Positions 1-64,000 of a DNA stretch of 64,000 nucleotides are shown piece by piece. Within the stretch, counting starts at the first letter, position 1. Every line of letters begins with the position of its first letter. This stretch comes from Octopus sinensis. Lineage: Eukaryota. The position numbers were made by a program, and so were the translations under genes. The stretch is taken from the NCBI RefSeq assembly GCF_006345805.1, contig NC_043015.1, forward strand, positions 34,658,001 through 34,722,000, read 5' to 3'. Under the pieces are notes generated by a model. That model was not told the origin of the DNA. It searched no databases and saw only the letters and a list, made by a program, of their open reading frames with translations.

Positions 1-1744
1 TCTTTGATCGTGTGATGTGCACTGACAATGACAGTTGGATAAAGTAGTGCCAAGGGATCCAAGTAGAAGGAGCTTTTAGAAGAGCAAAGGTTAATCTCAA
101 GATGCTGAACCTTACAAGAGATGAACAATGGTCCACAAGTGGTGAGATACTGTGAGAAGGAAAACATTTCCAACTCGTGTAAACATGAAAGAAATATGTA
201 AATGATGAAAGAATTAGCCATCCATTGATGAATTCCTTGCATCTTACAAGCTTTAGAATTTTATAAGAAGCAAACTCTATCAGGATTCTACCAAGAGCAT
301 TCAACTATGCAGATAAAAAAAAAAACAGAAGGAATGTTAAACCTAAACTTCAATTAAAAATAAAAGCCCTCAACAGAGTAATTTGTCTGTCATATTTTTA
401 CAAAAAAACAATTCATGGAAATTTGATCATCAATACTTCAGGTCACTTCTTCTATCAAATACATACAAACTAACAAAGACAGACACTGGTTGTATGTAAA
501 CTTGTACAAATAAGAGGCATATTTTTTTCCATTCTGTCAAGCCATTGCTGCACAAAAGCCTGGTTTATCTGAGCTGGTTTTAGGTCTTTTTGTTCTTATA
601 TGAACCAGGAACCAAATTAACAAGGCCATGATACAAACAGTACGTAAATATTTACATCGCATTTTATTCTCACTTGATATATCTCTACTCCTAAAAGGAT
701 TCAAAAACAGAGCCCCCAACACATTCAAACAGCAGCAAACTCAGACAAAACACTCTCACCACCCACTACAAATAAGTTGTTTGAATGAACAATAAGCGTT
801 TTTGAAGATCTGAAACACTAAGAGACCCAGCTCAACTAACACAGAAATAAGACTTATTAGGGAGACAGCATCAATAAAAACTTACGTTAAATATTGCAGG
901 GTCCAAGATAATATAAGCATGAGTGATCAGAGGAGCAAAATACAATCTACATTCAGAAATACTTTTAGACATTTTATGGTAAATTATGGAAAATTTATAT
1001 GAAAAAAGAAAAAAAATATGCAAAAAGTCAAGAATAAAAATTCATTCTACACATACCAAGAGAGATGATTGAGAATGAGGAGTTTAATTAGAGCAGCTGT
1101 CTTTATGTCCAAGTTTCATTAAACACACTAGTGTCTAAGATGGCATCCTGTAAAAGCAAGTGTAGCGACGATTATTGCAATTTTCAGTGATATATCTCTT
1201 CTCATGAATAACACATGCTGTCACACATTCTTGGATACAGAAACAGATACTTACACAAAGCAAAAGTACAGTGTTCAGGGTCAAAACACTATTCTGAATT
1301 CGAGTTTGATTCAATTGATCATACCCTTGAGGTTTTAATTCTAATTTGTGCAAATGTAAGAAGAAACCAAAATGAAATTATTAAAACAGTGAATAATATT
1401 TAGGTCAGTTAAATCAACTTTTACAGTTCATTTCAATTTTCTAAACTGTGTAGTTATACTAATTATACTAACATCAAATCTACTTAATAATAATAAAACT
1501 ATCTTAAATATATAATTATGGCCCCTTTGTCTATTAAATGTGGTAGTTCCATTGCAGAGAAATACTGCTGTGTAGGGACACCATTAGAAAAGAACTGTGC
1601 ACAAAAACTAGCTTCAGCTAGAAAAGAACTTTTTGTAGAATTATTTTGAAAAACTCAAACTGCAAAACACTACCACAAGGTACCATTTTCTCTCTTCATG
1701 TTCACAGAAAATACATTTAGAAATTCTATCGACAAACATTAACT

Positions 1745-2170
1745 TTGCACAATATCTCATCTGACTACCACTACCATCACCACCTAACTAATATCTCATC
1801 AGTAAAGTATAACCACCATACTGTCTCACCTGTACAACAATACCACTTTACTAATACCTCACATGTACAGTATTCCAACATCAATATTTCACCAGGACAG
1901 TATCACAAATGCAATATCTCACCTGTACAGTACCCAAACACCAACAACTCACCTGTAGTATGCCCCAAGTCCAATATCTCACCTACAGAGTACCACAACC
2001 CCAATATCTCACCTGTATAGTGCCCCAACAGCAACATCTCATCTGTACTGTACCTCAACATCTCACCTGTACAATATCCCAACCCCAACATCTCACCTGT
2101 ACAATATCCCAACCCCAACATCTCAGTTGTACAGTACCCCAACACTAATATCTCACACCATCAAATATAA
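1745..2170. repeat. Degenerate 30-nt minisatellite, about 13 units (consensus aatatctcacctgtacagtaccccaacacc)
   Basis: Repeated atatctcacctgta / acatctcacctgta cores visible directly. Confidence 0.92.
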
Positions 2171-2526
2171 ACAAAAACAAACTTTTACATACAAGTTCTT
2201 TTTATAAATAATAAAGGGCTGACATTTCTAGAAACATTCTGTTTATGGACAGTGAAATAAAAATTCTTCATTAAATGACATTTGGAAAGAAATTCTTTAA
2301 AAAATTTGAAGAATATTTCAAAGGGGAGGACAATAGAGTGTGGTTTGTGTGTGGAGGGGTTATTCTTAAATTAATTGTGTCCAATCTGGTAATATTATAT
2401 GCCGGGTTGTATATACAATGATTCTGTGGGTAGTCTTGTAGAATATTTCAAAAGTTTTAACGAGCATCTTTGTAATACTACTTGTTTGAAGCAAGAGAGT
2501 TTGTAACACTGTTATATGCATGTTTC

Positions 2527-2778
2527 TTTATTTTGGTCCCAGATTCAATATGGTAGAGAGGGAAAACAATTTTGAACAGAATTTTGGTCTCAGTTGCAGA
2601 ATAAAAATGTATTAAAATCTGTCTGATAAAGACATCTATAATACATGACTTCAGCAGTGCATAGATCTGGTATCATATACTTATAGGAGTTTATCAATAT
2701 AACACATTACTTCAATGTTATAGCAGTGAATGACCTCATTTATGATATGATCTAAGTGTCAATATATCACTATTTATT
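2527..2778 (-). terminator. Candidate polyadenylation signals (AATAAA at 2532-2527 and 2778-2773)
   Basis: tttatt on the plus strand about 280 and 530 nt downstream of the stop; another occurs at 662-667, so the UTR could be longer. Confidence 0.3.
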
Positions 2779-3055
2779 ATTAAACAATTTTTTCAAATTT
2801 TATGGGGAGGGAGAATATTTTTGCTGTATGTTCAATTTTTTTTCTTCATATAAATAATTTTTGTTGTTTTGGTAAAAAAATTGTTTTGAAAAGTCATCAA
2901 TGTGTTGTACTGAGATGAGCAGAAGATAGAAATAAATAACCTTAGCAAGATGTACCCAATTGAAGGAAACATTAAACAATTTGGTCAGGTAAATATCTAG
3001 ATTGGATGAATATAAATTCTATAAATCACAGCCAAAATGATAATTTGTTAGTGTT

Positions 3056-3628
3056 TCATGTCAAATAATTTCGGACAACTTTTTGAATAGTGCGCCGACA
3101 AATAGGACATTTGTGCCCTTTACGTTTTAATTTCTTTGCACATGTGAGACAACAAATCTGGTGACCAGAGGTACCATGTATTAAAGAAGCATCCCTTGGG
3201 TTTTGTGAACATATCAAACACACTCCTGGTGTAGGGAGTTTCTCTGGTGAAGTTAAACGCCGTATTTTACCAGATATATCACTCTCTTCGGATTCAGATG
3301 TTAATCGTCTTTTCCTGCTGCCAGTTTGGTTTCGTGTTCTTCGTGCTGGAATATCTGTTTCTGAGTAATAACAAATATTAGACAGGGTATTGCGAATTTG
3401 ACACACTTTATCTATTGGATAGTCATCTGATGTCGATGACTTCTCAGTTTTCACGTTCACGCCACTTTCCCCACAATTGGTAAGTTCATCAGTAGATTCT
3501 GTATCTTCATTTGAATTCTTCTGACTGTCGTAATTAGGGAGCCAGCCAGGCCGTATGGTCCAACATATATCACAGAGTCGATGTATAGGAGAATTATAAG
3601 CATGACATTTGGAGCAGCACCATTTGTC
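3056..3628 (-). CDS. mdm2: Terminal coding exon: RanBP2-type zinc finger (DKWCCSKCHAYNSPIHRLCDICWTIRPGWL) plus C2H2C4 RING (CLICSQNPRDASLIHGTSGHQICCLTCAKKLKRKGHKCPICRRTIQKVVRNYLT*)
   Basis: Acceptor ttttcttttcag at 3629-3630, 573 nt, TGA at 3056-3058. The W-x-C-x2-C-x3-N-x6-C-x2-C finger and the Mdm-type RING ligand spacing are seen directly. Confidence 0.97.
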   Translation of the reverse strand, partial: DKWCCSKCHAYNSPIHRLCDICWTIRPGWLPNYDSQKNSNEDTESTDELTNCGESGVNVKTEKSSTSDDYPIDKVCQIRNTLSNICYYSETDIPARRTRNQTGSRKRRLTSESEESDISGKIRRLTSPEKLPTPGVCLICSQNPRDASLIHGTSGHQICCLTCAKKLKRKGHKCPICRRTIQKVVRNYLT

Positions 3629-4050
3629 CTGAAAAGAAAAAGAAAAAAAACATGAAAATATGTTGAAATGTGTAACAAAGGGTGAAATGGGAACCAGATG
3701 TTATGATCTGCCAAACTAAGATATGCCTGTGTAAAGTTTGATCTATCAAACACCAGTTCTCCTATAACTTTACAACCCACCACCTCATTCTCTAGGCTAC
3801 TATTAACTCATGTCACAACTTATCTGGAACAAATTTCTATAATAAACGGTCATCTCTACTTTTAGTTTTATATATTTTGTGAACAATGGTGTTTTTGGTT
3901 ATAGATTTCCAACTGGTTCACAGTAAAGAGTGTGTAACTTGGACAGACCAAAATATCACAAGGAATTTTTGTTAGAAAGCAAAGGATTAGCATTTTTTTG
4001 GTAATATTTACAACTTTCATAACTACACATTACTAAAGGATATACATAAA

Positions 4051-4092
<42 letters not shown>

Positions 4093-4099
4093 ATATACA

Positions 4100-4195
4100 A
4101 AGGTGCAGACATGGCTATGTGGTAAGAAGTTTGCTTCCCAACCATATGGTTCTGAGTTCAGTCCCACTGCATGTACATTCTTGTACTTGTGGTGA
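4100..4195 (+). mobile_element. tRNA-like SINE head (gtggtaagaagtttgcttcccaaccat...gttcagtcccactg); copies at about 7870, 16730, 36400, 57985 and 63520
   Basis: Recurring A-box/B-box-like sequence in both orientations. Confidence 0.75.
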
Positions 4196-6005
4196 CATTC
4201 ATCCGGTGGAGTTGAGCTGGCTTTGACCAAGTTCACCACATCTCTCACAAATGCTGACCACATCCAATGGTCAGCCCTAATGTTCTAGCAGACAAACTAA
4301 TGCATCTATCAACAGCCTAAAAATTCTGCTTGCAAATTTGACAGATGCCCCACTGGGAGAGCAGCAGAGCCAGAGACATTTGTTGTTCAGAGTTTCAGGG
4401 GAATACAATGTGGTCTCCAATCACATGCATACACATTTTGGGATAGTGTGATCCATAGCAGCTCATCTTACTATCAATTGTTGACCATTGTAGAGTGTCC
4501 ACTGACTAAATCAGCAAATGTAGCCTGGTTTTTAAGTGGATGTTACACATGTTCGTTAACAGTAACGGGGTCAACTGGGATCCCAACAGGTGTTACTACA
4601 CTGGGTCAGGGTAGACCTGGGATTAATAGTGGCAAGAAGGGGTTCCACACTCCTCAAAACCCTGGAAATCCTGTATCAAGGCCCCACTATCAGATACAGT
4701 TTAAAGTCTTACTCAAGACATTGAAAGTGGTTTGTTGTTATACATATAAACCTACACAGAAAACATACGAACATGTCATATTTACCTATCTCTGTAGCTT
4801 AAAAAAAAAGATGAACACCCTTAATCGATTTTTGAACTGCACTCTTCAAAACTTGCACTAAGAATAAGTACAAGGCAAAATTTATATCTACTTTTATAGC
4901 AAGTTGATGCAGGTAGTTTATCCCCTCCTCTCCGACTTATAGTTCATGCAATTGAAAAGACTGCATTATTTATGGGCTGACCCAATATATAGTCATACAC
5001 CAATATCTCCAACACCTAGCTCCATTGTCATGTCTATTTCACCTGACAGCTCCATCTAGGGCAACCCACATGCATCATATAGCCTCAAACACACATACAA
5101 GCACCCTTACACGCATAATTATGTACAAACACAAAATATACATACACATATCAACTTCATACACACCATCTGAAAAGAGGGACATTCACACTCACATATA
5201 TACACATATGCACATATTAGTGTCACACACATGCATATATCTGACTGCCACTTACACACACACACACGCTCACATAATCTTCATGCCCACATTTTCTTGC
5301 CTACACATACACACATATATACACATGTACATTATCCTTCACATACTCACACATGCCCCTACGCACAAACACTTCAGCCAGTTTACTGCTGTCTCCCCTG
5401 CCACCCACATCTCCAACCACTTCCTTATCAGTTCAACAGGTGCAACTGCTAATTCAGACACATTTTTTTCCTCTCCTCATTTCTTTCTGTGGAAGAGAGT
5501 ACGCTTGAGAGAGACTTCTTCCATTTGCCCCAAGTATCAAACTGATACACTGATCTTTGTTATTTGCATAATTTTGAACCATATATCATCATCATCAACA
5601 TCATCCATTTTCCATGGTGGATGGCCTGGATGGCTTGACAAGAGCTGGTAAGCCAGAGGACTGCACCAAGTTCCACTGTCCATTTTGGTATGGTTTTTAC
5701 AGCTGGATGCCCTTCCTATGCCAACCGTTTTACAGGGTGGACTGGGTGTGTTTTATCATAGTTATGCACACACACACACACGTATATATAGGCCCACATA
5801 CCCTATTACTGTAAAATGAACTTCCTAACTACACAGCAATGGTTGCAGTCAAGCTGACAGATGTATTAGAAGAAATAACAAATTCTGTCACAAACAAGAT
5901 GAACACAATAGAAGGTAAGGGACAAGGTTTGGATTATTTCTATAGATACTCCAGCCACACATACAACATTGATAATACACACTTGCAAGAAACAGGAGTA
6001 CTCAC

Positions 6006-6098
6006 AGCTTCAGATAGCTCCACATCAGAGTCAGAGCCATTTTCACTGAGATCAGCCCAGAATTCCATATCACTGTCTTGACATATCACCAACATGTC
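6006..6098 (-). CDS. mdm2: Acidic-domain exon DMLVICQDSDMEFWADLSENGSDSDVELSEA
   Basis: ttttcag acceptor, GTGAGT donor, 93 nt, phase 0-0. The junction ELSEA/DKWCC parallels vertebrate EISLA/DYWKC. Confidence 0.92.
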
Positions 6099-6399
6099 CT
6101 GAAAATAAATTAACAATAAAATAAAAAAAAATGATGGTTTCAAATTTTGACAGAAATCCAGTAATTTTCTTTGGAGATGGGGATTAGTCATTGCTCAGCT
6201 GGAACTTATTCTATTGATCCCAAAACGATGAAAGACCAAGTCAACCTCAGGCTAATTAGAACTCCGAACATAAAGAACCTGAAGAAACGCCACTGAGCAT
6301 TTTATCCAACAAGCTAACAATCCTGCCATCACACTACCTTAATAATAATAATAATAACAATACAAGACCAACAGTTTTGAGTAGAGGGGGTTAGTCAAT

Positions 6400-7010
6400 T
6401 ATGTCAACCTCGGTGCTTGACTAATATGTTGGTCCAGTAACTGAAATTGCTACTAGCCAACATGGACTTGCTTCCCCAGGTACCAAGTTGCAAGCCCACC
6501 AACTTGACCTGGTAATCTTTCAGTATAGTGTCACTCGCTTCTATATCCAGTGTCTAGCACCATGATAGTGACATCCACATATGCCAATACAGCTCTTCTG
6601 GGACCCAATTCAGGTGGGATAGCCTTCAAACTCTATATCCTCTTCAACAAAAGTCCTAGGGCCAAAATACGGGAGAAGAGAAAGTGGGGGGCATTCTGGA
6701 TGAACTAACCATTCAGTGCTAACTGGTTCTGAGAGGTGGCTGTTGAATTTGACCACTAAACAGATACTACTTTACTATTGCTATGGTCATTGGCATACAA
6801 AGTAGGAGTGACAAGTACATTTTCTTTTACAACAACTCCTCCATTTACATTTGAACTTGTGTTGGTCATCTTTTGAGAAAAATACATAGCTGAAAATTTT
6901 CTAGAATCAATGACCAACTGTTCATCCATTCCAGTTGGGGCTGGACATTTTCTGTGGAAATCCAGATACATCCACAAACCATTCATCAGAATATCAATGG
7001 TCATAGATGA
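6400..7010 (-). mobile_element. Degenerate retroelement remnant
   Basis: Broken coding-like frames lacking splice sites; family uncertain. Confidence 0.35.
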
Positions 7011-7622
7011 CAAAAGAAGGGTAAATATAGAGAGAAAAAAAAGTGATGTTTCAAAGAGGAATACCAGTCATAAAGCTAATGGTTTCTAATATAAGCTCAA
7101 GGCCAACAATGTTGAGAGTAGTCAACACCATCTACTCCAATACTTAACTGGTACTTCTCTTTATCAAACCAGGAAGGATGAAAGACAAAGTTAACTTCAG
7201 CAGGATTTGAACTCAGAACATGGAGAACTGGAACAAATACTGCAAAGCCTATTTACAAGTGTTCTAATGAGTCTGCCACATTAATAATAATAATCTTTAA
7301 CAAGTGACACAAGCCACATAATTGAAGAGAGGGAACAATAACATAAATACACACAAATACATCATCATTTAATATCTGTCTTTAGTGCTGGCATGGATGG
7401 ACAGTTTGAGAGGATCCAATGGCAGACAGTCTCCTGCTTCGGTGTCTGCTTTGGCATCGTTTCTACAGCCTGCTTTTCTTAATGCCAACCACTTAACTGA
7501 GTGTGTTGGGGTGTTTTTCATGGAGCCAACATTAGTGTGGTCAGCATGCAACTTGTGAGACTGAAAAGGATCTGACAGGTTTGAGGACTGCCTCAAGAAT
7601 GGAAAGATAGAAAATAGGTTAC

Positions 7623-7727
7623 CATAGCTACTTGTGGTTGTTCGTCTTCACTGTCGGAGGCTTGAACACTTGATGTATTGGACATAACTTCATACTCTAC
7701 ATAGACATCTTCCACTGGGTCTTCACT
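7623..7727 (-). CDS. mdm2: Acidic-domain exon SEDPVEDVYVEYEVMSNTSSVQASDSEDEQPQVAM
   Basis: ctctttcag acceptor, GTAACC donor, 105 nt, phase 0-0. VEYEV matches the conserved Mdm2 VEFEV motif. Confidence 0.92.
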
Positions 7728-8349
7728 CTGAAAGAGATGATAACATTGATCCACACATTAAAAAATATTTACTGAGAAAATAACTTCATTTCTCTACCAC
7801 ACATTCAATTCTATACATGTAATATTGTTCTGTTATAGAGAGATCTATTGTATTAAGCAACAATTAATCCCCAGTAAATCTGGTAAGACATTTGCTTCCC
7901 AACCACACGGTTTCGAGTTCAGTCCCACTGCATGGCCCTTCAGTTGAGTGTTGTTTACTATATCCCCGAACCAACCAAAGTCTTGTGAATGAATTTGGTA
8001 GATAGAAACTAAAAGAAGCTCACAGTGTGTATATACATACATACAGACACACACACATATGTACATGTATACTTGTATATCTAACAGCTGTTTCTATATA
8101 TGTATACCTATGTGTGTATGTTATATATCTATGTGTTTGTGTCTGTACCCTACCACTACTTGACAACTGGTGTTTGTTTGTTTATGTCCATATAACTTAT
8201 CAGTCCTGCAAAAAGAAACCACTCAATTAAGTATCAAGCTTAAAAAGGAAAAAGTAGCGGGATCATTTCATTCAACTAAAAACCCTTCCAGGCAGTACCA
8301 CAGAATGGCTGCAGTCCAATAACTGAAACAAGTGTAAGACAAAACATAC

Positions 8350-8426
8350 ACGCACATATATATATATATATATACACCTACATATGCACACACACACACA
8401 CACATATATATACACACCTACATATG

Positions 8427-8460
<34 letters not shown>

Positions 8461-8588
8461 CACCTACATATGCACACACACACACACACACATATATATA
8501 CACCTACATATGCACACACACACACATATATATACACCTACATATGCACACACACACACACACACATATATATACACACCTACATATG

Positions 8589-8622
<34 letters not shown>

Positions 8623-8745
8623 CACCTACATATGCACCACACACACATATATATACACCTACATATGCACACACACACATATATATACACCTACATATGC
8701 ACACACACACACACACATATACAAATATATATATATATATATATG
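8350..8745. repeat. Compound minisatellite cacctacatatg(ca)n(ta)n
   Basis: About 10 units visible; source of spurious H/T/Y/I ORFs. Confidence 0.95.
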
Positions 8746-9599
8746 CTAGCAGAAACACCCTTCATTGACTGAGTTAAAAAAAACTGCCAAAATTGTACTA
8801 TGAATATATTTAGATTGTATTGAACATATATAAGGAATGGTTGTTAACTTTCATGTAAACGATAGAGCTGTTTTCTTCTGGTCGATATTATCATGGATGT
8901 ATTTAGACTTCTGATCTATGATCTATAGTATTTCAGTCTACAAATGAAACAAACATCACACAGACTTTGGCTTATGTCTAGTACAAGTAAATAAATGTTT
9001 GAGGAAAACTAAAAACATATTTACTACAATTTATTGAACTTAAGTATTACAACAAGCAAAAATACAAATGACTTTTCTTAGATGAATATAGTGTGACACT
9101 GACAATATCAGTTCAAAGTTATTAATCATTCTGCAAATGTTAGTTTGGTGATCCCATGCTAAAAACTTATAAACAATGTTTCAGGTTTTACCAGTTGGGG
9201 AAGAAATGAAAAGATTGCACCCCACAGTCCTCCTCTAATTGCAAACCAGCAACTTCCAAAGTCTGACCAAAAGACAGGCGTATTGGAAATTGAAGTCATT
9301 TGAACTGGAAAGGTATATTGGGAGGTATTAAAAGTAAATGAGGAATAAAAAAATCTTTCATAAAAGAGATTTCAAACATGCTTTCAATTCATTTGCCTTT
9401 GTTCCCCTGGGAATCACTGGTAAAGTTAATCTGAAATCACCTGAAAGTACTACTGTCACACCTTGCATCAAACAATTGGAAATGCACAAATCCTGCAGTA
9501 TCCTGTTAATAGCTTCTACTGATTTTTTTATGGGACATTGTATCTTCGTCCCATATGATCAAAGAAAATTTCATGAGAACATGAACTAAAGAAGAACTT

Positions 9600-10500
9600 T
9601 TACTAATATTGCACACATTTTAATCCTTTGAAGTTAGATTGAATGGCAGGGTGAATGCTGTGTGAGCTGTTCGACCTCCTGGGAGTAAAGGGTCAGCAAT
9701 TCCAGAGCTCACTACAGCTAAGGCTAGTTCCTTTTTCTCTTTTTCTGCCAGACTTTGGCTGGCACTAAACTTGTAACAAAGGTTTCCCCAGTGCCTCCTG
9801 GTGCATCTAAAAAATATAATCCTCCTCTCTTATGTGTCACTTGGTCAATGATTATTGTATTTGCAAGTCGTTGGTTTGGCAAAAGTTTCGGGACATTTTC
9901 CTCAAGGAATCTGGTTAAGGAATCAATATCATATGAAGCTTCTCGCAAAATTTCTGTGATCAAATTCTTCACCTCATTTCGATGAATTTCAGGTAAGCCA
10001 AACTTGCTAATCTCCTCTCCTCCCATTCAGACAACACTATCTTCAATGTCAACCTATGCAGAATGATAGATGGCATTGTTCAATGTTATTACTCTCTCAG
10101 GGAATCTGAATTGTGTGAGATATTTATAGTCTTCTGATAAACCATTCTTACATTTGTGCCACAACGCTAATGGATTACTTACTTCACAATTCAGAAGAAT
10201 TGCAAAAAGATCTCCGAAAGAAATAGGTGTGTGTGTGTGACACTGAAAGCTCAGCCATTGTTCTATCCGACTGATGGTCATCTAACGAACGTAAGGCTAA
10301 AAGGCTTCTGCATAAGTATGAAAAGTTTGACCATCAATGATGCTTAGGAAGGAAAAGGAAGCCAGTCCTCTTATTTCATGAAGAAGCAGCCTCAAAGAGA
10401 AACAGTCAGAGTGACTTGGATGCACAAAGTCTTCTGATTGTCGAGTCAAATAATTTTATACTTGGATGACCCTCAACGTCAGCTCCTCTTCTTTTTACAG
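9600..10500 (-). mobile_element. Decayed Helitron Rep/PIF1-helicase fragment
   Basis: FLDAPGGTGETF (Walker A, GxT mutated) and VHPSHSDCFSLRLLLHEIRG motifs typical of Helitron RepHel; frameshifted. Confidence 0.8.
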
Positions 10501-10839
10501 CAATATCAAGTAATAGCAGTTATTCCACTTATACACACACACAACGACCCACATGTTATCATGTTATCATTACATTACATATATGGCATACCTACAGAAG
10601 AGTGCCCCCCACCAAATCTGTTTCTTCCTGTTAACAAAAGTAGCCATACATAACTAGGAAGTTAACATTACTACTGTCCTCCTTATATTTGAGACTCTGC
10701 CATTCTTCAATGAAGAACTTTTCAGTATGTTTAGACTATATCCTGGAGAACATTTCATTATACTTGCAATTGTACCATTTCTGAATGACAAAAAAAAACA
10801 ATGTGAAAAGCAATTTTAAAAGAATGAAATTCTTCCTAC

Positions 10840-10934
10840 TTCAATACTCAATACTTCATTTTCATTATTCACTTCCAGAGTCAAGGTAAAGCTGGTCGAT
10901 GGGGAACAGCTGGTTGAAGCCCTCAACGACTCTT
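10840..10934 (-). CDS. mdm2: Central exon (E)ESLRASTSCSPSTSFTLTLEVNNENEVLSIE
   Basis: Strong acceptor tttttttcatctctcttcag; phase-1 entry fits the upstream exon. The donor is ambiguous (GTAGGA chosen; GTATTG and GTGAAT are also phase 0). Confidence 0.7.
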
Positions 10935-12229
10935 CTGAAGAGAGATGAAAAAAACAATAGATATATGCAAACTTTTACTTGGAAGGTAAGAAAAATATAG
11001 AATGTACAACTTTGAAAGAGGTTAGTGAAGGTGAGAGAATGATGAAGAAAGCATTGATCCAACATGTCACACGCCATCTTCTGTGTCTCCATAGATGCAA
11101 TGAACCATTAACTGAGCCTTCATACACAAACATCATCGACTCAACTTTGAACTCAAAACTATTTTATCGTTGGTTACTCAACAAAATATTAAAAAAATTG
11201 TTTGCCTTTTATTTTGTTTTTAATGTTTCCTAATTAGTGAAGTTAATTTGGCTTATTAAATATGTGAGCTAGCTGTTATATGCAAACCCAGGTTTATATG
11301 AAAAACTAAATCAGTTACAGAAAAACTGAAATACAATAAAAAAAAATATCCAAAAACCAAAATTATGTCATTTTATTGCAAGTTAATGTTCAGTCACATA
11401 CAGGCTAACTATGATGGGGTATACCTATGACCAAAACCTTTCCAAATGTGACCATCCTGTCCCATTACAAGTATCCAGAATTACTTGTTATTTCTACCAG
11501 ATCAAACACCTGTGTAATGGTTCACTCATAGGCTCTCTTGATGGTTAGATGGTTATAGCATTTAGTTTTAGTATTGGCTATAGTAATAAGAATTGGTAGT
11601 AGCTACAGTAGTTAGTTTTGGTCATCATTATAGTTAGTGGTTGCAGTAGTGCTAGTAGCTATAACAGTTAGTGTTGGTGGTTATTATAATTAGTGTAGTA
11701 TAACCAACAATTCAGCTCTGATAAAAGTAGTGTATGTCATCTAGATAAACACCAAATCACTAAAAACCCTCCACAATCAAGCAGATATATTTATTGTTTC
11801 AGGTGTATTGTACCAGCAACTAGCTGAACAGCACACTGCATGATCCAGCATGCAGTGTTGCAGTCCTGACATGTCTTGTTGCTTTTTCTGTCCAATGTAT
11901 TAGTGTGTACCAAGAGACTTTATGCAGTGTTTAAGCATACAGGCCAGATATTGATCATAGCAGAAGTGTGTAAAGTTACAGTATAACTGGAACTATGAAT
12001 CTGTACTTGTTTACTTCAGAATTGGAGGTTTAAGATTTTGTCTACACATGTTTCTTTGATCAGTTGTGTGGCACTTGACTGACAATCCAGCTATGACCAT
12101 CCTGTTCTCTTTTTATATTCAAAACTGACTTACCCAGTATATTTATTTATTTTTAAGATGAATGTTGAAGATTGTGAACTTTGTTCAATGAAAAGTAGAG
12201 AGATGATGGTTTGGAATTGAGCTACAAAC

Positions 12230-12365
12230 CTAATAATGAAGAACTTGTTTGTGTGGTCGTGGTCTCTGAGGTGCTACTGGTAATGTCCGAAGGTGTAGAT
12301 TGCATTTGGCCAGGAGCAGAAGAATGAGAAGTCAGACGGCTATTTGTATCTAGCATTTCTTTTAG
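12230..12365 (-). CDS. mdm2: Ser/Thr-rich exon LKEMLDTNSRLTSHSSAPGQMQSTPSDITSSTSETTTTQTSSSLL(E)
   Basis: ttctttctttacaattcaatag acceptor, GTTTGT donor, 136 nt, phase 0-1, open; it links the flanking exons in frame. Confidence 0.8.
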
Positions 12366-12409
12366 CTATTGAATTGTAAAGAAAGAAACCAAGTTTTTAT
12401 AACAGGTGA

Positions 12410-12870
12410 CAGGTTTATTAACATATTTCAGCAAAGCACAGTCATTAACATTTCACAATGTGACAGTAATAAACGTATCACAGTGTGATATGATTATTAA
12501 AACATGCCGAGTTCAAATTCTGCCAAGGTTCACTTTAGTTTCATCCCTTCGGGGTTGATAATAAGTACCAGTTGGGCACTGGAGTCGATGTAATCAACTT
12601 AACCCTCCCCTGAACTTGCTGGCCTTGTGTCAAAAATTTGAAATCAGTATATCACAAGAAGACATGATTAAATATCATAACATGACACAATTATTAATAT
12701 ATCATAATGTAACATAATAACATGTTACATGACAGTTAACATGTCACAGCTAACATACCTCAACTTGACATAGTTATTAACATATATCAACACAATACAA
12801 TTATTAACATACAATAGTATGACATGGTTCTTAACATATCACAACATATTCAACTTGGCAAACTGAAATG
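12410..12870. repeat. Degenerate roughly 30-bp minisatellite (ttattaacat.. units) split by a SINE at about 12505-12645
   Basis: Units are present on both sides of the SINE. Confidence 0.6.
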
Positions 12871-13324
12871 TCACTGCAATTATTTCAGAAATTTGGCAAG
12901 AGTAATATTTTCAAATATTGATAGTGACAAGTGATGACAGAATATTGCAATAATATATCAAATAGTGTAAAATGATGACAGGGTATTACAATAACATTGA
13001 TCTTTATAAAATCTAATCAAATCTTTCCTATATTCAATTAACGTTAAATTATCTCTACCTCAAAGTGTCTCAAATAGTCACTATTACTGATATTATTATC
13101 ATCACTGTCCTGTAATCAAAGACTTGGTATTTGAATTGGCAATGCCATCAGTTAATTCCTCTCTAAGCAGTCCTTTAACTAAATTTATGTGAGGTAAAAA
13201 CAAAGTAGTTAAGCCAGAACAGATGCATTGCATGTAAGAGGCATCAACTACTGTTCAAAGAATCTATAAACAAGCTTGTGTTCTGGAAATAGAATTATAA
13301 TAATAATAGCAATATAAATCTCAC

Positions 13325-13400
13325 TTCTTCACTGTTCAGTCTTTTTGTGAGTTTTGGACGATATTCTGGGCTTTCTATTCCATATTTGGCAATAAGAGAT
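13325..13400 (-). CDS. mdm2: p53-binding domain copy 2, third exon (P)SLIAKYGIESPEYRPKLTKRLNSEE
   Basis: ttcttttatattcctcag acceptor, GTGAGA donor, 76 nt, phase 2-0. Confidence 0.85.
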
Positions 13401-13853
13401 CTGAGGAATATAAAAGAAATTTTTAATCAGATTATACCATTATTAACATACAGAGTAGAAAAAGATTTACATCAGGACAATGTTTTTTTTCTCTTTTGTT
13501 ACTTGCTGCTCACCTCTGAGAGAAGTTTCAGAATTATGTGGGAGAGGGTTCTAATGATTCTTTACCTGAAACTAAAACCTTACAGATAAGGCAAGAAAGC
13601 TTCAAGCACTAGAAAAAAAAAACAGCTAAAAAGATCACTTTGAAACAAAGTAAAAATAAATCTTTTAATTATTTTGAAGTCAAAAGACAATCTCAGTGGT
13701 CAGTATTCAACCAAGGATCGCTACTTTGTATTAGTTCTAGCAGATGCAAAGATTGCTATTCTATGGTAATAGATAGGATAGGAGACAGGAAAATGGATAT
13801 TATTTATATTTAAATTTTTACAGTTAATTTTAAATTAGTCACAAGATACTTAC

Positions 13854-13987
13854 GGAACATCATAAATTATGAATTTTTCTAATTTAAATACATCTGCTAA
13901 TCTGTCATTGCGACATAGGAAAATCCAAGGTTGTTCTGGATCAAACAATTTCCGCGACCAAATATAATGTTTTAAATATCTAAAGAT
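13854..13987 (-). CDS. mdm2: p53-binding domain copy 2, core exon IFRYLKHYIWSRKLFDPEQPWIFLCRNDRLADVFKLEKFIIYDV(P)
   Basis: ttatgttgcag acceptor, GTAAGT donor, 134 nt, phase 0-2. Aligns without gaps to the SWIB/MDM2 core (YL..YI...L[YF]D......C.ND.L..[VL]F....F). Confidence 0.95.
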
Positions 13988-14639
13988 CTGCAACATAAAC
14001 CAAACAATGTGATTCCATTGGGAACATAAAAAGTTAAAACACAAAAGGAAGAAATAAAAACATACAAAAGACAGTTGGAACTGATCACCTGACTACAACA
14101 AACATTCAGGCTCAAACAGACTCAATTCTTAACGCTTTGTTCTGTTTTAAATGTTATTGTTCATCTATATTCCTTTTAGCCAACAGTTGTGTTAGTACAC
14201 ACAACTTTAAGTAATAGCCTTTTTGATAGTAAAATATCTTTGTAAATCATGAAAGATACTTGTAAATAATTAGTCAAAAAGGGTGATGGCTGACTAAATC
14301 AATAAGGTGACATCCTACTAATGAAAAGGGTAATGTCTTAGTACCAAAGCTGGTATGTGTTAGAAAGGTATACAGTGTAATATTACAGGAAGATAACTGT
14401 AATATAATTGGACAGCATTTTAGGAAGATATCTGTTCTATAACTTGTACTATGCCAGAAGGAGACAGCATTAAATAGAGACAACTTGCATTAGAGAAAGA
14501 ATTCATCAATTACTACTGGATATAAATCATATCAACATAATCTGTATTATCTTACTCATAGTAACAGAGTGTCCATTAATCTCTATCTTCCTCATCTATA
14601 CAGCTAACATTTATACTTCCATGTCACAAAATAACATAC

Positions 14640-14714
14640 CTCTTTTTCTGTAAACATATAGCCCTTGGCACCAGCAACATGGAGAATCTCCAGAAAAGAT
14701 GGTTTCACACTGTA
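14640..14714 (-). CDS. mdm2: p53-binding domain copy 2, first exon YSVKPSFLEILHVAGAKGYMFTEKE
   Basis: tttgatatttcag acceptor, GTATGT donor, 75 nt, phase 0-0; KP.FL..L...GA....F...E motif. Confidence 0.93.
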
Positions 14715-15399
14715 CTGAAATATCAAACAAAATAAATTATTAGCAGTAAACTATTACAAGGCCACAGTGTTATAAGAATGAAGAGTGAGAGTGTGTCATT
14801 CAAACTGTTTCTGTAGGTATTGGTGATAAAGGAAGTAATATAGACATTGAAACCAGCACTCCCAAGAATAATGTGAGATAAATGTTATATAGAAAGAGAT
14901 GAACTTATAGTAGCTTACAAAAGAGGTGCTGTTGCTCTTAATCTTCTCATTACCGACCTGGCCACAGACGCCTGAGAATTTTCCTGGCTTATGTTACCAA
15001 CCTGCCTGAAAACAGCTGAAATAAGCTAGTCATATTTAAACGGGAATTTCAGCACAAATCTCTTCAGTACATTCACGAAAGCAAGTGATTTCACAATGTA
15101 AACAATTGTGTTATACAGTCTGACATTATTTTACATGATATCTGAGGGCTGAGAATTTTTGGAGAGTTTTTCACAATTTTTACCACTTTGGTTTTCTGAA
15201 ATGTTTCAGTATGGATGAATAATAGATACCAGTTCTATGTTGCCCAGCAGAAAAACTGGATTCAAGGTATTTTCCAAAGAACACAGAAAAATCTAAGAAA
15301 ATATACAGCAAACATAAAAACCACATATGTGATTATGAATCCTATTTCTTTTCCCAAAATGAAACGATTCTGTCAATATTTGCTCTTCAATGTAGCTGA

Positions 15400-16320
15400 C
15401 AAAGAGGTTTGCATCCTAGTTTCCAAAGCAACCCCAGTGACTTGTTTGAGAAAGATAAGCAGTTATGGGTTAGGACAAGCACAGTTAAACAGAAGGTTGT
15501 TGTAGCACTGAGAACAGATCTAGAAAGAGTTCAAGAGCTGATAGACAGACATTGTGAAGAATGACAGCATAGAGTGAATAAATGTCTATGAGGAAAAGGA
15601 GTTTAGACTGTCTGGACAGAAAAGAGAAGGAGTTGAAGAAGTTTAGGGCATGGCTAGTGTCTTTAATGTGTAAGAGTAACAAGGGGTGATATTTTGTGAT
15701 GGAACAATGAGAGAAGTTCAGTAGGTAGTTACATATAAATACAACAGGGTGGTCAGGATTGTCTGGTTTGTGGATTTTGCAGATAAAGTAGATGGTAGAG
15801 ATTCAGGGTGTGGTTACAATGAGGTTAGTGGCAGAAGGTGGAAGAGATCCAGAAGAGGTAAGTTCAGGCACAGTGGAGGACACTTGTCTCTAGTAGTGGC
15901 TGGCACAATCATTAGAGAGTCACTGAGTTGGCAAGATGCCTCTTGCTTCTACAAGTTATAATTGCCATGTTGTTCCTTCACCAGACTACAATGGTTCCAC
16001 CTTTGTGAGATGATCTGATAATGACATCTCACCATTTACAACTTCCCATCTTGTTGGTTGTTTCTTGAAATTGAAGACACCTAAATTAAAATAGCATCTA
16101 TGGACAAATAAATTGACAGAGTGGTGTAGGCCCAAACCTGATGTCCAGTTAGCTTTTTTGAGGTTGGTGAAGTCATCCTCAATCAGGGGATCTGGATTTA
16201 GGCCCCTGCTAAGGAAGGCTCATCCAGCATCAATGAAACATAGATTGTTGGGGATAATGCGACTCTGGAGAATGAGTAGCCAAATTGTTTGCGACTTATT
16301 TTGAATTTAGTTTTTTATTC
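15400..16320 (-). mobile_element. Degenerate LINE endonuclease/RT remnant
   Basis: Coding-like composition with multiple stops; family not resolved. Confidence 0.4.
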
Positions 16321-16950
16321 TGAAGTTTGCTGGTGAGGTACAATGTTTGAAAACATAATGAGTAAAAATCCATGAAAGAGCAGGAGAAAGAAGAGAATGG
16401 GTGAGCTCCTGTGTCACATTTGACACACAAGGAGCAGAGGGTGCATGCGTGTGTGTAAGTATGTACAATCATACATATTTCTTCATCATTAGCAACTACT
16501 TTTCCATGCTTGCATGGGGCAGACTTTCTCCTTAACCAGACATGTTTTCACAGAAGACTGAAAATGAACAACACAACTATAACAGTGATGCTTATTTACA
16601 ACCATCTCTTGAATCAAGACGAGGATACACATACACACGATAGACTTCTGTCTACCAAATCTGCTGACAACTCTTTAGCCAGCCCAGGGTTGTAACAGAA
16701 GAAACTAACACAAGGTGCTGCGTAGTAGAACTGAACCCAAGATGACATGGTTGGGAAGCAAGCTTTTTAACCACACTCATACACTTGTGCCTACTCTCAA
16801 TGTAAATACAGACACATGGCAATCATCTGAAATATAACAACAACTGTGGTTCCATATTGTAAACCCAAACTCTCTAACAACAAACATTATGTTACAACAG
16901 TGATAAAAAAGAAAAAAAGAAAAAAAGATAAGGAGGACAAGCTAACTTAC

Positions 16951-17025
16951 CAATGGTGAAGAGTTTTGGCCAAGATTGACTGGTTCTGATGTTGAACTTG
17001 TGATAACATCATCACGTGGTAACAT
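16951..17025 (-). CDS. mdm2: Inter-domain linker exon MLPRDDVITSSTSEPVNLGQNSSPL
   Basis: tcatcttctcag acceptor, GTAAGT donor, 75 nt, phase 0-0. Confidence 0.75.
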
Positions 17026-17239
17026 CTGAGAAGATGATCAGATAAGATGAGATAACATAGGATAACATCATGCGGTAACATATGGGGAAGATGATGAAAG
17101 ATGGTCAGATATAAATCTGAGATGATAAGATACTAAACACATAACATCAGGTATCATGAGTAGATAGGAGAACACACCGTGTGATAAAAGCTGAAAAGAG
17201 GATCAAATAGATATAAGATATTCAGATATAGAAAAAAGA

Positions 17240-17695
17240 AAACTGGAGGTGTTGGGTGGATGCTGGATAAACTAATAACCCTTATGAAGGACAGTATACT
17301 GGCACTTGTGCCCGTGCTAGTAGGGTGCCAAGAGCACCATCCAAGTGTGATTGTTGCCAGAGCGGCTAACTGGCTTCCGTGCCAGTGGCACATAAAAGGG
17401 CACCAATTCGAGCATGATCGTTACCAGCATCGCCTTACTGGCACCCGTGCCGGTGACATGTGCAAAAAGTTTTGAGCAAGGTCATTGCCAGTACTGCCTG
17501 ACTGGCCCCCGTGCTGGTGGCATGTAAAAAGCACCCACTCTTGGAGTAGTTGGCGTTAGGAAGGGCATCCAGCTGTAGAAACTCTGCAAGATCAAGATTG
17601 GAGCCTGGTGCAGCCATCTGGTTCGCCAGCCATCGGTCAAAATCGTCCAACCCATGCTAGCATAGAAAGCGGACGTTAAACAATGATGATGATGA
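17240..17695 (+). mobile_element. SINE / LINE-tail repeat with aagggcatccagctgtagaa core and (gat)n tail; copies at about 25130, 27500, 42400 and 55850 (same strand) and about 5590, 7360 (opposite strand)
   Basis: Near-identical segments recur across the window. Confidence 0.8.
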
Positions 17696-17805
17696 CTATA
17701 TTCTGAATGATATTAATGATCAAAAGAACTTGCTGTACTATGTTAGGTAACATAAGAACAGGGTTGTGTTGTCTATTCATGCACCGAAAATCTTTTATCT
17801 TTGTT

Positions 17806-17967
17806 TAAGTGAAAGCCAAGATTGAGAGTTAGCATTTGCAGTGAGGACAGAGATGTGATGATGTGAGATGGTCATAAAAGATATATTTATATCTTTTATG
17901 ACCATCTCACATCATCACATCTCTGTCCTCACTGCAAATGCTAACTCTCAATCTTGGCTTTCACTTA
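17806..17967. repeat. Perfect inverted repeat: two 80-bp arms with a 2-nt spacer
   Basis: 17806-17885 is the exact reverse complement of 17888-17967, checked base by base. Confidence 0.97.
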
Positions 17968-19102
17968 GACAAACATGTTGCACAGATGAGAAAAGATTTT
18001 AGAATGTACATTCTCAATTTGTTGTTATGACAACTAAGAAACTCTGTAGACAAAAACAAATGTAGAACGATCAGTAATTGTTGCTACTGTTGAATGCTTT
18101 GGAATCAAAAATGGCACATGGGTCTCTCTCACACACACTCTTCTGGCTGAAGAAAATCTAACTGATTTCAACTATATATTGCAGCATTTATTCAGTGTTG
18201 CAGCATTCTAAATCCAAATCCTGCTCTGAGCCACGAGGGAAGCAAACTTAATCTGCTGCTCAGTTCAGTACCATCACCTAGCATTCTGAGTAATGTTTTA
18301 GTGACGTCTACAAACTCCACATTTGAGCCGAAGCTTTGCAAAACCACCACCACCATCCTTTTTGTCCTATATGAAATAACAAATAATATTAATGTTTATC
18401 ATTATATAAGGCAGAACCTTTAGCACACTGGACAAAGCATTTTGCCTGTCACTACATTGAACTCAAATTCGGCTGAAGTCAACTTTGCTTTTCATCCTTT
18501 CAGCGGTCAACAAAATAAGTCCCGGTCAAGTACTAAAAGTGATGTGACTGACTTCCACCTTCCTGTAAAAACTGCTGGCCCTGGGCCAAAATTTGAAACC
18601 ATTATTACTATTTGACTGGTACTTAATTTTATCAATATCAAAAGAATGAAAGGCAACATTGACCTGCGGAGGTTAACTTTTGCCTTTCATTCTTTCAGGG
18701 TCAACAAAGTACTTCTCAGGTACTAAGATCAATGATAATAACTAGCCACCCACCACTCAAAATTGCAGTCTTGTAACTAAATCAGAAATCATCTCCATCA
18801 TCAATTTTCCTATTTGAAATGATAGAGATTTTACAGTAACATTAACTTCCAAAGCACACCCATACACGCATTCTCAAGCAACTATGTGATTGCTCAGCCT
18901 GCTAGATATAGCAGACACATCTACTTCGTATCATGTCTTAATGTCTTAAAAAAAGAAGGATGTAGACAACATTAATCTAGAGAGAATGGTGAATGTTGGA
19001 CTTGCTTTAATCCCAGATGTGCAACATCAGGGTTGAGCTTGGAGTGCTAAACAACAACAAAATATATACACTGACTGGATAAAAACTAGACATAATATTT
19101 AC

Positions 19103-19158
19103 CATTTGTGGTGATGTGTGTTCTGAGTCAGATTTACTAACATCAAGGATTTCCGTGG
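19103..19158 (-). CDS. mdm2: Inter-domain linker exon (A)TEILDVSKSDSEHTSPQM
   Basis: tctttactatttcag acceptor, GTAAAT donor, 56 nt, phase 1-0; restores frame after the 22-nt micro-exon. Confidence 0.75.
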
Positions 19159-19360
19159 CTGAAATAGTAAAGATATAAAACTTATAGACCAAATATATTC
19201 CACTCATGTAGACAGAAGGTTTACTGTCTTATATAACAGAGAAAAAGAATGGTACGCAAGATGACAGTTATCCAGAGAGAACCTAGACTAGGAATCAGTG
19301 AGAAAACTGTGCTTCAGACTACAAAACGACACAAACAAAACAGTTTATATCCACAGTCGA

Positions 19361-19492
<132 letters not shown>

Positions 19493-19626
19493 TGAGTGTT
19501 ACAAAGCCAGTAACAAGTGACCTTGCTAGATTTTCAATCAATAAGAAAACAATGGGTTTGGACATGTGAAGTCACCAGCAGTGGGTCAATGAACAGGTAG
19601 AGACAAGACAATTCTGTCGACACTAG

Positions 19627-22539
19627 CATTATGAATTATGATATCCTACCATTAATTCCTTTCTACAATAGTAAATAAGAGATAAAAATATAGATATCTT
19701 ATTTTGTATTGAGTACAAAAATGCGGCATAGTGTCGAATGACATTGATAGATGGACACTGTCTTTACTTAATATAAAACAATGTGTCTTAATTGTTGGAC
19801 AGCCATGATTAACGAATTAGATGGCGAGCAGAAGTAAAGTTTGAATAAAAGCCTTCTTTGAACTGGTTTATGACAAATCTTTATTCAAACTTCATTCTAA
19901 TTGGATGCCAAAATGTTCGAGAGGACCCTACCAGACGATCCAACTGAGGAATATTATATTTACTGGAAACAGATGCTATACATCTACATAGCAAAAGCAA
20001 AAGTTCCAGAGGAATCTAAACTGGAAGTACTTTTAGCAAGGACCAACCCCATCGTCAAAATATCCAGAACCTTCGAGGCAGCAATAGAATGCCTGGACTC
20101 AAAGTTCATAAAGAAGGCTATGAACTCAAAAACAAAAAGAAAACAAGTCTATAGAAGAATTTATGCCAAGCCTTCAGGTGCTGGCCAAGAGAAGTAAAAT
20201 CCAAGCCCTAACAGCAGGCCATTACTGAGAAATTCTAATTGATGATGCCTTTGTGGCTGGGCTTCAGTCACCAATCAGACAAAGACTTCTTGAGTCATCA
20301 GATGACAGCTTAGAAACACCCTATAAGCTTGCTCAGACCATGGAGGTGGCCACTGAAGACACTTGCAACCTATCGCAAGGCTCAGCTGGTATCAATCAAC
20401 CACCCCGTCTTGCAGCTGCTAAATCAGCATGCTTTTGGTGCAGTGGAGACATCCATAACAAAAAAAAAATCAATGCCTGGCGAAACTGCACTTGCAAAAG
20501 GTGTCAGAAGAAAGGCCATTTGGAGAAAGTCTGCTTCTCAAAAAAGCCACCAAGAAACAAATGAAACTTCCCTAAAACAGAAGCTATCACAGAGCCTGAG
20601 AGCAACTCAGAGGAAAACAGTGACGGGACCTTATCATCCCTCATTTTAGCTATAACAAATGGCTGGTACCTGTTAAAATTAAGGACAACAATACACAAGC
20701 CCTTCTTGACACGGGTTCTAACAGAACATTTATAAAAGCGAATCTTGTTGCAGTCTGGGGATTACAATATGATCATACCTGCCCAGAAAAAGTTAACTTG
20801 GCCAACAACACAACAGTGGAAACTAAAAGGAAGCATATAATGCTAATTTCCTTGTGGCTGAGCACCTTGTAGCTCTGGAATTCATCGGAATCAATATCTT
20901 CAGTCAACACTCTGTAGTTACAACTGACTTCAAGGACATGCTCAAACCTGTGCCATTCTGCATGTCCATGCCAAGCCTAAAATGCATCGGGTACAAACTA
21001 CTTCCTGGCATTAAGACCTCTAAGCTAAAACCAATTACAACTTCAAGACACAGTCGCAGAGATGCAGAGTTTATTAAGCACAAAATTGATAGGTTACTTT
21101 CAGAGGGTGTATTTCAGGAAAGCCATAGTCCCTGGTGAGCTCAACGCTTCGTGACATCTAATGGAAAGAAAAAAAGACTGGTGATCGACTACTATAAATA
21201 TCTACACACAACTGGATGTCTACCCTACCCACCGGATTGATGATCTTCTAAATGAAGTAGCAGCAAACAAGATTTTCAGCAACATAGATATGACAACTGC
21301 ATATCACTAGGTGGAAACTCCTAGCCAAAGACTATAAAGTGACAGCATTTGAAGCAAGGGTGGGGGGGACTGTACAAGTTTAAATGCCTCCCATTTGCAA
21401 AAACATGAGTACCAAAACAGTAATTTCCCACTGGTTCAACCTCTTTTCATTGTTTGAAGCTCCAGGACTTCCTTCATGCTAACTGAACAATAAAAACTAG
21501 AACATCTCCCTATTGACCACAAGGCAATGGTCAATGTGAAAGGACCAACAATACCCTCATGAAGACCATAAATCTAGCACTTAGTTCACTACAACTAGAT
21601 AAAAGACAATGGTTGACAGACCTTTCCATGGCACTATCAGCCATGAGAGGACTCCTCTGTACAGCTACCAACACAGCCCCCCCCCCCTCCATGAGCGAAT
21701 GTTTAAATTTTCAAGATGATCAACAGTAGGAACCATTCAACCTGAATTCCTCCAGAATATTAGAAGCACAATATTGCATTGTCGACATCTCAGAAATAAG
21801 GGGGTTCCACCTGTAGAAAATGTTAAACTGTTGGAGACAATTTCTCCCCACTTTGCACACATAGAATTTGGAAACAGATGAATAGATAGTGTCCACACAC
21901 AATCTCACTCTAGCAGGACAATCTTTCAATGAAGGAAGCAAAGATAACACACAAACAGAACCAGGGCTAACTACATAAACAGAGTTCGACACAGAACAAC
22001 AAAATCCACAAATAATATATCAACAATGGATCCGATCCCAACAGTACACCATTAGAAGCAGAGCTCACAGACCAGCACCTGAAAACATGAGCAGATTAGA
22101 AACTGGCTAAGAGTGTTTGAACAAGGATGATACAGGTAACAAAACTTGCAAAGAATACCTGAACAAGAGTAATACAGGTAACAAAATGCCAACTGTTCAA
22201 AGACAAAAAGAGACAAGAAAACAGAGATCAGGACAAATTATCAAGACCCCTTTTTATGCACCATGACTAACTTTTCACTGAGCAGGGAAGACTGTTATGA
22301 AATATAATTAATCCTACTATTAATTCCTTTCTACAATAGTAAATAATAGATATAAATATAGATATCTTATTTTGTACTGAGTGTACAAAAATGCAGCATA
22401 GTGCCGAATGACATTGACAGATTGATACTATGTGAATCGTTGTGGGACAGCCGTGATTAACAGATTAGACAGCAAGAAGAAGAAGAAGAAGAAGAAAAAA
22501 AGTTTGAATAAAAGCTTTCTTTGAACTGGTTTACGACCA
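19627..22539 (+). mobile_element. Decayed, internally deleted Ty3/Gypsy LTR retrotransposon with both LTRs, antisense to the host gene
   Basis: Direct repeats about 19627-19875 and 22293-22539; purine tract before the 3' LTR; gag CCHC knuckle (CKRCQKKGHLEKVC), protease LLDTGS, RT remnants (RLVID, YP.PRIDDLL, FSNID). Confidence 0.88.
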
Positions 22540-23109
22540 CTGGAAAGATAAGATTTTATGTTAACAACAGACACTGCATGTAAATTGCTATTTTCCAGTT
22601 TAACAAACAACGGTTTGGTTATAAATATTTATGGATGTGAACATAGAACCACATATTTCAAGACAGGAAACCTTACTAACAGACTAAATCAACTGATTGC
22701 CACAAACTTGAGAGTTCTTACTTAATAAATCAAAGTCAGCAGTGATATTTCCTTCATCTACTTTCAACTTTTTATCCACTTACTAGGAAGATACAAGTAC
22801 ACCATTAGTTTACTAAGTTGTTATGGTTATTAGCCAGCTTTGTATCTGATCACTAGTTCCTTTATGTCCATAACAGAAAGTCTATTTGGCCATAACTACT
22901 TAATACAGGAGTACAGCTTGCTAGACAAACATTTAGTCGTAAAGTGTGTGTGTGTGTGTATGTGAGAGATATGTGGATTATAGGGCAGAATCACAGGAGA
23001 AGAGACTAAAGTTTGATTAGTTAGTGACACAAAAGCCAAAGTAAAACTGCTCCAACAAAATATGCCATGTTAATGGGTAGGCACTGTATCCAAAAATAAA
23101 CAATAGTTG

Positions 23110-23971
23110 TACGAGGGGGTACCCAAAATGAAACCGGAATGTTACACTTTTATCGCCTTGAAAGTATTCTCCATTTAAAACAATGCATCGGTCCAGATGC
23201 ATTTTCCCCTGTTTGAAGCAGTGACTGGAACTCTTGTGAAGTGATGCCTTTTAACACCTCCATTGTTTTTTTCATCACCTCTTCCACATCTGCAAATTCC
23301 ATAGCACTAGATTTCATCACCAGTGATGACCTTCAAAAAAAAAAGTCTGGATCATCTTCCAATTGTTCTTTCAGTTCACGACACACTTTCAGTCATGACT
23401 GCTTTTGATCTTCTGTGAGCAAGAGAAGGCACGAATTTTGCTGCAAGTCTTTTCATTCACAATTCCTTGCTCAAAATTCGTTGGTAGAAGCTTCAGGACA
23501 CACCAATCATATCAACAATTTCAGTCAATTGTTCAGTGATAGTCCTTCAAGATGAGTTCATGAATTTTCAAGGTTTTCATTCATTCGGGAGATTGACGGC
23601 TGATGTGAACAAGGTTGGTCTTCAAATGACAAGTGACCATTCCTAAAGCGTGGAAGCCACTCATAAACTTGTGTTTTGCTCATGGCACAGAATTCTTGTA
23701 AGCTGTTTGAAGCATGACAACTGTTTCAACCACCATTTTCCTCAACAGAAAACAGAATTCCTTCATTTCAGCCATCACAAAAATCAACAAAGATGGGAGA
23801 AGCACTGCAAAACAAAGACATACCCCATGACAGTATGACCTGACCTGACACTGCTGGTAGCAGACTGTTGCCTGAGGGTTGCATCAAGTGGCTTCTAGTG
23901 GTGGAAACCTGAACTACATCAGGCTTGTCTCACAGAGAACATTTCCAGTTACGTTTGGATACCCTCTCATA
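23110..23971 (-). mobile_element. Non-autonomous mariner element
   Basis: TA-flanked imperfect TIRs (tacgagggggtacccaaaatgaaaccggaat ... atttccagttacgtttggataccctctcata); transposase C-terminal remnant DRCIVLNGEYF. A related fragment lies at about 36640-36800. Confidence 0.8.
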
Positions 23972-24102
23972 TTGTCTGTTATTGTAATTCTGTTGTGTAA
24001 ATATGTTTTTGTTGTTGATTTTTTGCATGTGATCCAGTAAATACATGATGGGTGCTGATATGACAAAAGGAACGAGGTAAGAAACTGAAGGTCTATACTT
24101 AC

Positions 24103-24124
24103 CATCACTGTCACAGGAGTCCTC
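24103..24124 (-). CDS. mdm2: 22-nt micro-exon EDSCDSD(A)
   Basis: Very strong acceptor ttcatttcctttctccag and GTAAGT donor; phase 0-1 pairs with exon 19158-19103. Confidence 0.72.
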
Positions 24125-24924
24125 CTGGAGAAAGGAAATGAAGTTTGAAAACATGGAGGAAAAGCCAAGGAACTAAATTCAGATGATAACTTAGCTGTAA
24201 TGGATACTAATCTTACTAATTAATAATATGCTATAATATAGTATTGGTGACTGGAAGAAACAATTTCTGATGGTAATACGTAGCAAGGTAGTGGTGACTG
24301 AAGGGGAGATATGAGTTAATGAGGTTAATATAGTCAATGGTATCTACACAAATTATCTTTCCGTGAATTATTTTTTCTCATGAATTATTTGCTCTGTATT
24401 GAAATTATATATATATACTGTAATCAAAATTGTATACTTCACCAATTTTTTCTGATACCACTTATCTTTCTCACACTCAGGACCATTTCATTTCATATTC
24501 ATAATAATATTCTTAGTACTGTACCTCTCTACTGACATTTTACATAGATCACCCTTCTATGTCACCAAATTAGCTCTCCACCACTACCCTACATTTATTA
24601 CCTTCCCCATGCATAATGCCTGCCACTCTCTGCTTATACCTGCATCCCATCCAACAAAATATCATCTCTCATCCTCCACCTCTTTCACTACTGTCAGTTA
24701 TCTACCCTATCACCCCTTATCCAGCAATCATTATATCAACCCTATACTTATCAACTACTCTTCCATTTGTCTTTCATCAATTATAGCCACACCCTCACTC
24801 TCCCCAACCTCTATGTACCATTTCCTTCTGTCCTCATTCACTTCTGCTCATCTCCTAACTTGAGGGCCTAACCTGACATTTCATCATCACTATTTTATCT
24901 CTCCAGCTCCATCCTCGTTACACC

Positions 24925-24981
<57 letters not shown>

Positions 24982-26176
24982 TTAATGTGAGTAGCCATGT
25001 TGCTCCTCAACAAGAAACTTCTGTTCCAGTCATTTGTCTCATTATTTAACTTCTTATCTCCTAGCATAAAGCAACTTCCTTCTCAGTAGTCCTAATTAGC
25101 TGAAGGGATCTTAATCTTGCCGGCTACATGATCTTACTAGTGCTGGAGCCACAGAAAAAGCACTTGTACACTTTGTAAAGTGGTTGGTGTAGAGAAGGGC
25201 ATCTCGCTGTAGAAACCACACCAAAGCAGACCATTGGAACATGATCTACGTTCTCAAATGCATCAGGTCTTGTCAAACTGTCCAACCAATCCCAGCTTAT
25301 AAAATTGACATTAAAAGATACTGATTGTATACATATATATTAATATGCACTCCTCAGTAGTCCACTCTACACTATTCATTGGTATATATTACTGCTCTCA
25401 TTCTCACTCTCTCTCTCTCTCAGCAACAGTAAACCATCACCATCATGCAACTAAGTATTTCTATTAACTTATATAGAAATTAAATTTCTGTTAATAAAAC
25501 AGACCAACCAATGTAATGTCATCGTTACATGTGGCCACTACACCATCACTCCACCTAATAACTGAACTTTTACAGATTGCTCAATCTCCTCAGAATAGCA
25601 GCAGAATCACACCCTAGGTTTTAAAAAATTGACATACTGAATGTAGTCCTAGATACCTTCCAAATAGGAAAAAGACAGGATGGTTATGGCCTTTCATCAT
25701 AGGCCTGCTTAGAAATGGTCTGAGACAAAACAATAATACTACCACCATCACTCACATCCCAAACTACACCCTATAATCACTCATACTTCAACTATACTCT
25801 ACCACCACTCACCTTCATAATATTTTCATGATGAATCACACAACATAATGACTCACAGTAGATCAACTTCTAAATGTGATTATGCAAGTGAAAGATAAAT
25901 GTAATCATGGAAGAAGTGAAAGATGCATTTCAACCCAGCAAACAGGATTATGGCTACCTGACCAAGTGACCAACTACAGATAACTTCATCAACTGTAAGT
26001 ACTACACACAATTAATGTATCACCCACTCACCAAAATTATATTATTGACATTTCTATTCAAAGACTAAATCAACCCCAAAAGTTACCAATTTTAGTAAAT
26101 ATAACAAAAGACTTATAGAATAAATATTATCTAAGACCAATTATAAAATTGTCAAATATATGTTATGAAGTCTTAC

Positions 26177-26237
26177 CTCATTGCTGTTAAAACTGTTTGA
26201 TTTATTTGAAAATGTAACATTTTGGTAAAGCAGACCT
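26177..26237 (-). CDS. mdm2: p53-binding domain copy 1, third exon (R)GLLYQNVTFSNKSNSFNSNE
   Basis: tttttctttgtag acceptor, GTAAGA donor, 61 nt, phase 2-0; LLYQNV resembles Mdm2 MIYRNL. Confidence 0.9.
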
Positions 26238-26767
26238 CTACAAAGAAAAATTTAAAAAAACAACAATTAGATTTCTACAATAATAGTAAAGAAGAAATTA
26301 AAAGTGAAATCAAATAATAAACAATATCAGAAAATATTGATTTCTTACATAGTCAGGCTCTTCATGTGAATTACAAAATATTTGAAAAATACTACAACTA
26401 AGAATCAAAACTGGATTACAAATTTAATCAACCAGATTTTTACCCATAAACCAAAATATAATTGCCAACATGAAACACACAACAAATCTTTGAAAGTAAA
26501 TTTATTTATTATTTTATTAGACATAAGAATGCATCAGTCAATGACTTTCCAACAGGCTTAGAAATAACCTTAGCCATGAACAGCTATCTCCCCTGCCATG
26601 GAAACTAAACTGCTTAAGAATGGAATCTGCCATGCTTGAGATTAAAGTTTATTCTGACGGCACAATTCTAAAGAAATAGTCATTTCATAAAAAAAAAAAG
26701 AAAGCCAATCAATCACTCCTTTTGTTTGAAGGAAGGAAAAAGATCAATAAATGACATGGCTTCCTCT

Positions 26768-26803
<36 letters not shown>

Positions 26804-26899
26804 AACAACAAAATTGAGGAAAGAGCAAAAACTGCTTAAGAAAAACCCGAAAGAAAACAGATGGTACAGGGCAAAGCAGCCTTAAACCAGCAGAGCTCA

Positions 26900-27370
26900 G
26901 AATTCTTGTAGATATGCTCCAGGAGAGAGGGAGGGGGGCTTTTTTTAACAACCCACTCCAGCTCACAGCTGACCTCTTTGGCAAGCCAAAAAGTAGAGAG
27001 TAGATATGTTCCAAGGAAGCAGTGCATAGTAACTTCAGAATAAATATTTCATTAGGGAATTGTCCTTTTCCATAAAACTTCCCTCTTGAAAAAGTAAGGA
27101 GAGTAATAGCAAAAGCTCAAGCAGGATCTACTCCAGGACCATCTGGCACAAATGCCCACCACTGCTGCTGGAGAGGCTAGTAAAACAGTTTTAAATGATC
27201 TCGAACAAAAAGCAGGAAAAAGCTCTAGAAACTTGCCAAGGACTGTTTTGTCTCAAAAGAAGCAAACTCAGCCAGACTTGACTAGTTTCAAGACTTCTCT
27301 CTATTAGATGTTAAAGATCTTTTAGAGCATCAATGCCAAGAAACTAATAGCATATCTACACGTCAATGAG
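26900..27370 (+). mobile_element. LINE RT remnant
   Basis: PGPSG and FRLLSLLDVKD motifs. Confidence 0.5.
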
Positions 27371-28519
27371 TGTCCAGGAAAAGCTACTCTGGTTGTTGCA
27401 AATAAATCCCATCATTAAGCAGGCAAAGAAGAATACACTATTACTCCCACTCAGTCAAGAGGCTATTTTGTTTTATAATTTACTTGGCAGCCTCAAAACA
27501 AAAGAAGCAGCCAGAATACTCTGTACACTGGGATGGCATCAGAGAGGAGATCCGGTCAATAGAAACCACGCAAAAGCAGACATTGGACTTCAGTGCTGTC
27601 CTCCAACTCTCAAACCACCCAACCCAGGCCAGCAGGGAAGATGGACATTAAATGATGATAATGGTATACATATATACAAATACACATATTGTATACACAC
27701 ATATATATATATATATAAACACACACACACATGTATAGACCATTTAATTTATGCCAGTGAGTTTGTCTGATTCTGATTGCACTGAAACCAAACGAGATCC
27801 AGCTAAATTAAAATTAAGTTTGAAAAACTCTGCATAATTAAATATGAGAAATAATTAAGAGAAAGCTTAAAAATAAACAAGTAATTTGAAGAGAAAATTT
27901 ATGTAGCATTATGTTTTTTCACAGCAAATATTTGGTACTGAATAAAGCAGTACACAATACACAAAATATTAAAAAATGACAATAATTCATTATCTTATAA
28001 ATTAATTAAGCGATATCTAAACTGTAGCATTGAACATTTAAATGATGACATTTAATTAACGACTTGATCAAAATCTGAAAGGTGGAGTGGAGAAAAAACA
28101 TAGTTACCTGTTGACTGTCCTTCAAGAAAAGGATTCAGTCTAGCAAATTCCTTGTCTTTATACAATGGTGAAATTGATGTAGGCAAGCACATTACTTCTT
28201 GAAGCCATTCAAATATTTTATGTATGACCTGCCACACATCTTTTATCCTGGTTGTAATCCTACTTTATTTAGCTTGTATACATGTGCATGTGTTTGTGTA
28301 CTTACATTTTATACTGACATTTAAATATATATCTTAAGGCATGGTGCATTTTCTAATACAGACCACTATATAACTACTACACTGCTTGAAATTTTCCTTC
28401 TCCATCTGCATTGAATCTAATAATGTAAAGAAGGTGATACAGTACAATATAAAGGGAAGTGGCACAGTGCAGCATGAAGATGGCAGCACAATGCCTGTTG
28501 CCTTTGTTAACTGTCTCAC

Positions 28520-28653
28520 CTGACATCAACAACGGTGAAATGATTGCGACGAAAAACTTTGCCCAATTTATCATTACTGCAGTGAACCAACCAGGGCTTG
28601 AGAGGATCATACAACATGTGGGATGATATGTATTTCTTCAAGTAACGAATAAT
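28520..28653 (-). CDS. mdm2: p53-binding domain copy 1, core exon IIRYLKKYISSHMLYDPLKPWLVHCSNDKLGKVFRRNHFTVVDV(R)
   Basis: ctttctctttttcag acceptor, GTGAGA donor, 134 nt, phase 0-2; ungapped match to the SWIB/MDM2 core. Confidence 0.96.
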
Positions 28654-30198
28654 CTGAAAAAGAGAAAGACAAAAATTACTGTTTCAACAATTTCCAGTTA
28701 CTAAACATAACACTACAAAAACTGGTTCTACAGCCAATACTAATGTTAATGTCATGGCTTTATGTGAGGTACAGAAAGGCTCAAAAGCATGATTCTGCAG
28801 AACCAACTTTTGATGGTGTTGTAGTGTAGTAATTTGAATTACAGTATTCACTGGGGTTAACCCAACCTTTATGAATACATTGTAATTCAAATATTTTAGT
28901 TCTTGAAACTATGAAAGCCAAAGTTCTGGACTGGAGTAATTCTTTAAAATGTTTAGGCTTATTTGTAACCAAGTCATGTAGCAGAATCTATTGAAGAGCT
29001 GCAGAAAAATTTTTAGATTAAGAAAAATGGTCTAAAATCCAAAGATCTAAAGGTTAACTGAATAAGTAATCAGAGGAGTTACTTTGCTCAATATGTCAGA
29101 AGGGAGTAAACAGGAGCTCGATACAGGGTCAATACACTGTATCAAGCTCCTGTATCAGTAACAGGTCTATACCTGTTGGATTTCACATTTCTCCACTAAA
29201 TGTCATTTGTTACTTGATGACATATTTTCAGTTTGCCAAGATATATCCACTCAGCTTCCAAAATTTCTTTCATACTTTCTCAAATGAAGTCTTTCTGGCA
29301 GAAGAGTGTTTTAAGCAGCTAACTCAATATCAGCCACCAGAAATAGGCAATCTACAAAAAAATCTGACATTAGCTCTAGACACTAAAAATCTACTTATCC
29401 TCACATGGCAATCTATTATATATGACATTCATTGGAATCCTTAGAGTATACAACCACCAACCAAGTTACTTGGGGAGCATTTTTTTTTTCTAGAAAAAGA
29501 GCAAGACCAAGCCTGCCAACTTTGGAATTCCTCTCACTCGAAACGGTTCTGTTGAGAAGATACATCTGTAATAAAGTCAACTACATAAGAACCAAACCCC
29601 TAATATGCAAATTTGTTTTCAGTGGTCAAAAAGATACCATAACAATTAGGAATTTTTCCCAGTCAAGAAATACCCCAGTTAAGGTAGGGAATTAATTAAG
29701 ACAAGATACTCCAAATGAAAGTATAATTATTCCTGAATATCATTTTGACGTACCTACTTTGACTCCTAATGAAGCATCAACACAGCAACTCAATCAAATA
29801 CTACAAAATAATGAACCATCCGTGGACTTTGTGCAACATCATCCTACTTTATGCTGAATCATAAGGCTACATGTGAATATTTTGGATTACATGAATTATA
29901 CTTAGAAATTCTGAAATTCTATGATACTGTTCTAATATTCTATATATGAGTGTTAATGTCAAACAAGCAAAGTCATTCATTTCCAATAATTTGTGAAAAC
30001 ATGTCTGGTCATGGGGAAATATTACCTTCTTGGGAAACAAGTGAGGATTGGTAACAGGAAGGGCATCTAACCATCGATAAATAAACACTGACTCATGCAA
30101 ACATGATAAACTGGATGTAAAAGCAATGATGATGTTGATAGAGTTTTTTTTTTATATATTTGTAGGGGGGGGGGGAGAAATATGAAATAAAGAATTAC

Positions 30199-30273
30199 CT
30201 CAGACATGCTAAAAGCTTTCCCTGTTGCACCAACAGACTGAAGCAGTTTCAAGAATTCTGGTTTGGGATAAAG
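30199..30273 (-). CDS. mdm2: p53-binding domain copy 1, first exon LYPKPEFLKLLQSVGATGKAFSMSE
   Basis: ttaattcttttcag acceptor, GTAATT donor, 75 nt; matches vertebrate [24 protein letters not shown]. Confidence 0.96.
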
Positions 30274-31834
30274 CTGAAAAGAATTAAAAAGAAAAACAAA
30301 TAGAATTTAAACTGGAAGAAATAGGAACAAAATACATTGATCTACTAATTTTAATTTGACTGCCACCAGCATAGGCAATTCAACTGCTAGCAATGCAGGC
30401 AACTTGACTGTCAACAACAAAACTACTTACGGCATATGGTCTACAATGAGTAATTTTGATAATACATCAGCGAGATCATGAATTGAAATTTGTAATAGCT
30501 TTAATGTAATGAGAGTATTAAAAGGTGATGTGGTGGTAGACAACTTCAATGATGGCTCAACAAGGATAATAAAATAATGAAACTGAATTACTTAAGTGGA
30601 GGCATGTTACATTACTTCTTAAATTTACAAATATACAGAGAAATGTTAGTATTCTCGAATTGGTGTTTTACACTATTTTACTTCCCACTTTATGGGGTGG
30701 GGTATATGCATATAAATTTTTAGTGCAATATATGGATTCATGGATCCTGTGGCAATCACAGAAAAACTCCTCTAGTATACCACATAGTAATCCAAAATGG
30801 AAGAGTATAATCCAAGACGGAGGAGTATAATCTGGAGTTTTATGCATCTGAAACCCAGGAGATCCAATCTATGAAAAAATTATTTCGTGAGGAGTGCATA
30901 GACCAAAAAAGTCAGAAGGCATGAGAGGTGAATATGTTTATTTAACCACTTGATAGTCATAGGATTATGGCTGTTTCATGGCCTTCATCATGTAAGAATA
31001 ACTGCAATGTATAATAAAGTATTTTATATTTCTGCAACAATATGCACGCAATACACTGCACAATCACAAATCAATGCAAATATCGAAGGCTAGCTCTTCA
31101 GATCACCAGACCATCATACTTCAACTCTGCAAATACATAGAAAAGCATCCTTGGGAATCTGGTCACACAGTGTAATGATGGTTGCTTCTGATAGGACCCT
31201 ATGGAAGAAGAAGTGTCTGATGACACTACCCCAACAACTCAACCTGCCCAGGAATAGGGAGTGGAAAAGATGAGTTACACACACTTTTTTCATTTGGGCT
31301 ACTTATTGCTTAAATTTTTTTTTACTTTAAAAGACATTGGGAAGCTCCCTTACAGACACCACAAATAGTAAAGTGTTGCTAATGACAAAACAGCTTGTAA
31401 GATATAGACAATAATGAGGGCCGGGTGGGCCTCTGAAAAGGCTGCTCAATCAAGATAACTTGGACTAAACAAGAACAAATCAAGATATTGATAAACCCAT
31501 CAAAAGTTTAATAAACTGATAGCCATGGACAAAGTTTCAAAATCTCTCAGTATCACATTTAAGAACAATGCCAAAAACAAGCCTTGTGGGTAGAAGGGAA
31601 GGAAACGTTGAAAACTTGGGATTACAGCTGAAGTAAAGTTGTGATTGTTGAGGAGTGATAGCTGTATAGAGAGACTGATGAAAGTAAAGTTCAGAGAAAA
31701 ATCATTTTTATGGAAGACTTAGTAATGATATAAATAGCCATGAATCTATTTGTGGTAACTTTGCTGACATCTTATTTTTTCTTCTCATGACCTGTCAAAT
31801 ACTGGATTACTAGGGAAATGAGAAGTCATTTTCT

Positions 31835-31876
<42 letters not shown>

Positions 31877-33083
31877 AGCAACATACTTAAGATTCACATA
31901 CAATACAAAAGTTAATAACAGGAATACATAAGGTCAACAACGTGATAAGAAATGTTAAAAATAAACAAATAATACTATAACAGTGATGGAAATATGCATG
32001 GATGAAGGGACAGAACTGAAAGAGAACTGAACTAAGTGTAGTAAATTGACATCAGAGGATCTTATTTTACTCATTATAATTCCACTTGAGTAAAAAATTA
32101 CTATTGCTTTTTTTCACTTAAAGGGTGGCTGAGTTCTAAAAATTTAGGAAGTTACATATTTATTATTGGAGAAATGGATACTTGCCTCTCATTAACCAAA
32201 CAACAAAGTTGAAATGGACAACTGACAAGGGACATGAATCTAACAAAGTTTAAATTTGTAAGCATGTAATCAATATTAGAAAAATATTAAGCTCACAGCC
32301 ATTGATAGGAGCAGTGGTTTTAAAACTACCATTAAAATCAGAGAAGTGACAAAACACCAGATGATTAGGAAGAGAGGATGAAAACGAATGAATTCAATAA
32401 CTTTGCCAAATTAGATAGCCCTATGTAGGGGTCAGAGGGGAACAAGGATAAGAAATATCTCACTTTCATTTAAGTATGAGGATGTCTGTGTGTCTGTGAT
32501 TGAGAAAATATCAGTAAATCAACAGGTGGGAGGATATGTGCATGTGTGAATTAACAGGTGTGCATGTGTGTAGATACATAGGTCTATTACATCATATATG
32601 TAAATGTTCATGTGTTCAGTTACCACACCTGTATATAGAGGTAAACATATATATCAGCAGTGTACACATTACATGAGGTAGGCACATGGTTTCCTATGTA
32701 CAAGTGTCCAGAGAGTAGCATGTGCTGACAAAAAAGTGAGTATGCATATAACTATATTCCTTTATTCTTTTATTTCTTTCAAGCAATATGACTGTGGCCA
32801 TGCTGGAGAACTGTCTTTTAGAAACTATAGCATTCCCATGCCAGGAATCAAGCCCAGGCCGCCGAGGTGAAAGCCAGGAACGTGGCTATGTGTGTGTTTA
32901 GTTATGTATGTGAGTCTAAAGGAAGATACTCATGTGAAAATGTGTGCAGTGATGTGTACAATCATGCATTGTGTAAGGAAACATGCATCTGAAAATGTAT
33001 ATATATATATAGTCATACATGTGTATGAGTCTATGTGCAGTCATGCAGGTGAGTGTACAGTATTCTAGATGGGTGTTACTCAC

Positions 33084-33290
33084 TTTGGTCGAGTTTGGTT
33101 TTTCCGCTGATGAGGCTGCCCCAGATGTTGTCGTGGAAACTGAACTGCCCTCTACTGGTAACAGTCTCTGTTGAGAGTCTGACACTGCTGAAGATGTGAC
33201 TGAACTGCCATCTGTTGGTAATAGTCTCTGTTGAGAGGCAGTCTCTGCTGTTGGTGTAGAAACAGAGCTACCTTCTGCTGGTAACAGTTT
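33084..33290 (-). CDS. mdm2: N-terminal repeat exon KLLPAEGSSVSTPTAETASQQRLLPTDGSSVTSSAVSDSQQRLLPVEGSSVSTTTSGAASSAEKPNSTK
   Basis: tttttgtctacag acceptor, GTGAGT donor, 207 nt, phase 0-0, open; three 60-63 nt tandem units. Confidence 0.87.
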
Positions 33291-34249
33291 CTGTAGACAA
33301 AAATTGACAAACTTTAATAACTCTCTTTACAGCAATAACTGATGCCCAGCCAGTAGTGCATACACACCCTCTATCTCTATCTTTCATTTATATATATATA
33401 CATATTTGTTAAGCACTAACATCAGTACATACACTCTACATTAAACAAACCCATTATACATACACACATCAAGATTTTATACTGTAATGAAAGATCCAAA
33501 GAAGATGCACATCACACGCCTCTCTTTCTTTCTCTCTGCAGCACCAATACCATGAAACTGCATACCAGAGACAACTTCTCAGACATCAGCACTTGACTGA
33601 ACCAATTTCTTCAAACATTACAACTGATTTTTACACCATAATAATACCATGGTCGCTGCTTGTGACACTCCTACTCTCTCTCCTTTGCCTCATTAAAACA
33701 AAAGAGAGCCCAAGTGTTCGTATCAGACAGTTTGATTTGTCAGCCACCCAAGGGTGGATGGAATCGAAACACATGTCAGGATAGAGAACACACATAAAAC
33801 ATATGCAATGACAAACTTAAGTACAAGGGCCAAGAATGACAAAAATTGAAGTGTGAATGACCCTAAAAATTTTTTATTATTCTAAAAGTTGTTCAAAGCA
33901 ACTCTTTTGCTAAAAGATAGCCTAAAAATAATGATACAGACCATATAGGTTTTGGTATTGTTTAGTCTCAGGTCACCTCAAAGACTTGTCATCAAAAGCC
34001 ATTTCAAGTGTGACTTTCCTATGTATTTTTTTTAACAGTTTATCAAAGAACATTCAGCAGTATATCTTTTTTTTTACTTTTTTTTAATGAGTCGGTGGAT
34101 CTGGTATAACCTTTGATGCCAAACCCCCAAGAGCTTCAATATGGATACCACCGCTTATCATCTTCATTTCAGGAAGTAGAGTGGTAACATTTAAAATCTC
34201 TCCCAGCAGATCAGCTTTCATTGATGCAATCTTCCTGGTGTGGCACCAA

Positions 34250-35320
34250 TGAACTGCCACAAGTTGATTATTATGCAGATACAGTGGGGTGACCACAGCT
34301 GAAAGTCCAGATGGTTGATGAAAGTTCTCAGAATCCAGCCAGTCATTTGCCTACACATTGCCACCATCTTCATATGTACATGAAACGAAAAGTTATTGCT
34401 CATATCAATCTCCAGATCACACACCGTACTTGACTCTGCAATTGTTGTTCTTTTTGGTCCAAAGTATCTTTGTTGCAACATGTTAGCAGCACAAGCGAAC
34501 TGATAGCAAAAAGCTTAGAATTTTCCTGCATTACATTGCATGTTGTTTTCTTAAGCCCATTTATAGATGACATCTAGGCCTTGCTGTAGAAAATTACATT
34601 GAACAGTTTCTTGACTGCCTTTACTATTTTTGTGTCTCTGGCAAAGCTATTAAGTGTGGCTGTATAACTGATGACATGTCCAAAAGAGCTACCATAAACA
34701 GCAGCAACCTCAAGACAGTTTCCTGAGGCATTCCACATGCTATTTCTATCTTCTCAGAGAGGACCTATTGGCTGCCACATCCTGACTACTATCTTTTAAG
34801 AAGTCATGTAACCACTCTCCCAGTTTTCCAACTATGCTGAGTTTTTGTAGCTTGTGACATATCTTGTGATCAGTCTTATCAAAGGCCTTTGAACCCACTT
34901 GTAAGTGATTCATTCATTGTTTCAATAACCAGTCATAACACAGTAGAAGCTGTATAAGGCAGCATATTCCTGAGCAGAAGTCATGCTGGGTGTCAGGGAG
35001 CAAGTCATTATCATTTAAGAACATGGACCAGCTTGCTCCTGACAAGGCATTCCATGACTTTGCTAACATGTAAGGTTACAGAGGCAGGCCTGTAATTTTT
35101 AGCATCCACTCTGCTATCTCTTCTATGGACAGAACATATTATGCCACCCTTTAACTTTCTGGGAAGCCTGCAGTATGCAAGGAAACTTTAGAAGATTTGT
35201 AGTAGTCTTACTAGAGCCTCTTTGCATTTTTTCAGAGGGTTGTTGAAAATATATCAGAGTTTAATAAGATCATTTCATCAATTGCTGATAGTACATCAAT
35301 TTCCGCTATTTCAATATCTG
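34250..35320 (-). mobile_element. CR1/Jockey-group LINE RT remnant
   Basis: GWILRTF C-terminal motif and degraded RT sequence. Confidence 0.55.
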
Positions 35321-36270
35321 TATATATATATATATATAAAAGACATGATGTGTCTGTGAAAATAAATTATGCATGTCCACAAATTAGCACGCATGTCACT
35401 CAACTTTTAGGACATTCGCCACAACCCTAGCTGTATTTTCGTCAAATTATTTTCCCCTGACACAGCAGCGAATAACAGCAAAAATAATTTTGAGCCATAA
35501 CTTTTAAACATTTTTCAAGCCAGAGAAATACACCATTTGTTTTATTTTGTAAACAATGTTTCGAAACTGTTGCATTTTGTAAACAATGTTTTGAAGATAT
35601 GTGTATGTACGCGTGTGTGTGTGTGTGTTGCCCATATATATATACTTAGTTGCGATCTGAACATAACTGCTTCTCACACAGAGGATTGGGGGCTCTTTTG
35701 GGCGTTCTATTTTATTTGCTGGAAGGGTTCCCAACCCATGGGCAAAGGGGGGGTTAGATGATGGGGGTGGTGTTTTCAAAAGGGTTGGCATATGCAACTT
35801 GATTATCTCTGCCAATCAAACTCCCAACTCATGTGCTCCTGTCGTGACACTGATTCTGCAGAACTGGGTTGGGTATGAAAACCAACTTTAAAGTATAAAT
35901 ATTAATGTTTTTGAATCAGCAATGTTGTGTTGTGTTAAGTCCTATTTGGAGTGAAAAATCAATAAACTGATTCCTTATGGGGTTTTCTATTTAATCAGGA
36001 TAAAAAAAAAATTTTTTTAAATAAAAATCGACAAACTGATTCCTTACAGGACTTCCCACTAAAATTGGCTACACTCCATTCTCAACCATAACTTTTACCA
36101 ATTTTGATGTATTTTGTTCAAACTTGATGCCAGCATTACTGAGGACTCGTGGGATCTTTGAAAGCTTTAAGTTCTCCAAAACAAGTTTATGAGTGATTTT
36201 CATGCTTTAAGAATGGTCACTTGTTGCTTGAAGACCAACCTTGTTCAGGGCAATCATTGACCATTTGAAA

Positions 36271-36311
<41 letters not shown>

Positions 36312-38029
36312 CATATATACACACACACACGACGCGCTTCTTTCAGTTTCCGTCTATCAAATCTGCTCAAGGCTTTGGTCGATCCGAGAATATAGTAGAA
36401 GACACTTGCCCAAAGTGTCGCACAGTGGGACTGAACCTGGAACCATGTGGTTGGGAAGCAAGCTTCTTACCACACAGCCACACCTACGATGTAATGCATA
36501 TGTATGTGTGTGTAATGCATATGTGTATTTATATATGGGTGTGTAAATATATATGTAATGCACGTGTACATACATATGTGTGTGTGTGTATGCGTAATGC
36601 ATGTGTATACATATGGTGGTACCTAAAACAAACTGCAGTGTCATTTCATTCGCTTAGTTTTGCATGTTTACACTTTTATCGCCTTCAAAGTATCCTTCAT
36701 TTGAGGCAATGAATTGGTCCAGATGCGTTCTCCACCGATTCAAGTAGTTCTGGAACTCTTGTGAAGTGATGCCTTTTAATGCCTCTGTTGTTTTTTTGTT
36801 TCCTTCACCTCTTCCACATCTGCAAGATGTTTGTCTTTATAAATGAATGTAACCAATGCTCCTCGGGGAGAGATCTGTATCAGCTCTTATTTCATAAGAT
36901 CTATCGGCCATTGGTAAGGAGTTTGCAAATCCAGTACCCAAGATACACTTTGAAATTCATACCTATTATTATTGGAGCGAGTCTGGAGCAAAGCATGGCT
37001 GGACTCGGGGTTTCTTGTGAGAGAACGCAAATCCTTAATTCATACACTACAAATGATCACAGTATCTGGAACTATGATAATCTGCCAGACCTTCTTATGA
37101 TTTAAAGAATGAACAAAACAGGATGCTTTCCTTCACAACCTTACTACCAAGTAGATGGCTGGTCAAAATTTACTCTAAATTACAAAGAGAAACACACACA
37201 CACACAGAGTTACTTCTTCCGTATCAGCTCTTATTTCCTATCACTGCTCAAGTTCCAACTGGTTATCCTCTCATCACTGAAATTATTAAGTTAATTTCTC
37301 AGCTCAGAATCCATTCGCACTAAAATCCTTTCTACGATTTATTTGCTCTTCTAAACAGTACATTTTTAATTCCTTAACTTGCATATTCTACCCATTGTTC
37401 TAGAGTCATCAATTAGTCTGGTGGAACATGTGGAAGAGGAGTGCTATGATGACTTACCTAGGCTTACCAAGTTAATTCTATAGATCACAAGTTCCCAGCC
37501 AACAACCATCTTAATCTGCCACTGAAGAGCAGCAAATAACAGGCCCATAGCCTGCATCGGTAGCTAACATTTCTACCTACTATAAACTTAATTTATCAAG
37601 CAGTTCCAATAAATGACAATCATGCGTAGCTAAGCACATTAGAAGCCAACTGATGGTGCAGTGAGACCAACGACATGTTGAAAGACTTGTATGGACAACT
37701 CTAAGAAAAACAATGATATTTGCCACAGTTATTGAATAAGATAAACAACACAGAAAACAATAGATAAGTAAACAGTTATGTTTCACTCCTCTTCTTAAAC
37801 AATGGTAGTAAGGCTTCTGGTGGGGTTACTTTTAATACTCAAGGACTGCATGATGAGGCAGGTATGAACTTGAATACATCTAGTCAGAACACAGCTGCTG
37901 AAGTATTCAAAACAAGAGATATGAGAAAGTTCAACAGGCAACACAACAGACTATAAATGTTATCATGTCACCATACGAGAAACTAAGAATAACCTAGAGC
38001 TTCCTTTGTCTACAATCACATACATACGG

Positions 38030-38600
38030 ACATATGCATATACACACACATATACATAGATACACATCACACGCATATATATATATATATACATACATAT
38101 ATACACATATATATATATATATACATATATACACACACATACACATATATATATTCACATACATACATATATACACATTCATATACATACATATATACAC
38201 ATTCATATACATACATATATACACATATATATATATATACATATATACACATACATATATACACATACATATATACACATACATATACATACACATACAT
38301 ATATATATATACACATATATACATATATATCAATGTATATACAAATATACACACACACACACATACATATAAATATATATATATATAAACATATACACAC
38401 ATGTCTATGTATACATATACACATGTATATATATACACACACATATATACATATACAGACATATATACATGTATATATGTACATACACATATATATACAT
38501 GTTTATAAGAGGAGTAATATTGTAATTTATAAAATCAATATATCTTAAAATTATTTTAGTTATGTAAGTGTATATATGAGGAGCAAGCATGTATACACAA

Positions 38601-38647
<47 letters not shown>

Positions 38648-38650
38648 TAT
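38030..38650. repeat. (TA/CA)-rich low-complexity tract
   Basis: Direct inspection. Confidence 0.95.
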
Positions 38651-39639
38651 ATTTCTGTACAAACATAGAACCTTATGTACATTCTAAAATCTCTGACGAG
38701 GCCTACAGAAACACCCAATTACCTCAATTTCATCTACTAATTACTTCAGTCCACTGGAGGGATAAAGGTACAATGACGTATTTTTGCCTCTTGGCTGAAA
38801 CAGCTGTAAGATATCATCCCAATTTCTATTCCTGTATGTTATATATTTTAATAATTACTGATATTTTTATATTTTATATACTACATATGTAAAGCATAAT
38901 ATGTTATACATGTATGTATATTGTTATAATTGTCCTTTTAGTAAATAAATAAATAAATTGACATAATATAATGTCTAAAAGTTGATGAATACCACTTATT
39001 GATTCCCTTCCATTTTCGTATTGCTCTATAAATTAATGGTAAAATAACTCTTTACCCTCATCCATTTAGTATACTTGTAATGTAATTGCAATGCAATAAT
39101 AAAAAACACTTGTGTATTAATAATTGGTTATTCTACCAGCAGGATGTTGGATAGATATTATCCCTTAGTGGGTTGGATTCACAACCTCTAACTTTCTGGG
39201 AATATATATATACATATATATATAGATATATATATTAAATGAGATAAATATGTTATATCTTCATATATACCACATTATTCATTCACTCCTATATATACAC
39301 ATCAACAAGAACAAAACAAACACTAGTCACAGAAAAAATAAATTCTACACACACATCAAAACCAAAGTAATACCTATATAAATGAAACGTCTCAAATACG
39401 AACATCAAGCCAAACTACAAACTATACTCTATATCTACATGTATGTCACATTATGGGAAGCTATGAGGGTGCTCTGTGTGTGTGTGTAGCAAAAATTTAG
39501 ATTCAGATGAATATGGTACTTAAGTTGAGGCACCAGAATTTAGTACAGTATTATCCATACAATTTCGAAATAAGGTAATTAAAATCAAAATAAGCAACAA
39601 GGATACCCAGAGGTAATGCAGTATGACCATTTTAAGATT

Positions 39640-39641
39640 AA

Positions 39642-39688
<47 letters not shown>

Positions 39689-39816
39689 CTCACATGTATA
39701 AGCAAATATTAGTATGCATATGTATATACATATATCCACACACACACATATATATATATATATATACTCACATGTATAAGCAAATATTAGTATGCATATG
39801 TATATACATATATATC

Positions 39817-39870
<54 letters not shown>

Positions 39871-40222
39871 TACACTTGTATACATATACACAAACACACG
39901 GTCTTACATGCACACATACATCCACACAGCTACCTATATGTACCTACATAAATATACACACACAAAACACACCTATACTTACATATATACCCCAATATAT
40001 ACCTGGATACATATATATTCAGATATATACACCATCATATATACACATAGACCTTCACATATATAGATCTATACCTCTTCCTATATATGAATAAACAAAT
40101 AATATATATACACACATATATGTAGATATATATATACACATAAAAAATACATATACATATACACAATATATATACATATATACATAAAAAACCACATACA
40201 CATATACAAAACCCACATACAT

Positions 40223-40256
<34 letters not shown>

Positions 40257-40260
40257 ACCT
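39640..40260. repeat. (TA/CA)-rich tract containing a roughly 70-bp tandem duplication (ctcacatgtataagcaaatattagtatgc x2)
   Basis: Direct inspection. Confidence 0.9.
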
Positions 40261-40869
40261 ACATACATCTTCAATAAGTTTATATTTACACACATCTTTA
40301 GAATAGGGAAATATCACTTGATTAATTGTCACCCACGTACATGCACCTGAAAGTATACACTCATCCACCCTTACTTGAAACATACACATTCTCACCCGCA
40401 CCATTCGCCAAATATATATACATACACAATACCACACACACACATGTACACCAAAAAAGTTCATACACACGTCTATATATATACACAAGCACAAGAAAAA
40501 ACAGGGCTAAGGTTAACAATACAGAAAAAAGGTGTAAGGGAGTATAAAAATAAGCAAAGAGTAAGCCAGGTCTATATACGCACACTCACATGCCTATATA
40601 CGCGCATACCCGCACAGGTCTATATAGGCACAAAAAGTTCATATGCACGTCTATATGTGCACATACACTAGAAAATACAAGGCTAAAGTCAAAAATACAG
40701 GAAAATGTGTAAAGAAAACAATGAGTAAAACATGTCTATATACGCACATACCAGTCACATATACTTCTTCCAACTGTTAAACATGGAGATCTGTGATGAT
40801 CTAGGATGTTACATCTTGAAAATCCGCCAGCCCAATGGTTTCCCCTCATGGCAGAATTAGTAGTCAAGA

Positions 40870-41235
40870 CTATTTGAGCATTTTATCTGATCAAATTGAT
40901 CCTACGGTTGTGGAACTGTTTCCAAAGGGAAATGCAATCTTTCAGGATGATAATGCACCAACTCACACAGCTAAAGTTGTTATTGAATGACACGAGGAAC
41001 ATTCTAGTGACGTTGAACATCTTATCTGGCCACCACAGTCCCCAGATCTCAATATTATTGAACATTTATGGTCCATTTTAGAAAAACAAGTAAGGGGTCA
41101 ATATCCTCCACCAACATCACTACAAGAAATGGAGACTGTTTTAGCTGAAGAATGGACAAAAATTCCTTTGGAAACAATTCAAACTGTACGAGTCCATACC
41201 TCCAAGAATTCAAGCTGTAATTACTGCCAAAGTTT
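40870..41235 (+). mobile_element. Tc1-like transposase DDE fragment
   Basis: FQDDNAPTHT and WPPQSPDLNIIEHLWS motifs. Confidence 0.85.
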
Positions 41236-41876
41236 TTACATCTGGATGCCCTTCCAAACACCAACCCCTTTATAATGTGGACTGGATGTTTTTTACATGG
41301 CATCAGCACTTGCAGGGTCACCAGGTAACTTGCAAGACCAAAATCCTTTTAGAGTGGGGGGGAACATTGGAGGAGGTGATCTTGTGTCAGATGATGAAAA
41401 GTCATAGTGAGACAAGGAGACAGAAACAGGTGTCTTGCTGCAGAAGAGGTACAAGGTAACCTGTCTAATCTCATAAAATGTAGTAAATACATAGTTCTGT
41501 GTAGAACAGCCATGTTATAGTGACAACCAAAATGTTACTGTCTAGTATTGTTAGTACTTAGATCTCTTTTAAAGAATTTAGGAACTAGATGCTTCACTCA
41601 TTACGAGACCAGCAGCTGTCTGCTGCTCCTGTCTATAAATATGGTTATGTAACAGGGTAGAGTCAGTGTTCATATATATATTTATACATCTTTGTGACTA
41701 CACACCAGCCAATGTGATAATGTGTAGTCATTGTGTCTGACACACATATGCAGCTATGTGTAACAGTGTGTAAATGGCTACATGCATATGTAAGACCTAG
41801 TTACTCTTTCTTACACTATACAAGAAGCATTGAATATTAGATTTATGTAGCAGGCTTAATGCAAACTGGAGCTTAC

Positions 41877-41906
41877 CTGATGGTCATCAGCTAGATGGTT
41901 TTCCAT
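41877..41906 (-). CDS. mdm2: Predicted start-codon exon (exon 41920-41877), coding MENHLADDHQ
   Basis: tattttttacttctag acceptor, CAG|GTAAGC donor, ATG in gtcATGG context. The phase-0 join gives DHQ/KLLP, matching the SQQ/RLLP repeat register. Confidence 0.78.
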
Positions 41907-42829
41907 GACACCACAGAGATCTAGAAGTAAAAAATACATCATCATCATCATGTCATTATATCTATTCACAGTAGTGATGTGAATTATGTATTACACTGTA
42001 TGTAAACTAAATCAGTTGATTCTATACCAAATCCCCACCACCCCACTTATGACACTACACTTAGCTGACCTCCAGCTCAAACAATGGCACTCCACTCAGT
42101 TAACCTCAAACTATACCTTCAAGCAAACAATTGATATAACACATCTTCTACACATGTAACTAATCTGGATCATTGATTTCAAAACAGCTCTGGTTCTCCC
42201 TCAAAATTGCTAACCTCTTGCCAAAAGTAGAAAAAATTATTACATGACTAGTGACCGGAATCTTTGGAAATATGCTGTGCTTGAGAAGACCCAGCAAGCC
42301 AAGTGAGACCATAACCCTGTGGCCTATGCCAGGAGTGTAACCAGCCCACTTATGCATACCTTTCCTTCATTGGACACTAAACTCTGCTTGCAAAAACCTG
42401 TTGAGGTAAGTGAAATTGAAATCAAGTTTGATGACTGGCATCCGTGCTAGTGGAGCACTAAGAGCACCATCCGAGCGTGATCATTGCCAGAGCAACAAAC
42501 TGGCTTCCATACCGGTAGCACATAAAAAGCACCATTTGAGCGTGATCATTACCAGCTTTGCCTTACTGGCACATGAAAAAACATTCGAGCGAGGTCGTTG
42601 CTAGTGCCGCTGGACTGGCTCCTGTGCAGGTGGCACGTAAAAAGCACCATTTGAGCATGGCCGTTGCCAGTACTGCTAGATTGGCCCTCGTGCCCATGGC
42701 ACATAAAAAGCACCCACTACACTCTCAGAGTGGTTGGCGTTAGGAAGGGCATCCAGCTGTAGAAGCTCTGCCAGATCAGATTGGAGCCTGGTGCCGCCAT
42801 CTGGTTTGCCAGTCCTCAGTGTTCTTCAT

Positions 42830-43920
42830 GGTGCGTATCAGGATCGCTACTTATAGTCTTTGCCCGATGTTTTAGGCACTGAGCAATCCCTCTCTTTACA
42901 CGGTATGGATGGTGGGAAGTGAAGTTGAGGAATCATCCAGTGAAAGTTGGCTTGCAGTATACAGATGTCCTGAATCCATACTTGGTGCATGTTATTAATA
43001 CATCCAGGAATGCTAGCTGGTTGTCATTTTCCTTTTCCATTGTGAACTGTATGGATGGCTTTATCGAGTTCACATGATCTAACAGTACTTGGAAATCTTC
43101 TTGGTGGGGTCAGAGTATAAAGGTATCATCAACATATCGCAGCCACAGGGTTGGTTTTAGTGGTGTTGAGCCGAAAGCCAAATTCTCAAAGTATTCCATG
43201 TATATATTGACTATTACCAGTGATAATGACGAATCCATAGCTAAACCCTCTTACTGTCAATATATATCAGTACCTGCTCTGAAGTAGGTAGTTTCTACAC
43301 AAAATGTCAACATTTCCATCAAGTTTCCTATTAGTATACTAGTGCATTCTTTTAGATAGGTGTCTGTCAACAGTTTTTCTTGAATCACTAATAGTGTTTT
43401 ATTAGTTGGGACTTCAGTGAACAGACTTATCACATCTAGACTCACTATCTGGTTGGATCCAATAGGGGTATCCTTGATCAATTCTGTGAAGTGGATGGAA
43501 TTCTTCAAGTACTATGTTGACTTTCCTGCCAATGGCCTGATTATATCCACAAGGAGGCAGCTCAGTGGATGACATGCTGAACCTGTACAGCCCAATATAC
43601 GTCTTAATGGAATACTATCCTTGTGAATCTTAGGGAGACCATACATGCTTGGTAGCTTACTGTAGTGTTGAGTCAGTTGTCTGTACTTCATTGGTATAAA
43701 GTGATCCTTGTTCTTAATCAAGATCTGTGACAACTTCCTCTGTTTTCAGAGCTGGATCTTTCTTTACTTTGCTGTAGCTACCATCACTTATGAGACTTGC
43801 CAATTTTTCAGAGTAGTCATGCATTTCCCTCGTCCACACTAGTAATGTCACCATGTAACTAATAAGGTCTCCTTTTACATTGACTTGGCAAACCTTGTTC
43901 AAATCATAGTTGTTTCAGTT
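42830..43920 (-). mobile_element. Penelope-like element reverse transcriptase fragment
   Basis: YGLPKIHKDSIPLRRIL and VSLDVISLFTEVP motifs; frameshifted. Confidence 0.8.
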
Positions 43921-44699
43921 AAATTTCTCCCACATAAACTCCCACCTACCATCAAAGATGGGAGAATTAAACTCAGTTTGTGTGACAAGTAAATCAAGAA
44001 TGAAACTAGAAAATACAGCTGAAATATATGATGAAGGTGTAAATGAGTTGTTAGAATTACTAAGAAAAAGAAGCTGACAATTATTGTGAATGGAGGGAAA
44101 TATAAATGAATGTAAGTAGAACGGCTGGAAAAGAGAAGCCGAATTCATGTAATAACAAGTTCAATCTAAAATGGTATGTAGAAGCTGGTACCAGGTAAAT
44201 GAGATGTGTCTGTACTTGCAGCAAAGATCTGGTTGTTCCAAGATGCTAAGCAATGACAACTCAATAATCACTCACTTTAGCTACAATTATATCTTAACAG
44301 GTCTATCAATAAACAGCTACAATAGATAAAATGCAGCCAATACTACTACAGGATACTACATACAGGACATTTCTTAAACTATTGGCCAGTCTGTAGCATC
44401 TATAGTATATTCTTATAATTAGCTCATTGCTATTACCACTATACAATTCTAGCAGGTAGTCCTAAAGTCAATAACTTATGTAGGGAGGCATTTCTAAAGC
44501 CAAGAAACAGTCTGATAAGATAAACACAAACACTGGAAGTAGAGGATCTAAAACCTAAATCTAAAATGTCAGACAAATCTATATTTTTACAAGTCATTCA
44601 GTTGGGATTTATCCAAACTGAAAATGCAATATAAGCTAACTGCCTATGTTACTACTCAGTCGGTATTTACTATACAGATATCATTACAGTTTTCCATGA

Positions 44700-45130
44700 T
44701 GGTATGTATCAGTTCAACACAGTTTTCAATTCCCATGTTTCAACCAAGAACGCTGGAAAATTTTTTGCCATTTTAGACAAATGTTTTCCTAAATCTAATA
44801 GATATCATGCTATTTTTAATCAGCATACTGTGAAGGTATCCTATGTAAACTCTAATTTAGAGCAGCATATGCATGGCATAAACAATAGTAAAATGCAACA
44901 ACAGCTCAATAACTGGATCTAGCAAACATAAACATCTAAACACCAATGAAGATGTAAACTGCAATGAAAAGCACTAAATCCAACCAAATTGTGATAGTAG
45001 AAACGATTACGATATAGCTAACACAATAACAATATCAGAACATGAAGTCAGAAGTGCCATATATACAAATAAATATAATAAATGCTCATGCAGAGAAAAC
45101 TCAAAATGTCCATTGATGAACCTTTGTATG
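44700..45130 (+). mobile_element. Penelope-like element fragment (RT-to-GIY-YIG region)
   Basis: FNSHVSTKNAGKFFAILDKCFPKSNRYHAIFNQHTVKVSY resembles the PLE post-RT segment. Confidence 0.6.
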
Positions 45131-45145
45131 AGTACAAATCTTGTA

Positions 45146-46016
45146 TATGAGGTCTGATCAATAAGTATCTGGACTGTTGTCATAGTAACAAAGCTGTAGC
45201 ACACAGAGTGAAGCCACTTGGCATAGATTGACCTTGAACTCTGCTGTGTATATGCACAAAGTTTTAACGTTCTAGCTCACTTCCACTGTTTACAGCAGTG
45301 CTTGGAAGGAAGGTGTGTTGCATGGGATCATCTCATTGACCATGACAGAGAAAGTTGTCATGGCGATAGCTGTTCAGAGGCCTATGCAAAGTTGCAGAAC
45401 GTGTATGGGGAGGAGTGTATGAGCCACACACAAGTGTACAAGTGGTTCAGACGTCGAAAAATGCTGATGTTGACAAACACTCTGAGAGACCCGCAACCAG
45501 CAGAATTGAGAAAAACATCATGATGTGCATGTGGCTGTGAGGAGAAATCATTGAATCTCCATCTCTGAGTTATCAGAGGATGTGCAGATTAGTTACGGTT
45601 CAGTTCAGTCCGTTATCACTGAAGACTTGGGTAGGAGACACTTGTCTGCCAAACTGTTTTCAGCTGACGAAAAAGACACTCGGGTTTCAGTTGCACAAAA
45701 TTTCCTTGATTGTGTCGAGGACGATGAAAACATTTTGAAAACTTACATAGGCCTCTGAATAGGTACCACCAAGCTTTTAGCAAAATTTGATGCAGATTTT
45801 CTGCTCAACTTTCTCTGTCATGGTTAATGCGATGGTCACACACTACACACTTCCATTCCAAGCACTGTTGTAAACCGTGGAAGTGAGCTAGAATGGTAAA
45901 GTTTAGTGCCATGCAGAGCAAAGGTCAAGGTCAATCTGTGCCAAACAGCTTTACTGTGCATGCTTTAGCTTTGTTACTATGGCAACAGTCCAGATATTTA
46001 TTGATCTGACCACGTA
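45146..46016 (+). mobile_element. Internally deleted mariner element
   Basis: TA-flanked TIRs gaggtctgatcaataagtatctggactgttg / caacagtccagatatttattgatctgacc; HTH remnant EAYAKLQNVYGEECMSHTQVYKWFRR. Confidence 0.85.
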
Positions 46017-47619
46017 TAAATGTACCATGCACACAAGGGGAGGACCACAAATGGCTGATTCCTTTAAGAATCATTATCACAACCACGTTGCCAGCTTCAA
46101 GATATTCAATATCTTTGGCAGATTTTGTGTGGCAACTGACAGAAGATAAAATTAAGTATAACCTAAATTGGTCCATATAATATCATTTCCAGGAGATGCT
46201 GACTCTGCTCCGAGGAATCCTCACCTATTCCGTGGACCAATGAAAAGATCATTAATAGAACTTCTGAAAGCCTCTCAAGATGCCTACATGCATAGAAATG
46301 TACTTTTGCAGTGCGTAACCATTAACAGAATTCACTTTAAGGTATAAATGAATTAAGTCTAGCTTTAACCTCCCCATTCTTATAAACACCAAGTCTGTGT
46401 GTGCATATGCTTACATCGCCATGAATACTTGTATGAGCGAGTGTACATGCACGCTGCACCTTGTGCAACGGTGTTTATACATCCACATCTGTTAATGGTT
46501 ATTTTTAATACTTTTCTCGCTGTATTGCGTGTTTGTTTCTTTTTTGCATCTGTTATTTCATTTTTGATCTCCAAATATAAATGAAGACATACCGCTTGTT
46601 TTGCAGCTTTTCTTCACACGAAATGAAAAGATATATTGTGGAACTGTTATGGATATGTATATATATGTCTCTTTTTTTTTTCTTTTTTTTAATTTTTAAT
46701 TCTTTTAAACCTTTTATTGTCAGGTCTTGGTCTAGCTGCACCATTTGCATCAAAGTAAATCTAGAACTAGAAGGAATTCTTTTGTTTCCCCTACACTATT
46801 TGATGGCCTAAGTATATGCTCTTTTGCTTAATGGTTATGGCAGGCCTGAACATAGCTTAAGTGCACCTTGCTGTGTGTGTGTGAGTGTGTGTGTATAAGA
46901 GAGAATATCCCTGGTGTAAACAGTAAGACAATGGAGAGCAGCAACATAATGCAACATTAAGTGCCAACTATTTATCTATTTAAATTGAATACACAATTAA
47001 ATAAAAAGAAAAGGAACAAAAAAATGGAGACCTGAAATGTCTAGTTCATGTCGAGACATGGGTAAACAATCTCTGTCTCTACTCTGCTCAATGTACAACA
47101 AGACTTAGCAGAAACAAGCACCCACTTGTGCAACTTGTGAACTTAATAGTATATATTTGTGGGGTTGGATGGGTGGCAGCAGACATAAAACAGTTTGAAA
47201 ATAATCTTTTACTTCAGATGATGATGGCATTGACTTGGAACTGTTGGTTTTGAAAGAGTGAAAGGACGATATGGAGATACAGGAAATAAAACATTAATAA
47301 CATTTCAATTAAAGCCACGAGAGTAAATTGGAAACTATGTGGAATCCTCTTTCTATGCCTGTGAAGTAGTAAAAATCATGAGCCATTTGCCGGTTTGCTC
47401 ATGACTGAATTCCTCTCAGCATTTTAGACAGTTGAAACATAGCAAAGAATATGAAAGAATATTGAGTAAAAATGTAAAAAAGACTCGGCAGTTTGGCACA
47501 GTAGCAGTGGAAATCTGAAGTGGAGAGAGGAGGAGTTGGAGAGGAAGAGAAGAAAGCTTCTAACCATGCATGGAGCCCATCATGCATGTGCAGACATTGG
47601 TAGTCTACACAAGACAGCA

Positions 47620-48200
47620 AATGGAGAAAGTGTGGAAGACTGTGTGCATAGAGAATTTGCTGAGATACCTAACCTGACATAAAGAAACCTTGCCAGATGT
47701 AGTAAGACACAAGAGGGCATACCAAAAGCAGGGGAAAGGGAGAAAACAAAAGAAGTACAACATGAAGAAGAACTACTCAATAAGGGGTTACGCAAACAAT
47801 TTCATGTGGACACAACAAAAGTTGCTAGTTGAACATAGGTGGGATTGGTTAAAGAAGGCATTAAAAAGGAGAATGAGAGCACTATACTTGCAGTGCAAGA
47901 CCAATCTCTGGCCACAAATTAAAGGGTCAATCTTAGAAATGAGTGTCTCCACTGTGCTGAACATGTAATGAATTTGATGAAACTGGTGCCCATATTGTAA
48001 ATGAATGTCCCAGACTTGCCCAAAACCAGTCTAAGCTGCAATGACATGATGGAGTAGCAAAAGTTCTGCATTAGAAACTGTGTAAAAAGTGGAAGTTAGA
48101 GAGAGGTAAGACATGGTATGACCACTAACCACAGAGAGTGATTGAATTGAAGACTTGCAAAATCCTGTGGGATTTCCCAATTCATACAGACCAGGTGCTT
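47620..48200 (+). mobile_element. Non-LTR retrotransposon C-terminal fragment (zinc knuckle, R4/Dong-like)
   Basis: Remnant C-x2-C...HIVNECP...HDGVAK.LH..LCKK motif. Confidence 0.6.
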
Positions 48201-48209
48201 GAGCTCAGC

Positions 48210-50260
48210 AAACCAGACTTAATGGTGGTGGACAGAGTAAATCACATGTGCTCTGTAATTGATGTTGCATGCCCATTTGACTCGTGGATAATTAAGGAAA
48301 GCGAGTGAGTAAATGTGTACAATGCTATTAAATAAGGGATAGCCTGACTGTGGATTACGACAAAGGGGAAGATAATGCCGATTACTGTTGGAGGGACAGT
48401 ATCGAAAGATATTGGGAGGAATGTAAAGAAAATGGGAACAGAATGTCCAAACTAGACCCCAAGCATAAACACCCACCAGTTTGAAGGCATCCCCATCACT
48501 GCTGTTCACATGCAGAACCACCAATTTACCTTTTTGGGTCCAGGAAGATAGTCCTTATCTTGAGATCCAGACCTGGAATAACACTGCAGTTCCACCCCAT
48601 CCCATTTCTGGTTGACATGGAGATAAGTAAATCTCATCTCCTCCAAAAATGGGTATGAAAGACCATCAGTCGGAGAGTCTGGTTTCACTGATAGCCACTA
48701 TATCTAAACTTAGTGGCCTGAAGCCATTGACTAGACGGCCCTGTTACCAAGGTGACCACAGGCTATGTGCATTTATGCTGCCTACTCTGAGCAAGGCCAT
48801 GTTTGTCAGAGAAAAGAAGAATGAACAGAATCCCTTACCCTATTTCTCTAGAGAGAATTGTTGGTGTATTTTCAAACATTTCTTCGTAGAGCCTTTTATT
48901 TATAGTCCCACAGAAATTTCCCATTCCTTTGAGATGTTTTGCTTTCAGTTTGTTGTAGGTTTGTTGCATTGTTTTTATAATTCTTATGTGAACAGAAGTG
49001 TTATGCAAGGATGTGATGGATTCATTTCGGGTAATGTCTGTTATTTTTGAATATGTTTTAGGTTCTTGTTGTTTGAGCCTATGGCCATATCGATGCCTTA
49101 AGAGTGCTGTTCATGTTGTTGATCAGGAATGTTAGGTGTTTTTGTGTGTTGAGGTGTTTGTAATGTTGAAGATGTTTCTAGATGTTTCTAGGTGTAGAGT
49201 TATCAAGTGTGTGATGGTTTGTTGGTTTCTGTGTCTCCTCCTCTAATCTCTTAATTTTGTTGTTGTTGGTGCTGCTGCTGTTATTTTTGTTACTGTTGTT
49301 GTATTGGGGGTGTCTGCAGCAGCAGCAGAGATTTTCCTTTTCTTTGCATGGAGCAGAAAGCCTACAAATGTAGCCTACAAGCTACAGAAAGCCTACACAT
49401 GTAGCATCTTGGCTTTCTGCCCTGTACTACTACAGACAACTGTGTTCTATTAGGTAGCTTGATCAGGTAAAAAATAGCTTTTATCCTGTCCAGATCAGTG
49501 TGTAACCACAATTCTATGCTCATAACTGACCAATTCTTCTTTCCCATTTTGTGAACTAGCAGAAATTTCATTTTGTCCTCTGCACTGTATAGAATGGTTG
49601 CTACCAGCAAAGAGATGTCTACTTCTGGTGGTACCTCTGCTACTCTTTAATTTGATACTCTTTTGACCAAGGTATGTTGGAATTAGCCATAATTTCCCAC
49701 TTTTGAGAGTTGTTGTAAACATTTACTTTGGCTAATTCTTCAGTTGAGAATCTTAGCTCAACAACTGTGCCAAAGCATCTCCCACAAGCAACATAAGTTT
49801 TTAAAACCTAGACCGGTCCCAGGCAATTTTTGATTTGGGCCTGCATTGCTCACACCAGTCTCTTCATTTTTAATATGCATTTATATATAATGGGTTGTTT
49901 TTGTTTTTTGTTAATGTCTTCTTACACTTTCTCTGATGTGTTGAAGAAGAATGTCCTGCCATTTTTTTTAAGTGCAGCTTAGTATTTGCTCAACATATTT
50001 TATGTCAACTTGACTTTTTTCCATTTTCTGAGCTCTTGCAAAACCATTTCCACTGTTGTTGTTTCGTTAATGTTTGGGGTGGTGGTGATGGTGGCAACAG
50101 TGTTGGGAAGAGTGGTGTGCTTGCATCATCCTTAAATATACCTTGCTTGTCACTGCTACTACTTATGCTGCCTGTGCTTTGGTTTTTGACCACATCAACT
50201 AGTGGTGGGTAAGCTATTCCAATAGCCATCGCTTCCTCCAATTTGAGAAACCATATTGAT
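48210..50260 (-). mobile_element. L1/Tx1-like LINE 5' remnant (ORF1 and APE endonuclease)
   Basis: RVGSINAHSL...LDIVAISETRL endonuclease motif; upstream ORF1-like remnants with C-x2-C. Confidence 0.65.
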
Positions 50261-53200
50261 ATTTTTACTTTAAAATATTAAATTTGCAAATTGAAATCTC
50301 AAAATTCATCCTTAAAGAGGGAATTCTTGCCACACCAGCAGGCCCCTCTGGCAGCAAGCCAGGTTATTTAGTTAACAGTTCAATAAAACTTGGAATACCA
50401 ACTAATAAAACAACAAATTTTAAAGAAAACTTTTGTGCCACGAACATGCATCCTCTTGCTCCAGGCAAAGAATGATGATGATGACAACAATAATAGCAGC
50501 AGCAACAGGTTTCTGATTTAGGTGCAATGCCAGTAAATTTGAAACAAGGAGGTGAGTCAATAACATTAAACCAGCAAGTGACTACAACTTTAGTTTATTT
50601 AACCTGGAAGGCAATAGTTGACCTCAGCACAATTTCTACTCAGAACATAAAGAGCCAGAAGACATACAGCAAGGAATTTTGTCCAACACTAACAATTCTG
50701 CTGATTTATTACCCACAGAATAAATATCAAGTTAGAAGTGAACCATTTTTTATTTTTAATCTCAAAACGTAATCTTTGGTTTTTAATAAAAATTCCAAGT
50801 TAGAGTAAATAACAGTGAAGATAAAAAACACTTGTAGTCAAAGACAGGTTACAGCTTGCCTAATAATTACATAATGATGTTTTACATTAACAGCTTTCTA
50901 GCATTTAGATTTACAGAACATCAAGGAACCAATCATTAGACATACACACCTATATGTTCATAACTAGTATTGCATTGGTTCATCTCCATCCATTATATGT
51001 TCATTTCATCAATTTAACTTATCTAAGTTCTATGCAGTTTGATAACTTTGTTGTTTGTCACATCCAAACATGACACACAAGGAAACAGAGACAGAGACAG
51101 ACAGACATATATACATATAGATACAGACATTAAACTTTTCTAACTCAGTCATTCGATATTGTGGCTTGTCCCCTGGATATTGTAAAATGATATTCAGTGA
51201 GCTTGATATCAAATTTATTATTGGTATTATTTAACAAACTTATTGCAGACATTTGATGTTCCACTAAGAAAGTCTACAAAGTAAAAATATGAGTTGTATG
51301 ATTGGACATGTGTCCCTCACACAGCACGAATATAAATCTACAATTTAATTATATCAGTATTTAAGATGGTTAAACAACCAATGACAACTTATGATTATAA
51401 ATGTACAAGTGTCAGTAATATTTTAAGAAACAAGTTCAGGCAACAAGTCTCAAACTAAGAAAAATGCCATAAAACAAGTTGAAGCAAATGCTAATTGACA
51501 AAGAAACAAATTAAGTGCCTTTTGAAACAGAAAGCTACTTTCCCTTGGAAAAAAAGTGGGGTTCTCTCTCTCAAAATCAATGTTTACTATATGCAGGTGT
51601 GTGTGTGTGAAGAGATAGTAATGGTAGTGAAGGAGGCGTATAATATAATGAATAGAGATAAAACTAAATTGAGAGGTATGGAAGTGTAGTTTGGTTGTAG
51701 AAGTTGATAAAATTTAGACTGAAGCTAGAAAACACCTAACTCATGAGAAAATGGTGATAATGATGATGATCACAACAGGTGAACATAAATTGAGGTAAGC
51801 ATTTTACTATGAATAAAGTCCACTCAGCTTAAAAACCGAGAAGAACCACATTAATAGCCAACTTACTTGACAATCTAATGAAGCCAGAATAACAAACCTT
51901 CCCGGAAATACGGATATCACGACTAAAATGTTTCCTAATACTTGTCTTAACCAATTAATCAATGCCCTTAATACTAACTTATCTCTACTTGATCTGTAAT
52001 CCAGTAGTTTGAATGGATTTGAATGAAATGACAGGTAAATCAATATCAGTAGCAATTTCCTGTAAATCCCTTCATTAAAATATATATTAGTCCCTACTTT
52101 CAGGTGATTACAGACAAACCCAACATAAATAAGGAAGCATCAATTAGTGAAGGACCTGGAGTTGAGAATTAGCAATTACATAAAAGATCATCAGCCATAG
52201 TCGCAGACAGATATGCAGTCAGTGACGTACATACACAGTCATCGATACACAGCCAAAATAGTAACAGGGCCACATACATGAGCATACACACAGTTGCTGA
52301 CACAGAGGGAGAGGAAGAATAGAAAATATGGTGAAGAGAAAAAGAGGGGCTTAATTTGAAGTGCTGTCTAACTGACCCTTTCAATTCTTAAAGAGTAATT
52401 AACTTAATTAAAACTTCAGAAAATCCCATTTTGTTTGAAAAATGAAGTATTTAATTGACATGACAAGTGAACCTTTTCCAATACCTCAATAATTTTTTTA
52501 ATTATCTGGACTGTATCCCCTCCCCTCAGTTGATGTCTGGCCATGACAGACATCAGTTTTGTATTTTGGAAACAGGATTTAACTTTCAGTGAAAATCTTT
52601 CAAATTTTGTAAGTTACCACAAACTTCATAAGTAATACAATAGCCAGGCTTAAGACAGCAAATCGCTGTTGAAACAAGCAATATCATGTACAAAAATATT
52701 TTTATCAGTTTTATTAGCATAAATAAACATGAGCAGGTAAACTATGAGAAATGCAACCCTTTTCTAATTGTATATATAACAAAAATAACTGTTGCTGATG
52801 TATGCACCTCAATTTTCTAAATAATCAATTAACGAGAGTCAAAACTATTGGAAAGGTTGCAAGATGCAACGAAAATTTTAGAAAAATAAAATAAAAACAA
52901 GTGGAAATTTTACGAGTGAGTGTGTTAAGAGAATAACTCTCCCCAGACACAACAGAATATGCTTCAACACACAAACTCACAAAGAATCTTGCAAACCAAA
53001 TCCAAAAACAAAACAATTAATTAGAGGTCATTTAATACAATAATTTTTTCATTAAGTTTTTATTTAAAATAAACCTTAACAAAAGGTTCTTTCATAAAAT
53101 TCAAATGGAAAGTTATAATATAAACATAGAGACTTGATGTGAACAGTTTTGTAACACAAAATTAGAAGAGATCTGATATATGGATATCCAAAAAGTTAAC

Positions 53201-53699
53201 TGAAAATTTTTGAAGGGTGTTATATGATGTAAATATGGATACCTCATCTTTATATCATACATCCATTATAATGCACAAATTTTTCAGTCATATCCCTATA
53301 CATTGAACTGTTAGTTCCACATCTTGTAACAACAGATCAATACTATGCTGAATCTAAGATGTTAATTGTGAATAAAGTATGCAACTATGACAGTATAGGG
53401 AATTGAATACAGACATAAGTGTTCCAGAAAGAAAAGAAAAAGAAGCTGATGAGTTCTATGAAAGGAAAGGTTATAAAATGTAGAGAATGCATAGGAGAAA
53501 GAAGCTGGACCTCACAGATAAACCAATGATTCTAGTAGAGAGCAGTCTGATAGATATAAGCAATTAAGGATATGAAAGCAAAGAAAACACCTGAGCCATC
53601 AGGAATTATTGCTGGGTGGAGGAGGATATTCCCTGGTCACCCATATAGTCAATCAGTTTCTAAGGAAGAGGTCTCCGATAATGACTGGTATAGCAATAT

Positions 53700-55180
53700 C
53701 ATGTTAAAAGGATAAATAAGATGGCTTTATACAGATGTAATTAAAGAGGTGTAAAATTGCTGGACCAGATCATAAAGGTTACACAGTAATAGTTCGATTA
53801 ATTAGAAAGAGAATTAGTCTAATGGAGATGCAGTTCAGTTTTGTACAAGGAAGTTCTGTTGGTGTCATCTGTCCAGTGAGACAACTGCAAGAAGTATTTA
53901 GTTAAAGGTAAGCTACTGTTATTACACACTGATTGACCTGAAGAAAGCTTTCAACAAGGTCCGTCATTCCATGGTTAGTGGAATGTCCCTGTGGAAGAAC
54001 AGCTTGTGAGAGACACACAGACCATGTACAGGGGTGCAGTCAGCAAGGTGAGAGTTAGCAATGAGTACAGTAATGAACTCAGTGTGCAGTTCACCAGGGC
54101 TCAGTTCTCAGTCCCTTTCTATTCATCAAAGACCTCCAGGACATAAGAGGGATTTAAGACTAGATGCACATGGAGACTCCTACATGTTGGTGACCTCACT
54201 GTTATAGCTGAGTCTGTAGTACAAAGAAGAGAAATTGCAAGTGTGGAAGAAAAACCTGCAATCATAGGGTCTCAAAGTTAATTTAGCAATGACTAAAGTT
54301 TTAGGAAGACACTAGCACTCCATCAATTACAACAATGGGAGTTCCAGTTGATCCGATCAACAGAACAGCATGCTCATGAAATTAACGTAAAAGTGGCTGA
54401 GTACTCCACAGACACGTGTACCCATAACGTAGTTCTCAGGGAAATTCAGCATTATACAGAGTGTAACAAGGCTGGCCCTTTGAAATAAAGTACTACTCAT
54501 TTTTTTTTTGCGAGCTGAGTGAACTGGAGCAACATGAAATAAAGTGTCTTGCTTAAGAACACAATGTGCCACTGGGAACCAAACTGACAACTGTAGAATT
54601 GTGAGCCAATTAGCCTAACCCCACCATGGGCCTTCACTTTTGGCAGGGAAGCAGACAGGGAAGTATAGTAACTAAAAAAACAAGCTAGAGGAAGTTCGGA
54701 GAGCGATTACCTCTGTTGGTAAAAAAACGATTGTCTGTCTGTATGATGCCTATTTACAACCAGTCATGTTACATGATAGTGTGTGGGATCTGAATGCAGA
54801 GGACACACAAAGACTAAAAAGAAATAAGCAAGCATGCTCCACTGGATGTACAGCGTTAGTGTGCAACAGAGTACAAATGTACTGAGAGAAAAAATTAGGC
54901 GTAAGAGGAATTAAGATGTGCAAGAGTGAAGACTGCATTGGTATGAGCATGTAACATGTAGAGATGGGGGCAGGTGTATAGAGAAATGTAAATAGAATAT
55001 GTGGAAGAGAGAGATTGATGAAGAGATGGGACAAAGTAGTGAACGCTTGTCTTAGAATTCGGAGCCTCACAGCAGAGACAGCAAAGGACTTGCAATACGT
55101 GATGTTTGAGACAACCCACAAAAACATGGTGGTAGTTATTGGTGCAAAATGTGTCTGCATACAACTGGGTCCCTTGCCTA
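53700..55180 (+). mobile_element. RTE-like LINE reverse transcriptase remnant, interrupted by a SINE at about 54350-54600
   Basis: DLKKAFNKV and HQGSVLSPFLF motifs. A similar RTE 3' remnant lies at 1-190. Confidence 0.75.
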
Positions 55181-57549
55181 ATTTGTCCCCGTCAAGCCTT
55201 CCCCATCATACATCACTCTTCTAACTACTGCATTATTCTGCCACTGAAATTAAATGAAAGTAATATTACATATATCATCATCCCTTTGTGCTCCCAGATA
55301 CCTGATACCACATATCTTTTCCATTAATCACCCATCACTCCTCCCTTGAACCACCACCTATTCACACACTATCTCATATTTACCAGTCACACCCCTGTGT
55401 TTACCACTTCATTTATCCCTTCACATTCACTCCCTATACACCATCACCAGCTCCTCTCTCCTGAATCACTTGTATTGAGATCTATCTTTCCTTCCCAAAT
55501 TCATATTTACTACCAACCATCTCTCCACCTTCATGACCATTCACTCCCACCCTTTTCTCTAACCATCTTTCACTCTCTCCACATATTCTTGCCACTTTTA
55601 GCTCCCTACTCTTCCTGATCTCTGTCGCACACTCTCTTCTAACCACCTTGTGTCTTGAGAGTATGCTGACATCATGTCACCAGAATCTTTCTCCAGCTTT
55701 CCAATTCCACCACCTCAATTACTCACTCCCACCCATATCCATTCCTTTCTATTTAACTTCTCAACAACTAGCTTCTGATACTCTATCATATTCCCACTCC
55801 ATTTATAGGGCTCTCTAGTTTTGCAATTTACATGCCCTCACTAATGCTGGTGCCACAAAAGAAAAAGCACTTAGAACACTCTGCAAAGTGGTTGGCATTA
55901 AGAAGAGCATCCGGCCATCAAAATCATGCCAAAGCAGACACTGGAGCACAATGCAGTCTTTGAACCCATTGGATAGATGTTAAACGGTGATGATAATGAA
56001 TTTATTTCGAATTTCTTCATATATTGTTCTTTGAAATTAAAGCAAACTGAAATAATGTTTCTACATCTAAATAATTGAGTAGCCCAGTATTTTTAAGTCT
56101 CTCATACCTTAAGTCAAAGAGATATAATGGTGAATAAAAGATGGTCTACTTGACGCATACAAAACTATTTATTTCATTTATGCACCTCAAAGAACTAAAT
56201 TACTTTGTTTATGATTCTAGTTGTAAAGATAACTCTTGGTTGAAAGTAACCTGGATAGCTACTAGATGTATTTACCGTTTCCAAAGTTTCGTTGGTGTTA
56301 TTAATAGTCTCCCAATCTATATATTTCAGTGTGTAAAAATGAAGGGAACTAGTTTTGTGTTTTATCATCAATAATTTCTTTTGATGTTTAGTTTACAGTT
56401 TCTGATCAAGACAATGTTGCAATCGCTTCCTATTTCATATTTCAATATATTTAGTATAAGAAAATAGAGTGATTATTAAAATAGCATAGCAATTGATTCC
56501 TATACAACACAGAATGTCTTCTACAACAGTCTCAGGCCAAACCATGCTTTGCAAGTGCTATTGATATGTTCTTCAAATAGAAAATAAACGGACAAAATAG
56601 ATTCCAGATTATCCACTCAAAAACAACATTAGAAACAGAAGTGAAATGCTGTCATCCACAATGCTCAAGTTCACTAAAACTGAACAGATTAAGATAAGCC
56701 GTAGCAAGCTGGGTGAGGAAAATCAGAAAAATAAAGTACAGTGTAATGCTTAAAATGTGATATCACAAGCATATACTTGTCTGCTATCAACATCAAAGTC
56801 AGGTTTGATAACAGAACAGCTGACCACTACCAGTCTGTGTCACTTCCAGACAAAAGTCTTATACAGAAAACAGACTCTGAAAATGAAAATATCTGACTTG
56901 CATTACTGAATCAAAAAGAAAAAAAAATCTTTAATATATCTGAAATGTTAATCATTTAAAGTTTGAAAACCGCAGTAAAATTCACTGGAAACAGAAGAGT
57001 AAATGCACTGTATGGTTCGGGTGGGTGGGAATCATAGTTTTAATACAAACAAAGGTGTATAAACTTCTTACATTATTAACTTCTCAAAATTCTCCTCAAT
57101 ATCCAGTTGGGAGGACACATACAGCTATGGAGATAACATTTCCTACTCAGTGGATGCTATAAGAAGTTAATATTAGTTAAAGCACAAACGTTCTACCACT
57201 AGATCAATGAATCCAGACATCTATATCCATATCATTTCAGAACTTTTTATCTTTTTCTTTTGTTACAACAATTATGAAATATTTTAACAGATTAACTACA
57301 AAAATATCCAGCATTATTTCACCTGATACAGCTATTCTTCGTGAAACCTACCAAGTTGATATAATCATCATCATCATCATCTTAGCCTTATTTCCAAAAT
57401 CAAAGGGACTTGTAGAATGAATATCATTATATTACTCTAATTCATTGTTTTCTTTTCACCTTTTCTTTCCAACTCAGAGTTGCTAAGTCTAAATGCATAT
57501 AGTATGGCAAGGATAATCAGAAATTATTTATATTATTTACATTAGATAG

Positions 57550-57847
57550 ATATTTGTCCTCAACTTGTTTGTTGTCAACACAACGTTTCAGCCTTCATCA
57601 GGTGTCTTGGGAAAATTTGAACCTGGGTTCTCATTCCTAAGGTATTTTTTTGATATTATTATTATTAAGGTTACTACTTGGAATCGAACTCGGAATCTTG
57701 GAGTTAGTAACCCACGCTCTTAACCACATAAAAAAATACTTTAGAATGAGAACCCACGTTCGAAATTTCCCCAAGACACCTGATGAAGGTTGGAGGGTAT
57801 CTCAGCCGAAATTTTGTGTTAACAACAAACAAGATGAGGATAAATAT
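57550..57847. mobile_element. Foldback / MITE-like element with about 100-bp imperfect terminal inverted repeats
   Basis: atatttgtcctcaacttgtttgttg...ggtgtcttggg...tgggttctcattc is mirrored by gaatgagaaccca...cccaagacacc...caacaaacaagatgaggataaatat. Confidence 0.75.
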
Positions 57848-60011
57848 CCGTCAAATGTAAATAATGTAAATAATGTAAATAATGTACCTAATTCCTCTCT
57901 TAAATATAGAACTGTATAATCAGAAATGTAATGAAATTATACCTGAGAAATAGACATGGTTTTCAAAATTAAATTTCGTGTTTTGCATGGTTGTGTGGTA
58001 AGAAGTTTGCTTCTCAACCATATGATTCAAGGTTCAGTCCCACTGCATGGCACCTTGAGCAAGTGTCTTCTACTATGGCCCCAAAGCCTTATGAGTGATT
58101 TTGATAGAAGGAATCCAAATTAGCTGGTTGTGTATAAATACATACGTGTGTGCTGTCTCTATGTCATGACATTGTATGATAAGAGTAAAGAAGCGTCACC
58201 GTTAAGCAAGCGGTATCCTTCGTTTCTAATATTCAGTAAAAACGTCTGTTTATAGGGTAATATTACCTTACTTAAAAAGAGATGAGGGTTGCCAACAGGC
58301 CGCAAAAAATCTACCTCAATAAATTATCTCAGACCCGTGCGAGCAAGGAAAAATGGACGTTAAAACGATGATGGTTGAGACGATCTCGCAAAAAAAAGTC
58401 ATCTAGGCAGTAGCAGAAGTGTTAAAACTATAATTATTCACTATGAAGGCTCTTAACAGGATGGAACACATAAATCAAATACCATTCAATAAACGTTTGT
58501 AACTTTTGTCTCCTATAAAAGATATTAAGAAGGTTATTTTGCAACCATAAAATTCTGGATTCAACCCACTTGCACATGTCCACCGTAAGCTCTGATGCAT
58601 AAATACCTTATTAGGGAGATAGTAGACAGAAAGGGTACAGTAGCCAGGTGTGTGTGTGTTACCTTTTACGTTTTACCTATTTCAATCACTGGACTATGGC
58701 TATGCAAGGGCACCACCTTGAAAGGATCAGTTCAACAATTCGACTCTGGGACTTTAAGTCTGTCAGTCTCTTTTCCTGAACTTGTTTACGTTCCAGTAAG
58801 TTACTGGAACGTAAACAAACCAACACCAGTTGTCAAGTGGAATAAAGGAGCAAACACACACATATACTCGATGGGATTCCACACCGTTTCCGTCAAACAA
58901 ATTCGCTCATGCTATAATAGGGTCGCCAGAAGAATTAGGGAGAAGCAATTAATCGGGCCTTAGGTAAATAGACTTTTTTGTTAGGTAAGAAAAACTGTGT
59001 AAACTACTTCAATGAAGTCAGATACATTTTTGTCATGTGAACTGCTCGATCAATTTATGTGAAAATATTTTAAACTTAACTTTTGAACTCAAATAAACAG
59101 CATTTGTTAAACTATTCACAATGAATAGTTTAACAAATGCTTTTAAGTTAAGCACGATTACCTCCCTTGTCTTGGGATCCTTAAAATGGGAGTTTCTTGG
59201 TCCCAGTCCAGTGACTGAAACCCCTGAACAAAAGAAGAAAAGGAAAGGACATAGGAAACGATACCATCGGAGAGATATAGGAGATGATCAGAACGATGAA
59301 AACATCCCTCTACCTCATTTTAATACAATATCTTGATAAGAACTCAAAGTTGAAATCTAGGTTCAAAATTCACCTCAATGACGAATGCTTGTCTAGACTT
59401 ATACAAATTCCTGAAGATGAAAACAGCAAACAATGATAATATCTCGATAGTATCACGTAATGTCACAGCCAAAGATAAGAAATAATCTGATCTGCTGCTG
59501 CATTTAGTCCTGATTCAGATGACTGACACACACCTCTAAATTCCCGTCAGTGATATGATAGGTTCTAAACAAACCTTTTCATCTTGATATAATTAATTAA
59601 AATCAATATGTTTAATTATTAAGCTATAGTTCTTCTGCACAACTCATCTTATTTAAAGAATTTGCCAACAGCAAAGATTCTGATTAAGTGTTGCCAGTCA
59701 ATTGCCTAAAACAGAGAAATGTCCCGTATTGCAGAAATCAGAGTTGCTGATTCAGAATAGATTTGCCCAAGAAATAGATTCCGGGTCTGACAAAATCTTT
59801 TAACTTAGGGTAACATTAAGTATCGATTCATCTTAAACATAAGCAAATAAAAGTTTTCGTCACATCACACAATCTGTAATACATTCTTCAATAATTTAAG
59901 ATGTGGGCCGCTTTGAGAAAAACAAACAATTCCAATGAACGGAATTTCTTCAAATATTTCGAAATGAGAGCAAAGAACCGGTGCGAATGATATTCTCAAA
60001 GAAACACTTAC

Positions 60012-60200
60012 CTTTCACATAGTAGGATGTAATTATCGCTCGAGGGAGCAGGTTTACTCCAATACCAACACTGCGAGTAGATTTGGCAACCCCAGGCATT
60101 CTTAAGACGATGGATGTGTACTTGCAAAGAAGTTAGGCTAAGGGTCACAGAACCCCTGAATATCTCAGCTGCACCGTCAAAAGACGAAGTTTCATATGTT
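60012..60200 (-). other. Candidate first exon A, with a uORF at 60195-60145 and an in-frame upstream ATG at 60099
   Basis: AAG|GTAAGT donor at 60010-60011 in a CpG-richer region; no polypyrimidine acceptor upstream. The 5' boundary is approximate. Confidence 0.55.
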
Positions 60201-60991
60201 AACGGTCGACCAAAAAAGTGACAACAGAAGCTGCTTTCTTGTTGGAGATTTGTTTTTTACAGTCTTTTTTCAAAACAACTATTTTTTCCCTATTCTCCAC
60301 TGAGGTACGGAACTAGTGATTAGTGATCTGGTGTCATTCTTGTCTGAGCAAATCCGATTCCAAGAAGCAAGCTGAGGCGAGTGGCGATCGTAATGCTGCC
60401 ACCTCTTTAGATAATAAAGACAACTATTTGGTGTAGAGAGAGAGAGAATAGGTTCAGACTGGTGTTGTTTGTCTTATAAAATATAGTAGATAAACCAGTG
60501 ACCGGTGGTGTCGTGTTTATACATGCCCCAGCTGACAATACCAACACAGAAATATTACTAAGTTGGGAAATAATAAAAACATGGAAAAGTTTCTCAGTTA
60601 AACAATTTCAAATTTTTTTAGCTGCGATTTGAAGGTTGAGGGGGAAATCAGTTGAGAAACTAGAAATATATTAAATAACAGGAAACAAGTAAAAATAATT
60701 GAAGTTTGATGAGAGAGAGCAGCAAGTGTGAGTGGAACCTTTAATGTGTAATGATAAAATGAGGAGTGAATTAGTGATATATAGCAAAAGCAATTAGCAG
60801 TGGGTGTGTGAAGGATGTGTGTCGTTCATGATGTCATAAACCAGCTGTTGTGGTGGTTGTTGTTGTTGCTGCTGTCGTCAAGTTTGAACATGCAGCCGGA
60901 GTAGAAGGCAGGATGTGTGTCGGGTGGAAGACTGGTCACACAGCTGACTTCCTCTCTAAATATATACCTACGGCAATTCACTAATATTTAC

Positions 60992-61050
60992 CTCGGTAGC
61001 TTCAACTACTGCAGGAGGGTGAGGAGGGGAGGCGGCGAGAGAAACGGACA
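60992..61050 (-). other. Candidate first or internal 5'UTR exon B
   Basis: GAG|GTAAAT donor at 60990-60991, preceded by a long pyrimidine tract ending in CAG. The 5' boundary is unknown. Confidence 0.4.
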
Positions 61051-61500
61051 AAGACATTGGACTTATAGAATAGAAGAAGAGGAAAATGGAAAAATGGATA
61101 ATTTAGCAACTTTTAAACGGCAAAACAGATGAAAAGAGTTGACGAGGAGAAATAATGAGTTGAGAAGCACATGGGGGGGAAACGGCAGGATTCTTTGATT
61201 AAAATAGCATTCAAATATAGGATTTAATATAGACACTGACCTCAGTAGTTCATAACTATTTTACAGACCCCGAAGAATGAAATCAAAGCTGACTTCGGCG
61301 CGGTTTGAACTCAAAATGTTTAAAGGGCAACGACTGAACCCCATTCGAGCGATTCTGTGAGGGTCTTCGGAAATTTGGTGTAACAAAACGGAGAAATATT
61401 TATAATTTTTAAAACTACTTTAGAATATTTGGGCCAATAATAAAGAAATTTGTCTTTAAGCAATGCTTATTGAAAGAATGATAAATAATGTCGAACTTAC

Positions 61501-61580
61501 CAAATCGAATCGGTGCCCGTCTACCGACGTGGGGAGGACATTCGCAGCCCGCCAACACTACGGCTTACTACACAAAGAAC
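61501..61580 (-). other. Candidate first exon C with uORF MSSPRR* (61541-61521)
   Basis: TTG|GTAAGT donor at 61499-61500 at the edge of a CpG-dense patch. The 5' boundary is approximate. Confidence 0.5.
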
Positions 61581-64000
61581 TATTACAAAAGGCCATATTT
61601 AACCATACTCTGCAAAGGCCATTCTCAGTAGTTTTGTTTTCCTGATTTAAACTAAAATCATTGATTTGTAAAATTCTAGAATGATAATATTGTTTTCAAG
61701 AAGTCTCAAGTGCAAAGACCTATTTTGTGGCGGAAGGTTTAAAATGGTGTTATTCGGTCGTGATCAGGTTCTCGTCTCCTAAAACTAAAGAGTGGAGTTT
61801 AGTGTGGTTCGTTCTTCAGCGCACTTTGGTCTCCACCTATTAGTTTTTCAGTAATTAACAGCATTGTTAATTACTTGCACACACTCATATATATATATAT
61901 TTACGACATACCTACACAAGTATACCCCTCCCCAACTTGGTTCCTCGTGAATTTTAGAAATACCTTTCAGATGGTGTAGATTAGGATTATGTAGGAATTT
62001 ATTAAAGAAAAAAAAATGGTAGGCTTGCACACATACTGACAGACATCACTTGAAATTTCGAAAACAATGTGATGTGTATATGAGTACGTGTCCAACAATT
62101 TTATTTTACAAATTATATTCTCATATATTTCTAATATATACCACCTGAAAAGTATTTATAGAAAATTTCATTAAAAGAAATACTCGTTTTTCTGAAAGGC
62201 ATGAGGCAACAAAGCCGATTCGTGTGAATTTTTCGAAACTCCTCCATCCTTGGAAAACATTTTTCACAATAAATTCCGGTATAATTGTAATCTACATCAT
62301 ATGAAGCATATCTGTAGAAAGTTTCATTAAAAAACACATTTTCTAAACGTTATGAGGAAACAAAGTCGGGGATGGTGCACATAATATATGTGTGTGTGTG
62401 TTTATGTATTTGTTTTGCAAGATTCTTGAGAAATCGTGTTGACCATCCACAAGTATTAATATATATAACGGGAAGCTTTATGAAACTAGACAAAAGACGA
62501 AGGCAGGTGGGAAACAAACAAACAATTGTATTAGTATGGCGCTCAGGGAATATAAATAAAACAAGTCTTTAACGTTTCGAGCCTACGCTCTTCAACAAAA
62601 AGATACACAGAGAGAAAAAAAACACAGAAAGAAGGAGAGAAAAAAATGCGTGCAGTAACTAACGAATCAACATGGCGATCTTAATATATATATATATATA
62701 AAGGTTGAATTTATTTTCCTTTTGGCAAAATTTTAATCTCCATTCTTAAAAATAAATAATGTGGGATGACTAACAGACACGCATGCCTGTACAATACCGA
62801 ATAGTGTCAGCATTCCCTATTTTAAGTTGTGGTCACAAGCCGAAAGTATACCATCCATCCATCCATACATACATGCATGCATAGAAAGTTAGTGAGAGCC
62901 ATGTAAGCTCAGTATAAATAACAGTAGGGAGTGCTCAAATGAATGTAAACTTAAATTTTGACGTCTTCATTGAGGGCAAGGTCCACAACATCAACAGTAG
63001 CTATAAGTGAAATCGAAATTGAGATGTTATGAAGGTAATAAGTTACATAAACACAGACTTCATAAATAAATCTACATGAAGCACAAAATAAAGTCTATAA
63101 AATAAAGAAAAAAATAGAGAGGAATTATATAATGACTACACAATTTCTCTCTGTTGTATATTTTTCTTTTATTTCATGATCTGTATTTTGTGTTGCCCTG
63201 TAAATATCCTTCACAGGTTTCAGTCATTAGACTGCAGTCATGTTGGGGCTCTGCCTTGAAGAATTTTAGTCAAACAAATCAACTCCCAAACTAATTATTT
63301 TTATAAAGCTTGATACTTATCCTATCAGTCTCTTTTGCTGAACTGTTAAGTTAAAGGGACATAAACTCCAACACTGGCTGTCAAGTGGTGGTGGACAAAC
63401 AAACACAAAGACACACAGATATATATATATCTATATATATATATGGCAAGCTTCTTTCAGTTTCCGTCTTCCAAATCCACTTACAAGGCTTTTGTCAGCC
63501 TGAGGCTATAGTACAAGACATTTACCGAGGTACCATGCGGTGGGACTGAACCTGAACCATGTGGTTGGGAATAAAATTTCTTACCACACAGCCACACCTG
63601 CATCTGTATCTATCAAGCCTAACTGTGTTTATGTACCTTATTACTTGCATACATTTGCTGCACAAGCACTCGGCTCTGAGTGCACAGCTTCTTGTAGCAG
63701 AAACAGCCGTAAACTAATGGAGTTGATCATATAATTACTGTTTCTTTGGAGGGATTTTTTTAGATACATTTTTTTTTTTCCATGTTTGGTCTGGCATTCT
63801 GGTAATTTTCCTTCTATCATTATTTGATTGTTTGTTCGTCTGTCTTTACATTCTGAGTTCAAGTACCACCAAGGATGACTTTGCCTTTCATCCTTTCGGG
63901 GTCAATAAATCAAGTACCAATTGTGTACCGGAGTCGATCAAATCGACTGCTCCCCCCCTCCCCAAAAATTTGGGGTCTTGTGCCTAGAGTAGAAAAAAAA

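What the first reader, a model, noticed from the sequence alone, without database searches (positions are those of the whole stretch)
13325..30273. Mdm2/4 with two intact tandem p53-binding (SWIB/MDM2) domains created by a three-exon duplication
Seen in sequence: two cassettes, 30273-30199 / 28653-28520 / 26237-26177 and 14714-14640 / 13987-13854 / 13400-13325. Both have the 75-nt (phase 0-0) + 134-nt (0-2) + (2-0) layout and canonical splice sites, and both splice in frame into one ORF ending in ZnF and RING. Identity is 10/25 + 22/45 = 32/70 aa with no stops or frameshifts. Established knowledge: canonical Mdm2 and Mdm4 have one N-terminal p53-binding domain; from memory the human MDM2 exons here are also 75 and 134 nt. 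Inference: the copies share features (RYLK, DP..PW, DV) absent from the human sequence, pointing to an intragenic duplication maintained by selection. A bivalent Mdm could bind two subunits of a p53/p63/p73 tetramer with avidity, or two different partners. I do not know whether this architecture has been described.
Basis: partly seen in the sequence, partly recalled or inferred. Interest (0 to 1): 0.93.

Follow-up and report, generated by a model that had tools for sequence, protein, structure and literature searches.

The report
Octopus Mdm2 with two p53-binding domains
The octopus version of Mdm2, the enzyme that keeps the tumour suppressor p53 in check, carries two copies of its p53-gripping domain in one protein; cuttlefish share this layout, other molluscs and vertebrates have one copy, and no paper I could find describes it.

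Summary
Both three-exon cassettes sit at the stated coordinates on the minus strand. All their splice sites are AG/GT, and each cassette alone passes Pfam's SWIB threshold and matches MDM2/MDM4 structures.

I rebuilt a 16-exon, 648-aa reading frame (41906..3056): SWIB1, a roughly 55-63-residue acidic Ser-rich linker, SWIB2, acidic region, RanBP-type zinc finger, RING. It is identical to RefSeq XP_029648077.1 (Octopus sinensis/vulgaris 'Mdm2 isoform X2'), so the model is already public.

The same 16 exons occur in O. bimaculoides. The cuttlefish Acanthosepion pharaonis has the same layout, including a 22-nt microexon between the cassettes.

Domain 1 groups with domain 1 and domain 2 with domain 2 across species (100% bootstrap each). 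The duplication therefore predates the octopus-cuttlefish split. Nine other molluscs have one domain.

Both copies are under purifying selection: dN/dS is 0.13 and 0.18, and against cuttlefish pN is about 0.2 while pS is saturated at about 0.8.

Bivalent binding of the p53-family activation domain is plausible but untested. No transcript reads were available to me, and I found no paper describing the architecture.

The parts
60012..60099 (-). Alternative first coding exon of RefSeq isoform X1 (MPGVAK...SYYVK plus 1 nt, GTAAGT donor).
   Evidence: tblastn of the X1 N-terminus and reading of the sequence.
41877..41920 (-). Exon 1 of the 648-aa form. ATG at 41906 (MENHLADDHQ), strong GTAAGC donor.
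   Evidence: Matches cuttlefish MERPVLNEHR and the start of XP_029648077.1.
33084..33290 (-). Exon 2, 207 nt, phase 0-0. Ser/Thr-rich lead peptide with three tandem 60-63-nt units (QQRLLPxxGSSV x3).
30199..30273 (-). Exon 3, 75 nt: SWIB domain 1, first exon.
28520..28653 (-). Exon 4, 134 nt: SWIB domain 1, second exon.
26177..26237 (-). Exon 5, 61 nt: end of SWIB domain 1 and start of the linker.
24103..24124 (-). Exon 6, a 22-nt microexon (EEDSCDSD region; ctccag|...|gtaagt) that ends one base into a codon.
   Evidence: A 22-nt counterpart with the same phase is in the cuttlefish locus and in O. bimaculoides.
19103..19158 (-). Exon 7, 56 nt (ATEILDVSKSDSEHTSPQM). It restores the frame.
16951..17025 (-). 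Exon 8, 75 nt (MLPRDDVITSSTSEPVNLGQNSSPL), with the acceptor directly before an in-frame ATG. Lead peptide of domain 2.
   Evidence: The cuttlefish counterpart starts ACA ACT, with no ATG.
14640..14714 (-). Exon 9, 75 nt: SWIB domain 2, first exon.
13854..13987 (-). Exon 10, 134 nt: SWIB domain 2, second exon.
13325..13400 (-). Exon 11, 76 nt: end of SWIB domain 2.
12230..12365 (-). Exon 12, 136 nt: Ser/Thr-rich middle region.
10840..10934 (-). Exon 13, 95 nt: middle region.
7623..7727 (-). Exon 14, 105 nt: acidic region (SEDPVEDVYVEYEV...).
6006..6098 (-). Exon 15, 93 nt: acidic region (DMLVICQDSDMEFWADLSENGSDSD...).
3056..3628 (-). Exon 16: RanBP-type zinc finger (WCCSKC...CDIC), a basic/Ser stretch, the C-terminal RING, and the TGA stop at 3058-3056.

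Best explanation
Shown. The window holds almost the whole Mdm2/Mdm4-family ubiquitin-ligase gene of Octopus sinensis/vulgaris. It lies on the minus strand, from about 61.5 kb down to 3.06 kb. Its annotated product is one 648-682-aa chain: a Ser/Thr-rich lead, SWIB domain 1, an acidic Ser-rich linker of about 55-63 residues that is predicted with low confidence, SWIB domain 2, an acidic region, a RanBP-type zinc finger and a C-terminal RING. The second domain arose by tandem duplication inside the gene of the ancestral 75 + 134 + ~60-76-nt exon block, possibly with the exon before it. This happened before octopuses and cuttlefish diverged and after cephalopods separated from the other sampled molluscs. 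Both copies have stayed under purifying selection. Each keeps its own signature at cleft positions 54 and 62 (human numbering): I/S in domain 1 and F/W in domain 2.

Inferred. Each domain binds an amphipathic FxxxWxxL-type helix of the p53/p63/p73 activation domain, as the single domain of MDM2 does. The flexible linker would let one ligase hold two such helices at once. These could be two subunits of a tetramer or two motifs in one chain, which would raise effective affinity. If the RING dimerises as in MDM2/MDMX, a dimer would offer four sites to a four-armed p53-family tetramer. The conserved differences between the clefts suggest the two domains are not redundant.

I put about 0.9 on the architecture and its history, and about 0.4-0.5 on bivalent binding of the activation domain.
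For: - **Gene model.** 16 exons, all AG/GT, 1944 nt open to a TGA, identical to XP_029648077.1/CAI9736802.1.
- **Domains.** Pfam finds SWIB twice (54.3 bits) and zf-C3HC4_3 (40.3 bits) in the one protein.
- **O. bimaculoides.** All 16 exons have identical lengths and splice sites, and they translate to XP_052830784.1.
- **Cuttlefish locus L001.** Same exon order, the same 22-nt microexon, and a following exon that starts with CC. The linker peptide is collinear (NEDESFDSDATEILVSSMSDSDHE.. against NEEDSCDSDATEILDVSKSDSEHT..). The zinc finger and RING are encoded downstream.
- **No second gene tail.** There is no second copy of the acidic, zinc-finger or RING exons anywhere in the window.
- **Orthology of the domains.** Domain 1 octopus-cuttlefish 69% identical, domain 2 64%, domain 1 against domain 2 42-46%. 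In the NJ tree each domain clade has 100% bootstrap and the cephalopod clade 91%.
- **Selection.** dN/dS is 0.13 and 0.18 between the two octopuses. Against cuttlefish pN is 0.19-0.20 with pS 0.78-0.82.
- **Structure.** AlphaFold2 gives two folded domains at pLDDT 75-92 with the same secondary-structure order, and model residues 93-149 below 50. Foldseek top hits are MDM2/MDMX with TM 0.8-0.91.
- **Single domain elsewhere.** Sinanodonta, Potamilus, Solemya, Pecten, Mya, Dreissena, Lottia, Gigantopelta and Liolophura have one domain.
- **Partner and affinity.** The monovalent mollusc interaction is weak: mussel KD is 15 uM, with cleft changes at positions 54, 58, 62 and 93 (PMC10303687). Squid p53-family proteins carry the activation domain (PMC5543598).
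Against: - I could not see any transcript reads. The join of the two cassettes rests on RefSeq/GenBank gene models and on conservation of the linker exons.
- Both cassettes are multiples of three (270 and 285 nt) with phase-0 borders. Skipping either one would stay in frame.
- Exon 8 begins with an in-frame ATG in Octopus, so a shorter one-domain product is conceivable.
- An old UniRef model of O. bimaculoides (A0A0L8HLB2) contains only domain 2.
- Binding of either domain to any ligand is untested.
- Domain 2 has bulky residues at cleft positions (F54, W62, and F75 in octopus) that might narrow or fill the cleft.
- The alignment of the last helix (positions 96-100) to human MDM2 is ambiguous.
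- The octopus-octopus dN/dS values rest on very few substitutions (1 nonsynonymous and 2 synonymous; 3 and 4).
Confidence: 0.75

Rival explanations
1. The two cassettes are used mainly as alternatives. Cassette skipping, or an internal promoter or start at the exon-8 ATG, would give one-domain proteins with different specificities, and the two-domain chain would be a minor form or a product of gene prediction.
For: - Both cassettes are symmetric: 270 and 285 nt with phase 0 on both sides.
- Exon 2 could join exon 6 or exon 8 in frame.
- Exon 8 has an acceptor directly followed by ATG, like a canonical first coding exon.
- The old UniRef model has only domain 2.
Against: - Every RefSeq/GenBank isoform on record contains both domains: O. 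sinensis X1 and X2, three O. vulgaris models, O. bimaculoides X1 and X2 with four accessions, and the 2015 O. bimaculoides model XP_014771380.
- The cassettes are not adjacent. Three coding exons lie between them, and their peptide, lengths and phases are conserved to cuttlefish. That only makes sense if they are translated downstream of something.
- The exon-8 ATG is not conserved: cuttlefish has Thr-Thr.
- The UniRef model's extra upstream exon (20949-20860) cannot splice in frame to the strong acceptor of exon 7.
Confidence: 0.15
2. One gene and one chain, but only one domain (probably domain 1) still binds the p53-family activation domain. The other has taken a different role: a different helical ligand, or an intramolecular regulatory role like the autoinhibitory elements of MDMX.
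For: - The cleft signatures are domain-specific and conserved from octopus to cuttlefish. Domain 1 has I54/S62 and V or I at 93. Domain 2 has F54/W62/I93 (human numbering).
- Domain 1 is closer to MDM2 (E 1.4e-15) than domain 2 is (best hit MDM4, 4.1e-11).
- Both domains evolved faster than the single-domain mollusc proteins (41-58% against 56-73% identity).
Against: - Most of the hydrophobic core and cleft residues are kept in both (L57, I/V61, F86, F91).
- Both are equally constrained (pN 0.19-0.20).
- No alternative ligand is known.
Confidence: 0.25
3. Two separate neighbouring genes, an upstream SWIB-only gene and a canonical Mdm2, wrongly fused by gene predictors.
For: The cassettes are 11.5 kb apart with transposon debris between them. 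Domain 2 has its own ATG-bearing lead exon.
Against: - No stop-bearing terminal exon or other downstream exon is detectable after cassette 1.
- The 22- and 56-nt linker exons are conserved in length, phase and peptide across cephalopods.
- Four independent annotations join the cassettes.
Confidence: 0.03
4. Assembly artefact: a falsely duplicated segment.
For: None found.
Against: The copies are only 42% identical in protein and about 53% in DNA, and the introns are unalignable. The same arrangement is present in three independent assemblies of three species.
Confidence: 0.01

Closest known systems
Vertebrate MDM2 and MDM4 (MDMX)
   Same: - Same domain types in the same order: an N-terminal SWIB/MDM2 fold (Foldseek TM 0.8-0.91 to MDM2/MDMX structures), an acidic region, a RanBP-type zinc finger, and a C-terminal RING with an aromatic residue three from the end.
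- The same 75 + 134-nt exon pair for the SWIB domain in a bivalve. From my memory, also in human.
   Different: Vertebrates have one SWIB domain per chain and obtained a second, diverged one by duplicating the whole gene; the two proteins then pair through their RINGs. Cephalopods put two diverged SWIB domains into one chain by duplicating exons inside the gene.
Single-domain mollusc Mdm (Mytilus trossulus MDM; Sinanodonta, Pecten, Mya, Lottia, Gigantopelta and Liolophura models)
   Same: Orthologous gene with collinear acidic, zinc-finger and RING parts. K at position 58 and P at position 72, as in other molluscs.
   Different: These have one SWIB domain. They have R where both cephalopod domains have W (DPxxPW). 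They carry a DDLWFVEE motif that I did not see in the cephalopod proteins. The mussel domain binds its own activation-domain peptide only weakly, KD 15 uM (PMC10303687).
RefSeq/GenBank records XP_029648076.1/XP_029648077.1 (O. sinensis), CAI9736800-802 (O. vulgaris), XP_052830783-787 (O. bimaculoides), CAE1323096.1 (Acanthosepion pharaonis 'MDM2')
   Same: This is the same gene. XP_029648077.1 equals the chain rebuilt here residue for residue.
   Different: The records are automatic annotations that name the protein Mdm2 without comment on the doubled domain. The cuttlefish model has a wrong C-terminus, although its genome does encode the RING.
Unnamed Mdm-like RING ligases with two or three SWIB-like stretches in public assemblies (P0103, P0113, P0117, P0120, P0122, P0147)
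   Same: Two N-terminal SWIB-like stretches followed by an acidic region, a C-x2-C zinc-finger-like motif and an MDM2-type RING.
   Different: Much more diverged: the Pfam SWIB score is often below threshold. The organism is unknown, and they are not orthologous to the cephalopod domains as far as similarity shows. If they are animal proteins, the doubled architecture arose more than once.
Non-Mdm proteins with two SWIB domains (e.g. Chlamydomonas CreSWIB1)
   Same: Two SWIB-fold domains in one chain (PMC4758235).
   Different: No RING, zinc finger or acidic region. These are the chromatin/nucleoid type of SWIB, not the p53-binding type.

Membership tests
Mdm2/Mdm4 family of RING ligases | N-terminal SWIB/MDM2-type (p53-binding) domain | tested here: met
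   Met twice. Each cassette alone scores 33.4 and 29.3 bits against the 25-bit cut-off. PDB best hits are MDM2 and MDM4. The predicted fold matches MDM2/MDMX with TM 0.8-0.91.
Mdm2/Mdm4 family of RING ligases | Exactly one SWIB domain per chain (true of all described members) | tested here: not met
   Two SWIB stretches in the one protein. This is the point of difference, and it makes the protein a variant of the family.
Mdm2/Mdm4 family of RING ligases | Central acidic region | tested here: met
   Exons 14-15 (SEDPVEDVYVEYEV..., DMLVICQDSDMEFWADLSENGSDSDVELSEA) align to the acidic region of bivalve Mdm (E 3e-5) and of cuttlefish.
Mdm2/Mdm4 family of RING ligases | RanBP2-type C4 zinc finger | tested here: inconclusive
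   The motif W-C-x2-C...N...C-x2-C is present and aligns to bivalve Mdm (E 3.5e-9). Pfam Zn_ribbon_RanBP did not reach E 0.01 for the octopus protein and gave only 17.4 bits for the cuttlefish one.
Mdm2/Mdm4 family of RING ligases | C-terminal RING with the MDM2-type Cys/His pattern and a short C-terminal tail | tested here: met
   zf-C3HC4_3 scores 40.3 bits against 27, at residues 594-642 of 648. It is 66% identical to the bivalve RING. The tail ends NYLT.
Mdm2/Mdm4 family of RING ligases | Binds the p53-family activation domain and ubiquitinates p53-family proteins | not testable with these tools
   Needs protein biochemistry. Only cleft residues could be compared by alignment.
Mutually exclusive exon clusters | Adjacent alternative exons of like length and phase that are never included together | tested here: not met
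   Length and phase are alike. But the cassettes are separated by three conserved coding exons, and they are included together in every annotated isoform. No read-level data were available.

The most novel reading that the evidence does not exclude
Coleoid cephalopods built, within one polypeptide, the functional equivalent of the vertebrate MDM2-MDMX pair. The two diverged cleft domains would read different helices: two motifs of the p53/p63/p73 activation domain, different family members, or one non-p53 partner. A RING-mediated dimer would then present four sites matched to the p53-family tetramer. That would be an independent, avidity-based route to tight p53 control in a lineage whose monovalent interaction is weak.
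Probability: 0.3. Interest if true: 0.75.

Novelty: new variant of a known kind. Interest (0 to 1): 0.6.

Why it matters
All published accounts of Mdm2/Mdm4 evolution that I could search describe one p53-binding domain per protein. They explain tighter p53 control in vertebrates by higher monovalent affinity and by whole-gene duplication.

A doubled domain kept under selection since before octopuses and cuttlefish diverged shows a different solution. By my own recollection of published molecular clocks, that split lies on the order of 250-300 million years ago. The question becomes directly testable with two small recombinant domains and peptides.

It also gives a natural two-site ligase for studying avidity in motif-mediated interactions. 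And it flags that domain-count surveys of this family have missed cephalopods: earlier work reported no Mdm in squids because of poor genome coverage (PMC5543598).

Tried and rejected
- **First homology search.** The word-indexed search with a rough concatenated query returned only an old O. bimaculoides fragment and one bivalve protein. It missed the RefSeq octopus and cuttlefish proteins. These appeared only after the exhaustive profile search and a second search seeded with the cuttlefish protein.
- **Exon 20949-20860.** I first took this exon, used by the old UniRef model, as part of the linker. I rejected it because its only GT donor leaves phase 0 while the strong acceptor of exon 7 needs phase 1. 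A phase-constrained scan then found the 22-nt microexon.
- **A separate tail for cassette 1.** I looked for a second set of acidic, zinc-finger or RING exons that would make cassette 1 its own gene. There is none.
- **Internal repeat of exon 2.** Tandem Repeats Finder did not report it. The seed-based repeat finder did.
- **Exact look-ups.** P0001 and P0187 are not on record. P0186 gave the O. bimaculoides locus.
- **Octopus p53-family proteins.** I did not search for them. A vertebrate-seeded search would have been swamped by vertebrate hits, so the partner's motif count is unknown here.
- **Literature.** Searches for octopus or cephalopod Mdm2 and for 'two/tandem SWIB' found nothing relevant.

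Full report
**Observation.**

They have the stated lengths, pyrimidine-rich AG acceptors and GT donors. Their reading frames are open.

Each cassette on its own passes the curated Pfam threshold for the SWIB/MDM2 domain: 33.4 and 29.3 bits against a cut-off of 25. Against all solved structures, cassette 1 is closest to MDM2 (E 1.4e-15) and cassette 2 to MDM4 (E 4.1e-11).

The two copies share 32 of 69 residues over the first two exons. Their exons are about 52-54% identical in DNA, and their introns cannot be aligned. The duplication is real and old.

**Gene model.**

The last exon (3628-3059, stop at 3058-3056) encodes a RanBP-type zinc finger and a C-terminal RING. Acidic exons lie at 7727-7623 and 6098-6006.

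No second copy of any of these downstream parts exists in the window. Cassette 1 therefore has no gene 'tail' of its own.

Cassette 2 is preceded by a 75-nt exon (17025-16951) whose acceptor sits directly before an in-frame ATG. That raised the possibility of two genes or of an internal start.

An exhaustive profile search of 1.84 billion representative proteins gave, as its best hit, a 772-aa protein with two matched stretches. It is 'MDM2' of the cuttlefish Acanthosepion (Sepia) pharaonis, CAE1323096.1. Its sequence is collinear with the window, including the stretch between the two domains.

Guided by that, a phase-constrained scan found a 22-nt microexon (24124-24103, ctccag|GAGGACTCCTGTGACAGTGATG|gtaagt). 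A 56-nt exon follows (19158-19103). Neither keeps the frame alone; together they do.

The first coding exon is at 41906-41877 (MENHLADDHQ; cuttlefish MERPVLNEHR).

The resulting 16-exon chain uses only AG/GT sites and is open for 648 codons. Pfam finds two SWIB stretches and an MDM2-type RING in it.

**The model is already public.**

A search seeded with the cuttlefish protein returned 'E3 ubiquitin-protein ligase Mdm2 isoform X1' of Octopus sinensis/vulgaris (XP_029648076.1 = CAI9736801.1). The members of its cluster were then listed.

Isoform X2 (XP_029648077.1, 648 aa) is identical to my chain. So the window is from O. sinensis or O. vulgaris. The alternative first exons of the longer isoforms are also in the window (60099-60012 and about 61561-61502).

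All isoforms on record carry both domains. This includes O. bimaculoides X1 and X2 and the 2015 O. bimaculoides model XP_014771380.

An older UniRef model (A0A0L8HLB2) has only domain 2. It begins with an exon inside the inter-cassette intron that cannot be spliced in frame to the strong acceptor of exon 7. I regard it as a prediction error.

**Comparative evidence.**

In the O. bimaculoides locus (L002) all 16 exons are present in order. They have identical lengths and splice dinucleotides, and they translate exactly to XP_052830784.1.

In the cuttlefish locus (L001) the same order holds over 71 kb:
- The SWIB exons are again 75 + 134 nt.
- The microexon is again 22 nt (GATGAATCATTTGACAGTGATG, AG/GT).
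- The next exon again starts with CC.
- The counterpart of exon 8 starts ACA ACT, so the Octopus ATG is not conserved.
- The zinc finger and RING are encoded downstream, although the deposited model misses them.

In the bivalve Sinanodonta (L003) the single SWIB domain is split into 75 + 134-nt exons with the same phases. The cassette structure is therefore ancestral and was copied as a block.

The exon before cassette 1 (33290-33084) and the one before cassette 2 both begin '...cag|(A/C)TG TTA CCA' and encode LLP/LP + acidic + Ser/Thr-rich peptides. A four-exon duplication unit is possible but not proven.

**History and selection.**

| Comparison | Identity |
|---|---|
| Domain 1, octopus vs cuttlefish | 69% |
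| Domain 2, octopus vs cuttlefish | 64% |
| Domain 1 vs domain 2, same species | 42-46% |
| Either cephalopod domain vs single-domain molluscs | 41-58% |
| Single-domain molluscs vs each other | 56-73% |

A neighbour-joining tree gives 100% bootstrap to each of the two domain clades. It gives 91% to a clade uniting all cephalopod domains. With about 78 aligned positions, attraction of long branches cannot be excluded.

Both cephalopod domains share W where other molluscs have R (DPxxPW against DPxDPR).

Bivalves (Sinanodonta, Potamilus, Solemya, Pecten, Mya, Dreissena), gastropods (Lottia, Gigantopelta) and a chiton (Liolophura) all have one stretch. Nautilus was not available.

Between the two octopuses, dN/dS varies by region:

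| Region | dN/dS |
|---|---|
| Domain 1 | 0.13 |
| Domain 2 | 0.18 |
| Linker | 1.4 |
| Whole gene | 0.20 |

The counts behind these values are small.

Between octopus and cuttlefish, synonymous sites are saturated (pS 0.78-0.82). Only 19-20% of nonsynonymous sites differ in either domain. Both copies have been constrained throughout.

**Structure.**

I predicted residues 68-319 with AlphaFold2 on a three-row alignment. The model has two folded domains (pLDDT 75-88 and 85-92) with the same order of strands and helices. They are separated by 57 residues below pLDDT 50.

Foldseek places the model with MDM2 and MDMX N-terminal domains (TM 0.8-0.91 normalised to the target, rmsd 1.1-1.7 A for the best).

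The 63 residues from the end of domain 1 to the start of domain 2 hold 12 acidic, 19 Ser/Thr and 3 basic residues. Two islands in the linker are conserved to cuttlefish: DSDATEIL..S.SDS.H and P.DD.I.SSTSE.P.

**Mechanism (inference).**

I compared cleft positions by ungapped alignment to human numbering. The numbering is from my own knowledge. Positions 54, 58, 62 and 93 are named as decisive in PMC10303687.

| Protein | 54 | 58 | 62 | 93 |
|---|---|---|---|---|
| Human MDM2 | L | G | M | V |
| Domain 1 (octopus; cuttlefish) | I | K | S | V; I |
| Domain 2 (both) | F | K | W | I |
| Bivalve Sinanodonta | L | K | G | I |

Further cleft positions from the same alignment:
- Domain 1 has L57, I61, Y/F67 and V75.
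- Domain 2 has L57, I/V61, F67 and F/C75.
- Both domains have F86 and F91.

The domain-specific pair at positions 54 and 62 is conserved across coleoids. That argues for non-redundant clefts.

The mussel domain binds its own activation-domain peptide with KD 15 uM, against about 0.1 uM in human and chicken (PMC10303687). Squid p53-family proteins carry the activation domain (PMC5543598).

Two weak sites on a flexible tether would raise effective affinity for a tetrameric or two-motif ligand. If the RING dimerises as in vertebrates, four sites would face four activation domains. None of this was tested.

**Rivals.**

- **Alternative use of the cassettes.** Skipping or an internal start is not excluded without reads. 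Several points argue against it as the main mode: all annotated isoforms include both cassettes, the intervening exons are conserved and coding, and the ATG is not conserved.
- **A divergent or non-binding second domain.** This is compatible with everything seen.
- **Two genes, or an assembly artefact.** Both are very unlikely.

**Novelty.**

The protein models are in RefSeq and GenBank under the name Mdm2, so the sequence is not new.

Full-text searches found no paper on cephalopod Mdm2 or on an Mdm protein with two SWIB domains. The main evolutionary survey reported squids as lacking a detectable Mdm because of poor coverage.

The exhaustive search also surfaced unnamed, far more diverged RING ligases with two or three SWIB-like stretches from unknown organisms. 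The architecture may therefore not be unique to cephalopods.

I file it as a new variant of a known kind. I rate it moderately high in interest because it is conserved, unexpected for this heavily studied family, and cheap to test.

Noticed in passing
proteins P0103, P0113, P0117, P0120, P0122, P0147 (also P0043, P0062): These are unnamed proteins from ENA, JGI and Logan assemblies, organism unknown. They have two or three Mdm-type SWIB-like stretches followed by an acidic region, a zinc-finger-like motif and an MDM2-type RING. P0043 and P0062 are RING-less two-SWIB proteins, and P0062 heads a 35-member cluster. P0120 also carries a TDP-43 N-terminal domain. Pfam SWIB is often below threshold in these proteins.
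   Followed up: partly
window 33084-33297 (minus strand, exon 2): Three tandem units of 60-63 nt (63-81% identical) encode QQRLLPxxGSSV three times. The first unit overlaps the exon's acceptor, so the internal units carry acceptor-like 'caacag' sequences. O. bimaculoides has the same three units and cuttlefish has one.
   Followed up: partly
window 43745-42936 and 35187-34627 (minus); 10026-9361 (minus): The introns contain transposon debris interrupted by stop codons. There are two reverse-transcriptase fragments (RVT_1 at 27.5 and 18.4 bits, both below threshold). There is also a PIF1-like helicase fragment (121 bits), as carried by Helitron-type elements.
   Followed up: partly
window 23330-23150 and 36836-36657 (minus): Two short similar open frames (...ITSQEFQ...GDKSV...) look like remnants of one repeated element, possibly a mariner-type transposase C-terminus. 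I judged this by eye only.
   Followed up: no
window 17025-17023: The in-frame ATG placed exactly at the start of exon 8 (Met-Met at the exon 7/8 junction) is present in both Octopus species but is replaced by Thr-Thr in cuttlefish. It could serve as an Octopus-specific internal start for a one-domain product.
   Followed up: partly
linker, window exons 24124-24103, 19158-19103 and 17025-16951: Two short peptide islands in the otherwise fast-evolving linker are conserved from octopus to cuttlefish: DSDATEIL..S.SDS(E/D)H and P.DD.I.SSTSE.P. The first resembles a hydrophobic core flanked by acidic or phosphorylatable residues. Its function is unknown.
   Followed up: no
proteins P0002, P0004, P0005, P0007-P0009 against P0184 and P0003: Single-domain mollusc Mdm proteins share a DSTDDLWF(V/L)EE motif between the SWIB domain and the acidic region. 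I did not see it in the octopus or cuttlefish proteins.
   Followed up: no
L001 72259-72972 (Acanthosepion pharaonis): The deposited cuttlefish MDM2 model (CAE1323096.1) ends in about 170 residues of Phe/Leu/Ser low-complexity sequence and lacks a RING. The genome encodes a normal zinc finger and RING in one last exon, so the model is mis-spliced at its 3' end.
   Followed up: yes
window 40500-37960, 8760-8270, 19570-19320 and elsewhere: Long runs of TG/CA- and TA-rich microsatellites, plus (TC)n and (CA)n tracts, fill much of the introns. They produce long spurious open frames rich in Cys, Val, Tyr and Ile.
   Followed up: no
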